The position numbers were made by a program, and so were the translations under genes. A DNA stretch of 35,458 nt, from NCBI GenBank assembly GCA_016218275.1, contig JACREK010000001.1:1-35458 (forward strand), written 5' to 3'. The DNA comes from Candidatus Gottesmanbacteria bacterium. Its GTDB lineage: Bacteria; Patescibacteriota; Microgenomatia; 2-02-FULL-39-11. How positions within the stretch are numbered: position 1 is the first letter of the stretch; every line of letters begins with the position of its first letter. This document shows, piece after piece, positions 1 to 35,458 of this stretch. The notes below the pieces were generated by a model, which saw only the letters and a program-made list of their open reading frames with translations, ran no database searches and was not told the DNA's origin.

Positions 1-302
1 CTTATAATCTGGTTAATATACCCAGATGGAGCAGTTGTCATAGCAGAGTCAGACAAAGCCCCAGCAGACACATCTGTGACCCAGGGAAATCCGCTTTTGA
101 CCGAATAATATCTGATTGCGGAATTATATACTTCGGTAGTCGTATTTCTTCTTGAAGTATCAGTACCTTTCTTTAACTGCTCAAAAGGATCAACAGTTGC
201 CAGAAGTCCTACCGCCAAAGCGCCCAAAAGTGCGATAACTATAAGAAGTTCGATCAGTGTAAAACCTTGATTAATTTTCAATTTTAAATTTTCAATTTTC
301 AA
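1..302 (-). CDS. Type IV pilin-like protein (prepilin N-terminal cleavage/methylation domain), partial; C-terminus lies beyond window start
   Basis: Absent from the ORF track because it runs off the window. The minus-strand frame is open from 302 to 1. Translation reads LKIENLKLKINQG/FTLIELLIVIALLGALAVGLLATVDPFEQLKKG..., the classic G-FTLIE prepilin motif with Glu+5 and a hydrophobic helix. AGGAGG lies at 315-320. There is no ATG; the start is TTG at 302 (12 nt from the SD) or ATT at 308 (6 nt). Confidence 0.75.
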   Translation of the reverse strand, partial: MKIENLKLKINQGFTLIELLIVIALLGALAVGLLATVDPFEQLKKGTDTSRRNTTTEVYNSAIRYYSVKSGFPWVTDVSAGALSDSAMTTAPSGYINQII

Positions 303-356
303 TTTAATTTTTCACCTCCTCCAAATTAGACCAATTGGTCTAATTAGACAAATTTG

Positions 357-1556
357 CTAGAACTTGCTTGTCAAAGAGTAAATCGGCAGAAGGACCGCCA
401 TGACCAAAAAACCGACTCCCAAGCCTAATACAACCATGATAAGAGGTTCCATAAGCGTTGTCAAGGAACGTATCGCCGTTTCTGCTTCAGTCTCAAAATA
501 TACCGATAATTTCATCAGAGAATCACCCAGTTTACCTGTCTGTTCGCCAACAGCTACCATCTGTCCTAAAATTGGCGGAAACAGGGGATTATTTGACAGA
601 GGCTCAGAGAGCGGAAAACCTTTTTCCACTTTTTTGGCCGCCGCAGAAAAAGTTTCTTTATATAATATATTTCCGGTGGCATTTTGAGATATTTCCAGTG
701 CCTGCAATATCGGCACTCCGCCTTCAACAAGCATTGATAATGTTCTAGTCACTTCAACCAGTGTAGCTTCCTTAATCAATGACCCGAAAACGGGTATTTT
801 CAAAGATAAAGCAGCCAATACATGTTTACCAAACCAGGTTTCTTTCCAGCGGAGAAAAAACATTACCAAAAAAACTGCACCTCCTATAATCAGATACCAT
901 GAATTGATAAGAAAAGAGGAAACGGCAATAAGAATCTGGGTAGGCACAGGGAGACTGACGCCGAATTCTTTATACATGGTGGTCAGTCTCGGTACTACCA
1001 CGGTCATCACGATAAATGTCACTATACCCATACCGCTGATAACAATTGTCGGATAGATAAGCGTTCCTCTGACCTTGCTGCGAAAACTGCGGGATTTTTC
1101 CAGATTATCGGCAAGTCTGGACAATATGACATCCAACTTTCCCGAAGCTTCTCCAGCTTTCACCAAAGCAATATAAATCGGCGGAAAAATTTTGGGATAT
1201 TTTTCCAGAACTTCGGCAAAAGATTTACCTCCTTGGACATCTGTGGCTATTTGATTTACCAGTTTTATAAGGGAGGGTTTTGACAACTGCTGCTGCAATA
1301 TGGAAAGTGACTCTACCAGAGTCAGCCCGGCGGTTATCATGGTTGCCAGCTGCCGTGTAAAATGGACCAGTTCATCAAAAGAAACTCTGTCTCCTCCCAA
1401 TGAAAGAGAAATCGGCGGAGTGTATTCTTTGATATTGATTACATATAGCCCCCGTTCGTGAAGAAGATTTGCAGCTTGGGGTAAAGTCGTTGCTTCAACT
1501 ATGCCTTTTTGTGTTTTTCCTTGATTGTCTTTTGCTTTATAGTTAAATCTGGCCAT
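357..1556 (-). CDS. pilC: Type IV pilus / T2SS platform protein, GspF/PilC family
   Basis: 399 aa polytopic protein with the duplicated GspF-type architecture. It lies between the pilin and PilT genes and abuts pilT with a 1-nt gap. Confidence 0.85.
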   Translation of the reverse strand: MARFNYKAKDNQGKTQKGIVEATTLPQAANLLHERGLYVINIKEYTPPISLSLGGDRVSFDELVHFTRQLATMITAGLTLVESLSILQQQLSKPSLIKLVNQIATDVQGGKSFAEVLEKYPKIFPPIYIALVKAGEASGKLDVILSRLADNLEKSRSFRSKVRGTLIYPTIVISGMGIVTFIVMTVVVPRLTTMYKEFGVSLPVPTQILIAVSSFLINSWYLIIGGAVFLVMFFLRWKETWFGKHVLAALSLKIPVFGSLIKEATLVEVTRTLSMLVEGGVPILQALEISQNATGNILYKETFSAAAKKVEKGFPLSEPLSNNPLFPPILGQMVAVGEQTGKLGDSLMKLSVYFETEAETAIRSLTTLMEPLIMVVLGLGVGFLVMAVLLPIYSLTSKF

Positions 1557-1557
1557 A

Positions 1558-2625
1558 TCAACGTTGCGCCAGCTGAAGATATCTCTCTGGCCTTATGGCA
1601 TACTCCAGCGCCACTTCATGGGAAACTACATTGTTTTCTACTAATTGGTGCAGATGTTCCTCAAAAAGTATCATTCCTTCTGCTTTCGATGTCTGAATAA
1701 TATTGTCAATCAGATGAGTTTTGCCTTCTCTTATCGTATTTTTAACGCTTGGATTCCCCAATAAAACTTCACAGACCGGTACCCGGCCAACGGCCATGCT
1801 TGGAACTAAACGTTGAGCTACAATTGCCGATATGACCATCGAAAGCTGGGACCGTACCTGGGACTGGGAAGATGCTGAAAAACTGTCGATAATCCTGTCA
1901 ATAGTTTGAGCAGCTGAGTTGGTATGCAGCGTGGAAAAAACCAGATGTCCCGTCTCGGCAATAGTCAAGGCGGAGGAAATTGTCTCAAAATCTCTCATCT
2001 CACCGATATAAACAACATCCGGATCTTCTCTCAAAATATTTCTAAGTGCGGAAGTCCAGGAGTGGGTATCCTGATACATTTCTCTTTGGGAAATTATGGA
2101 TTTGGCTTTTGTGTAGACATATTCAATCGGATCCTCAACTGTGATTATATGAGAGCTGCGGGTATTATTGATTTCGGCAATGATGGAAGCAAGTGTAGTA
2201 GACTTACCTTGTCCTGAAGCTCCAGTCAAAAGAACAAAACCCTGTTTCAATTTGGCAAATTCATGTAAAATCGGCGGCAGATTCAGTTCATCTATTGTGG
2301 CAACTGTTGCCGGAATCAGACGGAAAGATGCGGAAAGAGTATTCCTTTGGAAGTAAGCATTACCCCGGAATCGTATTTCTTTACCATCAGAAGTAGTTAC
2401 TACGGTTGAAAAATCCAGCTCCTTGTTGGCAAGCAAAAGTTCTTTTTGGGCAGGATTTATAAGTGCAAAAATCATCTGTTCGACATCTGCGCAAGTTAGC
2501 TCTGGAAAAGTTATCAAAGAATGAAGCTGTCCATGAATCCGCAACGTTGGTACATGAGCAACAACCAGATGCAAATCCGAGGCATTGCGGGTTAATGTAA
2601 CAGTAAGAAGCTCACGGATATCCAT
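1558..2625 (-). CDS. pilT: PilT-type twitching-motility (retraction) ATPase
   Basis: 355 aa. Walker A GASGQGKST, Walker B/Asp box DPDVVYIGEMRD, His box TGHLVFSTLHTNSA. Size and N-terminus are typical of PilT rather than PilB. Confidence 0.85.
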   Translation of the reverse strand: MDIRELLTVTLTRNASDLHLVVAHVPTLRIHGQLHSLITFPELTCADVEQMIFALINPAQKELLLANKELDFSTVVTTSDGKEIRFRGNAYFQRNTLSASFRLIPATVATIDELNLPPILHEFAKLKQGFVLLTGASGQGKSTTLASIIAEINNTRSSHIITVEDPIEYVYTKAKSIISQREMYQDTHSWTSALRNILREDPDVVYIGEMRDFETISSALTIAETGHLVFSTLHTNSAAQTIDRIIDSFSASSQSQVRSQLSMVISAIVAQRLVPSMAVGRVPVCEVLLGNPSVKNTIREGKTHLIDNIIQTSKAEGMILFEEHLHQLVENNVVSHEVALEYAIRPERYLQLAQR

Positions 2626-2637
2626 AAATTTTTCGTA

Positions 2638-2808
2638 ATCGTTCAGGAATAGTCAAAACTTTGTCATTCCGAGTGTAACGAGGAATCTCTCGCGTATGCG
2701 AGCTCGAACAAGCCTGCACTGAGCTTGTCGAATGTGTCGAGAGATTGCTTCGTCACGCATTATCATGCGTTCCTCGCAATGACATTTCTTTGTCAAATCC
2801 TGAACGAT
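2638..2808. repeat. Composite nested palindrome in the pilB-pilT gap
   Basis: The outer 11-bp perfect inverted repeat is ATCGTTCAGGA (2638-2648) against TCCTGAACGAT (2798-2808). It encloses a 120-bp imperfect palindrome running from GTCATTCCGAG (2663) to CCTCGCAATGAC (2783). Confidence 0.85.
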
Positions 2809-2853
2809 TACATAAAATTAGTGTTTATAAGTTCTTGTGTTCTTCAGTTTTTA

Positions 2854-4557
2854 TTACTCCTGAGCTACTCTAAGTATTTCTTCAATGGTGGTAATTCCTT
2901 CTATAACTTTGAGGTATCCATCCTGTTTCATCGTAATCATTCCTTCTTCTCTTGCCTGTTTTTCTATATCATCAGCCGAGCCTCTTTCCAAAATCAGTTT
3001 GGCAGAAGCTTGGGATATGCTGACAACTTCAAAAATTCCAATCCTGCCCAAATATCCGGTATTGTTGCATTCTTTGCAGCCCCGTCCGCGGAAAAGTTCT
3101 AATTCTTTTTTATCCGGCGGATATAGATTGCCCAAAATATTTTTAATATCAGCGGCTACTTCCAAAGAGGGAGTATAAGTTTCTTTACAGACGGTACAAA
3201 TTTTTCTGGTAATTCTTTGAGCTTCCACCGCATTTAATACCGAAACCACCAAAAATGGTTCGGCGCCAAGGTCAAGCAGTCTGGGTATAGCTGTTGCGGC
3301 ATTGTTGGTATGCAGCGTGGAAAAAACCAGATGTCCCGTTAAAGCTGCCTGGATGGCCAGATTTACGGTTTCATTATCACGTATTTCACCAACCAAAATG
3401 ATATTGGGATCCTGCCGCAAAAAAGACCGCAAACCAGAGGCAAAAGTGAGCCCTGCCGTCGGATTTACCTGCACCTGGTTCAGCCCGACTATCTCATATT
3501 CCACCGGATCTTCCAATGTCACTATATTCACTTTCTCCGTATTAAGCTTGGTCAGGAGGGAATAAAGAGTTGTCGTTTTTCCGCTTCCTGTCGGCCCGGT
3601 CACCAGAATAATTCCGTGCGGTCTGGTGACTGCAGTTTCCAGATTTTTCAAAGATATGCCGCGCAGTCCCAACTCATTCAAACTGGGAATTCCGCCTGTC
3701 TTTTTCAACAGTCTCATCACCACTTTCTCGCCATGCATGGTAGGAAGTGTTGAAACCCTCAAATCCACTTCTTCTTGGGCAAGCTTGAAATTAAAACGTC
3801 CGTCTTGAGGTATACGGCGTTCGTCAATCTTCATATCCGAGAGAATTTTTATTCTGGAAATAACCGCTTCATTCATCGCTTTGGGAAGAGCAAGCTTTTC
3901 ATGTAATATTCCGTCTATTCTATAGCGCACGCGGACTCTTCCCTCCTGAGGTTCGATATGGACATCTGAGGCGCGACTGCGAACGGCATACTCAAGGATT
4001 GTAGAAACAATTTTGGCAATCGGAGCCTCTTTTATAATTTTCCCGATATTTTCCGCTTCAATAGTTTTTACTTCACCTTCACTTGTCTCTTTTAGTGCCT
4101 CTGATACTTCCGTTGATAATCCTGCGGAATATTCCTCTTCTATCTTTTGCATTATTTCGCCTTCTTTGGCCAAATAGGGAACTATGGATTTACCCGCCTT
4201 CTGTTCCAGGAATTCAATCAGAGGAAGATCCATCGGCTCTACCATCGCCACTTTCAGCTTATCTTCTTTTTTATCCAACTCAAAAGGAATCAGTTTGTAT
4301 TTTCGGGCGACCGGCTCTGGTATAAAGTTGAGAATCTCGGGAGAAATACCCCGGCCAACCAGGGAGACATAAGGAACGTGTACAATTTGGGCTTTTGACT
4401 GCAGGAGCGTATCCTCATCGACAATATTTTTGGAAAGAAGTATTTCTGAAACAGTACGGCCTGAATTGATGGCAGAAACTTTTATTTCCTCGGCCATCGC
4501 TTCTGTGATTCGACCGCTGTCTAATAAAGTAGTTAGAATTTGTTGATCAACATTCAT
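2854..4557 (-). CDS. pilB: PilB/GspE-type pilus assembly ATPase
   Basis: 567 aa. It has a GspE-N-like N-terminal domain, Walker A GPTGSGKTT, LVGEIRD, TGHLVFSTLHTNNA, and a tetracysteine cluster CTVCK...CKEC. Confidence 0.9.
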   Translation of the reverse strand: MNVDQQILTTLLDSGRITEAMAEEIKVSAINSGRTVSEILLSKNIVDEDTLLQSKAQIVHVPYVSLVGRGISPEILNFIPEPVARKYKLIPFELDKKEDKLKVAMVEPMDLPLIEFLEQKAGKSIVPYLAKEGEIMQKIEEEYSAGLSTEVSEALKETSEGEVKTIEAENIGKIIKEAPIAKIVSTILEYAVRSRASDVHIEPQEGRVRVRYRIDGILHEKLALPKAMNEAVISRIKILSDMKIDERRIPQDGRFNFKLAQEEVDLRVSTLPTMHGEKVVMRLLKKTGGIPSLNELGLRGISLKNLETAVTRPHGIILVTGPTGSGKTTTLYSLLTKLNTEKVNIVTLEDPVEYEIVGLNQVQVNPTAGLTFASGLRSFLRQDPNIILVGEIRDNETVNLAIQAALTGHLVFSTLHTNNAATAIPRLLDLGAEPFLVVSVLNAVEAQRITRKICTVCKETYTPSLEVAADIKNILGNLYPPDKKELELFRGRGCKECNNTGYLGRIGIFEVVSISQASAKLILERGSADDIEKQAREEGMITMKQDGYLKVIEGITTIEEILRVAQE

Positions 4558-4625
4558 GGGCAGGAAATTAAAATCTTAAATCCAAATATCGAAATCACAA
4601 ATAATATCTAAATGACAGTCAACCT

Positions 4626-4694
4626 GTCATCCCGACCAAAGTGGAGGGATCTCTAAAAATATTTAGAGAGATTCCTCGACAAGCTCGGAATGAC
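4626..4694. repeat. GTCATYCCGA-family palindrome (core)
   Basis: GTCATCCCGACCAAAGTGGAGGGATCTCTAAAAATATTTAGAGAGATTCCTCGACAAGCTCGGAATGAC. Weaker arm similarity extends outward to about 4590-4735. Confidence 0.8.
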
Positions 4695-4798
4695 ACAAAG
4701 TGTCAATTTATTTAGGATTTCGGATTTCGTGCTTCGAATTTATGGATTATTTCTATTATCTCCATTCTGGCGTATAATTGTCAACAGAGGAAAGCAAT

Positions 4799-5473
4799 AT
4801 GCAAACCTATCTAATAGCTTCTAACAATCAATTGTTTGTCAACGAACAAGTCGAAAAGATAAAGAAACAACTCAATGTTTCTCCTTTTAATCTTCATGAA
4901 ATAACACCTTCTCCGTCAATTTCAATTGCAACTGTCCGAAATATTACTGCGATTTTAAGCCGCAAACCGTATGGAGGCGGCGGCAGACTGCTGATTATAA
5001 GAGGTGTGGAAAAAGCAACTCTTGAGGCGGCAAATGCCATGCTGAAATTATTGGAAGAACCGCCACCGGAAAATATAATCATCTTAACCTGTGACAATAT
5101 AAACCGACTTTTGCCAACTATTGTCTCCCGCTGTCAGATAATTGTGGATAGTCAAGGAACCGGCGGGAATTTAACTGATTTTGAAAAGATAACTTCCCTG
5201 GTCAAAAAGATTATTCTGGCTTCAACCGGAGAGAGGTTGTTGATGGCGGGGGATCTGGCAAAAGGAAAAGAAGACACCCTTTTGTTTTTGGATTCTCTTC
5301 TTTTTGTTCTGGAAAAAAATCTTCACCGGAAGTCAAAAGACATTCCTCTTTCTCCCGTTGAAATCAGTTCTATCATTACAAAAGTATTGGCGGCAAAACG
5401 CTATATTGAAAGAAATGTTAATTTTAAAGCTACTTTGGATATACTTTTTTTAGGCTTTCCAAAATCTCACTAG
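4799..5473 (+). CDS. holB: DNA polymerase III delta-prime (HolB)-like clamp-loader subunit
   Basis: LKLLEEPPPENIIILTCDNINRLLPTIVSRCQII is the HolB/AAA+ sensor-1 SRC signature. The track start at 4778 is a TTG. ATG 4799 is preceded by GAGG at 4787-4790 and is preferred. Confidence 0.7.
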   Translation: MQTYLIASNNQLFVNEQVEKIKKQLNVSPFNLHEITPSPSISIATVRNITAILSRKPYGGGGRLLIIRGVEKATLEAANAMLKLLEEPPPENIIILTCDNINRLLPTIVSRCQIIVDSQGTGGNLTDFEKITSLVKKIILASTGERLLMAGDLAKGKEDTLLFLDSLLFVLEKNLHRKSKDIPLSPVEISSIITKVLAAKRYIERNVNFKATLDILFLGFPKSH

Positions 5474-5498
5474 GCAAACGTAGGCAAACTAGGCAAAC
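5471..5498. repeat. Tandem TAGGCAAAC(G) x3
   Basis: Three head-to-tail copies at 5471, 5481 and 5490. The first contains the holB stop codon. Confidence 0.8.
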
Positions 5499-6257
5499 GA
5501 AACGGGTTCGTTTTATATATGATGAACCGGTAGAATTACTCAAGAAGAAGATGTTTTATATACGATAACTTCCTCTGATAATCTTTCTGATCCAGAACAA
5601 ATTTTTGATAATTCTCCCTTGAGATATTAGCTATTATCATTCTTGGGTCAACTATATTAGATTTTTCTTTTCCCAGATAGATCAAATAAGAAGAGTAGGG
5701 ATAGTCCTCAGGTTTTTCAACTAAATAGCCAGTAACTGGATTAAGATGAATATAACGAGAAAGATGGAAAAGTTGCTCATCTGTTTCTACTCGTACCGCT
5801 TTGAAATTTCCCTCAAAGACCGGACCTTTTGTCTGAGATTTTAGATTAAAATAATGAGCATAACTATTAGAAAGTCTCTGAATAAATTGTCTTATTCCAT
5901 TGTCCATCTCTTGTTTGAGGGTAAAATGAAAATGGGTAGGCATGAGACAAAAATTAATGATGGTAACGGTTCTTTTCTTAAAATCAACCGAGTATTTGTT
6001 TTTATGGCTACGATAAATTGAAAATCGTATTGGAGGATTGGCTTGGAGATAATATTCTATCGCTTCAAAGAATAACTGATAATCCCACTTTGTATTGAAA
6101 ATTGGGATTGTGCGAACGGAACGATTGAAAATATGATAGACTTCACCACTCGCTAAAATCGTCCTTCTATGTCCCATCGATTTTTACTCTACCTTAAATT
6201 TACCGGTTCGTCAATAGGAAAACGAACCGGGATCGTTAAGACTGAACCCGTTTCGTT
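5496..6257 (-). mobile_element. RAYT/IS200-like unit: Y1 transposase gene bracketed by two nested inverted-repeat pairs
   Basis: AACGAAACGGGTTC (5496-5509) is the exact reverse complement of GAACCCGTTTCGTT (6244-6257). The inner pair is TGAACCGGTA (5523-5532) against TACCGGTTCG (6201-6210), matching 9 of 10. There is an extra local hairpin, CCGGTTCGT (6203-6211) with ACGAACCGG (6222-6230). Confidence 0.7.
5536..6177 (-). CDS. IS200/IS605-type Y1 (HUH) transposase, REP-associated tyrosine transposase (RAYT)-like
   Basis: 213 aa. HUH motif in PTHFHFTL. A C-terminal Tyr motif RYIHLNPV is followed by PEDYPYSSY, as in RAYT/Y1_Tnp proteins. Confidence 0.8.
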   Translation of the reverse strand: MGHRRTILASGEVYHIFNRSVRTIPIFNTKWDYQLFFEAIEYYLQANPPIRFSIYRSHKNKYSVDFKKRTVTIINFCLMPTHFHFTLKQEMDNGIRQFIQRLSNSYAHYFNLKSQTKGPVFEGNFKAVRVETDEQLFHLSRYIHLNPVTGYLVEKPEDYPYSSYLIYLGKEKSNIVDPRMIIANISRENYQKFVLDQKDYQRKLSYIKHLLLE

Positions 6258-6278
6258 AAAATTGCACGGGGTGGGGTA

Positions 6279-6307
6279 TTGATAAACCAATAAACCTTGG
6301 CTATAAT
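6279..6307 (+). promoter_or_regulatory. Sigma70-type promoter upstream of gyrB
   Basis: TTGATA (6279-6284), a 17-nt spacer, then TATAAT (6302-6307). The predicted TSS falls about at the GTG start (6314). Confidence 0.55.
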
Positions 6308-6310
6308 TGA

Positions 6311-8314
<2,004 letters not shown>

Positions 8315-8328
8315 AAAGGAGTACTTTT

Positions 8329-10344
8329 ATGTCCTATCTTAATCTTTCCATTGGCGCCGGACTTTTGGCCGTCTTTTACGGATTATTCCAGACATGGAAA
8401 ATTTTAAAACTTCCAAAAGGAACTGCCGATATGGTCTCAATTTCCGATGCAATTGCAGAAGGAGCAAGCGCCTTTTTAAACAGACAATATAAAACTGTAG
8501 CTATTTTTGCTGTTGTCATATTTTTTATTCTCTATTTTACTTTGGGACTGCTGTCAGCCGTTGCTTTTGCCATCGGTGCAGTATGTTCGGCAGTTGCCGG
8601 TTTTATCGGTATGAATGTTGCGGTACGCGCCAATGTCCGCTGTACAGAAGCTGCCAAAAAGGGATTATCTGAGGCCTTATCTGTAGCTTTTGCAGGAGGA
8701 AGCGTTACCGGTCTGATTGTGGCCGGCCTTGCGTTATTAGCAGTTTCTATTACTTACCTTCTAATTTCTAACCTCCAACCTCTAACCTCCAATCTTCAGC
8801 CTTTGGTTGCCCTTGGTTTTGGCGGATCTCTTATTTCTGTCTTTGCCAGACTGGGAGGAGGAATTTATACCAAAGGTGCAGACGTAGGTACGGATATGGT
8901 CGGAAAAATAGAAAAAGGAATTCCTGAGGATGACCCGAGAAATCCGGGAGTGATTGCCGATTTGGTAGGGGATAATGTCGGTGATGATGCCGGAATGGCG
9001 GCAGACCTTTTCGAAACCTATGTTGTCACCGCTGTTGCGGTAATGCTCTTGGCCCAACTGATGCTGCCTATGTTTAATAATGCGCTTATTTTCCCCATTG
9101 CGGTCGGCGGCGGCGGCATAGTCTCATCAATACTGGGTACATTTTTTGTTCGACTAAGTAGTAATGGTAAAATCATGCCTGCTTTATATAAAGGCCTTAT
9201 CGCTACAACCATATTTTCCGTTTTGATATTTTATTTCATCACAAAAACGCTGATGGATGGCAACGGTTTGTATGAGAGTATAAATCTTTATATTGCGGCC
9301 TTGATAGGTATTGCAGTCACTGTAGGGATGGTGGCAATTACCGAATATTTTACCTCAAAAAATTATTCACCGGTGAAAAGTATTGCTTATGCCGGGAATA
9401 CCGGACACGGTACAAATATTATTGCCGGTCTGGCAATATCCATGAAATCAACATTTCCGCCTATCCTTTTGATAGCTGGAGCAATATTTTCCTCATACTT
9501 TCTGGCAGGACTTTATGGGGTAGCTCTTTCTGCCATGTCCATGCTTTCCCTCACCGGAATAGTGGTTGCCATAGATGCATTTGGACCGATTACGGATAAT
9601 GCCGGAGGAATAGCGGAGATGACCCATCAAAGCGAAAAAGTGAGAAAAGTTACGGATGCACTTGATGCGGTAGGAAATACAACCAAAGCAGTCACCAAAG
9701 CATACGCTATTGCCTCGGCGGGACTGGCGGCTTTAGTTTTATTCGCCAGCTATACGCAGGAATTATCCAAATCAACTACCGGACAATTATCATTTTCGCT
9801 GTCAGATCCAAAAGTCTTAATCGGTCTTTTGATTGGAGCATCACTGCCTTATCTTTTTGGAGCATTGGCGATGGAAGCGGTAGGAAAAGCAGCCGAGGAA
9901 GTTGTACTGGAGGTGAGGCGCCAGTTTAGGGAAATTAAAGGCATTATGGAAGGAAAAGAGAAACCCCAGTACGGACAGGCTGTCGATATAGTTACCCAAG
10001 CTGCAATCAGGGAGATGATACTGCCTGCGAGCCTTCCTGTGATTACCCCGATTCTGGTTGGATTTTTGCTTGGCAGCGCTGCCCTTGGAGGAGTGCTTGT
10101 AGGTACAATTATTACCGGACTTTTTGTCGCTATCTCCATGACTACCGGAGGCGCTGCTTGGGATAATGCTAAAAAATATATAGAAGAAGGAAACCTCGGC
10201 GGAAAAGGAGGCAGTGCCCATCAAGCGGCGGTCACAGGAGATACGGTCGGAGACCCTTATAAAGATACGGCCGGACCGGCAATAAACCCGATGATAAAAG
10301 TGGCAAATATTGTGGCGCTTTTGATCGCGCCTTTCCTTAAGTGA
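8329..10344 (+). CDS. hppA: Membrane-bound proton/sodium-translocating pyrophosphatase
   Basis: 671 aa polytopic protein. Motifs: [63 protein letters not shown] at 8316-8321. Confidence 0.95.
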
Positions 10345-10372
10345 CCTAAGTAACTTAGGTAACTTAAGTGAC
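10336..10372. repeat. CTTAAGTGAC / CCTAAGTAACTTAGG repeat cluster at the hppA stop
   Basis: Direct 10-mer CTTAAGTGAC at 10336 and 10363 flanks the 15-nt palindrome CCTAAGTAACTTAGG (10345-10359). Related copies lie at 14047-14068 and 34304-34325. Confidence 0.7.
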
Positions 10373-10381
10373 TTTTGACTT

Positions 10382-12871
10382 ATGAATATCGGTAAACTTC
10401 AACCAACAGAAATAACAGTAGAGATGAAGCGCAGTTATTTGGATTACGCCATGAGCGTAATTGTTTCCCGTGCTCTCCCTGATGTCAGAGACGGTCTTAA
10501 ACCGGTGCATCGAAGAATACTTTTTGCCATGCACCAGCTGGGACTGCATTTTACAGGCAGGTATACCAAAAGTGCCAAAGTGGTAGGAGAAGTTTTGGGT
10601 AAATATCATCCTCACGGAGATATGCCTGTATATGATGCGTTGGTGAGGCTGGCACAGGACTTTTCCATGCGCTATCCCTTAATTGCCGGACAGGGTAATT
10701 TTGGCTCTGTAGATGGAGATCCGCCGGCTGCGATGCGTTATACAGAAGTAAAACTGGCAAAAATTGCAGAGGAAATGATGTTGGATCTGGAGAAAGAAAC
10801 TGTTAATTTTTCCGACAATTTTGACGGCACTTTAAAGGAACCGGATTGGCTGCCGGCAAAACTGCCAAATCTGCTTTTGATGGGATCAGACGGAATTGCC
10901 GTGGGTATGGCGACTAAAATCCCGCCACATAACTTGAGTGAGGTAGTCAATGCTATCATATTCATGCTGGATAAAGCAAAAATCCAACCAGCCTCCACCA
11001 TCCAACATCCAACTTCAATTACATTTGACGTTACTCTAGAAGATCTTCTTGGCTTTATCACCGGTCCCGACTTTCCTACGGCTGGTGCCATCTATGATAT
11101 AGAAGAAATCAAAAATGCCTACGCCACCGGACGGGGAAAGATAATTATGCGGGGAAAAGCGGAAATTGAAGATATCGGAAACGGCAAATCGGCAATCATA
11201 GTCACAGAACTCCCTTATCAAGTCAATAAAGCCCAGCTTGTTTCTCGTATCGCTCAACTGGTTAAGGATAAAAAAATTGACGGCATATCCGATCTTCGGG
11301 ATGAATCCGACAGGCACGGTATCCGTATGGTGGTTGAACTTAAAAGAGACAGCGTTCCCAAAAAAGTCTTAAACAACCTCTTCAAACACACGGAACTTCA
11401 GTCAAGCTTTCCGGTCAATATGGTAGCCCTGGTTGACGGCACTCCGCAGACTTTGACTCTGAAAATGATTATTGAAGAATATATAAAACACCGCCACGCA
11501 GTTATAAAAAGACGCAGTGAATTTGAATTGAAAGAAGCAAAGGCCCGGGAACATATTTTGGAGGGTCTAAAAATTGCCGTTGACCATATAGACGCCGTTA
11601 TTGAGACAATCAAGAGGGCAAAAGATGTCGACGATGCCAGAAATAAGCTGATGTCTAAATTTTCCCTGACTGAAATTCAGGCTCAGGCTATTTTGGATAT
11701 GCAGCTGAAAAGACTGGCGGCTTTGGAGCGGCAAAAGATAGAGGACGAACTCTCTATGATAAGAGAAACCATTGCCTATCTGACTGAACTTCTTGCCAAT
11801 CCCAAAAAGATTTTGAAGGTAGTCAAAGATGAGCTTCTCAAACTTAAAGAAAAATATGGAGACTCCCGAAGAACCAAAGTTTATAAATCAAAAGTAGGGG
11901 AATTTAGCGACGAACAACTGATACCGAATGAAGAAACGGTCATAGTCATCACCAAAAGCGGTTATGTAAAGCGGCAATCTCCTTCTTCATTTAAGCTTCA
12001 GGGAAGGGGCGGAAAAGGAGTTATCGGCATCACCACAAAAGAAGCAGATACCATCGAACATTTCCTCTCTGCTTATACTCACGATAATATTCTTTTCTTC
12101 ACCAATAAAGGAAAAGTCTACCAGCTGCGAGTTTGGGATCTGCCGGAGGGTACCCGAATCAGTAAAGGTCAGGCTATAGTAAATTTAATCAATATTGACC
12201 AAAATGAACTGGTGACAAGCGTCCTGTCATATGCGCTTAAGGGCGAGGAAAGTAAAATTTATTCTTATATAGTAAAGGCCACCAAAAAAGGCACCGTTAA
12301 GAAATCAAGACTCTCGGAATACGAAAATATAAGAAGGAATGGTCTTATTGCCATAAAATTAGAATCGCAAGATGAGCTTTGCTGGGCAAAACTTTCAACC
12401 GGAGACAACGACATATTGATAGTTTCTCACGAAGGCAAGTCCATCAAGTTCTCAGAGAGTGAAGTGAGAGCCACAGGCCGCGACACAATGGGTGTCCGGG
12501 GAATTTTAATAGGCAAAGATGATTATGTAGTCACTATGGAGGTGATTAAAAAGGAAAACAAAAGTTCAGATTTTCTTGCCATTATGGAAAAAGGGGTCGG
12601 TAAAAAAACTGCCGTTTCCGGCTTCCCCAAACAGCATCGCGGCGGCCAGGGAGTGAAAGTAGCCCAAATTACTTCTAAAACCGGCAAAGTTGCCCATGCA
12701 CAGATGATACCCGCCGACTGTCAGGATCTTGTTTTAACCTCATATAAAGGTCAAGTGGTAAAACTGCCAATCTCTTCTGTTCCTCGGCTTTCACGTGCAA
12801 CGTCAGGTGTGATTCTGATGAGATTTTCCGATAAATCCGATGGACTGGCAGCAGCAACGTGCCTAAGTTGA
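10382..12871 (+). CDS. gyrA: DNA gyrase subunit A
   Basis: 829 aa. Motifs: [19 protein letters not shown], catalytic-Tyr region [18 protein letters not shown], and a C-terminal beta-pinwheel with QGRGGKG. Confidence 0.95.
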
Positions 12872-12881
12872 CAACGCATTT

Positions 12882-12906
12882 GTCATCCCGAGCGAAGCGA
12901 GGGATC
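12882..12906. repeat. GTCATCCCGAGCGAAGCGAGGGATC half-element
   Basis: Single arm of the GTCATYCCGAG family, in the gyrA-folD gap. Confidence 0.7.
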
Positions 12907-12917
12907 CCATCCGAATT

Positions 12918-13952
12918 ATGAAAATAGATGGTAGACTTATAGCCGAAGAAATCAAAGAAAGACTTAAAAAGGAAGTCGCTTCTTTATCCTCTCAAAACAT
13001 CACTCCCCACCTTGCCGTAATCCTCGTTGGTAATAATCCAAGCTCACTTGTCTATATAAGACAAAAGAAAAAAGTAGGAGAAGAAATAGGAGTTAAAGTA
13101 GTCGTTTATAATTTATCAAAAAGCGATAAAGACACCTCGGATGGTGTGCAAAGCACTCCTCCGAGGTGGAGGAATCTAAAAGATAAACTAATCAACCTCG
13201 TAAATAAATTAAATAGTGATCCATCAGTCCATGGAATCATCATTCAGCGTCCCCTTCCAATAGATATTGGAAAAGATGAATTGGATCGTTTGGTAATACC
13301 AAAAAAAGATGTTGACGGCTTTCATCCCGAATCTCCCTTTACTCCTCCTGTTGCTCTAGCTGTAATAAAAATACTGGAATGGGTCTCTCTGAATTCACCT
13401 GGAAGGAGTCCATACGGCCACCTTCCAGGTGTTGCGAAGCGATTCCTGGAAGGTGAATCTTGGGAAAAATGGTTAAAGAATAAACGAATCTTAGTCATCG
13501 GCAGGGGAGAGACGGCGGGAAGACCTATAGCAGAAACTCTAAAGAAAATTACCGACAAAATCACCATAGCCCATAGCAAAACAGCCAATTTGAAAGAGGT
13601 TTGTTTAGCATCGGATATAATTATTAGCTGCGTTGGCAAGAGGCCCATTTTGCGACGTTCGAAAGGACGTCCGCAAAATGGGCCCTTTATTGTACGACAT
13701 GATATGGTTTCGCCTGATACATTATTAATAGGTGTCGGTCTACACCAGGAAAACGGCAAATTAGCTACAGATTATGATCAGAAAGAAATTGCAGGAAAAG
13801 TAGCTTTCTACACACCAGTTCCAGGCGGGGTCGGACCGGTAAATGTAGCGTGTCTTATGGAAAATTTGATTTTTGCCACTAAGAGCCTGTTTGGAAACTG
13901 TCATTCCGAGCCCGCCCAGCTGGCGGGTCGAGGAATCTCTCAGCTTGTCTGA
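12918..13952 (+). CDS. folD: Bifunctional methylenetetrahydrofolate dehydrogenase/cyclohydrolase FolD, carrying three in-frame palindromic inserts
   Basis: Motifs: LAVILVGNNPSS, DVDGFHP, VIGRGETAGRP, YTPVPGGVGPV. At 344 aa it is longer than the roughly 285 aa usual for FolD. The extra residues coincide with DNA hairpins (see findings). Confidence 0.85.
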   Translation: MKIDGRLIAEEIKERLKKEVASLSSQNITPHLAVILVGNNPSSLVYIRQKKKVGEEIGVKVVVYNLSKSDKDTSDGVQSTPPRWRNLKDKLINLVNKLNSDPSVHGIIIQRPLPIDIGKDELDRLVIPKKDVDGFHPESPFTPPVALAVIKILEWVSLNSPGRSPYGHLPGVAKRFLEGESWEKWLKNKRILVIGRGETAGRPIAETLKKITDKITIAHSKTANLKEVCLASDIIISCVGKRPILRRSKGRPQNGPFIVRHDMVSPDTLLIGVGLHQENGKLATDYDQKEIAGKVAFYTPVPGGVGPVNVACLMENLIFATKSLFGNCHSEPAQLAGRGISQLV

Positions 13953-14012
13953 GAAAATGCTCGCATTTGCGAGAGATCCCTCCACGCGCCTTTCAGGCTT
14001 GGTCGGGATGAC
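13900..14012. repeat. GTCATTCCGAG...TCGGGATGAC long palindrome overlapping the folD 3' end
   Basis: It starts inside folD, encoding CHSEPAQLAGRGISQLV and the stop. It contains the CCCGCCCAGCTGGCGGG core and a GAGAGATCCCTCC arm. Confidence 0.8.
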
Positions 14013-14062
14013 AATGATGAGTATTCAAACAGGCTCTAAGTCAATTAAGTACCTTAGGTAAC

Positions 14063-14989
14063 TTACTTCCTATGAAATCTTTGGTGGATCTCCCGAAGCT
14101 GAGGATTGGTGACATGAGTGTAGATTTGGGTAGTGGCAATGTTTTTGTGACCAAGCATCTCCTGAATGGAACGCAGATCAGCGCCTCCTGACAATAAATC
14201 TGTCGCGAACGAATGGCGGATGCCATGTGGGGTGATTTTAATCGGAAGCCTTCCCTTCCTGGCGTATTTTTCCACAATCCGCTGGATGCTTCTTGCGGTC
14301 AGACGAAAACCTTCTCCGGCTTTTCCTTCTTCTGCCTTCTTTCCGGCATACCTGATAAACAATGGGGCAAAAGCATCTTCCCTGGTTTTCAGGTATCTTT
14401 CCAACCAAAGACAAGCTGAGTCTGATAAAAAAACTACACGGGGCTTACCACCTTTGCCAATAACGCCAAATTCTTTTCTATCAATATTGATTGAATCTCT
14501 ATTAAGTCTGACCAACTCGCTGACCCTAAGACCGGTACTAAAGAGCATTTCCATAATGGCTTTATCACGAAGCCCTTGTGGAGTAGAAATCTCGGGCATA
14601 TTAAGAAGTCTTTCCACCTGTTCTCTGTCTAAAAATTTTAAAGATCTGCTCTCGGCTTTGCCCAATTCTACTTTCTCGGGATTAAGAGCGGCAATATTTT
14701 GGCGAATTAAAAATTTCAAAAAAGCGCGAAGAGCAATTAAATGATAATTCTGGGTGATATGCTTCAGAGTCAAACCGTGCTTGTCTGCAAATCTAGATAA
14801 ATATAATCTAAAAGATCGGATAAATTCCGGAGTAATTGAGGCAATATCTGACAGAGGAGGGGATTGGGAGGCGCCAAACTGTAAAAAACGGTTTAAATAA
14901 TGACGGTAATTCCGGATAGTGAGCTTAGAACAGTTTCTTTCAAGCTCCAGATATACTAAGAATTGGTTGACGGCATCCTCAATGGACAT
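14063..14989 (-). CDS. Xer-type tyrosine recombinase/integrase
   Basis: 308 aa. It has an N-terminal SAM-like core-binding domain (LELERNCSKLTIRNYRHYL). The catalytic domain carries GLRVSEL, HGIRHSFATDLL, LGH, and Tyr in TQIYTHV. Confidence 0.85.
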   Translation of the reverse strand: MSIEDAVNQFLVYLELERNCSKLTIRNYRHYLNRFLQFGASQSPPLSDIASITPEFIRSFRLYLSRFADKHGLTLKHITQNYHLIALRAFLKFLIRQNIAALNPEKVELGKAESRSLKFLDREQVERLLNMPEISTPQGLRDKAIMEMLFSTGLRVSELVRLNRDSINIDRKEFGVIGKGGKPRVVFLSDSACLWLERYLKTREDAFAPLFIRYAGKKAEEGKAGEGFRLTARSIQRIVEKYARKGRLPIKITPHGIRHSFATDLLSGGADLRSIQEMLGHKNIATTQIYTHVTNPQLREIHQRFHRK

Positions 14990-15118
14990 ATAAATTAAAT
15001 TTATTTTGCGATGATACTATCGTCGCAACAATAAATTTGAAATTGTATGACGTTTTTTAACGTCTATACAATTTCTATTTTGCGACATTTGAAGTAGTTT
15101 TGTCAAGATGTTTTATAA

Positions 15119-15307
15119 CTGACCCACCTGCAGTTTGAATATAGATTGTTCTAGTCATCCCGAGCGTAGTCGAGGGATCTCTCATATTTCAAGAATTATG
15201 GATATCTTAAGCTCGTCGCAGTAGAGTTTGAGAGATCCCTCCACTCCCTTCGGTCGGTCGGGATGACGGATGAATTGAGGCTAAACCGCAAAGTGCAGGT
15301 GGGTCAG
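15119..15307. repeat. Nested palindromes: 14-bp perfect IR enclosing a GTCATCCCGAG element
   Basis: CTGACCCACCTGCA (15119-15132) pairs with TGCAGGTGGGTCAG (15294-15307). These enclose GTCATCCCGAG...TCGGGATGAC (15154-15267). Confidence 0.85.
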
Positions 15308-15677
15308 GTTTTATAATTTCTAGCGCAGCAATATGAAATTTTCGATGATCGCCCCTCGGAGCCTCGGGGTAAACATCGCTTGCTTGCCCTGAGCAAGGTA
15401 AAACCGAGCGAAGGGCGAGCAAGAAAATTTTATATGCGAGCTAGAAATGATTCATAAAAATGACCCTCTATAATGCCCTAGAAAGGCTTTTAAATATTTC
15501 AGACGAGGAATTCTTTGTCTTTGTTGTCATTCCGAATTTATTTCGGAATCTATAATAGATCCTGAAACAAGTTCAGGATGACACTGCTGTGTGAGTTTCG
15601 GAAATCTTTCATAACAGATATTTTTCCAGTCGGGAAGAAAATGTGTAAATTAAATGGAAAATTAAAATTTCTAAAGT

Positions 15678-15716
15678 CCATTTTGCGACTGTCAAAACTT
15701 TGACGTTGCAAAATGG
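15678..15716. repeat. CCATTTTGCGAC...GCAAAATGG hairpin element
   Basis: CCATTTTGCGACTGTCAAAACTTTGACGTTGCAAAATGG. It has the same termini as the in-frame folD insert at 13642-13684. The ATTTTGCGA motif also occurs at 15004 and 15078. Confidence 0.8.
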
Positions 15717-15723
15717 ACGCCTT

Positions 15724-15756
15724 GCTTTTACGACATACGTTATATGTCGTAAAAGC
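15724..15756. repeat. Perfect 14-bp stem hairpin
   Basis: Stem GCTTTTACGACATA, loop CGTTA, stem TATGTCGTAAAAGC. Confidence 0.8.
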
Positions 15757-15989
15757 ATTATTGTGCGAACTATTAGCAATTCCGTTCCCTATCTGTCAGA
15801 ATCCCAACTAATTTAGCTTTGAAGTCGGACTTTATTATCTCGGAAGAGAGAATACTTGGTTTTCCAGTCCTAGGAGTATAGAGATGTAACCTCTTCTTCA
15901 TTTATTATTATAATCACTTCCGTATAGTACGTAACTATAGATATATAAGATATATAAAAGGGTTTTCGGTTTTTTTCCATTGCACTCGA

Positions 15990-16178
15990 TTTAGCGCATT
16001 ATTATGCTCTAAACTGTTTATTCTGAGACTAAATAAATAAGTTACTTGCCTCGGGACGATCCCGACGTTACGTCGGGATCACTTTAGGGCTTTATTAGGC
16101 TCTAAATTAATAAGTCCGAAGCTGATTTTAGGCGAATATAAGAAAAGAGTTTAGTTTAGAGCGTTATTATGCTCCAAA
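15990..16178 (+). repeat. Three direct copies of a 24-bp palindromic box, TTTAGNGCNTTATTAKGCTCYAAA
   Basis: Copies at 15990-16013, 16083-16106 and 16155-16178, all in the same orientation. Each has 8-bp inverted arms around an 8-bp AT-rich centre. Confidence 0.8.
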
Positions 16179-16232
16179 TTATTAATTTTATGCGTAAATT
16201 TAGTGTTCAATTCCCCTCGGATCCGTGCTCCA

Positions 16233-16274
16233 ACGATCCAGGATCGTTTCTACGGGAGTTCGATCCTGGATCGT
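16233..16274. repeat. 14-bp perfect inverted repeat
   Basis: ACGATCCAGGATCG (16233-16246) and CGATCCTGGATCGT (16261-16274), separated by a 14-nt loop. Confidence 0.8.
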
Positions 16275-16484
16275 ATCTCATCCGTGAAAAGCTGGAATAA
16301 ATATCGTGAAAACTATCCACATTCGCTCCCTTCGTCGCTGATGCTCCTCAGGGTAAACCCTTCGGTCGCTCAGTGTAAACACATTTTATTACTATACTAT
16401 TACTATAGGATATTATAGGCCTGTGTTATATCAAACTATATCACCCTTCATCCCTTCACCACTTCCCTCTTCCCCGCCGAAACA

Positions 16485-16556
16485 ATCAATTAATTATCCA
16501 ATTATCAAATTATCCAATTCTCAAATAATCAAATATTTTTGATTGGATAATTTGTC
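16485..16556. repeat. ATTATCCAAT-family palindromic element, copy A (right arm truncated)
   Basis: AATTATCCAATTATCAAATTATCCAATTCTCAAATAATCAAATATTTTTGATTGGATAATTTG, ending at the stop codon of the 16561 gene. Confidence 0.85.
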
Positions 16557-16560
16557 TCCC

Positions 16561-17376
16561 CTATCCCCAAGAAGTGATAAGAAAAGATAAGACAAATGTA
16601 AAAATAAATGCCAGAATATATTCCCTGATGGTATTGGCAAATAATTTTTCTAAAAGATGCTGCTGAACAATACCTACCAATGTATAGAAGCCGGCGGTGA
16701 TAAAAAGTGATACCGTCGCCATCTGTATAGGCCAAAATGATAATACCGCCGCCATTTCTCCGATACTGATGCTTATGACAAAAGCGTATATAACAATTTC
16801 CCTGGAAATTGCGGGTGTCAGTTTGACCGACCAGACAGATTGTAAGCTTAAAATAAATACTAAAGGAGTCAGAAACAGCATATTCACTAAAAAAGACGAT
16901 CTAGTGGAAAAAATGATACTGACCAATAAAAAAACAACTATCAATGTAATCAGAAGGCCGACGCTCTGAGCAACTCTTAAAAGCTGTATCGAGCGCGCAG
17001 CAGCTACATTATATATATTTTCAGCAAGAAGTGTTGCATAAGTACCTACGGCAAAAACAGCTGTAGTCAATAACCTGGTTATCCATCGGCCAGGTAACAA
17101 AAAATAAAATAAAGAAACGGATGCGGTAAAAAATACGGGCAAAATAAAAAGCAAAAACCACTCTGTACCTTTGATATCTTCAGACAGCGACCAGGCAGTC
17201 AAAAGATAGGAAATTATCGATAAAATTACCACCATACCAAATCTATAATCTTCCCATATAAGTTGAGTAATAAGAAGTCCAAAAGTAAGGATTATTGTTT
17301 GAAGTGCAAACCGCTGTCGTTTGTCTAAACTTAAAAGAAAATGCCGATGAGGAATAAATTTAAAAAAACGTTCCAT
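16561..17376 (-). CDS. Polytopic membrane protein, function unknown
   Basis: 271 aa with about 7-8 hydrophobic segments. I recognise no family motif. Confidence 0.6.
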   Translation of the reverse strand: MERFFKFIPHRHFLLSLDKRQRFALQTIILTFGLLITQLIWEDYRFGMVVILSIISYLLTAWSLSEDIKGTEWFLLFILPVFFTASVSLFYFLLPGRWITRLLTTAVFAVGTYATLLAENIYNVAAARSIQLLRVAQSVGLLITLIVVFLLVSIIFSTRSSFLVNMLFLTPLVFILSLQSVWSVKLTPAISREIVIYAFVISISIGEMAAVLSFWPIQMATVSLFITAGFYTLVGIVQQHLLEKLFANTIREYILAFIFTFVLSFLITSWG

Positions 17377-17439
17377 AAAAATTAGAGAGATCCCTCAGCC
17401 TGATGGCTTCGGGATGAGGGTGGGAATAATGTTCCACCC

Positions 17440-18183
17440 TCACTTAATATATTCATCCGGAATATCAAAATTAGCGTATACTTTTTGTACATCGTCCATA
17501 TCTTCAATTGCTGAAAGAAGCTTCAATATTTGCGCTGCAGTTTCTTTTTTTTCTATAGGTATGGTTGTTATCGGATGATAATCCAACTCAGACGAGGAGA
17601 CCGACAGGCCGAAAGCAATTAGTGCTTCCTTAATTTTATGCAACGAAGAAGGCTCTGTGAATATTTCGACATATTCCCCTGCATCTGAAATATCTGTCGC
17701 TCCGGCATTTATGGCCGCCTCCATTATTTCATCAAAAGATTTTTTGTCTTTCGCCACAGTTATCAAACCTACATACTTGAAAAAATGAGAGACGGAGCCG
17801 CTGGCAGCCAATACTCCCCCGCCTCTCTCCAAAATATTTTTTAGTTCAGAAACAGTTCTCTGTTTGTTGTTTGTAGCCGCCTCAATTATCACTCCTACAC
17901 CCCCGGGAGCAAACGCTTCATAAACTGCTTCCTGAAGTGTCCCTCCCTCCTCTCCCCCTCTGGCCCGTTCAATTGCACGTTCTATGTTTTCTTTAGGCAT
18001 ATTGTAAGAACGTGCTTTATCAATTGCCAGTCTTAATTTGAAGTTAAAATTGGGATCCGGACTTCCCCCTTCACCAACAGCAATTGTTATAGCATTGGCA
18101 AATTTGGTAAAAACTTTGCCTTTTGCCGCGTCTGTTGTCTCTTTCTGATGTTTTACTTTTGACCACTTGGAGTGACCGGACAT
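17440..18183 (-). CDS. yebC: YebC/PmpR-family probable transcriptional regulator
   Basis: 247 aa. It opens with MSGHSKWSKVKHQK, the diagnostic N-terminus of the family. Confidence 0.9.
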   Translation of the reverse strand: MSGHSKWSKVKHQKETTDAAKGKVFTKFANAITIAVGEGGSPDPNFNFKLRLAIDKARSYNMPKENIERAIERARGGEEGGTLQEAVYEAFAPGGVGVIIEAATNNKQRTVSELKNILERGGGVLAASGSVSHFFKYVGLITVAKDKKSFDEIMEAAINAGATDISDAGEYVEIFTEPSSLHKIKEALIAFGLSVSSSELDYHPITTIPIEKKETAAQILKLLSAIEDMDDVQKVYANFDIPDEYIK

Positions 18184-18232
18184 AAATTATAATTGTTATA
18201 ATAATTATAATAGTTATATTTTACTTTGACTC

Positions 18233-18261
18233 TTGACTTTTCTCAATGGGACTCTTAAACT
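18233..18261 (+). promoter_or_regulatory. Sigma70-type promoter for the TPR gene
   Basis: TTGACT (18233-18238), a 17-nt spacer, then TAAACT (18256-18261). A second TTGACT lies at 18226-18231. Confidence 0.5.
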
Positions 18262-18280
18262 ACCGTTATCTTTTCCACCA

Positions 18281-18997
18281 ATGTCTGACCAAACTTCACT
18301 TGCTATCCAAGCCGCATTATCCAATAACTGGGATAAAGCAATCGAAATAAATGAATCAATCCTGAAAGAAAACCCAGAAGACATAAATTCCATGAATAGA
18401 CTGGCATTTGCTCTTATACAGATGCAAAAAATTGATGAAGCCAAAAAAATCTATAAAAAAATACTTATAAAAGACAAATATAATTCAATTGCCCAAAAGA
18501 ATTTGGATAAAATCAGCAGTTTATCAAAAAATAAAAAAAAGGCTTTCGCCAAAAATAAAATCTGTACCTTATCTCCCTCTCTTTTTATAGAAGAACCGGG
18601 AAAAACAAAAACCGTAACGCTGGCAAATATTGCACCTTCATCGGTTCTTATAAATATAAATATCGGTGATGAAGTTTCCTTAAATCCGAAAAAACACTCG
18701 CTTGAAGTGCGAAGTTGTAATAAAGTCTATCTGGGAGCATTGCCGGATGATATAGCTTTTCGACTGCTGCGTCTGATAAAGAGTGGCAACAGCTATCATG
18801 TAAATGTCAAGAATATTTCCAAAAACAGTATCTCCGTATTTATTCGTGAACTAAAAAGGGGTAAGCGTTTTGCCACTCAACCGTCATTTGTAACACTTCT
18901 TCCTGACAGAAGCCATATTTATTCGCTGCATCACGAAAAAAATTCCGAGGAAGAGGAGGAAGAGGATAAACCGCCTGAGGCAGATTTGGACGAATAA
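18281..18997 (+). CDS. TPR-like repeat protein with uncharacterised C-terminal beta-rich domain and acidic tail
   Basis: The N-terminus has TPR-like helices (AIEINESILKENPEDINSMNRLAFALIQMQKIDEAKKIYKKIL). The track start at 18233 is a TTG inside the promoter, so ATG 18281 is preferred. Confidence 0.6.
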   Translation: MSDQTSLAIQAALSNNWDKAIEINESILKENPEDINSMNRLAFALIQMQKIDEAKKIYKKILIKDKYNSIAQKNLDKISSLSKNKKKAFAKNKICTLSPSLFIEEPGKTKTVTLANIAPSSVLININIGDEVSLNPKKHSLEVRSCNKVYLGALPDDIAFRLLRLIKSGNSYHVNVKNISKNSISVFIRELKRGKRFATQPSFVTLLPDRSHIYSLHHEKNSEEEEEEDKPPEADLDE

Positions 18998-19164
18998 TGG
19001 ACTATTTTCTCTTTAAGAAAAAGGATAACTCCGGAAATTTTTTTCTTCCTGGGAATCTTTAATTTTTTAATTTCCAATGGCACTGCTAATTCACGGTCAA
19101 CCGATCGTACCGCCAAAAAAACAGAAATAATAAAAAGTATTATGAATACAACCCCGTTTATCAT
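18931..19164 (-). CDS. Small membrane-anchored hypothetical protein
   Basis: 77 aa with an N-terminal TM segment. Its ATG overlaps the stop of the upstream LCP-like gene (ATGA). Its 3' end overlaps the convergent TPR gene by 67 nt, so the true length is uncertain. Confidence 0.35.
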   Translation of the reverse strand: MINGVVFIILFIISVFLAVRSVDRELAVPLEIKKLKIPRKKKISGVILFLKEKIVHYSSKSASGGLSSSSSSSEFFS

Positions 19165-20132
19165 TTTATAAAACCTTCGCCCAACAATAGTTTAATATCC
19201 ACACTGCTGGCTTCCTTCATATTTGTACCGTCTTCCATCTTACACTGATAATGGTTTACCAGTCTTTTAATCAGTATACCATTTCTTTTATTAAAAACTT
19301 TCACCAAACAGGAAAATTTTTCTGTTTGTTCCGATGTAGTTTTTGCGATTACATTGGCTCCAAGATTTTTTAAAACTCTGCCTACTTGAGTTGCCAGCTT
19401 ATCCACATCAGTTGCATTAACCACTTCCAAACTTACATTTTCAAAGCGAATTATGATATCCTCAAAATCATTTCCTATCACAAAATCAAATATATCGTTG
19501 TCGATTATTTTTACTGTCGTTTGGTCAGCTAATTTATTATCTGTCAAAGCTGTACTTTCGGACATATTTATAAGCTTTATTTTATCGCTTCTTAAATTTT
19601 TTATTTCCTGCCAGATACGATATAAATCCGCCAATGTCAAGTTAGTTTCATATTGACTGCCTTCCCTTAAAAATTTCAAAATAACGCCCGGCAGACTGGT
19701 ATATGAGAAATAATTCTTTTTTATATTCTTAATATCTTCTGAAGAGTTTATGGAAAATTTACTCATTCCCTCTTTTGGGGAAACATAACCGTCTATCATA
19801 ATCCCCAGTGAATTTTCAACACTTCTGGTCAATAAAAAACCGGAACGATGCTTGTTTTCCAGCTTACCTAATCGGAAAATCGATGAGGCTTTATAATCAC
19901 CGTATCCAAAAGGCACTTCCAGAAAAGTATTTGCAGGAATAGTCAAAACAGCCGCTCTATGAGTATTTGGCTCAAGAGATACTACTGTTAGGGGCTCACC
20001 GTTTAGCACAAATGTAAATCTTCCCGCCTCCCTCCATAATCTTCCCTTCCATACCAAAAAGATAGCTGTTATTAACAATAAAAAGATAGCCGCCAAAAAA
20101 AAGATTGCGGCACTTTTTCTCCTACTCCTCAT
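19161..20132 (-). CDS. LytR-CpsA-Psr (LCP)-like envelope protein with LytR_C-like C-terminal domain
   Basis: 323 aa. It has an N-terminal TM anchor, a divergent LCP-like core (LTVVSLEPNTHRAAVLTIPANTFLEVP...SLGIMIDGYV), and a C-terminal LEVVNATDVDKLATQVGRVLKNLG segment. The assignment is tentative. Confidence 0.5.
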   Translation of the reverse strand: MRSRRKSAAIFFLAAIFLLLITAIFLVWKGRLWREAGRFTFVLNGEPLTVVSLEPNTHRAAVLTIPANTFLEVPFGYGDYKASSIFRLGKLENKHRSGFLLTRSVENSLGIMIDGYVSPKEGMSKFSINSSEDIKNIKKNYFSYTSLPGVILKFLREGSQYETNLTLADLYRIWQEIKNLRSDKIKLINMSESTALTDNKLADQTTVKIIDNDIFDFVIGNDFEDIIIRFENVSLEVVNATDVDKLATQVGRVLKNLGANVIAKTTSEQTEKFSCLVKVFNKRNGILIKRLVNHYQCKMEDGTNMKEASSVDIKLLLGEGFIK

Positions 20133-20268
20133 ATTTACCCTTTTTAATGATTTCCACCTTCGGCAAGACGAAGGATTGTTTTTGGGTCATCATTTGGGCT
20201 TTTTTCTCAAGAAGAGCTTTTTTGGCTTTTTTCCGATCACCCTTATAAAAACCTCCAAATTGTCCCAT
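20122..20268 (-). CDS. 48-aa basic small protein (below ORF-track cutoff)
   Basis: ATG at 20268 lies a few nt downstream of GGAGGA (the complement of 20272-20277). Translation: MGQFGGFYKGDRKKAKKALLEKKAQMMTQKQSFVLPKVEIIKKGKYEE. Its stop overlaps the LCP-like start by 11 nt. Confidence 0.5.
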   Translation of the reverse strand: MGQFGGFYKGDRKKAKKALLEKKAQMMTQKQSFVLPKVEIIKKGKYEE

Positions 20269-20299
20269 ATTCCTCCTTTCGTTCCTCAAGGTAAACCTT

Positions 20300-22030
20300 T
20301 CAGTCCAAACCTTGATATACTCTCAAACTTCTCAGTTTATTCTCAATCACAGTAGTATCAAAAAATAATAAATGAAGCAATTCTTTGGTCATGGATACGG
20401 CGGCTTCAAATTCCGGCTGCACCACGCTGTCCACTCCCAGACTCTTTAATTTTTTTTGGTCTTCGTCAAAATGAGTCCGGCAGATTATCCTGATGTTGGG
20501 ATTAAGACTTAAAACATTCAGCACTACGGTTTCCTGGGTATGCCTGTCTGCGTATGCTAATATAACCGCCTTTGCCTGTTTTATTTTGGTAAATTCCAAG
20601 ACGTCTATTTCGGCAGGATCACCATAGATTACATTCACCCCCGAAAGTCGAAGAGATTTCACCAATTTATGATTATAATCAACTACTACATAGGGAATCT
20701 GGACAATGGAGAGAGCCCGGCAGATATATTTTCCTACTCGCCCGTGTCCCAAAACAACCACGTGATTGGAAAGGTCTATATCCGAAATCTGGGATGCGGG
20801 ATGAAATTTTGACAAAAAATTTGTCAGAAATCTGAATCTTTTCTTAAATATCTGATTTAATCTGTAATAAATCTTATCGCTGACTGTCAGAATCGGAACG
20901 GAAATGATAAGCGAGATGAATGAAACAGAGAGAATTGTCATATAAACTTTATCATCGATAAGACGGGAAGTTAAACCAAGCACGGCGATTATAAAAGCAA
21001 ATTCACCTACAGAAATCAGGGAAAAACCGGAAAGCACTGCGGTTTTGGGATGATAACCCAAAAGAAAAACCAAAGCTGCAGAAATAATAAATTTTAAAAG
21101 TACTACTACTACTACTAATCCCAAAATATTCATCCCTTGGGAAAATATAAAAAGCGGATTGAGTATAAATCCCAAAGAAACAAAAAATACGGATGAGAAA
21201 AGATCTCTTAAAGGTCTGACTTCGGCAAAAATACCGTGATGAGTCGAGGAAGACGAGAGAATGATTCCTGCCACAAAAGCGCCCAAAGGGAAAGACAATC
21301 CCAAAAATTGAAACAAATAAGCAAAAACTAGACAAAAAACTACAGCTGCCAAAAGGAGAAGTTCACGGCTCTTCAAATCGGCAATTTTCTCAAGGATAAA
21401 AGGCAGCGTTTTTTTTCCCAGAAAAATTACCAGCATAAAAGATGTAAAAGCAAAGAATATGCTTTTTGAAAAAAGAAATATGTTGCCTATCCCACTCCCT
21501 TCCCCTTTCAAAATAAGTCCCACGGTCGGCAAAATTATGATAAGCGGCAATGTATATAAATCCTGCATGAATAACCAACCGGAAGCAATCTCTCCGTGCA
21601 AAGTCTCAAGTTCTCCCTTATCCGATAAAGTCTTTAAGGCAACAGCCGTTGATGACAGGGAAAAGACGCAACCCAAAAACAGTGCCGTATAAAAATCAAT
21701 TCCCATAAGAGGGAAAATAATTATAAAAACGATTATTGTCAAAAGAACCTGAATTAAAGATCCGAATATGACCACCTCACCCAAATCTTTTAACTTAGTC
21801 AAAGAAAATTCCAGTCCCAAAGTAAAAAGGAGCAGAACTACTCCAATTTCGGCAATACTTCTTATGGTTTCGGCAATGGCAAAATAGTAAGATATGAAAT
21901 TACCAAAAATTACTCCGCCCAAAAGATAGCCCACCAAAATCGGCAATTTAAATCTTTTCGCAATCACTCCACCGACAAAGGCTGTCAGAAGTACAATAAC
22001 TAAATTACGAGCAAAAATAAAATCAGACAT
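20300..22030 (-). CDS. Kef-type (CPA2) cation:proton antiporter with C-terminal TrkA-N/RCK domain
   Basis: About 12 TM segments followed by a Rossmann motif, VVVLGHGRVGKYICRAL. The track start at 22039 is a TTG inside a repeat, so ATG 22030 (MSDFIFARN) is preferred. Confidence 0.8.
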   Translation of the reverse strand: MSDFIFARNLVIVLLTAFVGGVIAKRFKLPILVGYLLGGVIFGNFISYYFAIAETIRSIAEIGVVLLLFTLGLEFSLTKLKDLGEVVIFGSLIQVLLTIIVFIIIFPLMGIDFYTALFLGCVFSLSSTAVALKTLSDKGELETLHGEIASGWLFMQDLYTLPLIIILPTVGLILKGEGSGIGNIFLFSKSIFFAFTSFMLVIFLGKKTLPFILEKIADLKSRELLLLAAVVFCLVFAYLFQFLGLSFPLGAFVAGIILSSSSTHHGIFAEVRPLRDLFSSVFFVSLGFILNPLFIFSQGMNILGLVVVVVLLKFIISAALVFLLGYHPKTAVLSGFSLISVGEFAFIIAVLGLTSRLIDDKVYMTILSVSFISLIISVPILTVSDKIYYRLNQIFKKRFRFLTNFLSKFHPASQISDIDLSNHVVVLGHGRVGKYICRALSIVQIPYVVVDYNHKLVKSLRLSGVNVIYGDPAEIDVLEFTKIKQAKAVILAYADRHTQETVVLNVLSLNPNIRIICRTHFDEDQKKLKSLGVDSVVQPEFEAAVSMTKELLHLLFFDTTVIENKLRSLRVYQGLD

Positions 22031-22034
22031 AAGA

Positions 22035-22138
22035 ATCAATTATTCAATTATCCAATTATCAAATTATCCAATTCTCAAATAATCAAATATTACTTATTGG
22101 ATAATTTGTTGATTTGAGAATTTGTTGATTGGATAATT
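22035..22138. repeat. ATTATCCAAT-family palindromic element, copy B (complete)
   Basis: The left arm is AATTATCCAATTATCAAATTATCCAATTCTCAAATAATCAAATATT. The right arm contains the 41-mer TGGATAATTTGTTGATTTGAGAATTTGTTGATTGGATAATT (22098-22138), identical to 23111-23151 and 31189-31229. Confidence 0.9.
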
Positions 22139-22940
22139 CATTTCTTTCTAACCCATCTAATACTTTTTTTAATTCCACTGGTAATTTACTCTTTACCTCA
22201 ATTTCTTTTTCAGATACCGGATGTTTAAACTTAAGATAACTTGCATGTAAAAATAGTCTCGGGCAAAAAATTTTATCCTCCCTGTATACTTTTCTGCCGG
22301 CATAAAACATATCCGAAACGATACTGTGCCCTAAGTATTTTAAGTGTACCCTTATTTGATGTGTCCGTCCAGTTGCGGGAGTTACCTCCAGAAGGGAAAA
22401 TGTGTCATTGCGATCCCGTGCAACGGGAGAAGCAATCTTTACAGATTCATATAGATCGCCACGCAACGCTTGCGATGACAAAGGGATAAACTTATAGTAA
22501 GCAATAACCTTATATTTTGTAGTTGCTTCTTTTCCTGCCGGCAGAATCCCAAATCTTTCCCTATTCCATGGTAATCGGCCTATATTTGCTCTTACTTCAC
22601 CCGCTGGGGGTTTGACATCTCCGTGCACCAAAGCGGTATATTTTTTGCTGATTTTTCTGTCTTTAAACTGGGTTTGAAGATTGAAAAAGGCTTGGGGGGT
22701 TTTGGCGATTATCAGAAGTCCGGATGTTTCCTTGTCGAGCCGATGAACAATTCCCGCTCTTTTATAAAAATCACTTTCTTCATCAATTTTTAATTTTTCA
22801 TTTTTAATTTTTAATTTTTCATCCGCCCAATCTTGAATTGTTTCACCAATTACAGATTCGGCCTTATTTACTACAACTTGGGCAGGCTTATTTATTACTA
22901 AAAGTGTTTCATCTTCAAAGACGATGGGGATATCCAGCAT
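22083..22940 (-). CDS. RluA-family pseudouridine synthase with an in-frame repeat insert and a repeat-encoded C-terminal tail
   Basis: Catalytic motif HRLDKETSGLLIIAK and TGRTHQIRVHL. The last roughly 18 aa (NELSNQQILKSTNYPISNI) are read from element B. Confidence 0.85.
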   Translation of the reverse strand: MLDIPIVFEDETLLVINKPAQVVVNKAESVIGETIQDWADEKLKIKNEKLKIDEESDFYKRAGIVHRLDKETSGLLIIAKTPQAFFNLQTQFKDRKISKKYTALVHGDVKPPAGEVRANIGRLPWNRERFGILPAGKEATTKYKVIAYYKFIPLSSQALRGDLYESVKIASPVARDRNDTFSLLEVTPATGRTHQIRVHLKYLGHSIVSDMFYAGRKVYREDKIFCPRLFLHASYLKFKHPVSEKEIEVKSKLPVELKKVLDGLERNELSNQQILKSTNYPISNI

Positions 22941-23153
22941 AAATTATCTAATTATCCAATTCTCAAATAATCCAATAATCAAATATTTTTGATTGGAACC
23001 TATCTCAAAACCTCGAAAAACTATATTGTTCGAACGTAGTGAGAACTTCTCGCTGGAGTTTATCCCGAGCGAAGTCGAGGGACTCGAAGAATAGGTTTTG
23101 AGATGACTTCTGGATAATTTGTTGATTTGAGAATTTGTTGATTGGATAATTAT
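22941..23153. repeat. ATTATCCAAT-family element, copy C/D, split by an inserted second element
   Basis: The left arm is 22941-22997 and the right arm is 23111-23153. See the mobile_element 22998-23110. Confidence 0.85.
22998..23110. mobile_element. 113-bp MITE-like insertion with 12-bp terminal-proximal inverted repeats and a TGGA target-site duplication
   Basis: ATCTCAAAACCT (23002-23013) pairs with AGGTTTTGAGAT (23093-23104). TGGA at 22994-22997 and 23111-23114 flanks the insert, whereas intact copies read GATTGGATAA. The interior carries TATCCCGAGCGAAGTCGAGGGAC. Confidence 0.7.
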
Positions 23154-23512
23154 CTCTTCTCCCTCTTCCTTTCACAGGAAACGCAGTACAATGCGGTGGG
23201 TTTGACGGCAAGTCTGTCTGTATCAATCATATTTTTGCAGGACATACATTTGCCGTAAGTGCCTTTTTTTATCCTCTCCAAAGCGATCTTGATCTCCTCC
23301 ATATGCAGTCTCAACTCTCTTTCCAGAGCCTCCATTCTCTCATGAGAAATCTCTTCTTTAGCATCGGTGTCAGAAGCAGCATTATCATTTAACCTGTCCG
23401 GATCGGAAAACGGATCCTGTGATTTAAGCGAGGATATATTCACCGTTATCCTGTCTTTCTCTTTTGTCAGATGATCCGCAATCTTTTTCAATACATTTAA
23501 TGGAAATCTCAT
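23150..23512 (-). CDS. DksA/TraR-family C4 zinc-finger protein
   Basis: 120 aa: a coiled-coil region, then CMSC...(17 aa)...CVSC. Confidence 0.8.
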   Translation of the reverse strand: MRFPLNVLKKIADHLTKEKDRITVNISSLKSQDPFSDPDRLNDNAASDTDAKEEISHERMEALERELRLHMEEIKIALERIKKGTYGKCMSCKNMIDTDRLAVKPTALYCVSCERKREKR

Positions 23513-24267
23513 AGTTTTGCCTGTCTGATTATTTTAATTCGCCTCCATAAAGGAACCGCAACGGAAATCAAAATAATCAATGCGCCTAATTGTCTAAGGC
23601 TGAATATATATAAGTATATCGGGTAGACCTTTAAAAATTCAAGAAGGAAAATGATTATTGAGAGAATTGCGGCAAAAAAAAGACAGACTATCCCTTGGGG
23701 CCATTTCTTCCGTTTAACTTTTCCCCAAACCCATTGGAGAAAACAGAAAAGAAGAAAAATAAGTATTGCTTCATATAATTCCACCGGATGATAACGGCCT
23801 GTTTGGCCGATAATTCTTACCCCCAGTATAAAATTGGTTTCTTTTCCGAAACTTGCCCCTCCGAGTTGCTCCCCTATCTTTGCCAATCCCAATGCAAGAC
23901 TTGCCGAAAGAGCAAAAAGATCGGAAAGATGGTAAAAATCATATTTCTTCTTCCGGGCATACCAGTAAAGAAAAATAAACCCTCCCAAAAGTCCTCCTAT
24001 CAGAGATATTCCCGGAGTCTCCCGCACTACTATATATTTAAGAAAATTTGCCCCGAACTGGGGAAAATGGAGAAATATATATACAAATCTGGCCGAAATA
24101 AGAGCAACAATACTTGTGTATAAAAAAGTATCAATATATTCCTCTTCCTTCAGCTCTTCCCTTCCCTCTCTCCAAATCAAAAAAGTTGAAAAAAGAAAAG
24201 CGATACTTAAGAATATTCCGAATGAATAGACATTAAAAGGCCCGATGGTAAAAAGTATAGGTAACAT
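23509..24267 (-). CDS. lgt: Prolipoprotein diacylglyceryl transferase
   Basis: Polytopic protein. It has the N-terminal pattern FNVYSFGIFLSIAF and a YHPVELYEAIL motif. The track start at 24315 is a TTG inside repeat E, so ATG 24267 (MLPILFTIG) is preferred. Confidence 0.75.
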   Translation of the reverse strand: MLPILFTIGPFNVYSFGIFLSIAFLFSTFLIWREGREELKEEEYIDTFLYTSIVALISARFVYIFLHFPQFGANFLKYIVVRETPGISLIGGLLGGFIFLYWYARKKKYDFYHLSDLFALSASLALGLAKIGEQLGGASFGKETNFILGVRIIGQTGRYHPVELYEAILIFLLFCFLQWVWGKVKRKKWPQGIVCLFFAAILSIIIFLLEFLKVYPIYLYIFSLRQLGALIILISVAVPLWRRIKIIRQAKL

Positions 24268-24280
24268 AATATTAAATAAA

Positions 24281-24368
24281 CCAATTATCCAATTCTCAAA
24301 TAATCCAATAATCAAATATTTTTAATTTGAGAATTTGTTGATTTGAGAATTTGTTGATTGGATAATTT
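24281..24368. repeat. ATTATCCAAT-family palindromic element, copy E
   Basis: It shares the 28-mer GATTTGAGAATTTGTTGATTGGATAATT with copies B, D and G. It contains the MFS stop codon (24312). Confidence 0.85.
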
Positions 24369-25601
24369 AATAATATTATTTGCTCTTCGTCTTTGCAAGT
24401 AATGATATGCCCCTATTATCAACACTACAAAACCAATAATCGCTAGTGTCTTCCCTACTCCAATTACATCAGCCAAAAGTCCAGAAAACAAAACCGGTAA
24501 AAGAGAAACTCCTCCAGTAAGTGAAGTCAGTACTCCGTAAACTCTTCCGCGCATATCACTTTTTGAATCTTCCTGAAGGATTGTATTTGCCGGAACACTG
24601 ATGAAAGAGTTAGATACCCCGAGCAAAAAAAGCAAAATAATGACAGCCAGAAAGTTATTTCCCTGACTTAATCTTGTAGCCAGAGACAACAGCAACAGAA
24701 CTACAGCGGAAATACTGATGCCTGACAGTATAATTGACCCTTTCAGAAACTTAATGCCGAATCCCCCTATCCACACTGCACCGATAATTAAACCTACCGC
24801 GGCAGGCCCCATCACCAGATATGATGCTTCAGTCAGGGCAATTCTTAGAACTTTATCCGCAAATCCCGGAGCAAGTACAGCTAAGGTAGAGATAAGTGCC
24901 TGGGAAAAAGTCACCAGAATCAGGCTTTGGGTAATACGCTCGTTGGATTTTATAAAGAGCAGTCCATCCTCAACAGTCTTACCGATGAAATTTAAATTCA
25001 TATGAATATCCAGATTTCTTTTTTTTGGTTTAATCGGAGGCACTAAATAAACAAAATATGTCGCCAGAAGCATTATAAAAGTCATTATCAGATACACGTT
25101 GCGGAAGCCAAAAATATTAAGCATAGGTCCGGAAAGTATAAAACCGGTAATTGTGGAAAGATAAAAACTGACGGTAAAAAGAGAATTAGCGGTCAGAATA
25201 TCGGAAGGCTCAACCAGAATAGGGATAGACGGGGCTTCCGCCGGCACAAATAATTGGGTAACAATTGATATTATTATAATCAGCGCATAAATGGCCAGAA
25301 GATTTGATTGTAAGAAAAATAAAGCCAGAAAGATTAAGACCCGAAAGATATTACAGAAAATAAGCACCAGCCGTTTGTCGAAAAAATCAACCAATCCTCC
25401 CGCAAGAATTCCAAACATAATTGAGGGGATTCCGAATGCCAAAAGCATCAGCGAAACTGCGGTGTTGGAGTGCGTTTGTTGATAAACGCGAATCGCCAGA
25501 ACAAATATCAGCATGTTGAGTGCTATTTGAGAGCTAATTTGTCCCAGCCAAAGATTGCGAAACTTAGGATTTTTTACAACTGCAAGATAAGAACTAATCA
25601 T
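24312..25601 (-). CDS. MFS transporter
   Basis: 429 aa with about 12 TM segments. The C-terminal tail KLSNQQILKSTNSQIKNI is read from repeat E. Confidence 0.8.
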   Translation of the reverse strand: MISSYLAVVKNPKFRNLWLGQISSQIALNMLIFVLAIRVYQQTHSNTAVSLMLLAFGIPSIMFGILAGGLVDFFDKRLVLIFCNIFRVLIFLALFFLQSNLLAIYALIIIISIVTQLFVPAEAPSIPILVEPSDILTANSLFTVSFYLSTITGFILSGPMLNIFGFRNVYLIMTFIMLLATYFVYLVPPIKPKKRNLDIHMNLNFIGKTVEDGLLFIKSNERITQSLILVTFSQALISTLAVLAPGFADKVLRIALTEASYLVMGPAAVGLIIGAVWIGGFGIKFLKGSIILSGISISAVVLLLLSLATRLSQGNNFLAVIILLFLLGVSNSFISVPANTILQEDSKSDMRGRVYGVLTSLTGGVSLLPVLFSGLLADVIGVGKTLAIIGFVVLIIGAYHYLQRRRANNIIKLSNQQILKSTNSQIKNI

Positions 25602-25612
25602 CGATGGTGAAT

Positions 25613-25647
25613 AAATCCCTCTCCGCCAGCTGGCGGATCGGGATGAA
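25613..25647 (-). promoter_or_regulatory. 35-nt stem-loop module immediately upstream of the MFS start (exact copy of 31958-31992)
   Basis: Read on the minus strand: TTCATCCCGATCCGCCAGCTGGCGGAGAGGGATTT. It contains the 14-nt perfect palindrome CCGCCAGCTGGCGG and lies 11 nt upstream of the ATG. Confidence 0.6.
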
Positions 25648-25670
25648 GCTGGGGCATAATTGCCCCATCT

Positions 25671-27167
25671 TCATTTGTTTAATAAGTAGTGAAGCAATAA
25701 TCTGACGCCAAAACCAACTCCACCTTGCGGTGCCAAAGCCGTATCTTTTTCAGCATAAGCCGGGCCGGCTATATCCAAGTGCATCCACGGCGTACTACCG
25801 ACAAATTCTGACAGAAACAGCGCCCCGGTAATTGCTCCGCCATATTTACCGGTTTGTATATTTTTTATATCGGCAATATGACTTTTCAAAAGCTCTTTAT
25901 ATTCTTCCTCAAGCGGCATCCGCCAAATTTTCTCGCAGGTTTCTTTCGCGCTTCTCTCCAAATCCTGCATCATTTTTTCATCGTTTCCCCAAAGTCCGGC
26001 TATTTCCTGACCCAAAGCCACCATACATGCGCCAGTGAGAGTAGCAATATCAATAATTTCGTCCGGCTTTTCCTTCATATTGGCAAAAGATATTGCATCA
26101 GCCAAGGTCAACCTTCCTTCCGCATCTGTATTCAATACTTCAATTGTTTTTCCATTCATGGCAGAAAGTATATCGCCGGGCTTTAAAGCATTCCCTGCCG
26201 GCATATTCTCGCAGGCGGCAATCAGTCCTACCACTTCAACTTTTGGATGCAAAGAAGGAAGTGCCTGAAAAATGGACAGTACGCTGGCGGCACCGGACAT
26301 ATCAAGTTTCATCGTTTCCATAAATTCCGCCGTTTTTATGGATAAACCTCCGGTATCAAAAGTTATCCCTTTCCCTATCAGAACAATCTTTTTCTTAGGG
26401 AGAGCGGGGCGATAAGAAAGTCTGATGAATTTCGGCGGTTTGACGCTGCCTTTTGCCACTCCCAAAAATGATCCCATCCCAAGTTTTTCTATCTCCTCTT
26501 TTTCCCAGACTTTTACCTTGATGCTTCCTTTTGAAGCTTTTGCGATATCTAAAGCTGTTTCTGCAAGAAATGAAGGATGGGTCACTTCACCGGGTTCATT
26601 TATCAAATCGCGGGCAAAGGAAACGCTTGCGGAAATGATTTCACCTATCTGTAAACCTTCTTCGGCAGCGGAAAGTTTTCCCGCGGAAAGAAGCAAGTCA
26701 ACCTCTTCCACTATCCTTGTTTTTTTCTTTTCTTCCTCGCTTTTATATTTGAGAAATTGGTATAAAGAAGCAGATACCGCCTCAACAACTGCTTGTACTG
26801 TTTTTGGGGTAGAAAATTTCTTTAACCATTCCGAAGGCAGTACTATGGCGATTTTTGCCGGTTTTCCCTCTCTTGATTTTTTCACCGCGGAAGCAATTGC
26901 TGTATATAAGTGATACGAATCGAATTTTTCCCGCTTTCCCAAACCAACCAGCAGGAATTTATAAGCGGAAATGATGCCTCTGGTTGAAAGTAAAAGAAGC
27001 TGGTCACTTTTGCCTTCAAAATCTTCCCTTGCGGCTCCCTCTTTCACTTCTTCTGATAATTCCTTACTGATATCTGAAGTTTCAGATAAATCTTTTTCCC
27101 AACAAAAACTGATTAAGATATCAGCTTCTATTTTGGAAGGATCGGTGGGCTTTAATAAGAACTTCAT
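25671..27167 (-). CDS. pepA: Leucyl aminopeptidase (M17)
   Basis: 498 aa. Motifs: VLNTDAEGRLTLADA, GKGITFDTGG, and a typical M17 C-terminal catalytic domain. Confidence 0.9.
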   Translation of the reverse strand: MKFLLKPTDPSKIEADILISFCWEKDLSETSDISKELSEEVKEGAAREDFEGKSDQLLLLSTRGIISAYKFLLVGLGKREKFDSYHLYTAIASAVKKSREGKPAKIAIVLPSEWLKKFSTPKTVQAVVEAVSASLYQFLKYKSEEEKKKTRIVEEVDLLLSAGKLSAAEEGLQIGEIISASVSFARDLINEPGEVTHPSFLAETALDIAKASKGSIKVKVWEKEEIEKLGMGSFLGVAKGSVKPPKFIRLSYRPALPKKKIVLIGKGITFDTGGLSIKTAEFMETMKLDMSGAASVLSIFQALPSLHPKVEVVGLIAACENMPAGNALKPGDILSAMNGKTIEVLNTDAEGRLTLADAISFANMKEKPDEIIDIATLTGACMVALGQEIAGLWGNDEKMMQDLERSAKETCEKIWRMPLEEEYKELLKSHIADIKNIQTGKYGGAITGALFLSEFVGSTPWMHLDIAGPAYAEKDTALAPQGGVGFGVRLLLHYLLNK

Positions 27168-27169
27168 AA

Positions 27170-27259
27170 TTAATCAACTAATTATCCAATCAACAAATTC
27201 TCAAATTAACAAATACAATATTATTGGATTATTGGTATTTATTGGATAATTGGATAATT
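27170..27259. repeat. ATTATCCAAT-family palindromic element, copy F (divergent)
   Basis: AATTATCCAATCAACAAATTCTCAAATTAACAAATACAATATTATTGGATTATTGGTATTTATTGGATAATTGGATAATT. Confidence 0.8.
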
Positions 27260-27266
27260 CTTTAGT

Positions 27267-27295
27267 TTGACTATTCAAGTTTAACAAAATATAAT
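27267..27295 (+). promoter_or_regulatory. Near-consensus sigma70 promoter driving the tRNA locus
   Basis: TTGACT (27267-27272), an exactly 17-nt spacer, then TATAAT (27290-27295). Confidence 0.7.
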
Positions 27296-27368
27296 CGGAA
27301 CAGTCAATTGGTAGAGTTTAGTAGAGTTTATTCTGAGAGTTTACTCTGAGCAGCTTAAGCTGCGAAGA

Positions 27369-27574
27369 GCCGCGGTGCTGGAACTGGCAGACCACAAAAT
27401 GGGCGGGTGCTGGAATTGGCAGACAGGTAAGTCTCAAAAACTTATGGCAGACAACTGCCGTGAGGGTTCAAGTCCCTCCCCGCCCACACGTGGCAGGCAG
27501 GCTAAAATGTGAGGGTTTACAGTGAAAAATCATCGCAATGATTTTTTACTGTTCAAATCTCTCCCGCGGCACCA
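27369..27574 (+). other. Split class II tRNA-like sequence enclosing the tRNA-Leu gene (disrupted tRNA or pseudogene?)
   Basis: GCCGCGG (27369-27375) followed by TG and a Leu-like D-arm. At the 3' end: GAGGG (27511-27515), a 36-nt palindromic insert, TTCAAAT, CTCTC, CCGCGGC, A, CCA (27552-27574). No anticodon arm is present. Confidence 0.4.
27401..27486 (+). tRNA. tRNA-Leu(CAA), class II
   Basis: Folded by hand. Acceptor GGGCGGG/CCCGCCC is a perfect 7 bp. U8. The D-loop carries GG. Anticodon stem TAAGT/ACTTA with loop CTCAAAA. The 17-nt variable arm pairs GGCAG/CTGCC. T-arm GAGGG-TTCAAGT-CCCTC. Discriminator A. CCA is not encoded. Confidence 0.9.
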
Positions 27575-27622
27575 AAAGGGCTTGCACTGAAAATTTTCGA
27601 CAGAAAATTTGAAGTGTTCGAC

Positions 27623-28771
27623 TCACACCCTCGGCATCCTGTCTAACATAGTTAAATCTAAAGGCTTTTCTACTAATAATTGTATTCTTCCATCAGGAGG
27701 ATAAACTCTATTTAATTCTTTAACTCGCTTAATATTGTGTCCAGATAAATATCTAACTATTCCTTCCTGTCTTACTCCATCCAACCAGTCAAAAACTAGG
27801 GGAACTTCTCTATCTAACATTTCCAATTGTCCATCTTTTCCAGGAGTCGACTTTCGCCAATCGAATGAAATATCCATAACGCCTCCAACTTTTAGAGTAT
27901 AAAGCGCATTAATTAGTGCTATATGCGGATATCTCATATAGGTAAAAGCTGTGCGTGATAAAACAACATCAAAACTTCTCGAAAATTGCTGGGGTAATCT
28001 TTCGGCTAGTCCAAGCAAATGTCCACCTCTAAGAGGAAAAACACTTAGCTGTGGTTCACGAGTTAAATTCGTCACCGATGAATGACCCTCCATCTGTTCT
28101 AATTCGTTGGCTGCTAAACCATTACTGCCACCTATATCTAAAATAGCGATTTCGTCTGTGGGATTTTTCTTTTGGGCTTCCCGTGTAGTTTCTAATAATT
28201 TTTTTAAATCATCCTTATTCCTATAGTAGCTGTGTCCGAGTGGATCGATTAAATTCCTTGTTCCCCAAGGGCAAAGTGAATTTGTTTGGGCTAGACCGTC
28301 AACTTCAGTCACTACCCGTGCATCTAACCATATTTTTGGATCTGTTAATAAAATTGCTTTTGCTTGAGGAGATAAGAAAGGAAGATGATCTTTACGTTGC
28401 ACTCGACTGGCTAATTTTCCTGTTATAAATAGAGGGTACTCCCATTCCCTAAATGGCCTAGTGGAATCATAGCGAGAAGAATCAGTAACATAAACTACTT
28501 TTCTATCTCCAAGTGCTCTATACTTAACTCTTTCATTATAATCCTCGTATAGTTTTGTAATATCACTTCGCAAATTTTGTTCTTTGTCTACAGGAAGAGG
28601 AATAAGGGGCTCTGCGGTAAAATATGCCTCTACGATTTGTCCAATCTCTTCATTTTCAAGACTTCGAAACTTACCTGCAAAAATATTGTCGAAAAATATT
28701 TTTGTAACAGGATGAAAATGTTTTGGAATACGCGATGCTGTTGTATCAAGAGACTCGATTACTTTTGACAT
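27623..28771 (-). CDS. Hypothetical protein with C-terminal class I SAM-dependent methyltransferase domain
   Basis: 382 aa. Motif I ILDIGGSNG, then FDVVLSRTAF and LKVGGVM. I do not recognise the N-terminal 200 aa or so. Confidence 0.6.
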   Translation of the reverse strand: MSKVIESLDTTASRIPKHFHPVTKIFFDNIFAGKFRSLENEEIGQIVEAYFTAEPLIPLPVDKEQNLRSDITKLYEDYNERVKYRALGDRKVVYVTDSSRYDSTRPFREWEYPLFITGKLASRVQRKDHLPFLSPQAKAILLTDPKIWLDARVVTEVDGLAQTNSLCPWGTRNLIDPLGHSYYRNKDDLKKLLETTREAQKKNPTDEIAILDIGGSNGLAANELEQMEGHSSVTNLTREPQLSVFPLRGGHLLGLAERLPQQFSRSFDVVLSRTAFTYMRYPHIALINALYTLKVGGVMDISFDWRKSTPGKDGQLEMLDREVPLVFDWLDGVRQEGIVRYLSGHNIKRVKELNRVYPPDGRIQLLVEKPLDLTMLDRMPRV

Positions 28772-28936
28772 TACTTGGTATTAATTGTACGCGATAGATA
28801 GTGTAAAATCAAAAAGGAAAAATTACCGGCAGTGCTGGAAAAGAATTACCCTTCCTTCTTCTCCACTCCGTAAATCTGATCCAGTTAGCTTCACTAAAAT
28901 GGCAACTATTTATTTCTTGACAATTATCTACATTTA

Positions 28937-28958
28937 CGACAAAATACTCCTCGAGGGA
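28937..28958 (+). repeat. 22-nt CGACAAAATACTCCTCGAGGGA, copy 1 (overlaps promoter/5' end of the PaaX-like gene)
   Basis: Identical to 29663-29684. It ends 4 nt before ATG 28963. TTGACA lies at 28917-28922 upstream. Confidence 0.8.
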
Positions 28959-28962
28959 TAAA

Positions 28963-29613
28963 ATGTCGCCAAAGAATTTACCATTGCCAGATGAAGAAAA
29001 AATCACTACTCTTTGTAAAATTCTCCAGCGAAAATTAACAAAGGAAGAAACAAGGAGAAAATATGCCCCGGCGAAACATATACTCACGCTTTTGGGGGCT
29101 GGAGCTTTTCTCACAATGGCAATGATAGCTCCCAATACAATTCGACTGGGAAAGACATTTTTGCAAAACGATGACTGGAAAAATTGGAAGAAATATAATC
29201 CATTTTACCTGCGTAGAGCCATAAAGCGATTACAAAAAGAAAAATTAGTGGAAATATCTGAAGAAAGTGATCAACAAGTAATTAAACTTACTCAAAATGG
29301 AAAAAGAAAGATCATCAAATATTCTCTTGCCGAATTAGAAATTGCCACACCAAAGTCTTGGGATGGTAAATGGCGAATAGTAATCTATGATGTAACTTCT
29401 GCTAAACATGATCTTCGGACATCTTTTAGAGAGACACTAAAAAGTCTTGGCTTTCTACAACTCCAAGAAAGTGTCTTTCTCATCCCCTACCCGTGTGATA
29501 AGGAGATAACTTTCTTAAGAGAATATTATGGGGTTGGCAATGAGGTAATCTACATCATCGCTCATAAACTGGAAAATGAGGATATATATCGTGATTACTT
29601 TGGATTAGTCTAA
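28963..29613 (+). CDS. PaaX-type protein: N-terminal winged-helix-like region plus Cas2-like ferredoxin-fold domain
   Basis: 216 aa. WDGKWRIVIYDV...RTSFRETLKSLGFLQLQESVFLIPYP matches the beta1 (IVxYDV) and Q-x-SVF signatures shared by the Cas2 and PaaX middle domains. Confidence 0.6.
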   Translation: MSPKNLPLPDEEKITTLCKILQRKLTKEETRRKYAPAKHILTLLGAGAFLTMAMIAPNTIRLGKTFLQNDDWKNWKKYNPFYLRRAIKRLQKEKLVEISEESDQQVIKLTQNGKRKIIKYSLAELEIATPKSWDGKWRIVIYDVTSAKHDLRTSFRETLKSLGFLQLQESVFLIPYPCDKEITFLREYYGVGNEVIYIIAHKLENEDIYRDYFGLV

Positions 29614-29660
29614 GGATTAGTCTAAACTAATTCTCATCTCTGAAATTAGATAAATATTTA

Positions 29661-29696
29661 AGCGACAAAATACTCCTCGAGGGAAATTTTGTCGCT
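29661..29696 (+). terminator. 36-bp near-perfect palindrome (copy 2 of the 22-mer) followed by a T-run; probable terminator of the PaaX-like gene
   Basis: AGCGACAAAATACTCCTCGAGGGAAATTTTGTCGCT, then TTTTAA. The outer stem is 11 bp. Confidence 0.5.
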
Positions 29697-29710
29697 TTTA
29701 AGACTTACCT

Positions 29711-29748
29711 TTGACAGAATTTGACATGACAGAATTTGACAGAAACTG
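29711..29748 (+). repeat. Tandem TTGACAGAAT repeats
   Basis: TTGACAGAATTTGACA / TGACAGAATTTGACAGAAACTG. A related GACAGAAAATTTGA lies at 27599-27612. Confidence 0.75.
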
Positions 29749-29795
29749 TATGTTCTTCTTACTTGCTCTTCTTATGCTTCTTACTTATACTCTTC

Positions 29796-31130
29796 TTATT
29801 CTTCTTTCTTCTCTGCCTTCTCTACTCCGTAGAAGCGGATGCGGTCGCCCTTGAATATAAGATCTATTTCACCTAAAGGGCCGTTCCTGTGTTTGGCAAT
29901 TAATAATTTTACCATCTGATGATCCCATTTCTCCAACTCCTGCTCTTCCCGATACAAAAACATAACCACATCTGAATCTTGTTCTATAGCGCCTGATTCC
30001 CGTAAATCCGCCAGTTGCGGAATTTTGGTACCTCTGGCTTCTACGGCTCTGGAAAGCTGTGACACTGCCAATACCGGAATTTTTAATTCTCTGGCTAGAT
30101 TTTTGAGCGACTGGGAAACAATTGAAACCTCCTGTACTCGATTATCGAAATGTCTTCCGGGATCAACCAATTGCAGATAATCGACAATCAGAAGCTTCAA
30201 ATTATGAGCAATTTGAAGCCGGCGGGCTTTGGTACGCATCTCAAAGATATTAATTCCCGGAGTATCATCTATATAGATAGGCGCCTCGGAGAGCTCTCCC
30301 ATTGCTTCGGATAATTTGGTGAAATCTTCATCTGTCAGTTTGCCTGTTTTTAATCTCCAAGCATCCACATCTGCTTGGGAAACGAGTAATCTGTCTACTA
30401 ATTCTTCTTTACTCATCTCAAGGGAAAATATCCCCACAGGCAATTTTTCATGAACACCAATATATTGAGCACAATTGAGGACAAATGCTGTTTTCCCCTG
30501 TCCGGGACGGGCTGCCAAAATCAATAAGTTGGAATCCTGCATCCCTGCCAGTTTATTATCCAAATCAGCAAATCCGGATGGTATACCGCGAAGCGCCGAT
30601 CCGCGTTTGTGCAATTCATCAAGCCTATCGAAACTTTCTGCCAGAGCGTCTTTAACCGGTATAAAATCCTGGCGTGAGCGCTTCATGGCAATTGACAATA
30701 CTTCTTCCTCTGCCCGGTCAAGAATATATTTCACCTCCACCTTTTCATCAAAGGCAGACTGAGATATATTGGCAGAACTGTCGATTAACCTTCGCTTGAT
30801 ATAATTATCCGTGACAATTTTGCTGTAAACTTCTATATTGGCAGAGGTTGGAACAATATTGGTTAATTCCGTCAGAAATGCCGCACCCCCGACTTCTTTA
30901 TATTTACCCATCTTTTTCAACTGTGAAGTCACGGTAACTATGTCGATAGGTTCATGCTTCTCAAAAAGTGAGCGCATGGCAGAGTAGATATGAGCATGAG
31001 TATCTTTATAGAAAAATTCCGGAAGGAGAAAATCTACCACGTCAGAAATTGCATCTTTGTCTATAAGGATGGCGCCTAAGATGCTGGCTTCTGCTTGCTC
31101 ATCATGAGGGGGAATACGAGCTTCAGGCAT
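29796..31130 (-). CDS. dnaB: Replicative DNA helicase DnaB
   Basis: PPHDEQAEASILGAIL N-terminus, Walker A AARPGQGKTAF, IVDYLQL, SQLSRAVE, and an arginine-finger region. The track start at 31154 is a TTG inside repeat G, so ATG 31130 is preferred. Confidence 0.9.
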   Translation of the reverse strand: MPEARIPPHDEQAEASILGAILIDKDAISDVVDFLLPEFFYKDTHAHIYSAMRSLFEKHEPIDIVTVTSQLKKMGKYKEVGGAAFLTELTNIVPTSANIEVYSKIVTDNYIKRRLIDSSANISQSAFDEKVEVKYILDRAEEEVLSIAMKRSRQDFIPVKDALAESFDRLDELHKRGSALRGIPSGFADLDNKLAGMQDSNLLILAARPGQGKTAFVLNCAQYIGVHEKLPVGIFSLEMSKEELVDRLLVSQADVDAWRLKTGKLTDEDFTKLSEAMGELSEAPIYIDDTPGINIFEMRTKARRLQIAHNLKLLIVDYLQLVDPGRHFDNRVQEVSIVSQSLKNLARELKIPVLAVSQLSRAVEARGTKIPQLADLRESGAIEQDSDVVMFLYREEQELEKWDHQMVKLLIAKHRNGPLGEIDLIFKGDRIRFYGVEKAEKKEE

Positions 31131-31136
31131 AATAAC

Positions 31137-31229
31137 AATTATCCAATTATCCAATTTTCAAATTATCCAATAATCAAATATTACTGATTGGATAATTTGT
31201 TGATTTGAGAATTTGTTGATTGGATAATT
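31137..31229. repeat. ATTATCCAAT-family palindromic element, copy G (complete)
   Basis: It contains the identical 41-mer at 31189-31229. The stop codon of the MBL gene (31229-31231) sits at its edge. Confidence 0.9.
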
Positions 31230-31879
31230 CATTCCAATACTACCACCGTCAACTCCGTTGGCAATCTATCTTTTGTAACACTCAATTTGGGAATAGGTTT
31301 TGTGTCCTCTTTACCCATTTCCTTCAGAAATACATCTACACCGGATAAATTGGAAAATATTTTTTGATTATGCAGTTTGGTATTATAATGCATGGGAAGA
31401 ACGATTTTGGGCTCAAGCTGGGAAATCACTTCTGCTGCAATGGGAGCTGATATAGTATAAACCCCACCAACCGGAATCAGCAAAATATCCACTCCGTCAA
31501 GAATTTCCAATGATTTATCATCCAATTTATGACCCAGGTCTCCCAGATGAACCACTGATATTCCGTCTATTTCAATTCTGTAAATAGTATTTTCTCCTCT
31601 CTCTTTCCCATTTTCGTTGTCATGAAAACTAGGGACACCTATGATTTTGATACCTTTCACTTCATATTCACCCGGGCCGGCAATTATAAGAGGACTGCCG
31701 GAAACTCCGCCGCTATAGTTATGATCGTCATGTCCGTGAGAAATTGTAACGACATCAGCTTCAACTTTAGGAAATTTGCTGCCGAGAGAGGCAGGATTAA
31801 AAGGATCGGAAACCAAAGTACCCGATTTTCCTCTTAATTTGAATGAAGAATGTCCAATATAAGTGATTTCCATAGGCAA
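31229..31879 (-). CDS. MBL-fold metallo-hydrolase
   Basis: 216 aa with the HxHxDH motif in ISHGHDDHN. Confidence 0.8.
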   Translation of the reverse strand: MPMEITYIGHSSFKLRGKSGTLVSDPFNPASLGSKFPKVEADVVTISHGHDDHNYSGGVSGSPLIIAGPGEYEVKGIKIIGVPSFHDNENGKERGENTIYRIEIDGISVVHLGDLGHKLDDKSLEILDGVDILLIPVGGVYTISAPIAAEVISQLEPKIVLPMHYNTKLHNQKIFSNLSGVDVFLKEMGKEDTKPIPKLSVTKDRLPTELTVVVLE

Positions 31880-31957
31880 GTTCTAGTTGTATCATTTTTA
31901 TTTCGACTTGACAAGAGGATAATTTGCCTTTAAGATGAATGGGGGAATTTTCCTGCA

Positions 31958-31992
31958 TTCATCCCGATCCGCCAGCTGGCGGAGAGGGATTT
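31958..31992 (+). promoter_or_regulatory. 35-nt stem-loop module upstream of the 32001 gene (exact copy of 25613-25647)
   Basis: TTCATCCCGATCCGCCAGCTGGCGGAGAGGGATTT. The extended stem pairs ATCCC with GGGAT around CCGCCAGCTGGCGG. It ends 8 nt before the ATG. Confidence 0.6.
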
Positions 31993-32000
31993 TTCACATT

Positions 32001-32432
32001 ATGAAACGGGACGTCGTAATAGCAATTTTTATTGGCTTAATATTAGGCGGAATAGGAGCCTTGCTTGCTACCAGCTTGCCCGCCATTATTAAACAAAGAT
32101 CTCTCTCAACGGATAAGCTTTTGCGTCTCTCTCCCACTCCACCTCCGGCCGACCTGACGCAGCTGCCGACTCTTGATATTACTCAACCCAAAGACCAAAG
32201 TATTTCAGATAATAAAACATTTGATCTGGTTGGCCAAGTGAAATCCGCATCATTTGTTTTGCTGGAAAGCGGTACGGAATATAAAACCATCCAAGCCTCC
32301 GCTGACGGCTTGATTAAAACTCAACTAAATCTTTCCGAAGGGGCAAATGAAATCTATATCAGCGCTTATGATAACAAGGGACAGACAAATACCAAACAAC
32401 TGACTGTCTTTTACACCAGCGAAAAATTATGA
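32001..32432 (+). CDS. Membrane-anchored hypothetical protein (TM anchor, Pro-rich linker, beta-rich domain)
   Basis: The track start at 31935 reads through the repeat module. ATG 32001 (MKRDVVIAIFIGLILGG) gives a clean signal anchor. Confidence 0.55.
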   Translation: MKRDVVIAIFIGLILGGIGALLATSLPAIIKQRSLSTDKLLRLSPTPPPADLTQLPTLDITQPKDQSISDNKTFDLVGQVKSASFVLLESGTEYKTIQASADGLIKTQLNLSEGANEIYISAYDNKGQTNTKQLTVFYTSEKL

Positions 32433-33217
32433 AGAAAAAAATAATTTTTATAACCATTATAACCGTTATAGCCATTATAATTTTTAACGTCAGCCCGAAT
32501 ACATTGTCGGCTGCTTCTCCCACTTTGTCTCCGTCGGATACTGTTTCATCTCCATCAAGCACGATAATAGATAAACTGAAAAAAATTGAATTGCTTAAAG
32601 AAAAAATCGCTACAAAAGTAGCTGAAATCAGAGCTTCAGAAAAAGCAGCTGTCAGCGGGTTAGTTACAAAATTTGATAAATCCAAATTAACCGTCAAAGC
32701 AAGATTTGGTGATATTACCGTCACTTATATGGAAGATACAATCTTTTATTCCTTTACCGATTCAGGCAAAACCGAGGGAAGCGCAGCAAAAATAAAAGAA
32801 GACAGTCAAATTGCAGCCTTTGGTTATTTCGATGAAACCAAAACAAATCTTTCTGCCAAGTATGTCTATCTTTATCAACCGTCCATTCATCTGATAGGTA
32901 AAATTGCCGATATGGATAAAGGGAACTACACCATAACCGTAAAAGAACCACAAGGGACAACGCTGGTTGACATAGAAACTTATTCCAAAATCTATATCCT
33001 CACTGCGGATAAAAAATTGGCAAAAGGAGGTTTTTCCAAACTTAAAATCGGAGATATGGCGCATATAGAAGGAAATCCAAACAGCAAAGAAGAAAACCGT
33101 ATTTCCTCAACCAGAATAATTTCTCTTTCCTTTGCTCAACCGACTCCCCTCTTTTCCCCTCCCCCATCTCCCAAAAGCGGCGATTCGGAATCTTCCTCAC
33201 CTTCAGCAAATCAATAA
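32429..33217 (+). CDS. Secreted or anchored hypothetical protein with Ser/Pro-rich tail
   Basis: 262 aa with an N-terminal hydrophobic segment. It overlaps the upstream gene by 4 nt (ATGA). Confidence 0.55.
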   Translation: MKKKIIFITIITVIAIIIFNVSPNTLSAASPTLSPSDTVSSPSSTIIDKLKKIELLKEKIATKVAEIRASEKAAVSGLVTKFDKSKLTVKARFGDITVTYMEDTIFYSFTDSGKTEGSAAKIKEDSQIAAFGYFDETKTNLSAKYVYLYQPSIHLIGKIADMDKGNYTITVKEPQGTTLVDIETYSKIYILTADKKLAKGGFSKLKIGDMAHIEGNPNSKEENRISSTRIISLSFAQPTPLFSPPPSPKSGDSESSSPSANQ

Positions 33218-33229
33218 TTCTCCCCAATC

Positions 33230-34336
33230 ATGATAAAAAGAATCGAAAAAGTCAGAAATGTTATTAAAAAACAAAATCTCGATGCGCTTTTTGTCACTGA
33301 CCAATATAATGTTACATACCTAACTAACTTTGCCGGACTGTCTCCAAATGAAAGAGAAGGCTTCCTGCTAATTACTAAAAAGCACGCTTTTCTTTTGACT
33401 TTTCCCACTTATTTTGGGCTTTATAAAGAGGGCGGAGCGGGTTTTGCTACATTAAATATCACTCATGCAAAAAGATTAACAGATCATTTAGCTGAAATTA
33501 TTCGAAGAGAAAAAATTAAAAGTGTTGGATTTGAAAAAGAAAATCTGACGATAGCCGAACTGGAGTCTCTAACAAAAACGGGGTCAGACCTTACAGGATT
33601 TAAAGGTCTGACCCCAACAAATGGAATTGTTGAAAAACTAAGAGTTACAAAAGATACTAATGAATTAGAATACATAAAAAAGGCGGCCGCCTTCACCGAC
33701 CTCGCCTTTGATTTTATAAAAACTAAAATTAAAAGAGGCATTACCGAAAAGGAACTGGCTTTGGAACTGGAATTTTTTCTCAAACAACGCGCCGATGACA
33801 TTGCTTTTTCCCCAATTGTTGCTTTTAACGAAAACGCAGCTATTCCCCACTATCTCCCTTCTCCCTTCTCACAACTCACAAATCACAACTTAATTCTCCT
33901 TGATTTTGGCGCAAAGGTCGGCGGTTACTGTTCGGATATGACCAGAGTGATTTTTTTCGGAAAACCAAAAGCCGGGCTGGCAAAAGCTTACCAATCCGTT
34001 CTTGCGGCACAGAAACTGGCGCTAAAGATTTTAAAAACCGGTTTAGTATGCGGAGCTATCGATAAATCCATAAAAAAAATTCTTACTTCCCAAGGTTATC
34101 CGCGTTATGAACATGGGCTTGGTCATGGAGTAGGACTGGCAATCCACGAAGCGCCAAGACTTAAGATTGGCAGTAAGGAAAAACTAGCGGAAAATATGGT
34201 TGTGACTGTTGAACCGGGAATTTACATGGAAGGTAAATATGGCATAAGGATAGAAGATTTGGTAGTATTAAGAAAGGATGGAATAGAAATTTTATCCAAG
34301 TCACCTAAGTTACTTAAGGAACTTATAATTTTATGA
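33230..34336 (+). CDS. M24-family Xaa-Pro aminopeptidase/dipeptidase
   Basis: 368 aa. Metal ligand motifs: LLDFGAKVGGYCSDMTR, HGLGHGVGLAIHE, VTVEPGIY, IRIEDLV. Confidence 0.85.
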   Translation: MIKRIEKVRNVIKKQNLDALFVTDQYNVTYLTNFAGLSPNEREGFLLITKKHAFLLTFPTYFGLYKEGGAGFATLNITHAKRLTDHLAEIIRREKIKSVGFEKENLTIAELESLTKTGSDLTGFKGLTPTNGIVEKLRVTKDTNELEYIKKAAAFTDLAFDFIKTKIKRGITEKELALELEFFLKQRADDIAFSPIVAFNENAAIPHYLPSPFSQLTNHNLILLDFGAKVGGYCSDMTRVIFFGKPKAGLAKAYQSVLAAQKLALKILKTGLVCGAIDKSIKKILTSQGYPRYEHGLGHGVGLAIHEAPRLKIGSKEKLAENMVVTVEPGIYMEGKYGIRIEDLVVLRKDGIEILSKSPKLLKELIIL

Positions 34337-35458
34337 TTAAACCACAAACTCTCAAAGGCTTCCGTGATTTCCTGCCGCAGAATGTTATTAAACGGCAATT
34401 TATTATTGATAAAATAAAAAAAGTTTTTGAACTATATGGTTTTGATCCATTAGAAACACCTGCACTTGAATACGCTGAAACATTACTTGGCAAATATGGA
34501 AATGAAGCGGATAAACTTTTGTATTTATTTAAAGATCGTGGCGGAAGAAATGTAGGAATGCGTTATGACCAAACAGTTCCACTCGCCCGCGTAATTGCTC
34601 AGTACAAAAACGAAATTTCCTTTCCTTTTAAGAGATATCAAATCCAACCCGTATGGAGAGCCGAAAATCCTCAAAGAGGAAGATTTAGAGAATTTATGCA
34701 ATGCGATATTGATACTGTAGGAATTGGTGGTATTCGGGCAGATACAGAAATTATCGCTTGTGTCATTGCATCGATAAAGAAATTAGGATTTAAAAGAGCA
34801 AAAATGATTGTTAACGATCGAACTGTATTTGTCCACCTACAACCGAAATATGTTGCCGCAATTGATAAGTTAAAAAAAATTGGAAAAGAGGGAGTGATCG
34901 CTGAATTAATTAGTAAAGGCTACGACAAAAACGATGCCGGCAAGCTTATTAACTCATTTGATGCTAAAAAACCTACACCACATATAATCTCTTTATTCCA
35001 ACTTTTGAGAGAATACGGGCTAGAAGAAAATAAAGATTATCTTTTCGATCCTACTTTGGCTCGGGGATTGGATTACTACACTTCTACAATTTTTGAATTG
35101 GTAGCTGATGATTACTTAAGTGGTTCGTTGGGTGGAGGCGGCAGATATGATAAATTAATTGGTAAATTTATTGGTGAGGATATTCCTGCTGTTGGATTTT
35201 CTTTTGGTTTTGATCGATTACTTGAAGCAATGGATCAGTTACAATTATTACCCCAATTAAAATCATTGACAAAAGTACTAGTAAGTGTATTTTCCCCAGA
35301 ATTTCTGAATATATCATTAAAAACTGTTTCCCTGCTTCGTGATGCCGGTATCAATACAGAAATAGTTTTTGATACAAATATTAAACTGGATAAACAGCTT
35401 AAATATGCGGACAAAAAAGGAATTCCCTATGCTGCCATCATCGGCCCGGATGAAGCAA
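34333..35458 (+). CDS. hisS: Histidyl-tRNA synthetase, 5' partial (continues past window end)
   Basis: Absent from the ORF track. ATG 34333 overlaps the upstream stop (ATGA). Translation: MIKPQTLKGFRDFLPQ...RYDQTVPLARV...WRAENPQRGRFREFMQCDID (class II motif 2) ...GGGGRYD (motif 3). Confidence 0.9.
   Translation, partial: MIKPQTLKGFRDFLPQNVIKRQFIIDKIKKVFELYGFDPLETPALEYAETLLGKYGNEADKLLYLFKDRGGRNVGMRYDQTVPLARVIAQYKNEISFPFKRYQIQPVWRAENPQRGRFREFMQCDIDTVGIGGIRADTEIIACVIASIKKLGFKRAKMIVNDRTVFVHLQPKYVAAIDKLKKIGKEGVIAELISKGYDKNDAGKLINSFDAKKPTPHIISLFQLLREYGLEENKDYLFDPTLARGLDYYTSTIFELVADDYLSGSLGGGGRYDKLIGKFIGEDIPAVGFSFGFDRLLEAMDQLQLLPQLKSLTKVLVSVFSPEFLNISLKTVSLLRDAGINTEIVFDTNIKLDKQLKYADKKGIPYAAIIGPDEA

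Follow-up and report, generated by a model that had tools for sequence, protein, structure and literature searches.

The question raised by this locus is where the extra codons of an open and apparently functional folD gene come from. The gene lies in a 35,458-nt stretch of DNA (hereafter the window, with positions counted from its first letter), whose best named homologues, at ~50% identity, are from Candidatus Gottesmanbacteria (CPR/Microgenomates), and judging by these the host appears to be an uncultured, ultra-small CPR bacterium. The initial annotation had described folD as intact but about 55–60 codons longer than usual, the surplus falling in three blocks that each coincide with a DNA hairpin, and had compared this to the in-frame invasion of genes by Rickettsia palindromic elements (RPEs). 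Translation revealed no interruption across the ORF (Table 1), both Pfam FolD domains were found (THF_DHG_CYH at residues 3–133 and THF_DHG_CYH_C at residues 186–322), and the surplus over solved FolDs amounted to ~59 residues in three blocks and a tail. Against the best solved relative, the 285-aa C. jejuni FolD (3p2o, E=4e-40), the blocks fell at residues ~69–84, in the 150–185 region and at residues 242–255, while the alignment stopped at residue 323, leaving a tail of 21 residues.

Hairpin arms were located by an inverted-repeat scan, which recovered all those of folD named in the initial annotation, and their folding as single-stranded DNA was compared with that of dinucleotide shuffles. 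The three surplus blocks, here referred to as ins1, ins2 and ins3, coincide with the sole strong hairpins of folD, so that the scan and the 3p2o alignment agree with the blocks first proposed, and the peptides given for them agreed with our translations. The arms of ins1 (13133–13141 and 13160–13168) are perfect over 9 nt and extend to ~16 bp with one bulge. Those of ins2 (13396–13406 and 13421–13431) are perfect over 11 nt with a 14-nt gap, and a third arm at 13445–13455 pairs perfectly over 11 nt with 13419–13429; those of ins3 (13642–13654 and 13672–13684) are perfect over 13 nt. For ins1, ins2, ins3 and the tail, folding energies came to -15.2, -14.9, -20.3 and -27.9 kcal/mol and z-scores to -6.2, -4.0, -6.8 and -4.0, respectively. 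In the window, 39 hairpins have perfect stems of 9 nt or more, versus 2–11 in shuffles, and four of them are within the 1 kb of folD. An Rfam search returned no family over the hairpins, its sole match being a tRNA at 27401–27486. Openness of all six frames over the repeats was considered as an argument and dropped, because the enrichment is weak (4–6 of the 6 frames open versus ~3 in shuffles). Another hairpin, at 33580–33615 in an M24 peptidase gene, is not a clear further example of an insert since it accounts for only ~4 extra residues.

Table 1. Features of the window discussed in the text
Feature	Coordinates	Strand	Remarks
RAYT-like Y1 (HUH) transposase homologue	5536..6177	-	Candidate mobilising enzyme, 213 aa; flanking repeats unrelated to families A–C
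Single family C unit	12880..12907	+	TTGTCATCCCGAGCGAAGCGAGGGATCC; in the 46-nt gyrA–folD spacer
folD ORF	12918..13952	+	344 aa, intact
ins1	13120..13176	+	Family A; hairpin 13133–13168
ins2	13393..13458	+	Three-arm family A-type element
Divergent tract around ins3	13500..13800		71–82% identical to L001, the rest ~99%
ins3	13641..13682	+	Family B; 42 nt = 14 codons, RPILRRSKGRPQNG; hairpin 13642–13684
Outer inverted repeat around family C dimer	13878..14041		13878–13899 / 14020–14041, 86% complementary
Family C inverted dimer	13899..14013	+	TGTCATTCCGAG...TCGGGATGACA; arms 13899–13941 / 13971–14013
XerC-like gene	14063–14989		
Hairpin with ATTTTGCGA arms	14997..15038		Directly upstream of the XerC-like gene
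Intergenic relative of ins3	15675..15719		GTCCATTTTGCGAC-(inner stem)-GTTGCAAAATGGAC
Tryptic peptides covering inserts and tail			Predicted from sequence: DTSDGVQSTPPR, SPYGHLPGVAK, GRPQNGPFIVR, tail ...SLFGNCHSEPAQLAGR

We consider it likely that folD was colonised in frame by REP/RPE-like hairpin repeats, to which three or more dispersed families contributed. Short hairpin-forming repeats (~42–115 nt) of these families, denoted A, B and C, would have entered the gene, three copies being placed in frame in loops between FolD secondary-structure elements and a fourth, a REP-type inverted dimer, landing on the stop codon and replacing it with 17 codons of its own. The ribosome would read through the inserts, and FolD may keep its fold with disordered surface excursions, as the structural model suggests. 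Such repeats would behave as REP/RPE-like selfish DNA and not as features specific to FolD. Dispersal was seen across sites, frames, strands and genomes.

The catalytic and cofactor motifs of FolD are kept (Y46, K50, DVDGFHP, GRGETAGxP and PVPGGVGP), together with the D131/D133 motif and G195/G197/G201/P203. An AlphaFold2 model built on a 116-sequence alignment had a mean pLDDT of 88 and a pTM of 0.88, with the core above 90, and pLDDT fell only at residues ~67–81, 160–180, 241–255 and 325–344, reaching 49–68 in the insert regions. These low-confidence segments sit in the E60–66/H82–100, H144–159/E191–194 and E234–237/E269–272 gaps and after H305–324. Mapped on the model, the inserts thus occupy predicted loops of a confidently predicted fold, as the initial annotation had expected, and ins3, at 42 nt, is a multiple of three. 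The simplest reading of the model is that FolD works as an enzyme and bears four disordered additions at its surface.

For a single gene of 1 kb, four insertions are unusual, and repeats can be mis-joined in MAG assemblies; one might therefore suppose that folD is decaying as a pseudogene or was assembled as a chimera, the hairpins being artefacts or neutral debris. We regard this as extremely improbable, as the frame is open, all invariant FolD residues are retained and the predicted core is highly confident, and as the order gyrB, H+-PPase, gyrA, folD, xerC is common to four relatives. Moreover, the DNA of ins1, ins2 and the tail is identical in an independent MAG (GCA_016214705.1), whose contig, L001, is ~99% identical to the window across 13.4 kb, and a homologue of ins3 is present in an independent Logan assembly. 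This identity of inserts in an independent assembly rules out an assembly artefact, and neither this nor the frameshift against which the initial annotation had warned was found.

Family A comprises ins1 and ins2, which share the core AAAGA-CACC-(variable self-complementary stem)-GGTG-GAGGAAT. The layout of ins1 is AAAGCGAT-AAAGA-CACCTCGGATGG...CCTCCGAGGTG-GAGGAATC, read in the folD frame as KSDKDTSDGVQSTPPRWRN; it adds 16 codons to the modal homologue length, site 1 having 25 residues in the window versus a modal 9 among 116 FolD homologues. The second insert is a variant with the stem TGGAAGG, its arms being CACCTGGAAGG, CCTTCCAGGTG and CCTGGAAGGTG and its spacer, GCGAAGCGA, resembling the family C core. 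From the DNA at the variable FolD sites of homologues a fuller design emerged, (AAAGCGRY)AAAGA-CACC-(7–8 nt)-loop-(complement)-GGTG-GAGGAAT, with at least six stem variants (TCGGA.GG, TCGGGGG, CCAGGGG, TGGAAGG, TCGAAGG and ACCGGGGG), each of them self-complementary. It occurs at site 1 in the window, L001, L002 and L005, and at site 2 in L002 (nested or tandem), L003 (with three left ends) and L005, and family A peptides were recognisable in more than 10 of the 116 homologues when both sites are taken together.

Outside folD, intergenic copies of family A were identified in L003 (17294–17343 and 4584–4653) and L005 (1307–1356), while an intergenic element of L001 (12207–12308) repeats the three-arm architecture of ins2 and contains, nested in the spacer, a family C core. 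Copies were also found in frame in an acetyl-CoA-synthetase-like ORF (L084) and a 708-aa ORF (L052), and in reverse orientation in a ~1060–1096-aa membrane protein of L003 and L034, at which one site is shared and the others differ. A scan of the genome collection was made with the loose pattern AAGACACC-N20-50-GGTGGAGGAAT, for which chance matches predominate; among the matches listed, those in L034, L052, L067 and L084 are real family A copies. Depending on frame and strand, the same DNA encodes differing peptides (KDTSDG.., KTPRGW.., RHLGW.. and ..ATPEVS), which argues against selection for a particular peptide, and a protein search with a 100-aa concatenate of the repeat peptides returned one match only. 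The boundaries of ins1 and ins2 are not fixable because no near-identical empty site was found among the relatives, and no direct repeat is definable for either insert.

These copies bear on a further possibility, namely that the segments are functional, lineage-specific FolD loops or regulatory mRNA hairpins acting in pausing or stability, their palindromy being secondary. Complete identity of ins1, ins2 and the tail in two sibling genomes would fit such a role, as would the length of site 2, which exceeds that of E. coli in all relatives examined, and the two mutually exclusive 11-bp pairings of ins2, which are switch-like. We nevertheless hold a functional origin to be quite improbable: the same DNA is found between genes and in unrelated proteins, in other frames or on the other strand, its presence is patchy even between close relatives, and the structural model is of low confidence over the inserts.

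The third insert represents family B, and its arms carry CCATTTTGCGAC. At site 3, 104 of the 116 FolD homologues have the native four residues (KPNI), and the carriers comprise nine with exactly 14 additional residues, one with 16 and two with 22. On a neighbour-joining FolD tree made after removing the insert columns, carriers were scattered over at least eight clades. The left arm of ins3 is common to the window and L004 at 16 of 16 nt, the flanks being diverged, whereas the inner stems differ (ACGTTC..GGACGT in the window versus ACTTCC..GGAAGT in L004) and both stay complementary. As first proposed from its termini, ins3 has an intergenic relative in the window: the hairpin at 15675–15719 shares with it CCATTTTGCGAC over 12 nt and GCAAAATGG over 9 nt, with an inner stem that is different again. 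This hairpin is kept at the orthologous place in the distant relative L172, its inner stem showing compensatory changes, between flanking proteins that are only ~43% identical. A dif-like reading of the ATTTTGCGAC hairpins was rejected on inspection, since neither the orientation of the arms to the centre nor the spacing agrees with E. coli dif. A metagenome scan for family B arms retrieved mainly a different family of 38-nt hairpins, located mostly between genes in sediment metagenomes; it is not counted as evidence for the mobility of ins3, because the arm motif is shared by construction of the search pattern.

Siblings lacking a single insert, which the initial annotation had suggested looking for, were found for ins3 in two cases. 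In the first, the window has AGG CCC ATT TTG CGA ... CAA AAT GGG, 42 nt, without counterpart in L001, and the sibling FolD protein is 89% identical. Over the 13.4 kb compared with L001, coding DNA diverges at one place only, a tract of ~230–300 nt around ins3; the difference therefore arose by recombination with a diverged allele and not by simple insertion or excision in situ. From this pattern of identity we read the tract as a recombination or gene-conversion tract carrying ins3, so that the insert spread or was lost by recombination. In the second, cleaner case, the filled allele of L238 differs from the empty allele of L239 by an exact 42-nt indel with ATTGTGCGAC on both sides, forming a 10-nt direct repeat, and a more divergent stretch lies directly downstream of the insert. 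Between the window and L001, presence or absence of ins3 is borne on a recombination tract and is not a clean transposition footprint. The repeats pass between related strains by homologous recombination, with co-conversion of flanks, and units of exactly 42 nt, delimited by the 10-nt direct repeat, are gained or lost as a whole.

Could the palindrome, that of ins3 mainly, have formed locally, by template switching or fold-back synthesis and without a mobile element? The neighbouring native codons (…CC-AAT-ATT-GTR-CGA-C) would have been copied both inverted and direct, and inheritance, recombinational exchange and repeated slippage loss between the 10-nt direct repeats would have followed. The structure of the L238 allele, ATTGTGCGAC + 32 nt + ATTGTGCGAC with a left copy identical to the empty allele of L239, is what such an event would leave, and hairpins with flanking direct repeats are classic substrates of precise deletion. 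The identical gain of 14 residues in nine of the 12 carriers fits a single ancient event. In the window, moreover, the left arm (GGCCC-ATTTTGCGAC) is similar to the right flank (GGCCC-TTT-ATTGTACGAC), and this likeness to native codons would fit a local inverted duplication. Even so, we judge it unlikely, as the 12-nt arm and its complement form the intergenic hairpin 2 kb off and there are further ATTTTGCGA hairpins, as the 16-nt left arm is common to the window and L004 despite diverged flanks, and as the inner stems vary between copies yet remain complementary. Since families A and C are clearly dispersed, a mobile origin is more economical for all four insertions.

Family C accounts for the tail. 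The first 51 nt of its inverted dimer encode the last 17 residues of FolD, CHSEPAQLAGRGISQLV*, with the stop at 13950–13952; the claim that the C-terminus and stop derive from a repeat therefore stands, while the count of roughly 20 codons does not, being 17 codons and the stop. Deleting 13900–14019 (120 nt) would restore ...GGA AAC TAG and with it a FolD of normal length ending in ...ATKSLFGN*. The motif GTCATYCCGA, with at most one mismatch, has 21 matches in the window versus 3.0 +/- 1.6 expected, a seven-fold excess. Members of the family are TGTC-tagged repeats, found mostly as inverted dimers in which the (T/C)GTC tags face outward and the CTCTC tails are mutually paired. Five such pairs were identified (2663/2783, 4626/4694, 13900/14012, 15154/15267 and 15526/15582), and units start with TGTC (2662, 4625, 12881, 13899 and 15525), CGTC (15267, minus strand) or AGTC (15153). 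The stem, ATTCC/GGAAT, opens with two A-T pairs and reaches 9 bp only across a tandem G·A mismatch, and the loops, of 3 to ~20 nt, are often hairpins themselves. Like the dimer in folD, those at 2663/2783 and 15154/15267 lie inside longer unrelated inverted repeats, which makes nesting in hairpin loops a recurring pattern. The region of a family C dimer at ~15150–15290 is largely absent from L001.

Copies outside folD, the excess of family C and the placement of inserts in predicted loops thus support the likeness to RPE invasion that had been proposed. RPEs (Ogata et al. 2000, summarised in PMC10969869) are palindromic, occur both between genes and in frame in housekeeping genes, are translated at fold-compatible sites and have no known transposase. 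Families A–C are likewise palindromic, dispersed, intergenic as well as coding, and in frame in unrelated genes, family A being present between genes as well as within FolD and three further ORF families; the folD insertions are in frame at positions that the AlphaFold2 prediction suggests are compatible with the fold, which is kept in that prediction, and for neither group has a transposase been identified. On the other hand, the host belongs to the CPR and not to Rickettsia, the units measure 42–60 nt, or 115 nt for the dimer, versus ~100–150 nt for RPE-1, and the termini of family A are conserved while its stems vary yet stay complementary. We file the folD elements as RPE-like and not as RPEs, a likening made by description.

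Family C also recalls the CGTC/TGTC-tagged REPs, which include R. conorii RPE-4 and RPE-6, whose intragenic copies encode ~17–30 residues (Di Nocera et al. 2013, PMC3733652), and which are defined by a CGTC tag (TGTC or CCTC allowed), a stem of 8–9 bp opening with two A-T pairs, a loop of 4–5 nt and a CCA tail (PMC3733652). It has the (T/C)GTC tag, two A-T pairs at the start of the stem, mostly inverted dimers, and copies near and inside genes. It differs in its loops of 3–20 nt, in the tandem G·A mismatch of the stem and in the tail: CCA is absent from family C, nearly all units ending in CTCT(C), which is paired with the partner in dimers. The CPR are not among the phyla covered by that survey (PMC3733652). 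The REP/REPIN–RAYT systems (PMC2817692, PMC3116915) share with our locus the inverted hairpin doublets and a RAYT-like Y1/HUH gene flanked by inverted repeats; classical REPs, however, are mainly extragenic (PMC2817692, PMC3116915), none of families A, B and C has the GTAG tetranucleotide at the hairpin end, and the repeats flanking the RAYT-like gene (CCGGTTCGT) differ from families A–C. Small non-autonomous repeats that extend or interrupt ORFs in frame are also known as Coxiella QMITE1 and intragenic ERIC (PMC5896051, PMC10969869). The 10-nt direct repeat of ins3 (L238 versus L239) resembles the target-site duplication of a MITE, but the terminal inverted repeats here are the hairpin itself. 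Only ins3 shows such a direct repeat, which may instead belong to the element or to a local duplication. No parental IS for the inserts was found in the window or the loci examined.

Primary insertion would take place on single-stranded hairpin DNA, possibly via an HUH/Y1 or tyrosine-recombinase enzyme. A candidate for the former is the RAYT-like protein of the window, which matches PF01797 (E=4.9e-6) and the NCBIfam model NF047646, "REP-associated tyrosine transposase" (E=1e-14, 54.6 bits, below the equivalog cut-off of 80), and carries the HFH and YIHLNPV motifs. Its gene is single-copy in the window, intact in L001 and flanked by inverted repeats (5496–5538 and 6195–6237). These flanking hairpins are confined to their own locus and unrelated to families A–C, and a tie between the gene and these families is thus unsupported; the gene remains only a lead. 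No transposition intermediate or cognate enzyme for families A–C was found in the window and the loci examined. A more speculative proposal, to which we give a low probability, is that families A and B are structure-specified elements on which a resident HUH/Y1 or Xer-type enzyme acts in their single-stranded hairpin form, and which insert preferentially into hairpin loops and arm-like sequences and spread through CPR populations by homing-like co-conversion. With conserved termini and with stems free to vary if paired, families A and B would be somewhat like integron attC sites. Were the proposal general, essential enzymes throughout the CPR would gain new surface loops and C-termini by this mechanism, and it would help explain the frequent unexplained insertions in CPR proteins.

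As for novelty, in-frame palindromic repeats in housekeeping genes are known as the RPEs of Rickettsia, MITEs of Coxiella, intragenic ERICs and, in several phyla, GTAG/CGTC REPs (PMC10969869, PMC3733652). Since intragenic REPs have been described in several phyla beyond Rickettsia (PMC3733652), the folD inserts are of a known kind, and their novelty is confined to the host group and to families A–C. The initial annotation held such invasion to be uncharacterised for this kind of genome; consistent with this, our literature search, of limited coverage and so leaving absence unproven, retrieved no report linking CPR/Patescibacteria with REPs, MITEs or intragenic palindromes. What is noteworthy here is the combination of conserved termini with varying paired stems, the nesting in hairpin loops and the spread borne by recombination.

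The small genomes of CPR bacteria are usually said to contain few mobile elements. Colonisation of folD by hairpin repeats would add the Candidate Phyla Radiation to Rickettsia and the few other phyla with selfish DNA inside coding genes, and it would trace some of the lineage-specific insertions of CPR proteins to a source in the DNA, with four events in one essential gene of 1 kb. Repeats of this type would lengthen proteins, give rise to spurious C-termini and mislead the annotation of CPR MAGs by homology, while their filled and empty alleles, together with the recombination tracts that carry them, may offer a handle on population recombination in uncultured bacteria.

The intergenic hairpin GTCCATTTTGCGAC...GTTGCAAAATGGAC of the window (15675-15719) has a counterpart at the orthologous position of a relative's contig, L172 (5736-5772), with identical arms and compensatory changes in the inner stem. 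Since this conservation is seen despite only ~43% identity between the flanking proteins of both contigs, comparison of the two sequences suggests that the hairpin is a functional site rather than junk. Hairpins with ATTTTGC/GCAAAAT arms also recur on three unrelated contigs, each time 10-90 nt upstream of a xerC-like integrase gene; they may represent an operator or recombinase-binding site.

The non-coding region that separates the xerC-like gene from a DUF5656 gene is crowded with hairpins and has three direct repeats of ~45 nt each, with element-sized indels relative to the sibling genome (GCA_016214705.1) across much of 15108-15630. Both the GC skew and the gene orientation switch sign at this region; thus, it may be a replication terminus or origin.

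Palindromic AT-rich repeats constitute a fourth family in the window, with the 8-nt building units AATTATCC/AATTCTCA ... TTGAGAAT/GGATAATT. They are located at gene boundaries and overlap the ends of several ORFs, so that some N- or C-terminal codons may likewise originate from these repeats. Elsewhere, metagenome contigs (L118-L237) of ~47% GC from sediment and subsurface carry a ~38-nt hairpin, GGGTTC-CCATTTTGC-GACTTATT-GCAAAATGG-GGTCCC, in more than 90 copies. These copies are mostly intergenic, as 46% lie in long open spans versus 79% of random positions.

A RAYT-like Y1/HUH transposase homologue of 213 aa, with HFH and YIHLNPV motifs, is encoded in the window, its match to NF047646 falling below the family cut-off. 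The gene is kept intact in the sibling genome and is bracketed by two inverted repeats, one imperfect (43 nt) and one perfect (14 nt), in addition to CCGGTTCGT hairpins restricted to this locus.

Three genes (H+-PPase, folD/xerC and M24 peptidase) have the short repeat TAAGTNACYTAAGTAACTTAGGTAACTTA after their stop codons, and the sibling has 81 nt extra at the 10338-10375 site. A 59-nt segment missing in the sibling adjoins a dimer of hairpin family C (4626-4694). The M24 Xaa-Pro peptidase gene has an internal 13-bp perfect hairpin, which was rejected as a clear insertion because the protein shows only ~4 extra residues compared to 3q6d. The window encodes a protein with a PaaX central/Cas2-like domain; no CRISPR array was visible within the window.

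Coordinates of the repeats, genes and regions (window positions unless a contig is named)
Feature	Position	Strand	Details
59-nt segment missing in sibling	4542-4600		5′ end of PilB/T2SSE-like gene (2854-4557, -)
RAYT-like gene	5536-6177	-	PF01797, NF047646
Flanks of RAYT-like gene	5496-5538; 6195-6257		inverted repeats, hairpins
TAAGTNACYTAAGTAACTTAGGTAACTTA copies	10338-10375; 14037-14065; 34297-34325		
Non-coding region	14990-16560		1.57 kb, xerC-like gene to DUF5656 gene
Hairpins in this region	14997-15038; 15039-15075; 15675-15718; 15723-15757; 16058-16080; 16233-16274		
Direct repeats in this region	15990-16199		
ATTTTGC/GCAAAAT hairpins upstream of xerC-like genes	14997-15038; L218 443-472; L142 2551-2576		
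AT-rich fourth family	16485-16555; 22029-22150; 22939-22997; 23111-23160; 24257-24376; 27170-27268; 31120-31244		
PaaX central/Cas2-like domain protein	28963-29613	+	216 aa; PF20803, E=2e-18
Hairpin in M24 peptidase gene	33580-33615		

Elements of hairpin family A were present in MAGs titled "uncultured Gammaproteobacteria" (L034, L052, L067 and L084), which are binchicken assemblies of 36-45% GC. A large membrane protein of the Gottesmanbacteria-like contig L003 has a homologue in L034. Either the gammaproteobacterial label of these MAGs may be wrong, or family A may cross phyla.

Short mosaic tracts of 70-85% identity were found inside otherwise near-identical genes, both at 13500-13800 of the window compared to its sibling and 3′ of the insert at the ins3 site (that of the 42-nt family B insert in folD) in the filled allele L238 compared to the empty allele L239. 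Such tracts indicate that diverged CPR populations exchange DNA by homologous recombination.

Follow-up and report, generated by a model that had tools for sequence, protein, structure and literature searches.

The DNA analysed here, a 35,458-nt stretch that makes up an entire contig of a Candidatus Gottesmanbacteria MAG (referred to below, at its full length, as the window), harbours a family of AT-rich palindromic repeats, 70–105 nt long and built from 8-nt units, that is represented by seven fragments at six loci, all packed within 15 kb (Table 1). We consider it probable, at roughly 0.6, that these are small, non-autonomous, copy-and-paste palindromic DNA elements of a MITE-like nature, which resemble the intervening sequences (IVSs) of rRNA and constitute the gene-less form of a cassette enclosing a gene for a 23S rRNA intervening-sequence protein (IVP). 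The family has so far been seen only in one Gottesmanbacteria lineage, from which the sequence inspected comprises the 35-kb window and ~5 kb extra from a sister strain. Provisionally, it also appears to be novel, given that no description was found in a literature search of incomplete coverage.

Table 1. Palindromic elements and the RAYT-like gene, with their coordinates in the window
Feature	Position	Strand	Structure and setting
RAYT-like gene (Y1_Tnp / REP_Tyr_transpos-like)	5536–6177		Within the window
Copy 1	16485–16556	-	Full Y arm (16492–16537), ATTTTT loop, X arm cut to ~13 nt; 4 nt downstream of the stop of the DUF5656 gene (16561–17376, minus strand)
Copy 2 (reference copy)	22035–22138	-	Y arm 22046–22089, loop, X arm 22095–22138; junction of the RluA-type and Na+/H+ antiporter genes; terminal inverted repeat AATTATCCAAT / ATTGGATAATT
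Copy 3, Y arm and loop side	22941–22997	-	Abuts the ATG of the RluA-type gene at 22940
Nested second palindromic element (113 nt)	22998–23110	.	Sits inside copy 3
Copy 3, X arm	23111–23153	-	41-mer the same as in copies 2 and 6
Copy 4	24281–24368	-	Y arm 24283–24323, X' arm 24325–24368 (39/41 identical to X); junction of the MFS gene and lgt; palindrome reaches into the flanks (24266–24376)
Copy 5	27170–27259	+	The only copy inverted relative to the others; on the plus strand, the X-type arm (27180–27214) precedes the other arm; between a conserved promoter-like 41-mer (27267–27307) and the M17 aminopeptidase start (27167)
Copy 6	31137–31229	-	Y3 arm 31137–31179, X arm 31187–31229; junction of the MBL-fold gene and dnaB

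An earlier reading of the window from its letters alone (the sequence-only reading) had proposed a dispersed palindromic family at seven gene junctions. Its coordinates are borne out, the 19-mer core of the family, ATTTGTTGATTGGATAATT, having five exact matches and 23 at up to three mismatches, against 0.09 expected from shuffled sequences, but the count is six. The reported base-for-base identity of a 41-mer at 22098–22138, 23111–23151 and 31189–31229 was reproduced, and relatives of this 41-mer occur at 24327–24367 (39/41) and, reverse-complemented, at about 27180 (35/41). Within every arm, Tandem Repeats Finder detects an 8/16-nt period. Non-coding DNA makes up 14.6% of the element-free sequence, and all six copies fall within it (P about 1e-5 under random insertion); in the window, each is flanked by protein-coding or tRNA genes. 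The claim that every copy sits exactly between two genes does not hold for copy 5: its position between the promoter-like 41-mer and the M17 aminopeptidase start places it in the presumed 5' leader of that gene. Searches with Rfam covariance models gave no match on any element, whether the gathering threshold or a cut-off of E ≤ 1 was applied. A phage or plasmid origin was rejected, as the element is without matches in the phage and plasmid collections; in viral contigs, the 41-mer is absent and the 19-mer gave three single matches.

Copies 2–6 and the IVP cassette of locus L029 (see below) all carry a perfect 11-bp terminal inverted repeat, AATTATCCAAT...ATTGGATAATT. The two arms, X and Y, differ, each being made up of 8-nt units (AATNWWCM), five or six in a row, and the number of units varies between copies. 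The X arm (the 41-mer) is nearly invariant, whereas the Y arm exists in three versions, and the pairing of X with Y versions changes between copies: three copies share an identical X, and Y is identical in two different pairs, namely, copies 1 and 2, and copies 3 and 4 (in the latter case over 41 nt). The copy that the sequence-only reading described as split between 22941–22997 and 23111–23153 is indeed split, and what interrupts it is itself a palindromic element: this nested insert is bordered by TGGA on either side (22994–22997 and 23111–23114), ends in a separate terminal inverted repeat (about ATCTCAAAACCT) and encloses the hairpin ATCCCGAGCGAAGTCGAGGGA. No direct repeat that would represent a target-site duplication recurs consistently around the six copies; only copy 3 has AGAT on both sides, and comparison of empty with filled sites is blurred by a DNA divergence of 20–30%. 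Across the window and 136 loci, the search for a full-length element that shares the 11-bp terminal inverted repeat and bears a transposase came up empty; the only longer relative carries an IVP gene.

The long hairpin envisaged by the sequence-only reading does fold, but its arms are only about 80% complementary, being different arrays rather than an arm and its complement, and the second arm of copy 1 is truncated. When the RNA of both strands is folded, hairpin energies of −15 to −29 kcal/mol are obtained, with z-scores of −1.9 to −5.3 that make the elements more stable than shuffled sequences. Antisense RNA folds better than the RNA that is co-transcribed with the genes. The stems are A–U rich, with very few G–C pairs, at most two per 8-nt unit. 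Moreover, 97.5% of permuted pairings are more stable than the native ones and, since native arms pair no better than swapped ones, the hairpin, though real, lacks optimization for pairing. Selection for pairing was accordingly rejected, the comparison of native with chimeric arms having come out the opposite way.

The elements donate repeat-encoded tails, stop codons and false longest-ORF starts to the neighbouring genes, all three of which had been recognized from the sequence. Copy 2 supplies the last 17–18 codons and the stop of the RluA-type gene (22083–22138; tail ...LSNQQILKSTNYPISNI*), and copy 4 provides the MFS gene with its stop and a 17-residue tail (24312–24368; tail ...LSNQQILKSTNSQIKNI*). 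The stops of the DksA/TraR-like gene (23150–23152, copy 3) and of the MBL-fold gene (31229–31231, overlapping the last base of copy 6) lie in the first unit of an element; that of the gene at 16561, also said to be at an element edge, is 4 nt away from an element. The longest-ORF TTG starts of the antiporter gene (22039), lgt (24315) and dnaB (31154) fall within elements, whereas homology places the true ATGs at 22029, 24267 and 31130, respectively. On either strand, a C-rich arm that is almost free of stops precedes a G-rich arm in which nearly every frame is closed by a stop; an upstream ORF with a displaced stop therefore reads on for ~17 codons and then ends, which accounts for the 17-residue tails of the RluA-type and MFS proteins. 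By estimate, about 40% of AT-rich 43-mers that contain G would have a stop in each of the three frames, and about 7% of G-free arms would be without stops in any frame. Since the asymmetry is thus mostly compositional, we regard it as a property that provides no evidence of selection, and stops in all frames as a designed feature was rejected.

Contrary to the confinement to this window or contig that would have refuted the sequence-only reading, the copies recur in an independent assembly, and related arrays are found in other Gottesmanbacteria contigs. The sister assembly GCA_016214705.1, which is 99.4–99.7% identical to the window, carries all five of the copies that it covers, without gaps: contig L135 is 99.67% identical over 9,600 nt, again without gaps, and also has the nested insert, and copy 6 is base-for-base identical in L043. 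Inside elements, there is 1 of the 32 mismatches between the window and the sister strain, against 1.65 expected. The picture at the orthologous junctions of relatives is different. Their gene order (L036–L042) runs MBL, DnaB, tRNA-Leu, M17, MFS, Lgt, DksA, RluA and Na/H exchanger, and, in three syntenic relatives, the octamer element is at none of these junctions, which are 2–50 nt wide. Because they are absent from syntenic relatives with the same gene order, the copies are lineage-specific insertions; this, together with the occurrence of identical arms in different combinations, upholds the suggestion of recent spread or homogenization. At the MBL–dnaB junction of one relative (L036), there is a gene-less hairpin made of a GTAYC-type 9-mer vocabulary.

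Related arrays also occur in other Gottesmanbacteria contigs, in places within genes. In L070, a single-arm array lies in frame inside trxB, where it contributes ~13 extra residues in a loop, and in L009, an array lies inside an RNase H gene, the array-coded stretch replacing a segment of equal length. A scan of genome contigs with the 19-mer found matches in MAGs labelled Gammaproteobacteria, Bacteroidales and others; the idea of a cross-phylum family was dropped, as most of the single matches are due to chance and lie inside genes. The 'Gammaproteobacteria' contigs share loci with L070, the glutamate dehydrogenase of which is closest to Gottesmanbacteria proteins. Some Bacteroidota-labelled contigs (L010, L017, L055, L069 and L084) have related but different arrays.

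The main clue to the identity of the element is, on sequence comparison, its homology to arms that enclose an IVP gene; like the nested insert and the difference between the X and Y arms, this homology had escaped the sequence-only reading. At L029, arms that are identical to the window arms at 50/58 and 47/59 positions flank a gene for a 119-aa four-helix-bundle IVP (PF05635 / TIGR02436), with the ORF exactly in the loop. This homology identifies the window element as the gene-less form of a putative IVP-enclosing cassette of the L029 type, the link of the 8-mer subfamily to IVP being drawn from one locus, L029, with its duplicates L051, L054, L058 and L106. Further IVP genes adjoin arrays in L010, L055 and L070. 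Additionally, four IVP genes taken irrespective of repeats (L117, L118, L124 and L130) are all flanked, as judged by eye, by inverted GTAYC-type units. Inverted-repeat local alignment places three of these four loci well above shuffled sequences (z = 5.3, 2.6 and 7.9), and the fourth, L124, which has only one or two units upstream, at z = 0.0. Relative to 16 control genes, the Mann–Whitney test gives p = 0.011 for the four loci and p = 1.3e-4 for all eight IVP loci, so that inverted arrays at the flanks are a general trait of IVP genes. The IVP proteins of L029 and L010 match each other (phmmer), and both are flanked by AATTATCC-type 8-mer arrays, while those of L070, L117, L118, L124 and L130 are all flanked by GTAYC-type 9-mers. 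As to an empty or hairpin-only counterpart of the L029 cassette site, the related S1–RadA junction (L134) presents neither, being occupied instead by an unrelated 233-aa gene, and Rfam detected no rRNA beside arrays in the window or 20 loci.

A more general scheme can be put forward tentatively. IVP genes and the inverted short-unit arrays flanking them may together constitute one kind of mobile cassette, present in CPR bacteria and Bacteroidota, of which the classical 23S IVSs would be only those copies that ended up in rRNA. Gene-less derivatives, the six window copies among them, would have colonized operon junctions and even coding sequences. The arrays would be recognition sites for the IVP protein or a partner enzyme, which would explain why IVP clades match unit vocabularies. 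We think this possible, albeit with the odds against it.

As to how the window elements themselves arose, we envisage that copies were pasted into short AT-rich spacers (ATAAT-like and near stop or start codons) between tightly packed genes, by an enzyme presumably supplied in trans, and that recombination or gene conversion between copies would keep the arms identical. Once co-transcribed, an element would fold as an imperfect A–U-rich hairpin with a perfect outer stem of 11–13 bp and, by analogy with rRNA IVSs and Correia elements, would be a likely substrate for the double-strand-specific RNase III. Indeed, IVSs have inverted-repeat borders, are cut by RNase III, and occur in forms with and without the S23p ORF (PMC4990558), and the terminal inverted repeats of Correia elements in mRNAs are cut by the same enzyme (PMC10969869). 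Such processing would uncouple formerly coupled cistrons, at a near-neutral cost to the host. Besides recent copying, the near-invariance of the X arm could reflect a function.

Such a function might belong to the host, the elements then being selected RNA structures that tune the flanking genes as intercistronic terminators or attenuators, as 3'-end mRNA stabilizers (a role reportedly proposed for REP sequences) or as structures that uncouple translation. All copies do lie at gene boundaries, they have been kept unchanged in the sister strain, they fold significantly more stably than shuffled sequences, and the X arm hardly varies; moreover, in another Gottesmanbacteria contig, single C-rich arms in sense orientation immediately precede start codons. 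Nevertheless, we judge this explanation unlikely, given that close syntenic relatives do without the elements at every one of these junctions, that like arrays are also found inside coding sequences, that one copy is broken by a nested insert and another lies between promoter and start codon, and that both the comparison with swapped arm pairs and the weaker folding of gene-sense RNA point the other way. The bidirectional terminators suggested by the sequence-only reading fare no better: the stems are A–U rich with very few G–C pairs, a scan of positions 16000–32000 called 16 terminator-like sites of which none coincides with an element, copy 5 is in a 5' leader, and the other copies split what are, in relatives, tight operon junctions of essential genes. 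Function could alternatively reside in the DNA, as arrays of 8-bp sites bound cooperatively by a nucleoid, partition or repressor protein (the omega repressor, for example, binds heptad arrays) or by DnaA. The strict 8-nt period and small unit vocabulary would suit such a role, as would conservation of the X arm beyond the needs of pairing. The unit TTATCCAAT matches the DnaA box, TTATCCACA, at 7/9 positions, but lacks the CAC that forms part of this box; there is neither dnaA nor dnaN in the window, and no candidate binding protein is encoded nearby. Similarly, the conserved arm holds a promoter-like match, TTGATT-17-GATAAT, but at 9/12 positions only and antisense in five of the six copies, and the number of such matches over the whole region (65 versus 44.8 ± 6.2 in shuffled sequences) is modestly raised. 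The fixed polarity would suit it too, every Gottesmanbacteria or Levyibacteriota hairpin seen having its C-rich arm 5' of the dyad whichever strand is read, but this may simply be inherited from one ancestor element. With sites at unrelated junctions, within ORFs elsewhere, and absent from the same loci in relatives, binding arrays are, in our estimation, very unlikely.

Neither of the remaining explanations invokes function. Octamers might have expanded at each junction by replication slippage and inverted duplication, without any mobility, the likeness between copies being due to convergence. Many Gottesmanbacteria junctions have 7–9-nt tandem arrays of differing units, a likeness to the terminal unit is already present in the ancestral spacers (GTATTGGAATAAT in L039 and TAGATAATT in L036), and the copies are unequal in unit number, all of which would fit growth in situ. 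However, ordered arms of 41–46 nt, made up of different units, recur base for base at loci separated by as much as 9 kb and in different combinations, which rules out slippage as their source, and the same ordered arm surrounds an IVP gene in another genome; we therefore consider this explanation highly improbable. The chance that the copies are chimeric joins or collapsed repeats in a metagenome-assembled contig is practically negligible: short-read assemblers break or mis-join at repeats, and a 1,190-nt Logan contig does break inside elements at both ends, as is expected of a multi-copy repeat, but two contigs of GCA_016214705.1, which was assembled independently, contain five of the six copies, flanks included, without gaps, and the gene order across every element agrees with the synteny of the relatives. 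TIGR-Tas or CRISPR-like arrays were rejected on the grounds of period and architecture, the lack of a Tas or Cas effector and the dispersal of the copies.

Mobile DNA is generally said to be scarce in the small, densely packed genomes of the CPR; in the window, a repeat family has wedged itself into junctions of 2–50 nt between essential genes (dnaB, lgt and an RluA-type gene). As the elements rewrite stops, add tails and mislead gene callers over starts, they matter for the annotation of MAGs. They also tie dispersed hairpin repeats to IVSs and four-helix-bundle genes, both poorly understood, and the many natural insertion events provide material for studying mechanism. Should the general scheme outlined above for IVP cassettes be right, the long-standing question of the origin and movement of IVSs would become open to experiment.

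Among known systems, the intrinsic terminator, a short G+C-rich stem-loop followed by a U tract, is one that the window elements do not fit. Another comparison is with the cyanobacterial STRR, which Mazel et al. are said to have described in 1990: reportedly, these are intergenic tandem heptamers, often forming two inverted arrays and capable of hairpin formation, with lineage-specific unit sequences and a function that is unknown. The window element differs in having 8-nt units (9-nt in its relatives) instead of 7-nt ones, in arraying different units in a set order instead of repeating one, and in its defined 11-bp terminal inverted repeat and link to the IVP cassette. The Rickettsia palindromic elements, of ~100–150 nt, insert in frame, are open, and become parts of proteins (PMC10969869). 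The 17-residue C-terminal tails on two proteins, and the ~13 in-frame residues of TrxB in L070, may be comparable, but the window elements are mostly intergenic and clip gene ends only, belong to another host phylum and are made of 8-nt units.

With the REP/REPIN–RAYT system (PMC3116915, PMC3337134 and PMC3733652), the window element shares an architecture of two inverted arms and a spacer forming a ~100-nt hairpin, as well as non-autonomy, an extragenic location and the lack of a target-site duplication. REPs are, however, G+C-rich palindromes of 20–40 nt with a GTAG or CGTC tag (PMC3733652), whereas the window arms are A+T-rich octamer arrays with neither tetranucleotide at their ends. The window does encode a RAYT-like protein, which scores 54.6 bits, below the NCBIfam cut-off of 80. 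Its gene is flanked by a different hairpin, AACGAACCGGGATCGTT, at 5496, 6221 and 6241, with no octamer arms, and this Y1 transposase-like protein was rejected as the mobilizer since its hairpin belongs to another family.

In being, at 72–105 nt, shorter than ~600 bp, devoid of coding capacity of their own, dispersed in several copies and bounded by terminal inverted repeats, the window elements fit the description of a MITE. The Correia MITE of Neisseria (PMC10969869) offers a parallel of this type, being likewise ~100 nt long, non-coding and multi-copy with terminal inverted repeats, as well as intergenic, prone to nesting, variably present between relatives and equipped with sigma70-like hexamers; cleavage of its hairpins by RNase III at the terminal inverted repeats has been shown, whereas for the window element we infer it. 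Departures from the MITE pattern are the absence of a recognizable target-site duplication and, in the window and 136 loci, of a transposase-bearing parent IS that shares the terminal inverted repeat, the construction of the arms as modular 8-nt arrays rather than unique sequence, and a 'full-length' relative that bears an IVP gene in place of a transposase.

The last of these features leads to the 23S rRNA IVSs of Coxiella, Leptospira and Salmonella (PMC4990558). These are located in rRNA helices 9, 25 or 45 and are regarded as selfish, their means of spread being unknown (PMC4990558); the window element lies between protein-coding genes, arrays elsewhere lie occasionally within them, and, unlike those of IVSs, its stems consist of tandem short units that are only about 80% paired. 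Both, nonetheless, have complementary termini forming a long stem, and both are sporadic between relatives. The same two forms also recur: one of ~430–490 nt whose loop holds a PF05635 ORF (as in L029, L070 and others), and one of ~100 nt without the ORF, as found in the window.

Repeat finding, Tandem Repeats Finder and direct reading all recover AT-rich palindromic elements at the positions proposed in an earlier, sequence-only reading, although the seven gene junctions counted there reduce to six loci, the 'split' copy being one interrupted element. The six copies are members of one family: the core 19-mer ATTTGTTGATTGGATAATT has five exact matches in the window, and 23 with at most three mismatches, against 0.09 expected. 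All six lie in non-coding DNA, which makes up 14.6% of the element-free sequence (P about 1e-5); the genome was sampled over the 35 kb of the window and about 5 kb more from a sister strain. Copy 3 is broken on the loop side of its hairpin by a 113-nt insert (22998-23110), which is itself a second kind of small palindromic element: TGGA is duplicated at either side, the ends form a separate terminal inverted repeat (about ATCTCAAAACCT), and a hairpin, ATCCCGAGCGAAGTCGAGGGA, lies inside. The window and the fetched loci hold no further full copy of it.

Copies of the element and the genes around them
Feature	Coordinates	Strand	Remarks
Copy 1	16485-16556		AT-rich, 8/16-nt period
Copy 2	22035-22138		AT-rich, 8/16-nt period
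Copy 3	22941-22997 + 23111-23153		AT-rich, 8/16-nt period
Copy 4	24281-24368		AT-rich, 8/16-nt period
Copy 5	27170-27259		AT-rich, 8/16-nt period
Copy 6	31137-31229		AT-rich, 8/16-nt period
dnaB	29796-31130	minus	DnaB 100% identical to Candidatus Gottesmanbacteria (CPR lineage) protein
DUF5656; Na+/H+ exchanger with TrkA_N domain; RluA-type pseudouridine synthase; DksA/TraR zinc-finger protein		minus	flank elements
Lgt; MFS transporter; M17 aminopeptidase; DnaB; MBL-fold protein		minus	flank elements
tRNA-Leu		plus	sole plus-strand gene among those round the elements
Content of block 27488-29795	28963-29613 (PaaX_M/Cas2-like gene)		also a methyltransferase-like ORF and a 108-aa ORF

Every complete copy is delimited by a perfect 11-bp terminal inverted repeat, AATTATCCAAT...ATTGGATAATT, within which lie two arms, X and Y, each a different ordered series of 8-nt units that fit AATNWWCM. 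Read with the genes, X is AATTATCCAAT CAACAAAT TCTCAAAT CAACAAAT TATCCAAT, and Y is a different series of units. The X arm is the same in copies 2, 3 and 6, in agreement with the claim of a 41-mer identical at three loci, and matches at 39/41 positions in copy 4; the Y arm is shared by copies 1 and 2 over 46 nt and by copies 3 and 4 over 41 nt. Since the X and Y versions are paired differently from copy to copy, this mosaic indicates copying plus recombination or gene conversion among the copies, and not independent growth by slippage. Read in the direction of the flanking genes, five of the six copies begin with X; the inverted one, copy 5, lies just upstream of the M17 start codon and downstream of a promoter-like palindrome. 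The latter, a 41-mer at 27267-27307 (TTGACT...AGTCAA) between the divergent tRNA-Leu and M17 peptidase genes, matches TTGACT-17-TATAAT at 11/12 positions on the plus strand; a relative retains it at 97.6% identity, in surrounding DNA of only about 70-80% identity.

The history of the copies is apparent from contigs whose DnaB is 94%, 87% or 83% identical to that of the window (L036-L042; L036 is the one at 94%). These syntenic relatives have the same gene order (MBL, DnaB, tRNA-Leu, M17, MFS, Lgt, DksA, RluA, Na/H exchanger), with genes separated by, for instance, 2 nt at MFS-Lgt and 7 nt at DksA-RluA, and by 1-50 nt at other junctions. Comparison of orthologous junctions, a check proposed in the sequence-only reading, finds them filled in the window and the sister strain and empty of octamer elements at every corresponding junction of L036-L042; in the alignments, the elements are clean additional blocks, and the ancestral spacers hold ATAAT-like sequence similar to the terminal unit (L039, GTATTGGAATAATATG; L036, AAATAGATAATTAATG). 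The copies are, then, lineage-specific insertions. All five that are covered by contigs of the sister strain, GCA_016214705.1, are present there: one contig (L135) aligns with window positions 27675-18076 at 99.67% identity with zero gaps, only one of its 32 mismatches falling within elements (1.65 expected), and another (L043) carries the dnaB-proximal copy identical base for base. A 1,190-nt contig from another run has both ends inside elements, as repeats cause, but the gap-free recurrence of five copies in the sister-strain contigs excludes an assembly artefact. In this population the copies are fixed, and their rate of evolution does not exceed that of the neighbouring DNA.

At the junction between the MBL gene and dnaB, where the window has an octamer copy, L036 carries a gene-less hairpin of 9-mers (AAGTACCAC...; 9878-9998; -36 kcal/mol, z = -5.3) in the vocabulary found around intervening-sequence protein genes of the type discussed below; the junction has been colonized independently by two element vocabularies. 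L036 also has a short-unit hairpin of AATAACCC octamers at 765-900 (z about -5.3). In L036, dnaB lies right next to tRNA-Leu; compared with it, the window has an insertion of approximately 2.3 kb (27488-29795), with tandem arrays at its edge (29710-29812).

The origin of the elements is suggested by a locus in another assembly, L029 (also represented by L051, L054, L058 and L106), in which two octamer arms flank a 119-aa ORF for a four-helix-bundle protein of PF05635/TIGR02436, '23S rRNA-intervening sequence protein' (IVP). The X arm of copy 2 matches the left arm of this locus at 50/58 positions, and the Y arm its right arm at 47/59, first loop bases included, and the ORF takes exactly the position of the 6-nt loop of the window elements; the arms of the latter are homologous to those of the IVP cassette. 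Further IVP genes adjoin arrays in L010, L055 and L070, although in L070 the arrays have another unit, of 9 nt, GTACGGGAA. Four CPR homologues of the L070 protein, fetched regardless of repeats (L117, L118 (Shapirobacteria), L124, L130 (Curtissbacteria)), all have, by eye, inverted GTAYC-type 9-mer arrays directly up- and downstream of the IVP ORF, with only one or two units upstream in L124. Local alignment of the upstream flank with the reverse complement of the downstream flank gave z = 5.3, 2.6, 0.0 and 7.9, respectively, for these four, and 4.1 to 14.3 for four array-selected IVP loci, whereas only one of 16 control genes exceeded 2 (Mann-Whitney p = 0.011 for the unbiased four and 1.3e-4 for all eight). 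IVP genes are, therefore, generally bracketed by inverted arrays. Moreover, each vocabulary is found both in arms flanking an IVP gene and in gene-less hairpins at junctions: the 8-mers in L029 and the window, respectively, and the 9-mers in the L070-type flanks and L036. In L117, L118 and L124 (three CPR lineages; gene at 2001-2381 in each), the IVP gene lies immediately 3' of a roughly 780-aa DUF8128/TrwB-like coupling-protein-type ATPase gene, a position that either is conserved or is favoured as a target.

Scans for the exact 19-mer, single-shot for genome contigs and metagenomes, returned 35 genome-contig, 70 metagenome and 3 viral loci, most of them single chance matches inside genes; genuine octamer arrays are present at about thirty loci. 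The ordered core of the X arm (a 33-nt part of the 41-mer) is confined to the window and the sister strain among 116 loci, the viral contigs lack the full 41-mer, and phage and plasmid collections gave no match to the element. What appeared to be a spread across phyla narrows for the most part to Gottesmanbacteria and adjacent Microgenomates (L001, L019 and L024), since contigs labelled Gammaproteobacteria have loci in common with L070, the glutamate dehydrogenase of which is 72% identical to Gottesmanbacteria proteins. L009, L016 and L033 (CAYHFH01) and L029 (CAYRFA01) are labelled 'uncultured Gammaproteobacteria', yet have loci resembling those of Gottesmanbacteria; the three of CAYHFH01 have sequence contexts in common with L070, and the S1 protein of L029 (385 aa) has four domains as opposed to the six of Escherichia coli S1, which argues against its label. 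Mis-binning or mislabelling of these public records is probable. Long arrays in which 15-21 octamers (AATTATCC/AATCAACC type) all point one way, and which are not hairpins, occur at L017 3-143, L069 2774-2962 and L084 1044-1144; two of these contigs come from or match a Bacteroidales-labelled MAG.

Could the elements instead be maintained as signals for the adjacent genes? The coding ends are certainly affected: the RluA-type and MFS ORFs run 17-18 codons into elements, with the repeat-encoded tails ...LSNQQILKSTNYPISNI and ...LSNQQILKSTNSQIKNI that had been claimed, and the DksA-like and MBL stop codons do lie at element edges, within the first unit. The TTG starts of the longest ORFs for the antiporter, lgt and dnaB also fall inside elements, but orthologue alignment places the real ATGs elsewhere, at 22029, 24267 and 31130, respectively. 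These effects arise from composition, because on either strand a C-rich arm precedes a G-rich arm: in gene sense the X arm has no stop in any of the three frames, a typical Y arm, on its C-rich strand, has two open frames and a single stop in the third, and G-rich arms have stops in three frames in 10/12 cases and in two frames in 2/12. By our own estimate, this open-then-stop pattern is largely predicted by base composition, and is a property of the element, not evidence of design. In L070, single C-rich arms extend from an upstream stop codon to just before the next ATG of co-directional genes, and an in-frame array within trxB lengthens a loop by about 13 residues compared with PDB 5uth; an array inside an RNase H ORF in L009 leaves its length almost unchanged.

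A role as bidirectional terminators, as suggested in the sequence-only reading, fares poorly. Folded as RNA, as had also been advised there, both strands form hairpins (-15 to -29 kcal/mol, z-scores -1.9 to -5.3), with the antisense (plus) strand folding slightly better in every case owing to G-U pairs, but no element scores as an intrinsic terminator in a terminator scan, and no Rfam family matches. When first and second arms were recombined among ten hairpins (five from the window and five from other contigs), native pairs were less stable than chimeric ones (mean residual +3.6 kcal/mol; 97.5% of permutations more stable); joining the X-type arm of copy 5 to the X arm of copy 2, for instance, yields -47 kcal/mol, where the native elements reach -28 and -15. 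The arms are, therefore, not maintained as mutual complements, and the perfect stem is limited to the outer 11-13 bp. The X arm also holds a promoter-like TTGATT-17-GATAAT (9/12 match), which runs antisense in all but one of the six copies; over the region, such matches show only a small excess.

Other small repeats share the window. A RAYT-like Y1 (IS200-type) transposase gene (5536-6177, minus strand; Pfam Y1_Tnp 27 bits, NCBIfam REP_Tyr_transpos 54.6 bits, short of the cut-off, 80) has inverted hairpins of its own, AACGAACCGGGATCGTT, on both sides (5496-5512 and 6221-6257), with one more copy 10 kb off (16232-16248), and looks like a separate small REP/RAYT-like system. Adjoining a XerC/D-type recombinase gene (14063-14989) are 1.5 kb without any ORF of at least 80 aa (14990-16480), crowded with G+C-rich hairpins and three 45-nt repeats (15990, 16083 and 16155), which look like a graveyard or landing pad for small elements. 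Short G+C-rich hairpins, (T)GTCATCCCGAGCGAAGCGAGGGATC, are dispersed mostly at gene ends (2661-2688, 4626-4654, 12880-12907, 15154-15182, 15524-15551 and 23062-23082), and this motif type is also seen in L019, another Gottesmanbacteria contig. Arrays of the self-complementary 9-nt unit TAAGTNACT at three other junctions (10336-10374, with -16 kcal/mol and z = -3.5; 14037-14065; 34297-34325) are another short-unit junction repeat family of the same genome. A perfect 35-nt inverted pair, 6.3 kb apart (25613-25647 and 31958-31992), has each member at a gene junction and containing the palindrome CCGCCAGCTGGCGG.

In our reading, the six copies are an IVS-like cassette in its gene-less form, as their architecture matches that of rRNA intervening sequences (IVSs) and their behaviour that of bacterial MITEs. 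They would propagate by copy-and-paste through an enzyme supplied in trans, a mode of mobilization that we infer; they would be co-transcribed with the flanking genes, processed by RNase III and nearly neutral for the host, the effects on gene ends being side effects. No prior description was found by sequence or concept in a literature lacking most subscription journals. IVSs without an ORF are of roughly 100 nt, the size seen in Salmonella. The window elements and the IVP cassette likewise are bordered by inverted repeats, with or without an ORF, although the former do not lie in rRNA and so are not IVSs in the strict sense. The inverted repeats at the borders of an IVS pair into a stem that RNase III cleaves; forms bearing an S23p/IVP ORF (Coxiella, Leptospira) measure roughly 430-450 nt, and IVSs are of sporadic distribution and are considered selfish, with their mode of spread unknown (PMC4990558). 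Like MITEs, the elements are small and multi-copy, are bounded by terminal inverted repeats, show nesting between genes, are present in some relatives and absent from others, and contain promoter-like hexamers; no target-site duplication was found for them, and no cognate transposase-bearing parent in the window and 136 fetched loci. Identity with REP/REPIN sequences is rejected, given the wrong composition, the lack of a GTAG or CGTC tag, and the different hairpins of the RAYT-like gene itself. Finally, the elements may be likened to Correia elements, the terminal inverted repeats of which are cleaved by RNase III in transcripts, as may occur here, and to Rickettsia palindromic elements, which reside in frame in ORFs (PMC10969869).

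Follow-up and report, generated by a model that had tools for sequence, protein, structure and literature searches.

Nested tRNA-Leu(CAA) remnants beside pepA in a Candidatus Gottesmanbacteria genome, a probable record of repeated gene replacement

Overview

The stretch of DNA analyzed here (the window, 35,458 bp) is an entire contig of Candidatus Gottesmanbacteria bacterium, a member of CPR/Patescibacteria, in which the tRNA-Leu(CAA) gene has pepA and a methyltransferase-like ORF as its neighbors. Very probably, region 27369-27636 of this contig is a fossil stack left by repeated replacement of the tRNA-Leu(CAA) gene beside pepA, for which a nuclease-carrying mobile element is the proposed driver. 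The more specific proposal, that the window holds the remains of a previously undescribed type of bacterial mobile element, which is widespread in CPR/Patescibacteria, homes into the anticodon loops of tRNA-Leu genes (CAA, UAA, and UAG), and carries a replacement tRNA or tRNA 5′ half, has about an even chance of being correct. No published description of such a nested tRNA arrangement was found in the literature on tRNA genes, GIY-YIG proteins, and CPR bacteria. The features of the locus are listed in Table 1. Related genomes and loci used for comparison are designated by L-numbers (L175, L172, etc.); they were picked only via pepA or via the nuclease described below.

TABLE 1 Layers and junctions at the tRNA-Leu(CAA) locus of the window
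Feature	Positions	Strand	Sequence or composition	Assignment
Sigma-70-type promoter	27267-27295	+	TTGACT, 17-nt spacer, TATAAT	Promoter of the tRNA-Leu(CAA) locus
Transcribed leader	27296-27368	+		Native to the resident (middle-layer) gene
Outer 5′ remnant	27369-27392	+	GCCGCGGTGCTGGAACTGGCAGAC	GCCGCGG type; nt 1 to 24 (acceptor strand, D-stem, D-loop)
5′ junction	27393-27400	+	CACAAAAT	Junction of resident remnant and inner gene
Intact tRNA-Leu(CAA)	27401-27486	+	No encoded CCA	GGGCGGG type; putative replacing allele
3′ junction	27487-27490	+	CACG	
Resident gene resumes	27491-27515	+	TGGCAG...GAGGG	
Palindrome	27516-27551	.	36 nt, A+T-rich	Inside the T-loop of the dead resident gene
Resident 3′ end	27552-27574	+	TTCAAATCTCTCCCGCGGCACCA	Rest of T-loop, T-stem 3′ strand, acceptor 3′ strand, A73, encoded CCA
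Third-layer 3′ remnant (probable)	27611-27636	+	CCCTCGGC (acceptor strand)	GCCGAGG type; T-loop, T-stem, acceptor strand, A73

The intact inner gene and its promoter

An earlier note, made by a model from the sequence alone, had placed an intact tRNA-Leu(CAA) at the center of this arrangement, and two programs agree with it. ARAGORN reports a single tRNA in the window, tRNA-Leu(CAA) at 27401-27487, and the Rfam tRNA model (RF00005) matches 27401-27486 over model positions 1 to 71 with a score of 53.2 bits (gathering score, 29). Having a cloverleaf, a long variable arm, A73, and an above-threshold score, the inner gene displays the full set of characters expected of a functional class II tRNA and is presumably functional. 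Genes of its GGGCGGG type are the sole, clean genes at this locus in L011, L016, and L091; judging from such sequence comparisons, it took the place of the resident gene as a foreign allele of the same isoacceptor. Its 3′ junction (ACG joined to TGGCAGGC) is common to the window and L009.

The promoter that the same note proposed matches the consensus at 11 of 12 positions and is retained with almost no base changes ahead of the orthologous tRNA in related genomes. The block TTGACT...AACAAAATATAAT...AGTCAAT precedes the orthologous tRNA in many related loci, and the copy in L172 is identical. The leader contains an inverted repeat (hairpin) at 27344-27369, and its end (...CTGAG..GCGAAGA, directly followed by GCCGCGG) shares homology with the leaders of L175, L087, and L173. 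In L172, a GCCGAGG-type 5′ half directly follows the same promoter. Tentatively, the sequence AATTGGTAGAG at ∼27306-27316 may represent a D-loop fragment left from the outermost layer.

The displaced resident gene

The tRNA-like sequence that surrounds the inner gene has an intact counterpart in L175, in which a complete tRNA-Leu(CAA) occupies the same position behind the same promoter and leader as in the window. The outer 5′ half, recognized in the earlier note but ended there one base short (at 27391 instead of 27392), is identical to the L175 gene at 24 of 24 positions, with 23 of 24 matches to L104 and 22 of 24 to L111; it is also recovered, with an nhmmer E value of 0.0065, by a profile of 64 intact tRNA-Leu(CAA) genes. 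The two outer 3′ pieces (TGGCAG... and 27552-27574) are likewise present as described. Between the outer 3′ half and the T-arm and acceptor strand of L175 there are 2 differences, and the 3′ end including GAGGG matches L111 and L014 at 22 of 25 positions. Given the intact gene in the same place in L175 and the perfect match of the 5′ half, the outer halves are true homologues rather than chance resemblances. The outer acceptor strands pair at all 7 positions, and the reservation that, CCGCGG being self-complementary, part of this pairing could stem from a direct repeat is settled by the L175 homology. The idea of a decayed tRNA-Leu hit by insertions, or of a recombination scar, was thus essentially right, except that the decayed gene is the orthologous former resident and not a paralogue.

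The segment at 27491-27515 is composed of a copy of the D-loop sequence TGGCAGGC, a stub of the anticodon stem-loop (AGGC..T..AAAA), and the 5′ strand of the T-stem (GTGAGGG). As seen when it is aligned globally with the L175 tRNA, the resident gene has lost the rest of the anticodon arm, already noticed to be missing, and the whole variable arm. An 8-nt direct repeat, TGGCAGAC/TGGCAGGC, surrounds the insert. The sequence GGCAGGCAGG at 27492-27501 was considered as a possible end of a mobile cassette and was discarded, as in the alignment with L175 it corresponds to the D-loop and anticodon-stem sequence of the resident itself.

The outer molecule does not resemble a functional class II tRNA, as it has no anticodon arm, obtains no model score, and contains an interrupted T-loop; its homology to the intact syntenic gene in relatives is that of a pseudogene of a displaced resident. 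No Rfam tRNA match was detected outside 27401-27486, even at E values of up to 10, and ARAGORN found no tRNA in constructs from which the inner gene, or the inner gene together with the palindrome, had been removed. Covariance and heuristic tRNA models thus give the outer halves no score even after splicing, an outcome that the earlier note had named as counting against its outer gene; it fits a dead gene and not a functional tRNA. A search for tmRNA or permuted tRNA, using ARAGORN with the tmRNA and intron options, yielded nothing beyond the inner gene.

These observations bear on the suggestion of a functional tRNA-like scaffold, or a split tRNA, made up of the outer halves, in which the outer acceptor stem and T-arm would guide processing of a cotranscribed precursor or yield a second RNA. 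The outer acceptor helix does appear in the minimum-energy structure of the 206-nt stretch (z = −5.6), a CCA is encoded at the outer 3′ end, and the inner gene is enclosed by a helix in several loci, with varied sequences: CCAC/GTGG in the window (both strands, 27392-27395 and 27490-27493, are where the earlier note had placed them), CCACG/CGTGG in L009, 11 bp in L081, and CCTGCC/GGCAGG in L115 and L024. However, it is the inner tRNA and the palindrome that account for the fold z-score, the CCAC/GTGG helix is not conserved in relatives, and the encoded CCA can be regarded as inherited, since the intact orthologues in L111 and L013 also encode it. Moreover, L007, L120, and L087 share the 5′ junction but have no 3′ half, many relatives carry a clean single gene, and deletions and hairpin insertions in the outer remnant vary by locus, indicating that it decays freely. 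As relatives freely lose the 3′ half and tRNA models do not score the outer gene, whether spliced or not, a dead resident is the preferred interpretation and a scaffold is very unlikely. An archaeal-type intron or split tRNA was also rejected: by hand inspection, the junctions of the window, L115, and L009 contain no bulge-helix-bulge, and the 4-bp helix that such a motif requires cannot form between the first intron bases and those that begin the 3′ exon.

The palindrome and a probable third layer

When the palindrome is taken out, the T-arm of the resident gene (GAGGG/TTCAAAT/CTCTC) re-forms, just as had been pointed out. Its 15-nt arms are 93% complementary, and it is absent from the intact T-loop of L175 (GAGAG TTCAACT CTCTC). 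A second copy was sought elsewhere in the window and not found, so the palindrome was dismissed as a repeated element. When this region and the nuclease-bearing loci were searched against Rfam with relaxed settings, only tRNAs and chance microRNA-like matches on the palindrome emerged.

Downstream of the resident 3′ end, segment 27611-27636 is probably, by sequence similarity, the 3′ remnant of a still older GCCGAGG-type tRNA-Leu(CAA), the third and outermost layer. It is found by nhmmer with an E value of 0.057 over model positions 63 to 86 and matches the intact GCCGAGG-type tRNA of L176 at 20 of 24 positions; a (G)CCGAGG-type 5′ half is present at this locus in L172, the closest relative of the window (pepA, 83%), and in L087. 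The hairpin at 27585-27616 aligns only weakly to a tRNA anticodon and variable region, and just the piece from T-loop to acceptor at 27611-27636 is counted as a remnant.

Recurrence and allele turnover in relatives

The comparison with orthologous loci that the earlier note had called for provided, besides the intact counterpart in L175, several relatives with the same arrangement. The 5′ junction (GGYAGAC joined to CAC[A/G]AA[A/T]AT) is also found in L007, L009, L120, and L185, in different genomic backgrounds, and its occurrence in independent assemblies (four data sets for L007, two for L009, and L120 and L185) excludes an assembly chimera. Extra partial copies of tRNA-Leu(CAA) beside an intact gene were detected with the profile of 64 intact genes in 23 of the 64 scanned regions, a count that includes some duplicate assemblies or very weak matches; remnants are present at 20 or more loci from independent assemblies. 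From these sequence comparisons, the arrangement in the window appears to be one instance of a recurrent process.

The inner and outer types are swapped between lineages. Thus, L173 has an outer GGGCAAG-type and an inner GCCGCGG-type gene, the reverse of the window, and the GCCAGAG type occupies the inner position in L020 and L024 and the outer one in L115. The presence of the insertion is patchy and the alleles are discordant among close relatives, as expected of a replacement cassette: the tRNAs are only 67 to 92% identical in genome pairs whose pepA genes are 88 to 97% identical, and pairs representing the states before and after replacement (L001/L002, L102/L105, and L111/L013) break exactly at the tRNA. 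A duplicated target segment with the native part retained as a displaced pseudogene, a further mark of such a cassette, is found in the window, where 27369-27392 and 27491-27574 lie around the intact gene.

Integration classically occurs at tRNA genes and leaves partial copies of them behind, an archaeal example being a tRNA fragment with a mobile element (PMC3293823), and the locus could be the scar of an integrase-type element (phage or island) that used the tRNA as an attachment site and was later excised or deleted. The window does encode an XerC/D-like recombinase (14063-14989), but this gene lies 12 kb away among housekeeping genes, and no integrase adjoins the tRNA in any locus examined. 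Furthermore, attachment-site repeats are near-identical 3′ pieces that lie kilobases apart, whereas here both halves of a different allele flank a complete gene within ∼100 nt, the remnants derive from different alleles, and 5′ remnants are commoner than other kinds. An attachment-site scar is therefore a highly improbable source of this arrangement, and replacement of the resident gene by a foreign allele remains the preferred reading.

GIY-YIG nuclease genes and a double hairpin in related loci

In eight independent loci (L120, L102, L111, L172, L179, L185, L186, and L178), a small GIY-YIG nuclease gene adjoins tRNA-Leu, and all eight copies are located directly upstream of it on the same strand. 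The ORFs in L120, L102, and L111 lie 0 to 40 nt upstream of the tRNA and have Pfam E values of 1e-16, 1e-16, and 1e-11, respectively; L172 contains a truncated copy (E = 0.0044). Four homologues retrieved in a protein search that was blind to genomic context all adjoin tRNA-Leu or a tRNA-like start: three abut a complete tRNA-Leu (CAA, TAA, and TAG, one each), and the fourth runs into a tRNA-like start at the contig end. No GIY-YIG gene was found elsewhere in the ∼1 Mb of loci examined. The encoded protein, of ∼85 aa, consists solely of a UPF0213/YhbQ-like catalytic domain with no recognizable DNA-binding domain and conserves the catalytic Tyr, Tyr, Gly, Arg, His, and Glu positions. Its closest solved structures are stand-alone GIY-YIG proteins of the UPF0213/YhbQ type (PDB entries 1zg2 and 1ywl; E = 4e-12 and 1.5e-9); SLX1 follows at 0.0045.

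In six of the eight loci, the nuclease gene is preceded by a conserved double hairpin, which sits in the anticodon loop of the displaced tRNA copy in five of them and after nt 15 in the sixth. The double hairpin is 93.5% paired, with compensatory changes in four pairs and a covariation score reached by none of 500 shuffles. In L179, the 35-nt 5′ part upstream of the nuclease gene is identical to that of the complete downstream tRNA.

The window itself shows neither component: tblastn searches with three full-length proteins and the L172 remnant revealed no GIY-YIG ORF or remnant near the locus, and a covariance model detected no double hairpin in the window at E values of up to 10. An endonuclease ORF beside the insertion is thus a feature of the eight relatives, and the link of the window to the nuclease element is one of analogy with them. 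By that analogy, the relatives suggest the nuclease element as the driver also at this locus, and we read the window as its late-stage scar. The geometry of the window, a complete inner gene within the 8-nt direct repeat and the resident 3′ half downstream, is not what simple homing of a hairpin-nuclease-tRNA unit would be predicted to produce. No donor phage or plasmid was found. The inner tRNA pattern is unmatched in viral contigs, the 11 matches to the junction pattern in such contigs were rejected as chance, none of them having a tRNA, and the nuclease profile has a single distant viral copy that is not beside a tRNA.

The absence of the nuclease and the double hairpin from the window would also fit ordinary recombination with DNA taken up from outside (break repair, microhomology, or template switching), with no dedicated nuclease and the GIY-YIG genes as mere passengers. 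PilB, PilT, and PilC, type IV pilus proteins with a possible part in DNA uptake, are encoded in the window; microhomology is available, because the conserved D-loop sequence TGGCAGAC flanks the insert on both sides and also occurs in the inner gene; and these loci are rich in palindromes of a kind typical for template switching (e.g., L110, L111, and L024). However, the eight independent GIY-YIG copies all lie directly upstream of tRNA-Leu on the same strand and are missing from the rest of the examined sequence, nuclease presence coincides with allele replacement in close pairs, and one short junction recurs across different backgrounds. Recombination of this kind is accordingly judged improbable, and a nuclease-driven replacement is favored.

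Proposed course of events

The resident GCCGCGG-type gene would have been broken in its D-arm by DNA that contained a complete foreign GGGCGGG-type tRNA-Leu(CAA), which would now be the only functional copy. The old promoter would still drive the locus, with the dead 5′ half forming part of the leader, and the inner tRNA could be released by RNase P, 3′ processing, and CCA addition, as in standard bacterial tRNA maturation. The dead 3′ half would later have lost its anticodon and variable arms and gained the palindrome in its T-loop, and the scrap at 27611-27636 would have been left by an even older GCCGAGG-type resident.

The putative driver, as reconstructed from the relatives, would consist of the double hairpin of ∼52 nt, the gene for the domain-only nuclease, and a tRNA-Leu copy downstream. 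It is predicted to target the anticodon loop of tRNA-Leu genes through site-specific cleavage and to offset the damage by bringing in a tRNA or tRNA 5′ half as a substitute; splicing would play no part. Once such an element is fixed, its nuclease gene would decay and be deleted, leaving nested remnants.

Implications

Taken alone, the window is a pseudogene scar; it is also a useful warning for annotation, because tRNA finders detect the inner gene only. It further shows that, within a genus, foreign alleles can overwrite tRNA genes, a class that ordinarily ranks among the slowest to evolve. If the mobile-element reading is true, tRNA-Leu alleles would undergo rapid horizontal turnover that produces chimeric tRNAs, with whole acceptor stems swapped between near-identical genomes and onion-like stacks of dead halves left behind. 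If the nuclease link is true, it would reveal a new selfish strategy, in which an essential RNA gene is disrupted and the damage is paid for with a spare copy, provide a candidate function for the large family of uncharacterized small GIY-YIG (UPF0213-like) proteins, and explain why the acceptor stems of tRNA-Leu differ in almost identical CPR genomes. It would also extend the known endonuclease-bearing insertions of CPR rRNA genes to tRNA genes.

Comparison with known systems

In bacterial and plastid tRNA-Leu(UAA), a group I intron interrupts the anticodon loop. The double hairpin of the relatives, at nt 33 to 35, presumably adjoins this classic intron site (U34/A35), so the insertion in a tRNA-Leu anticodon loop is a common feature. 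Unlike bacterial group I introns (reviewed in PMC3984707), however, the ∼52-nt element is far too short, and function is restored by a spare gene and not by splicing. There is no ribozyme here, as no group I intron or other ribozyme was matched in Rfam searches of the window or, at E values of up to 1, of L120, L172, L111, L102, and L173.

SegB, a GIY-YIG nuclease encoded in the tRNA gene cluster of T4-like phages, cuts the corresponding region in genomes that do not have it and is coinherited with the neighboring tRNA genes by gene conversion. The location of a GIY-YIG gene among tRNA genes is shared with the loci described here. In contrast, the Seg proteins have a DNA-binding domain, act between coinfecting phages, and leave no nested tRNA halves, and no copy of the element described here was found in phages. 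The free-standing homing endonucleases of T4-like phages have been reviewed (PMC2988022; PMC13096335). Among stand-alone GIY-YIG proteins, those of the UPF0213/YhbQ type (1zg2 and 1ywl) are the closest solved relatives of the tRNA-Leu-linked nuclease, and no role in mobility or at tRNA genes was found assigned to UPF0213 proteins in the literature searched.

Disrupted tRNA genes of archaea, which include noncanonical introns and split and permuted tRNAs, and the Caldiarchaeum tRNA-Thr fragment beside a mobile element (PMC3293823) are likewise cases in which fragments of a tRNA gene adjoin an intact or rebuilt one, with a mobile element suggested as the origin. The archaeal genes, however, depend on a bulge-helix-bulge and a splicing endonuclease to give a working tRNA, whereas the pieces described here are dead.

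A further parallel is offered by the fungal mitochondrial mORFs, which carry a replacement piece of the gene that they interrupt, such as atp6 in Allomyces and atp6, atp9, cox2, and nad3 in Glomus (PMC3630166). The present case differs in that the target is a bacterial chromosomal tRNA gene instead of a protein gene of mitochondria, a complete tRNA or its 5′ half, located downstream of the nuclease gene, serves as the replacement, the nuclease is a protein of ∼85 aa without a DNA-binding domain, a conserved double hairpin marks the element, and the nuclease is gone from the window itself. In both systems, nonetheless, insertion of an endonuclease gene (GIY-YIG or LAGLIDADG) into an essential gene introduces foreign sequence that duplicates the part it displaces, the native version is retained alongside as a pseudogene, and the resulting alleles differ sharply between very close relatives.

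A displaced tRNA-Leu gene around an intact one

The window, whose nearest relatives are Gottesmanbacteria and Microgenomates genomes, has an ordinary chromosomal gene content (pilus ATPases, gyrB, gyrA, H+-pyrophosphatase, folD, lgt, an MFS transporter, the leucyl aminopeptidase gene pepA, and dnaB) and a single tRNA, recognized as tRNA-Leu(CAA) by ARAGORN and as a tRNA by Rfam. As the earlier note had described, this intact inner gene lies between pieces of a second tRNA-Leu, and its account of the locus was borne out: the positions of the outer pieces, the 7 of 7 pairing of their acceptor strands, the CCAC/GTGG flanking the inner gene, the palindrome whose removal rebuilds the T-arm, and the promoter. 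No tRNA model gave the outer pieces any score, either as they stand or with the inner gene and the palindrome removed.

Features of the window and of related loci
Feature	Location	Strand	Remark
Near-consensus promoter	27267-27295		window
Outer 5' piece	27369-27392		window
Inner tRNA-Leu(CAA)	27401-27487		ARAGORN; Rfam, 27401-27486 (53.2 bits)
Outer 3' pieces	27491-27515, 27552-27574		window
Palindrome, 36 nt	27516-27551		excision restores T-arm
tRNA scrap	27611-27636		window
AATTATC(C/A) arrays	16492-16534, 22034-22138, 22942-22985, 23111-23151, 24275-24375, 27172-27260, 31136-31229		window
Y1 transposase-like ORF, 213 aa	5536-6177	-	window
XerC/D-like recombinase gene	14063-14989		window
Region of about 1.5 kb	14990-16560		window
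Methyltransferase-like ORF	27623-28771	-	between tRNA locus and dnaB
PaaX/Cas2-like ORF	28963-29613	+	between tRNA locus and dnaB
Double hairpin	L120:2787-2847	-	
Double hairpin	L172:244-305	-	
Double hairpin	L178:2433-2493		
Double hairpin	L179:2435-2495		
Double hairpin	L185:994-1055		
Double hairpin	L186:2437-2497		
Leu(UAA) beside GIY-YIG	L179, L182		Roizmanbacteria genome
Leu(CAA) beside GIY-YIG	L185		
Leu(UAG) beside GIY-YIG	L186		
tRNA-like start at contig end after GIY-YIG	L178		Kuenenbacteria

The outer halves are remnants of a former resident gene. The pairing of pepA with tRNA-Leu(CAA) is kept in 64 of the 160 related loci fetched (loci with L-numbers were chosen through either pepA or the nuclease described below). 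In L175, with pepA 67% identical, an intact tRNA, GCCGCGGTGCTGGAACTGGCAGACAGGCAAGTCTCAAAAACTTGTGATGTGAAAACATCGTGAGAGTTCAACTCTCTCCCGCGGCAC, follows the same promoter and a homologous leader. The outer 5' half agrees with this tRNA at every base (24/24). Two differences separate the tRNA from the outer T-arm and acceptor, and the first 3' piece aligns from the D-loop onward, with the anticodon and variable arms deleted. The interpretation of a decayed tRNA gene struck by insertions was thus right. The earlier note's caveat that self-complementary CCGCGG might itself create part of the pairing can be dropped: CCGCGG and the encoded CCA are both found in the intact L111 and L013 genes, and comparison with these and L175 identifies them as inherited, the former as acceptor-stem sequence. 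A functional role for the outer halves, as a split tRNA or as the co-transcribed precursor scaffold suggested earlier, is not supported, because these halves are not conserved, have no anticodon arm, and are interrupted in the T-loop. That a dead resident gene was here overwritten by a foreign tRNA-Leu(CAA) appears highly probable. The nested scar itself is without function, and the locus today most probably acts as a simple tRNA gene whose leader and trailer are long, as predicted from standard RNase P and 3'-end processing.

The locus can be read as three generations of tRNA-Leu, named here by their 5' acceptor strands. The innermost is the intact GGGCGGG-type gene, the middle one is certainly of the GCCGCGG type, and the outermost is probably of the GCCGAGG type. 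The scrap GAAGTGTTCGACTCACACCCTCGGCA resembles the T-loop-to-acceptor end of GCCGAGG-type genes (20/24 match to L176; profile E-value of 0.057), and a (G)CCGAGG-type 5' half occupies the tRNA locus in L087 and in L172, the closest relative (pepA 83% identical).

Recurrent replacement of tRNA-Leu genes

Of 64 regions scanned with a profile built from their intact tRNA-Leu(CAA) genes, 23 contain partial copies next to the intact gene, a count that includes duplicate assemblies and very weak matches; remnants are present in at least 20 loci. The 5' junction of the window, GGYAGAC joined to CAC[A/G]AA[A/T]AT, recurs with the inner gene in L007 (from four separate metagenome assemblies), L009 (from two), L120, and L185, so that an assembly chimera, which the earlier note had considered, is excluded. 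The 3' junction, ACG joined to TGGCAGGC, is common to the window and L009, beyond which L009 has its own resident type. L173 reverses the arrangement of the window, with a GGGCAAG type outside and a GCCGCGG type inside. The GCCAGAG type is the inner gene in L020 and L024 and the outer one in L115, where it is otherwise intact and the insertion lies exactly between nucleotides 32 and 33.

Pairwise DNA alignments showed near-identical flanks with a break exactly at the tRNA gene. The pepA and tRNA identities are, respectively, 93% and 81% for L001/L002, 93% and 67% for L102/L105, 88% and 67% for L019/L020, 88% and 74% for L013/L111, and 97% and 92% for L114/L115. In L001, the foreign tRNA gene is enclosed by both halves of an L002-type gene. 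Replacement of tRNA-Leu is both recurrent and horizontal. The locus does not fit the scar of an integrase-type element, since no recombinase gene is close by and such an element would leave remnants of another kind. Archaeal-type introns were excluded by the absence of bulge-helix-bulge motifs and group I introns by the absence of a ribozyme match.

The tRNA-Leu(CAA) genes upstream of pepA in L114 and L115 share the same body, with acceptor stems GGCGCGG/CCGCGCC and GCCGAGA/TCTCGGC, respectively. Six of their seven differences are paired acceptor-stem changes, in three base pairs, which points to either recombination within the tRNA or diversifying selection on the acceptor stem.

A GIY-YIG nuclease and a double hairpin associated with tRNA-Leu

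In L172, a promoter identical to that of the window is followed by a GCCGAGG-type 5' part up to the anticodon, a two-hairpin element of ∼52 nt, the remainder of the anticodon loop and stem, a GIY-YIG nuclease ORF reduced to its C-terminal half (Pfam PF01541, E = 0.0044), a further 5' scrap, and a different tRNA-Leu(CAA). In L120, L102/L103, and L111, the tRNA is immediately preceded, on its own strand, by a full-length GIY-YIG ORF of 79 to 86 aa (Pfam E = 1e-16, 1e-16, and 1e-11). L105 and L013, close relatives of such loci, have a different tRNA and no nuclease. Beyond the pepA locus, a search with the L120 protein retrieved 411 homologues at E < 1e-8, ∼83 to 85 aa long and, where the source organism was named, from various CPR phyla; three of four contigs taken regardless of genomic context carry a complete tRNA-Leu 0 to 5 nt downstream of the nuclease. 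Each of the 8 nuclease copies examined immediately precedes a tRNA-Leu of the same orientation, and 7 abut it or one of its 5' remnants within a few bases. The shared order is promoter, tRNA-Leu 5' part to nucleotides 33 to 35, double hairpin, nucleotides 34/36 to 43, GIY-YIG ORF, complete tRNA-Leu, and, in some cases (L186), a 3' remnant. Ahead of the hairpin, the 5' part equals that of the complete downstream gene throughout in L179 (35 nt) and L120 (36 nt), and over the portion free of N masking in L178. The protein belongs to the stand-alone UPF0213/YhbQ-like branch, with conserved catalytic residues, the PDB relatives 1zg2 (E = 4e-12) and 1ywl, and weaker matches to SLX1 and the I-TevI catalytic domain.

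The double hairpin, CCCWGNACC-ACGTN-GGGTNCWGGG-TR-CCCCAAACC-CNNCGT-GGTTTGGGG, precedes the GIY-YIG ORF. It occupies the anticodon loop of the displaced tRNA-Leu copy in 5 of 6 loci and comes after nucleotide 15 of the copy in L186. Its 18 base pairs are 93.5% paired, with four changed on both sides, and its covariation score, from only six sequences, was reached by none of 500 shuffles. It matched no Rfam family. The GIY-YIG gene and the double hairpin are physically tied to tRNA-Leu and displaced tRNA 5' parts across the CPR.

Candidate roles of the double hairpin include nuclease substrate, mRNA leader, and intron relic. Other hairpins occur at these loci. In the distant genomes of L009 and L081, a ∼30-nt hairpin, TTAGGACGT...ACGTCC, is found downstream of the intact tRNA, at nucleotide 31/32 of the dead outer gene; its ends are alike, and the inner stem sequences differ yet still pair. 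Upstream of the tRNA in L110 and L111 is a perfect G+C-rich palindrome, (ACCG)CCTGCCTGCC joined to GGCAGGCAGG(CGGT), made of tRNA D-loop and anticodon-stem sequence; in L111, the GIY-YIG ORF follows it directly. The palindrome suggests repair that switches templates or generates hairpins.

Proposed mechanism and history of the window

The nuclease would cut tRNA-Leu genes that are still uninterrupted, at or close to the anticodon loop, and donor-templated repair would copy the element, with the highly conserved tRNA halves serving as homology arms. Downstream of its nuclease gene, the element brings along a tRNA copy or 5' half, by which an intact gene would be regenerated, with the old 5' half staying upstream. 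Chimeric tRNAs would be expected to result; several genes have an acceptor-stem mismatch or wobble (A7/C66 in L185, A6/C67 in L017, and G5/U68 in L102). Following fixation, decay of the nuclease gene, as in L172, would end in its deletion, leaving a 5' half, a short linker, and the gene.

The window would represent a late stage of this decay and loss; neither a nuclease remnant nor the double hairpin was found in it. Its linker, CACAAAAT, is similar to the final codons and stop codon of the L186 nuclease gene, ...CACAAGTAATT, which is only a hint. The complete inner gene lies between the copies of an 8-nt repeat, TGGCAGAC/TGGCAGGC, and the resident 3' half follows downstream; this geometry is not the simplest homing product. 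Ordinary recombination with DNA taken up by the cell, involving no dedicated nuclease, is a possible source of this scar but leaves unexplained why every nuclease copy examined directly precedes a tRNA-Leu on the same strand. We consider the chances that a GIY-YIG element caused the scar in the window to be slightly better than even. More generally, the scar exposes a recurrent, probably nuclease-driven overwriting of tRNA-Leu genes in CPR bacteria.

Other features of the window

Arrays of the 8-nt unit AATTATC(C/A), in many cases together with an array in inverted orientation (TTGGATAATTTGTTGAT), are found at gene boundaries, including one between pepA and the tRNA promoter (32 matches versus 0.76 expected by chance), and may be a binding-site or promoter-proximal motif. 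The region adjoining the XerC/D-like recombinase gene is free of ORFs of ≥80 aa, and Rfam gave no credible match in it. IS200-like Y1 transposases act on hairpin DNA, and the ORF with a weak domain of this kind (Pfam E = 4.9e-6) could be relevant to palindrome insertions. The ∼2.1 kb (27623-29613) separating dnaB from the tRNA locus has the appearance of another insertion into this hotspot, since dnaB directly follows the tRNA in L175 and L176.

Comparison with known systems

Within an incomplete coverage of the literature, we found neither nested tRNA genes nor a GIY-YIG element in bacterial tRNA-Leu genes described, which amounts to no more than an absence of evidence. In the rRNA genes of the CPR, insertions that carry endonucleases are known (PMC11270868). 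The process in tRNA-Leu genes resembles that of free-standing phage endonucleases, such as SegB in the T4 tRNA cluster, and follows the same logic as the mobile endonuclease ORFs of fungal mitochondria, which bring a foreign replacement C terminus and leave the native one as a pseudogene (PMC3630166).
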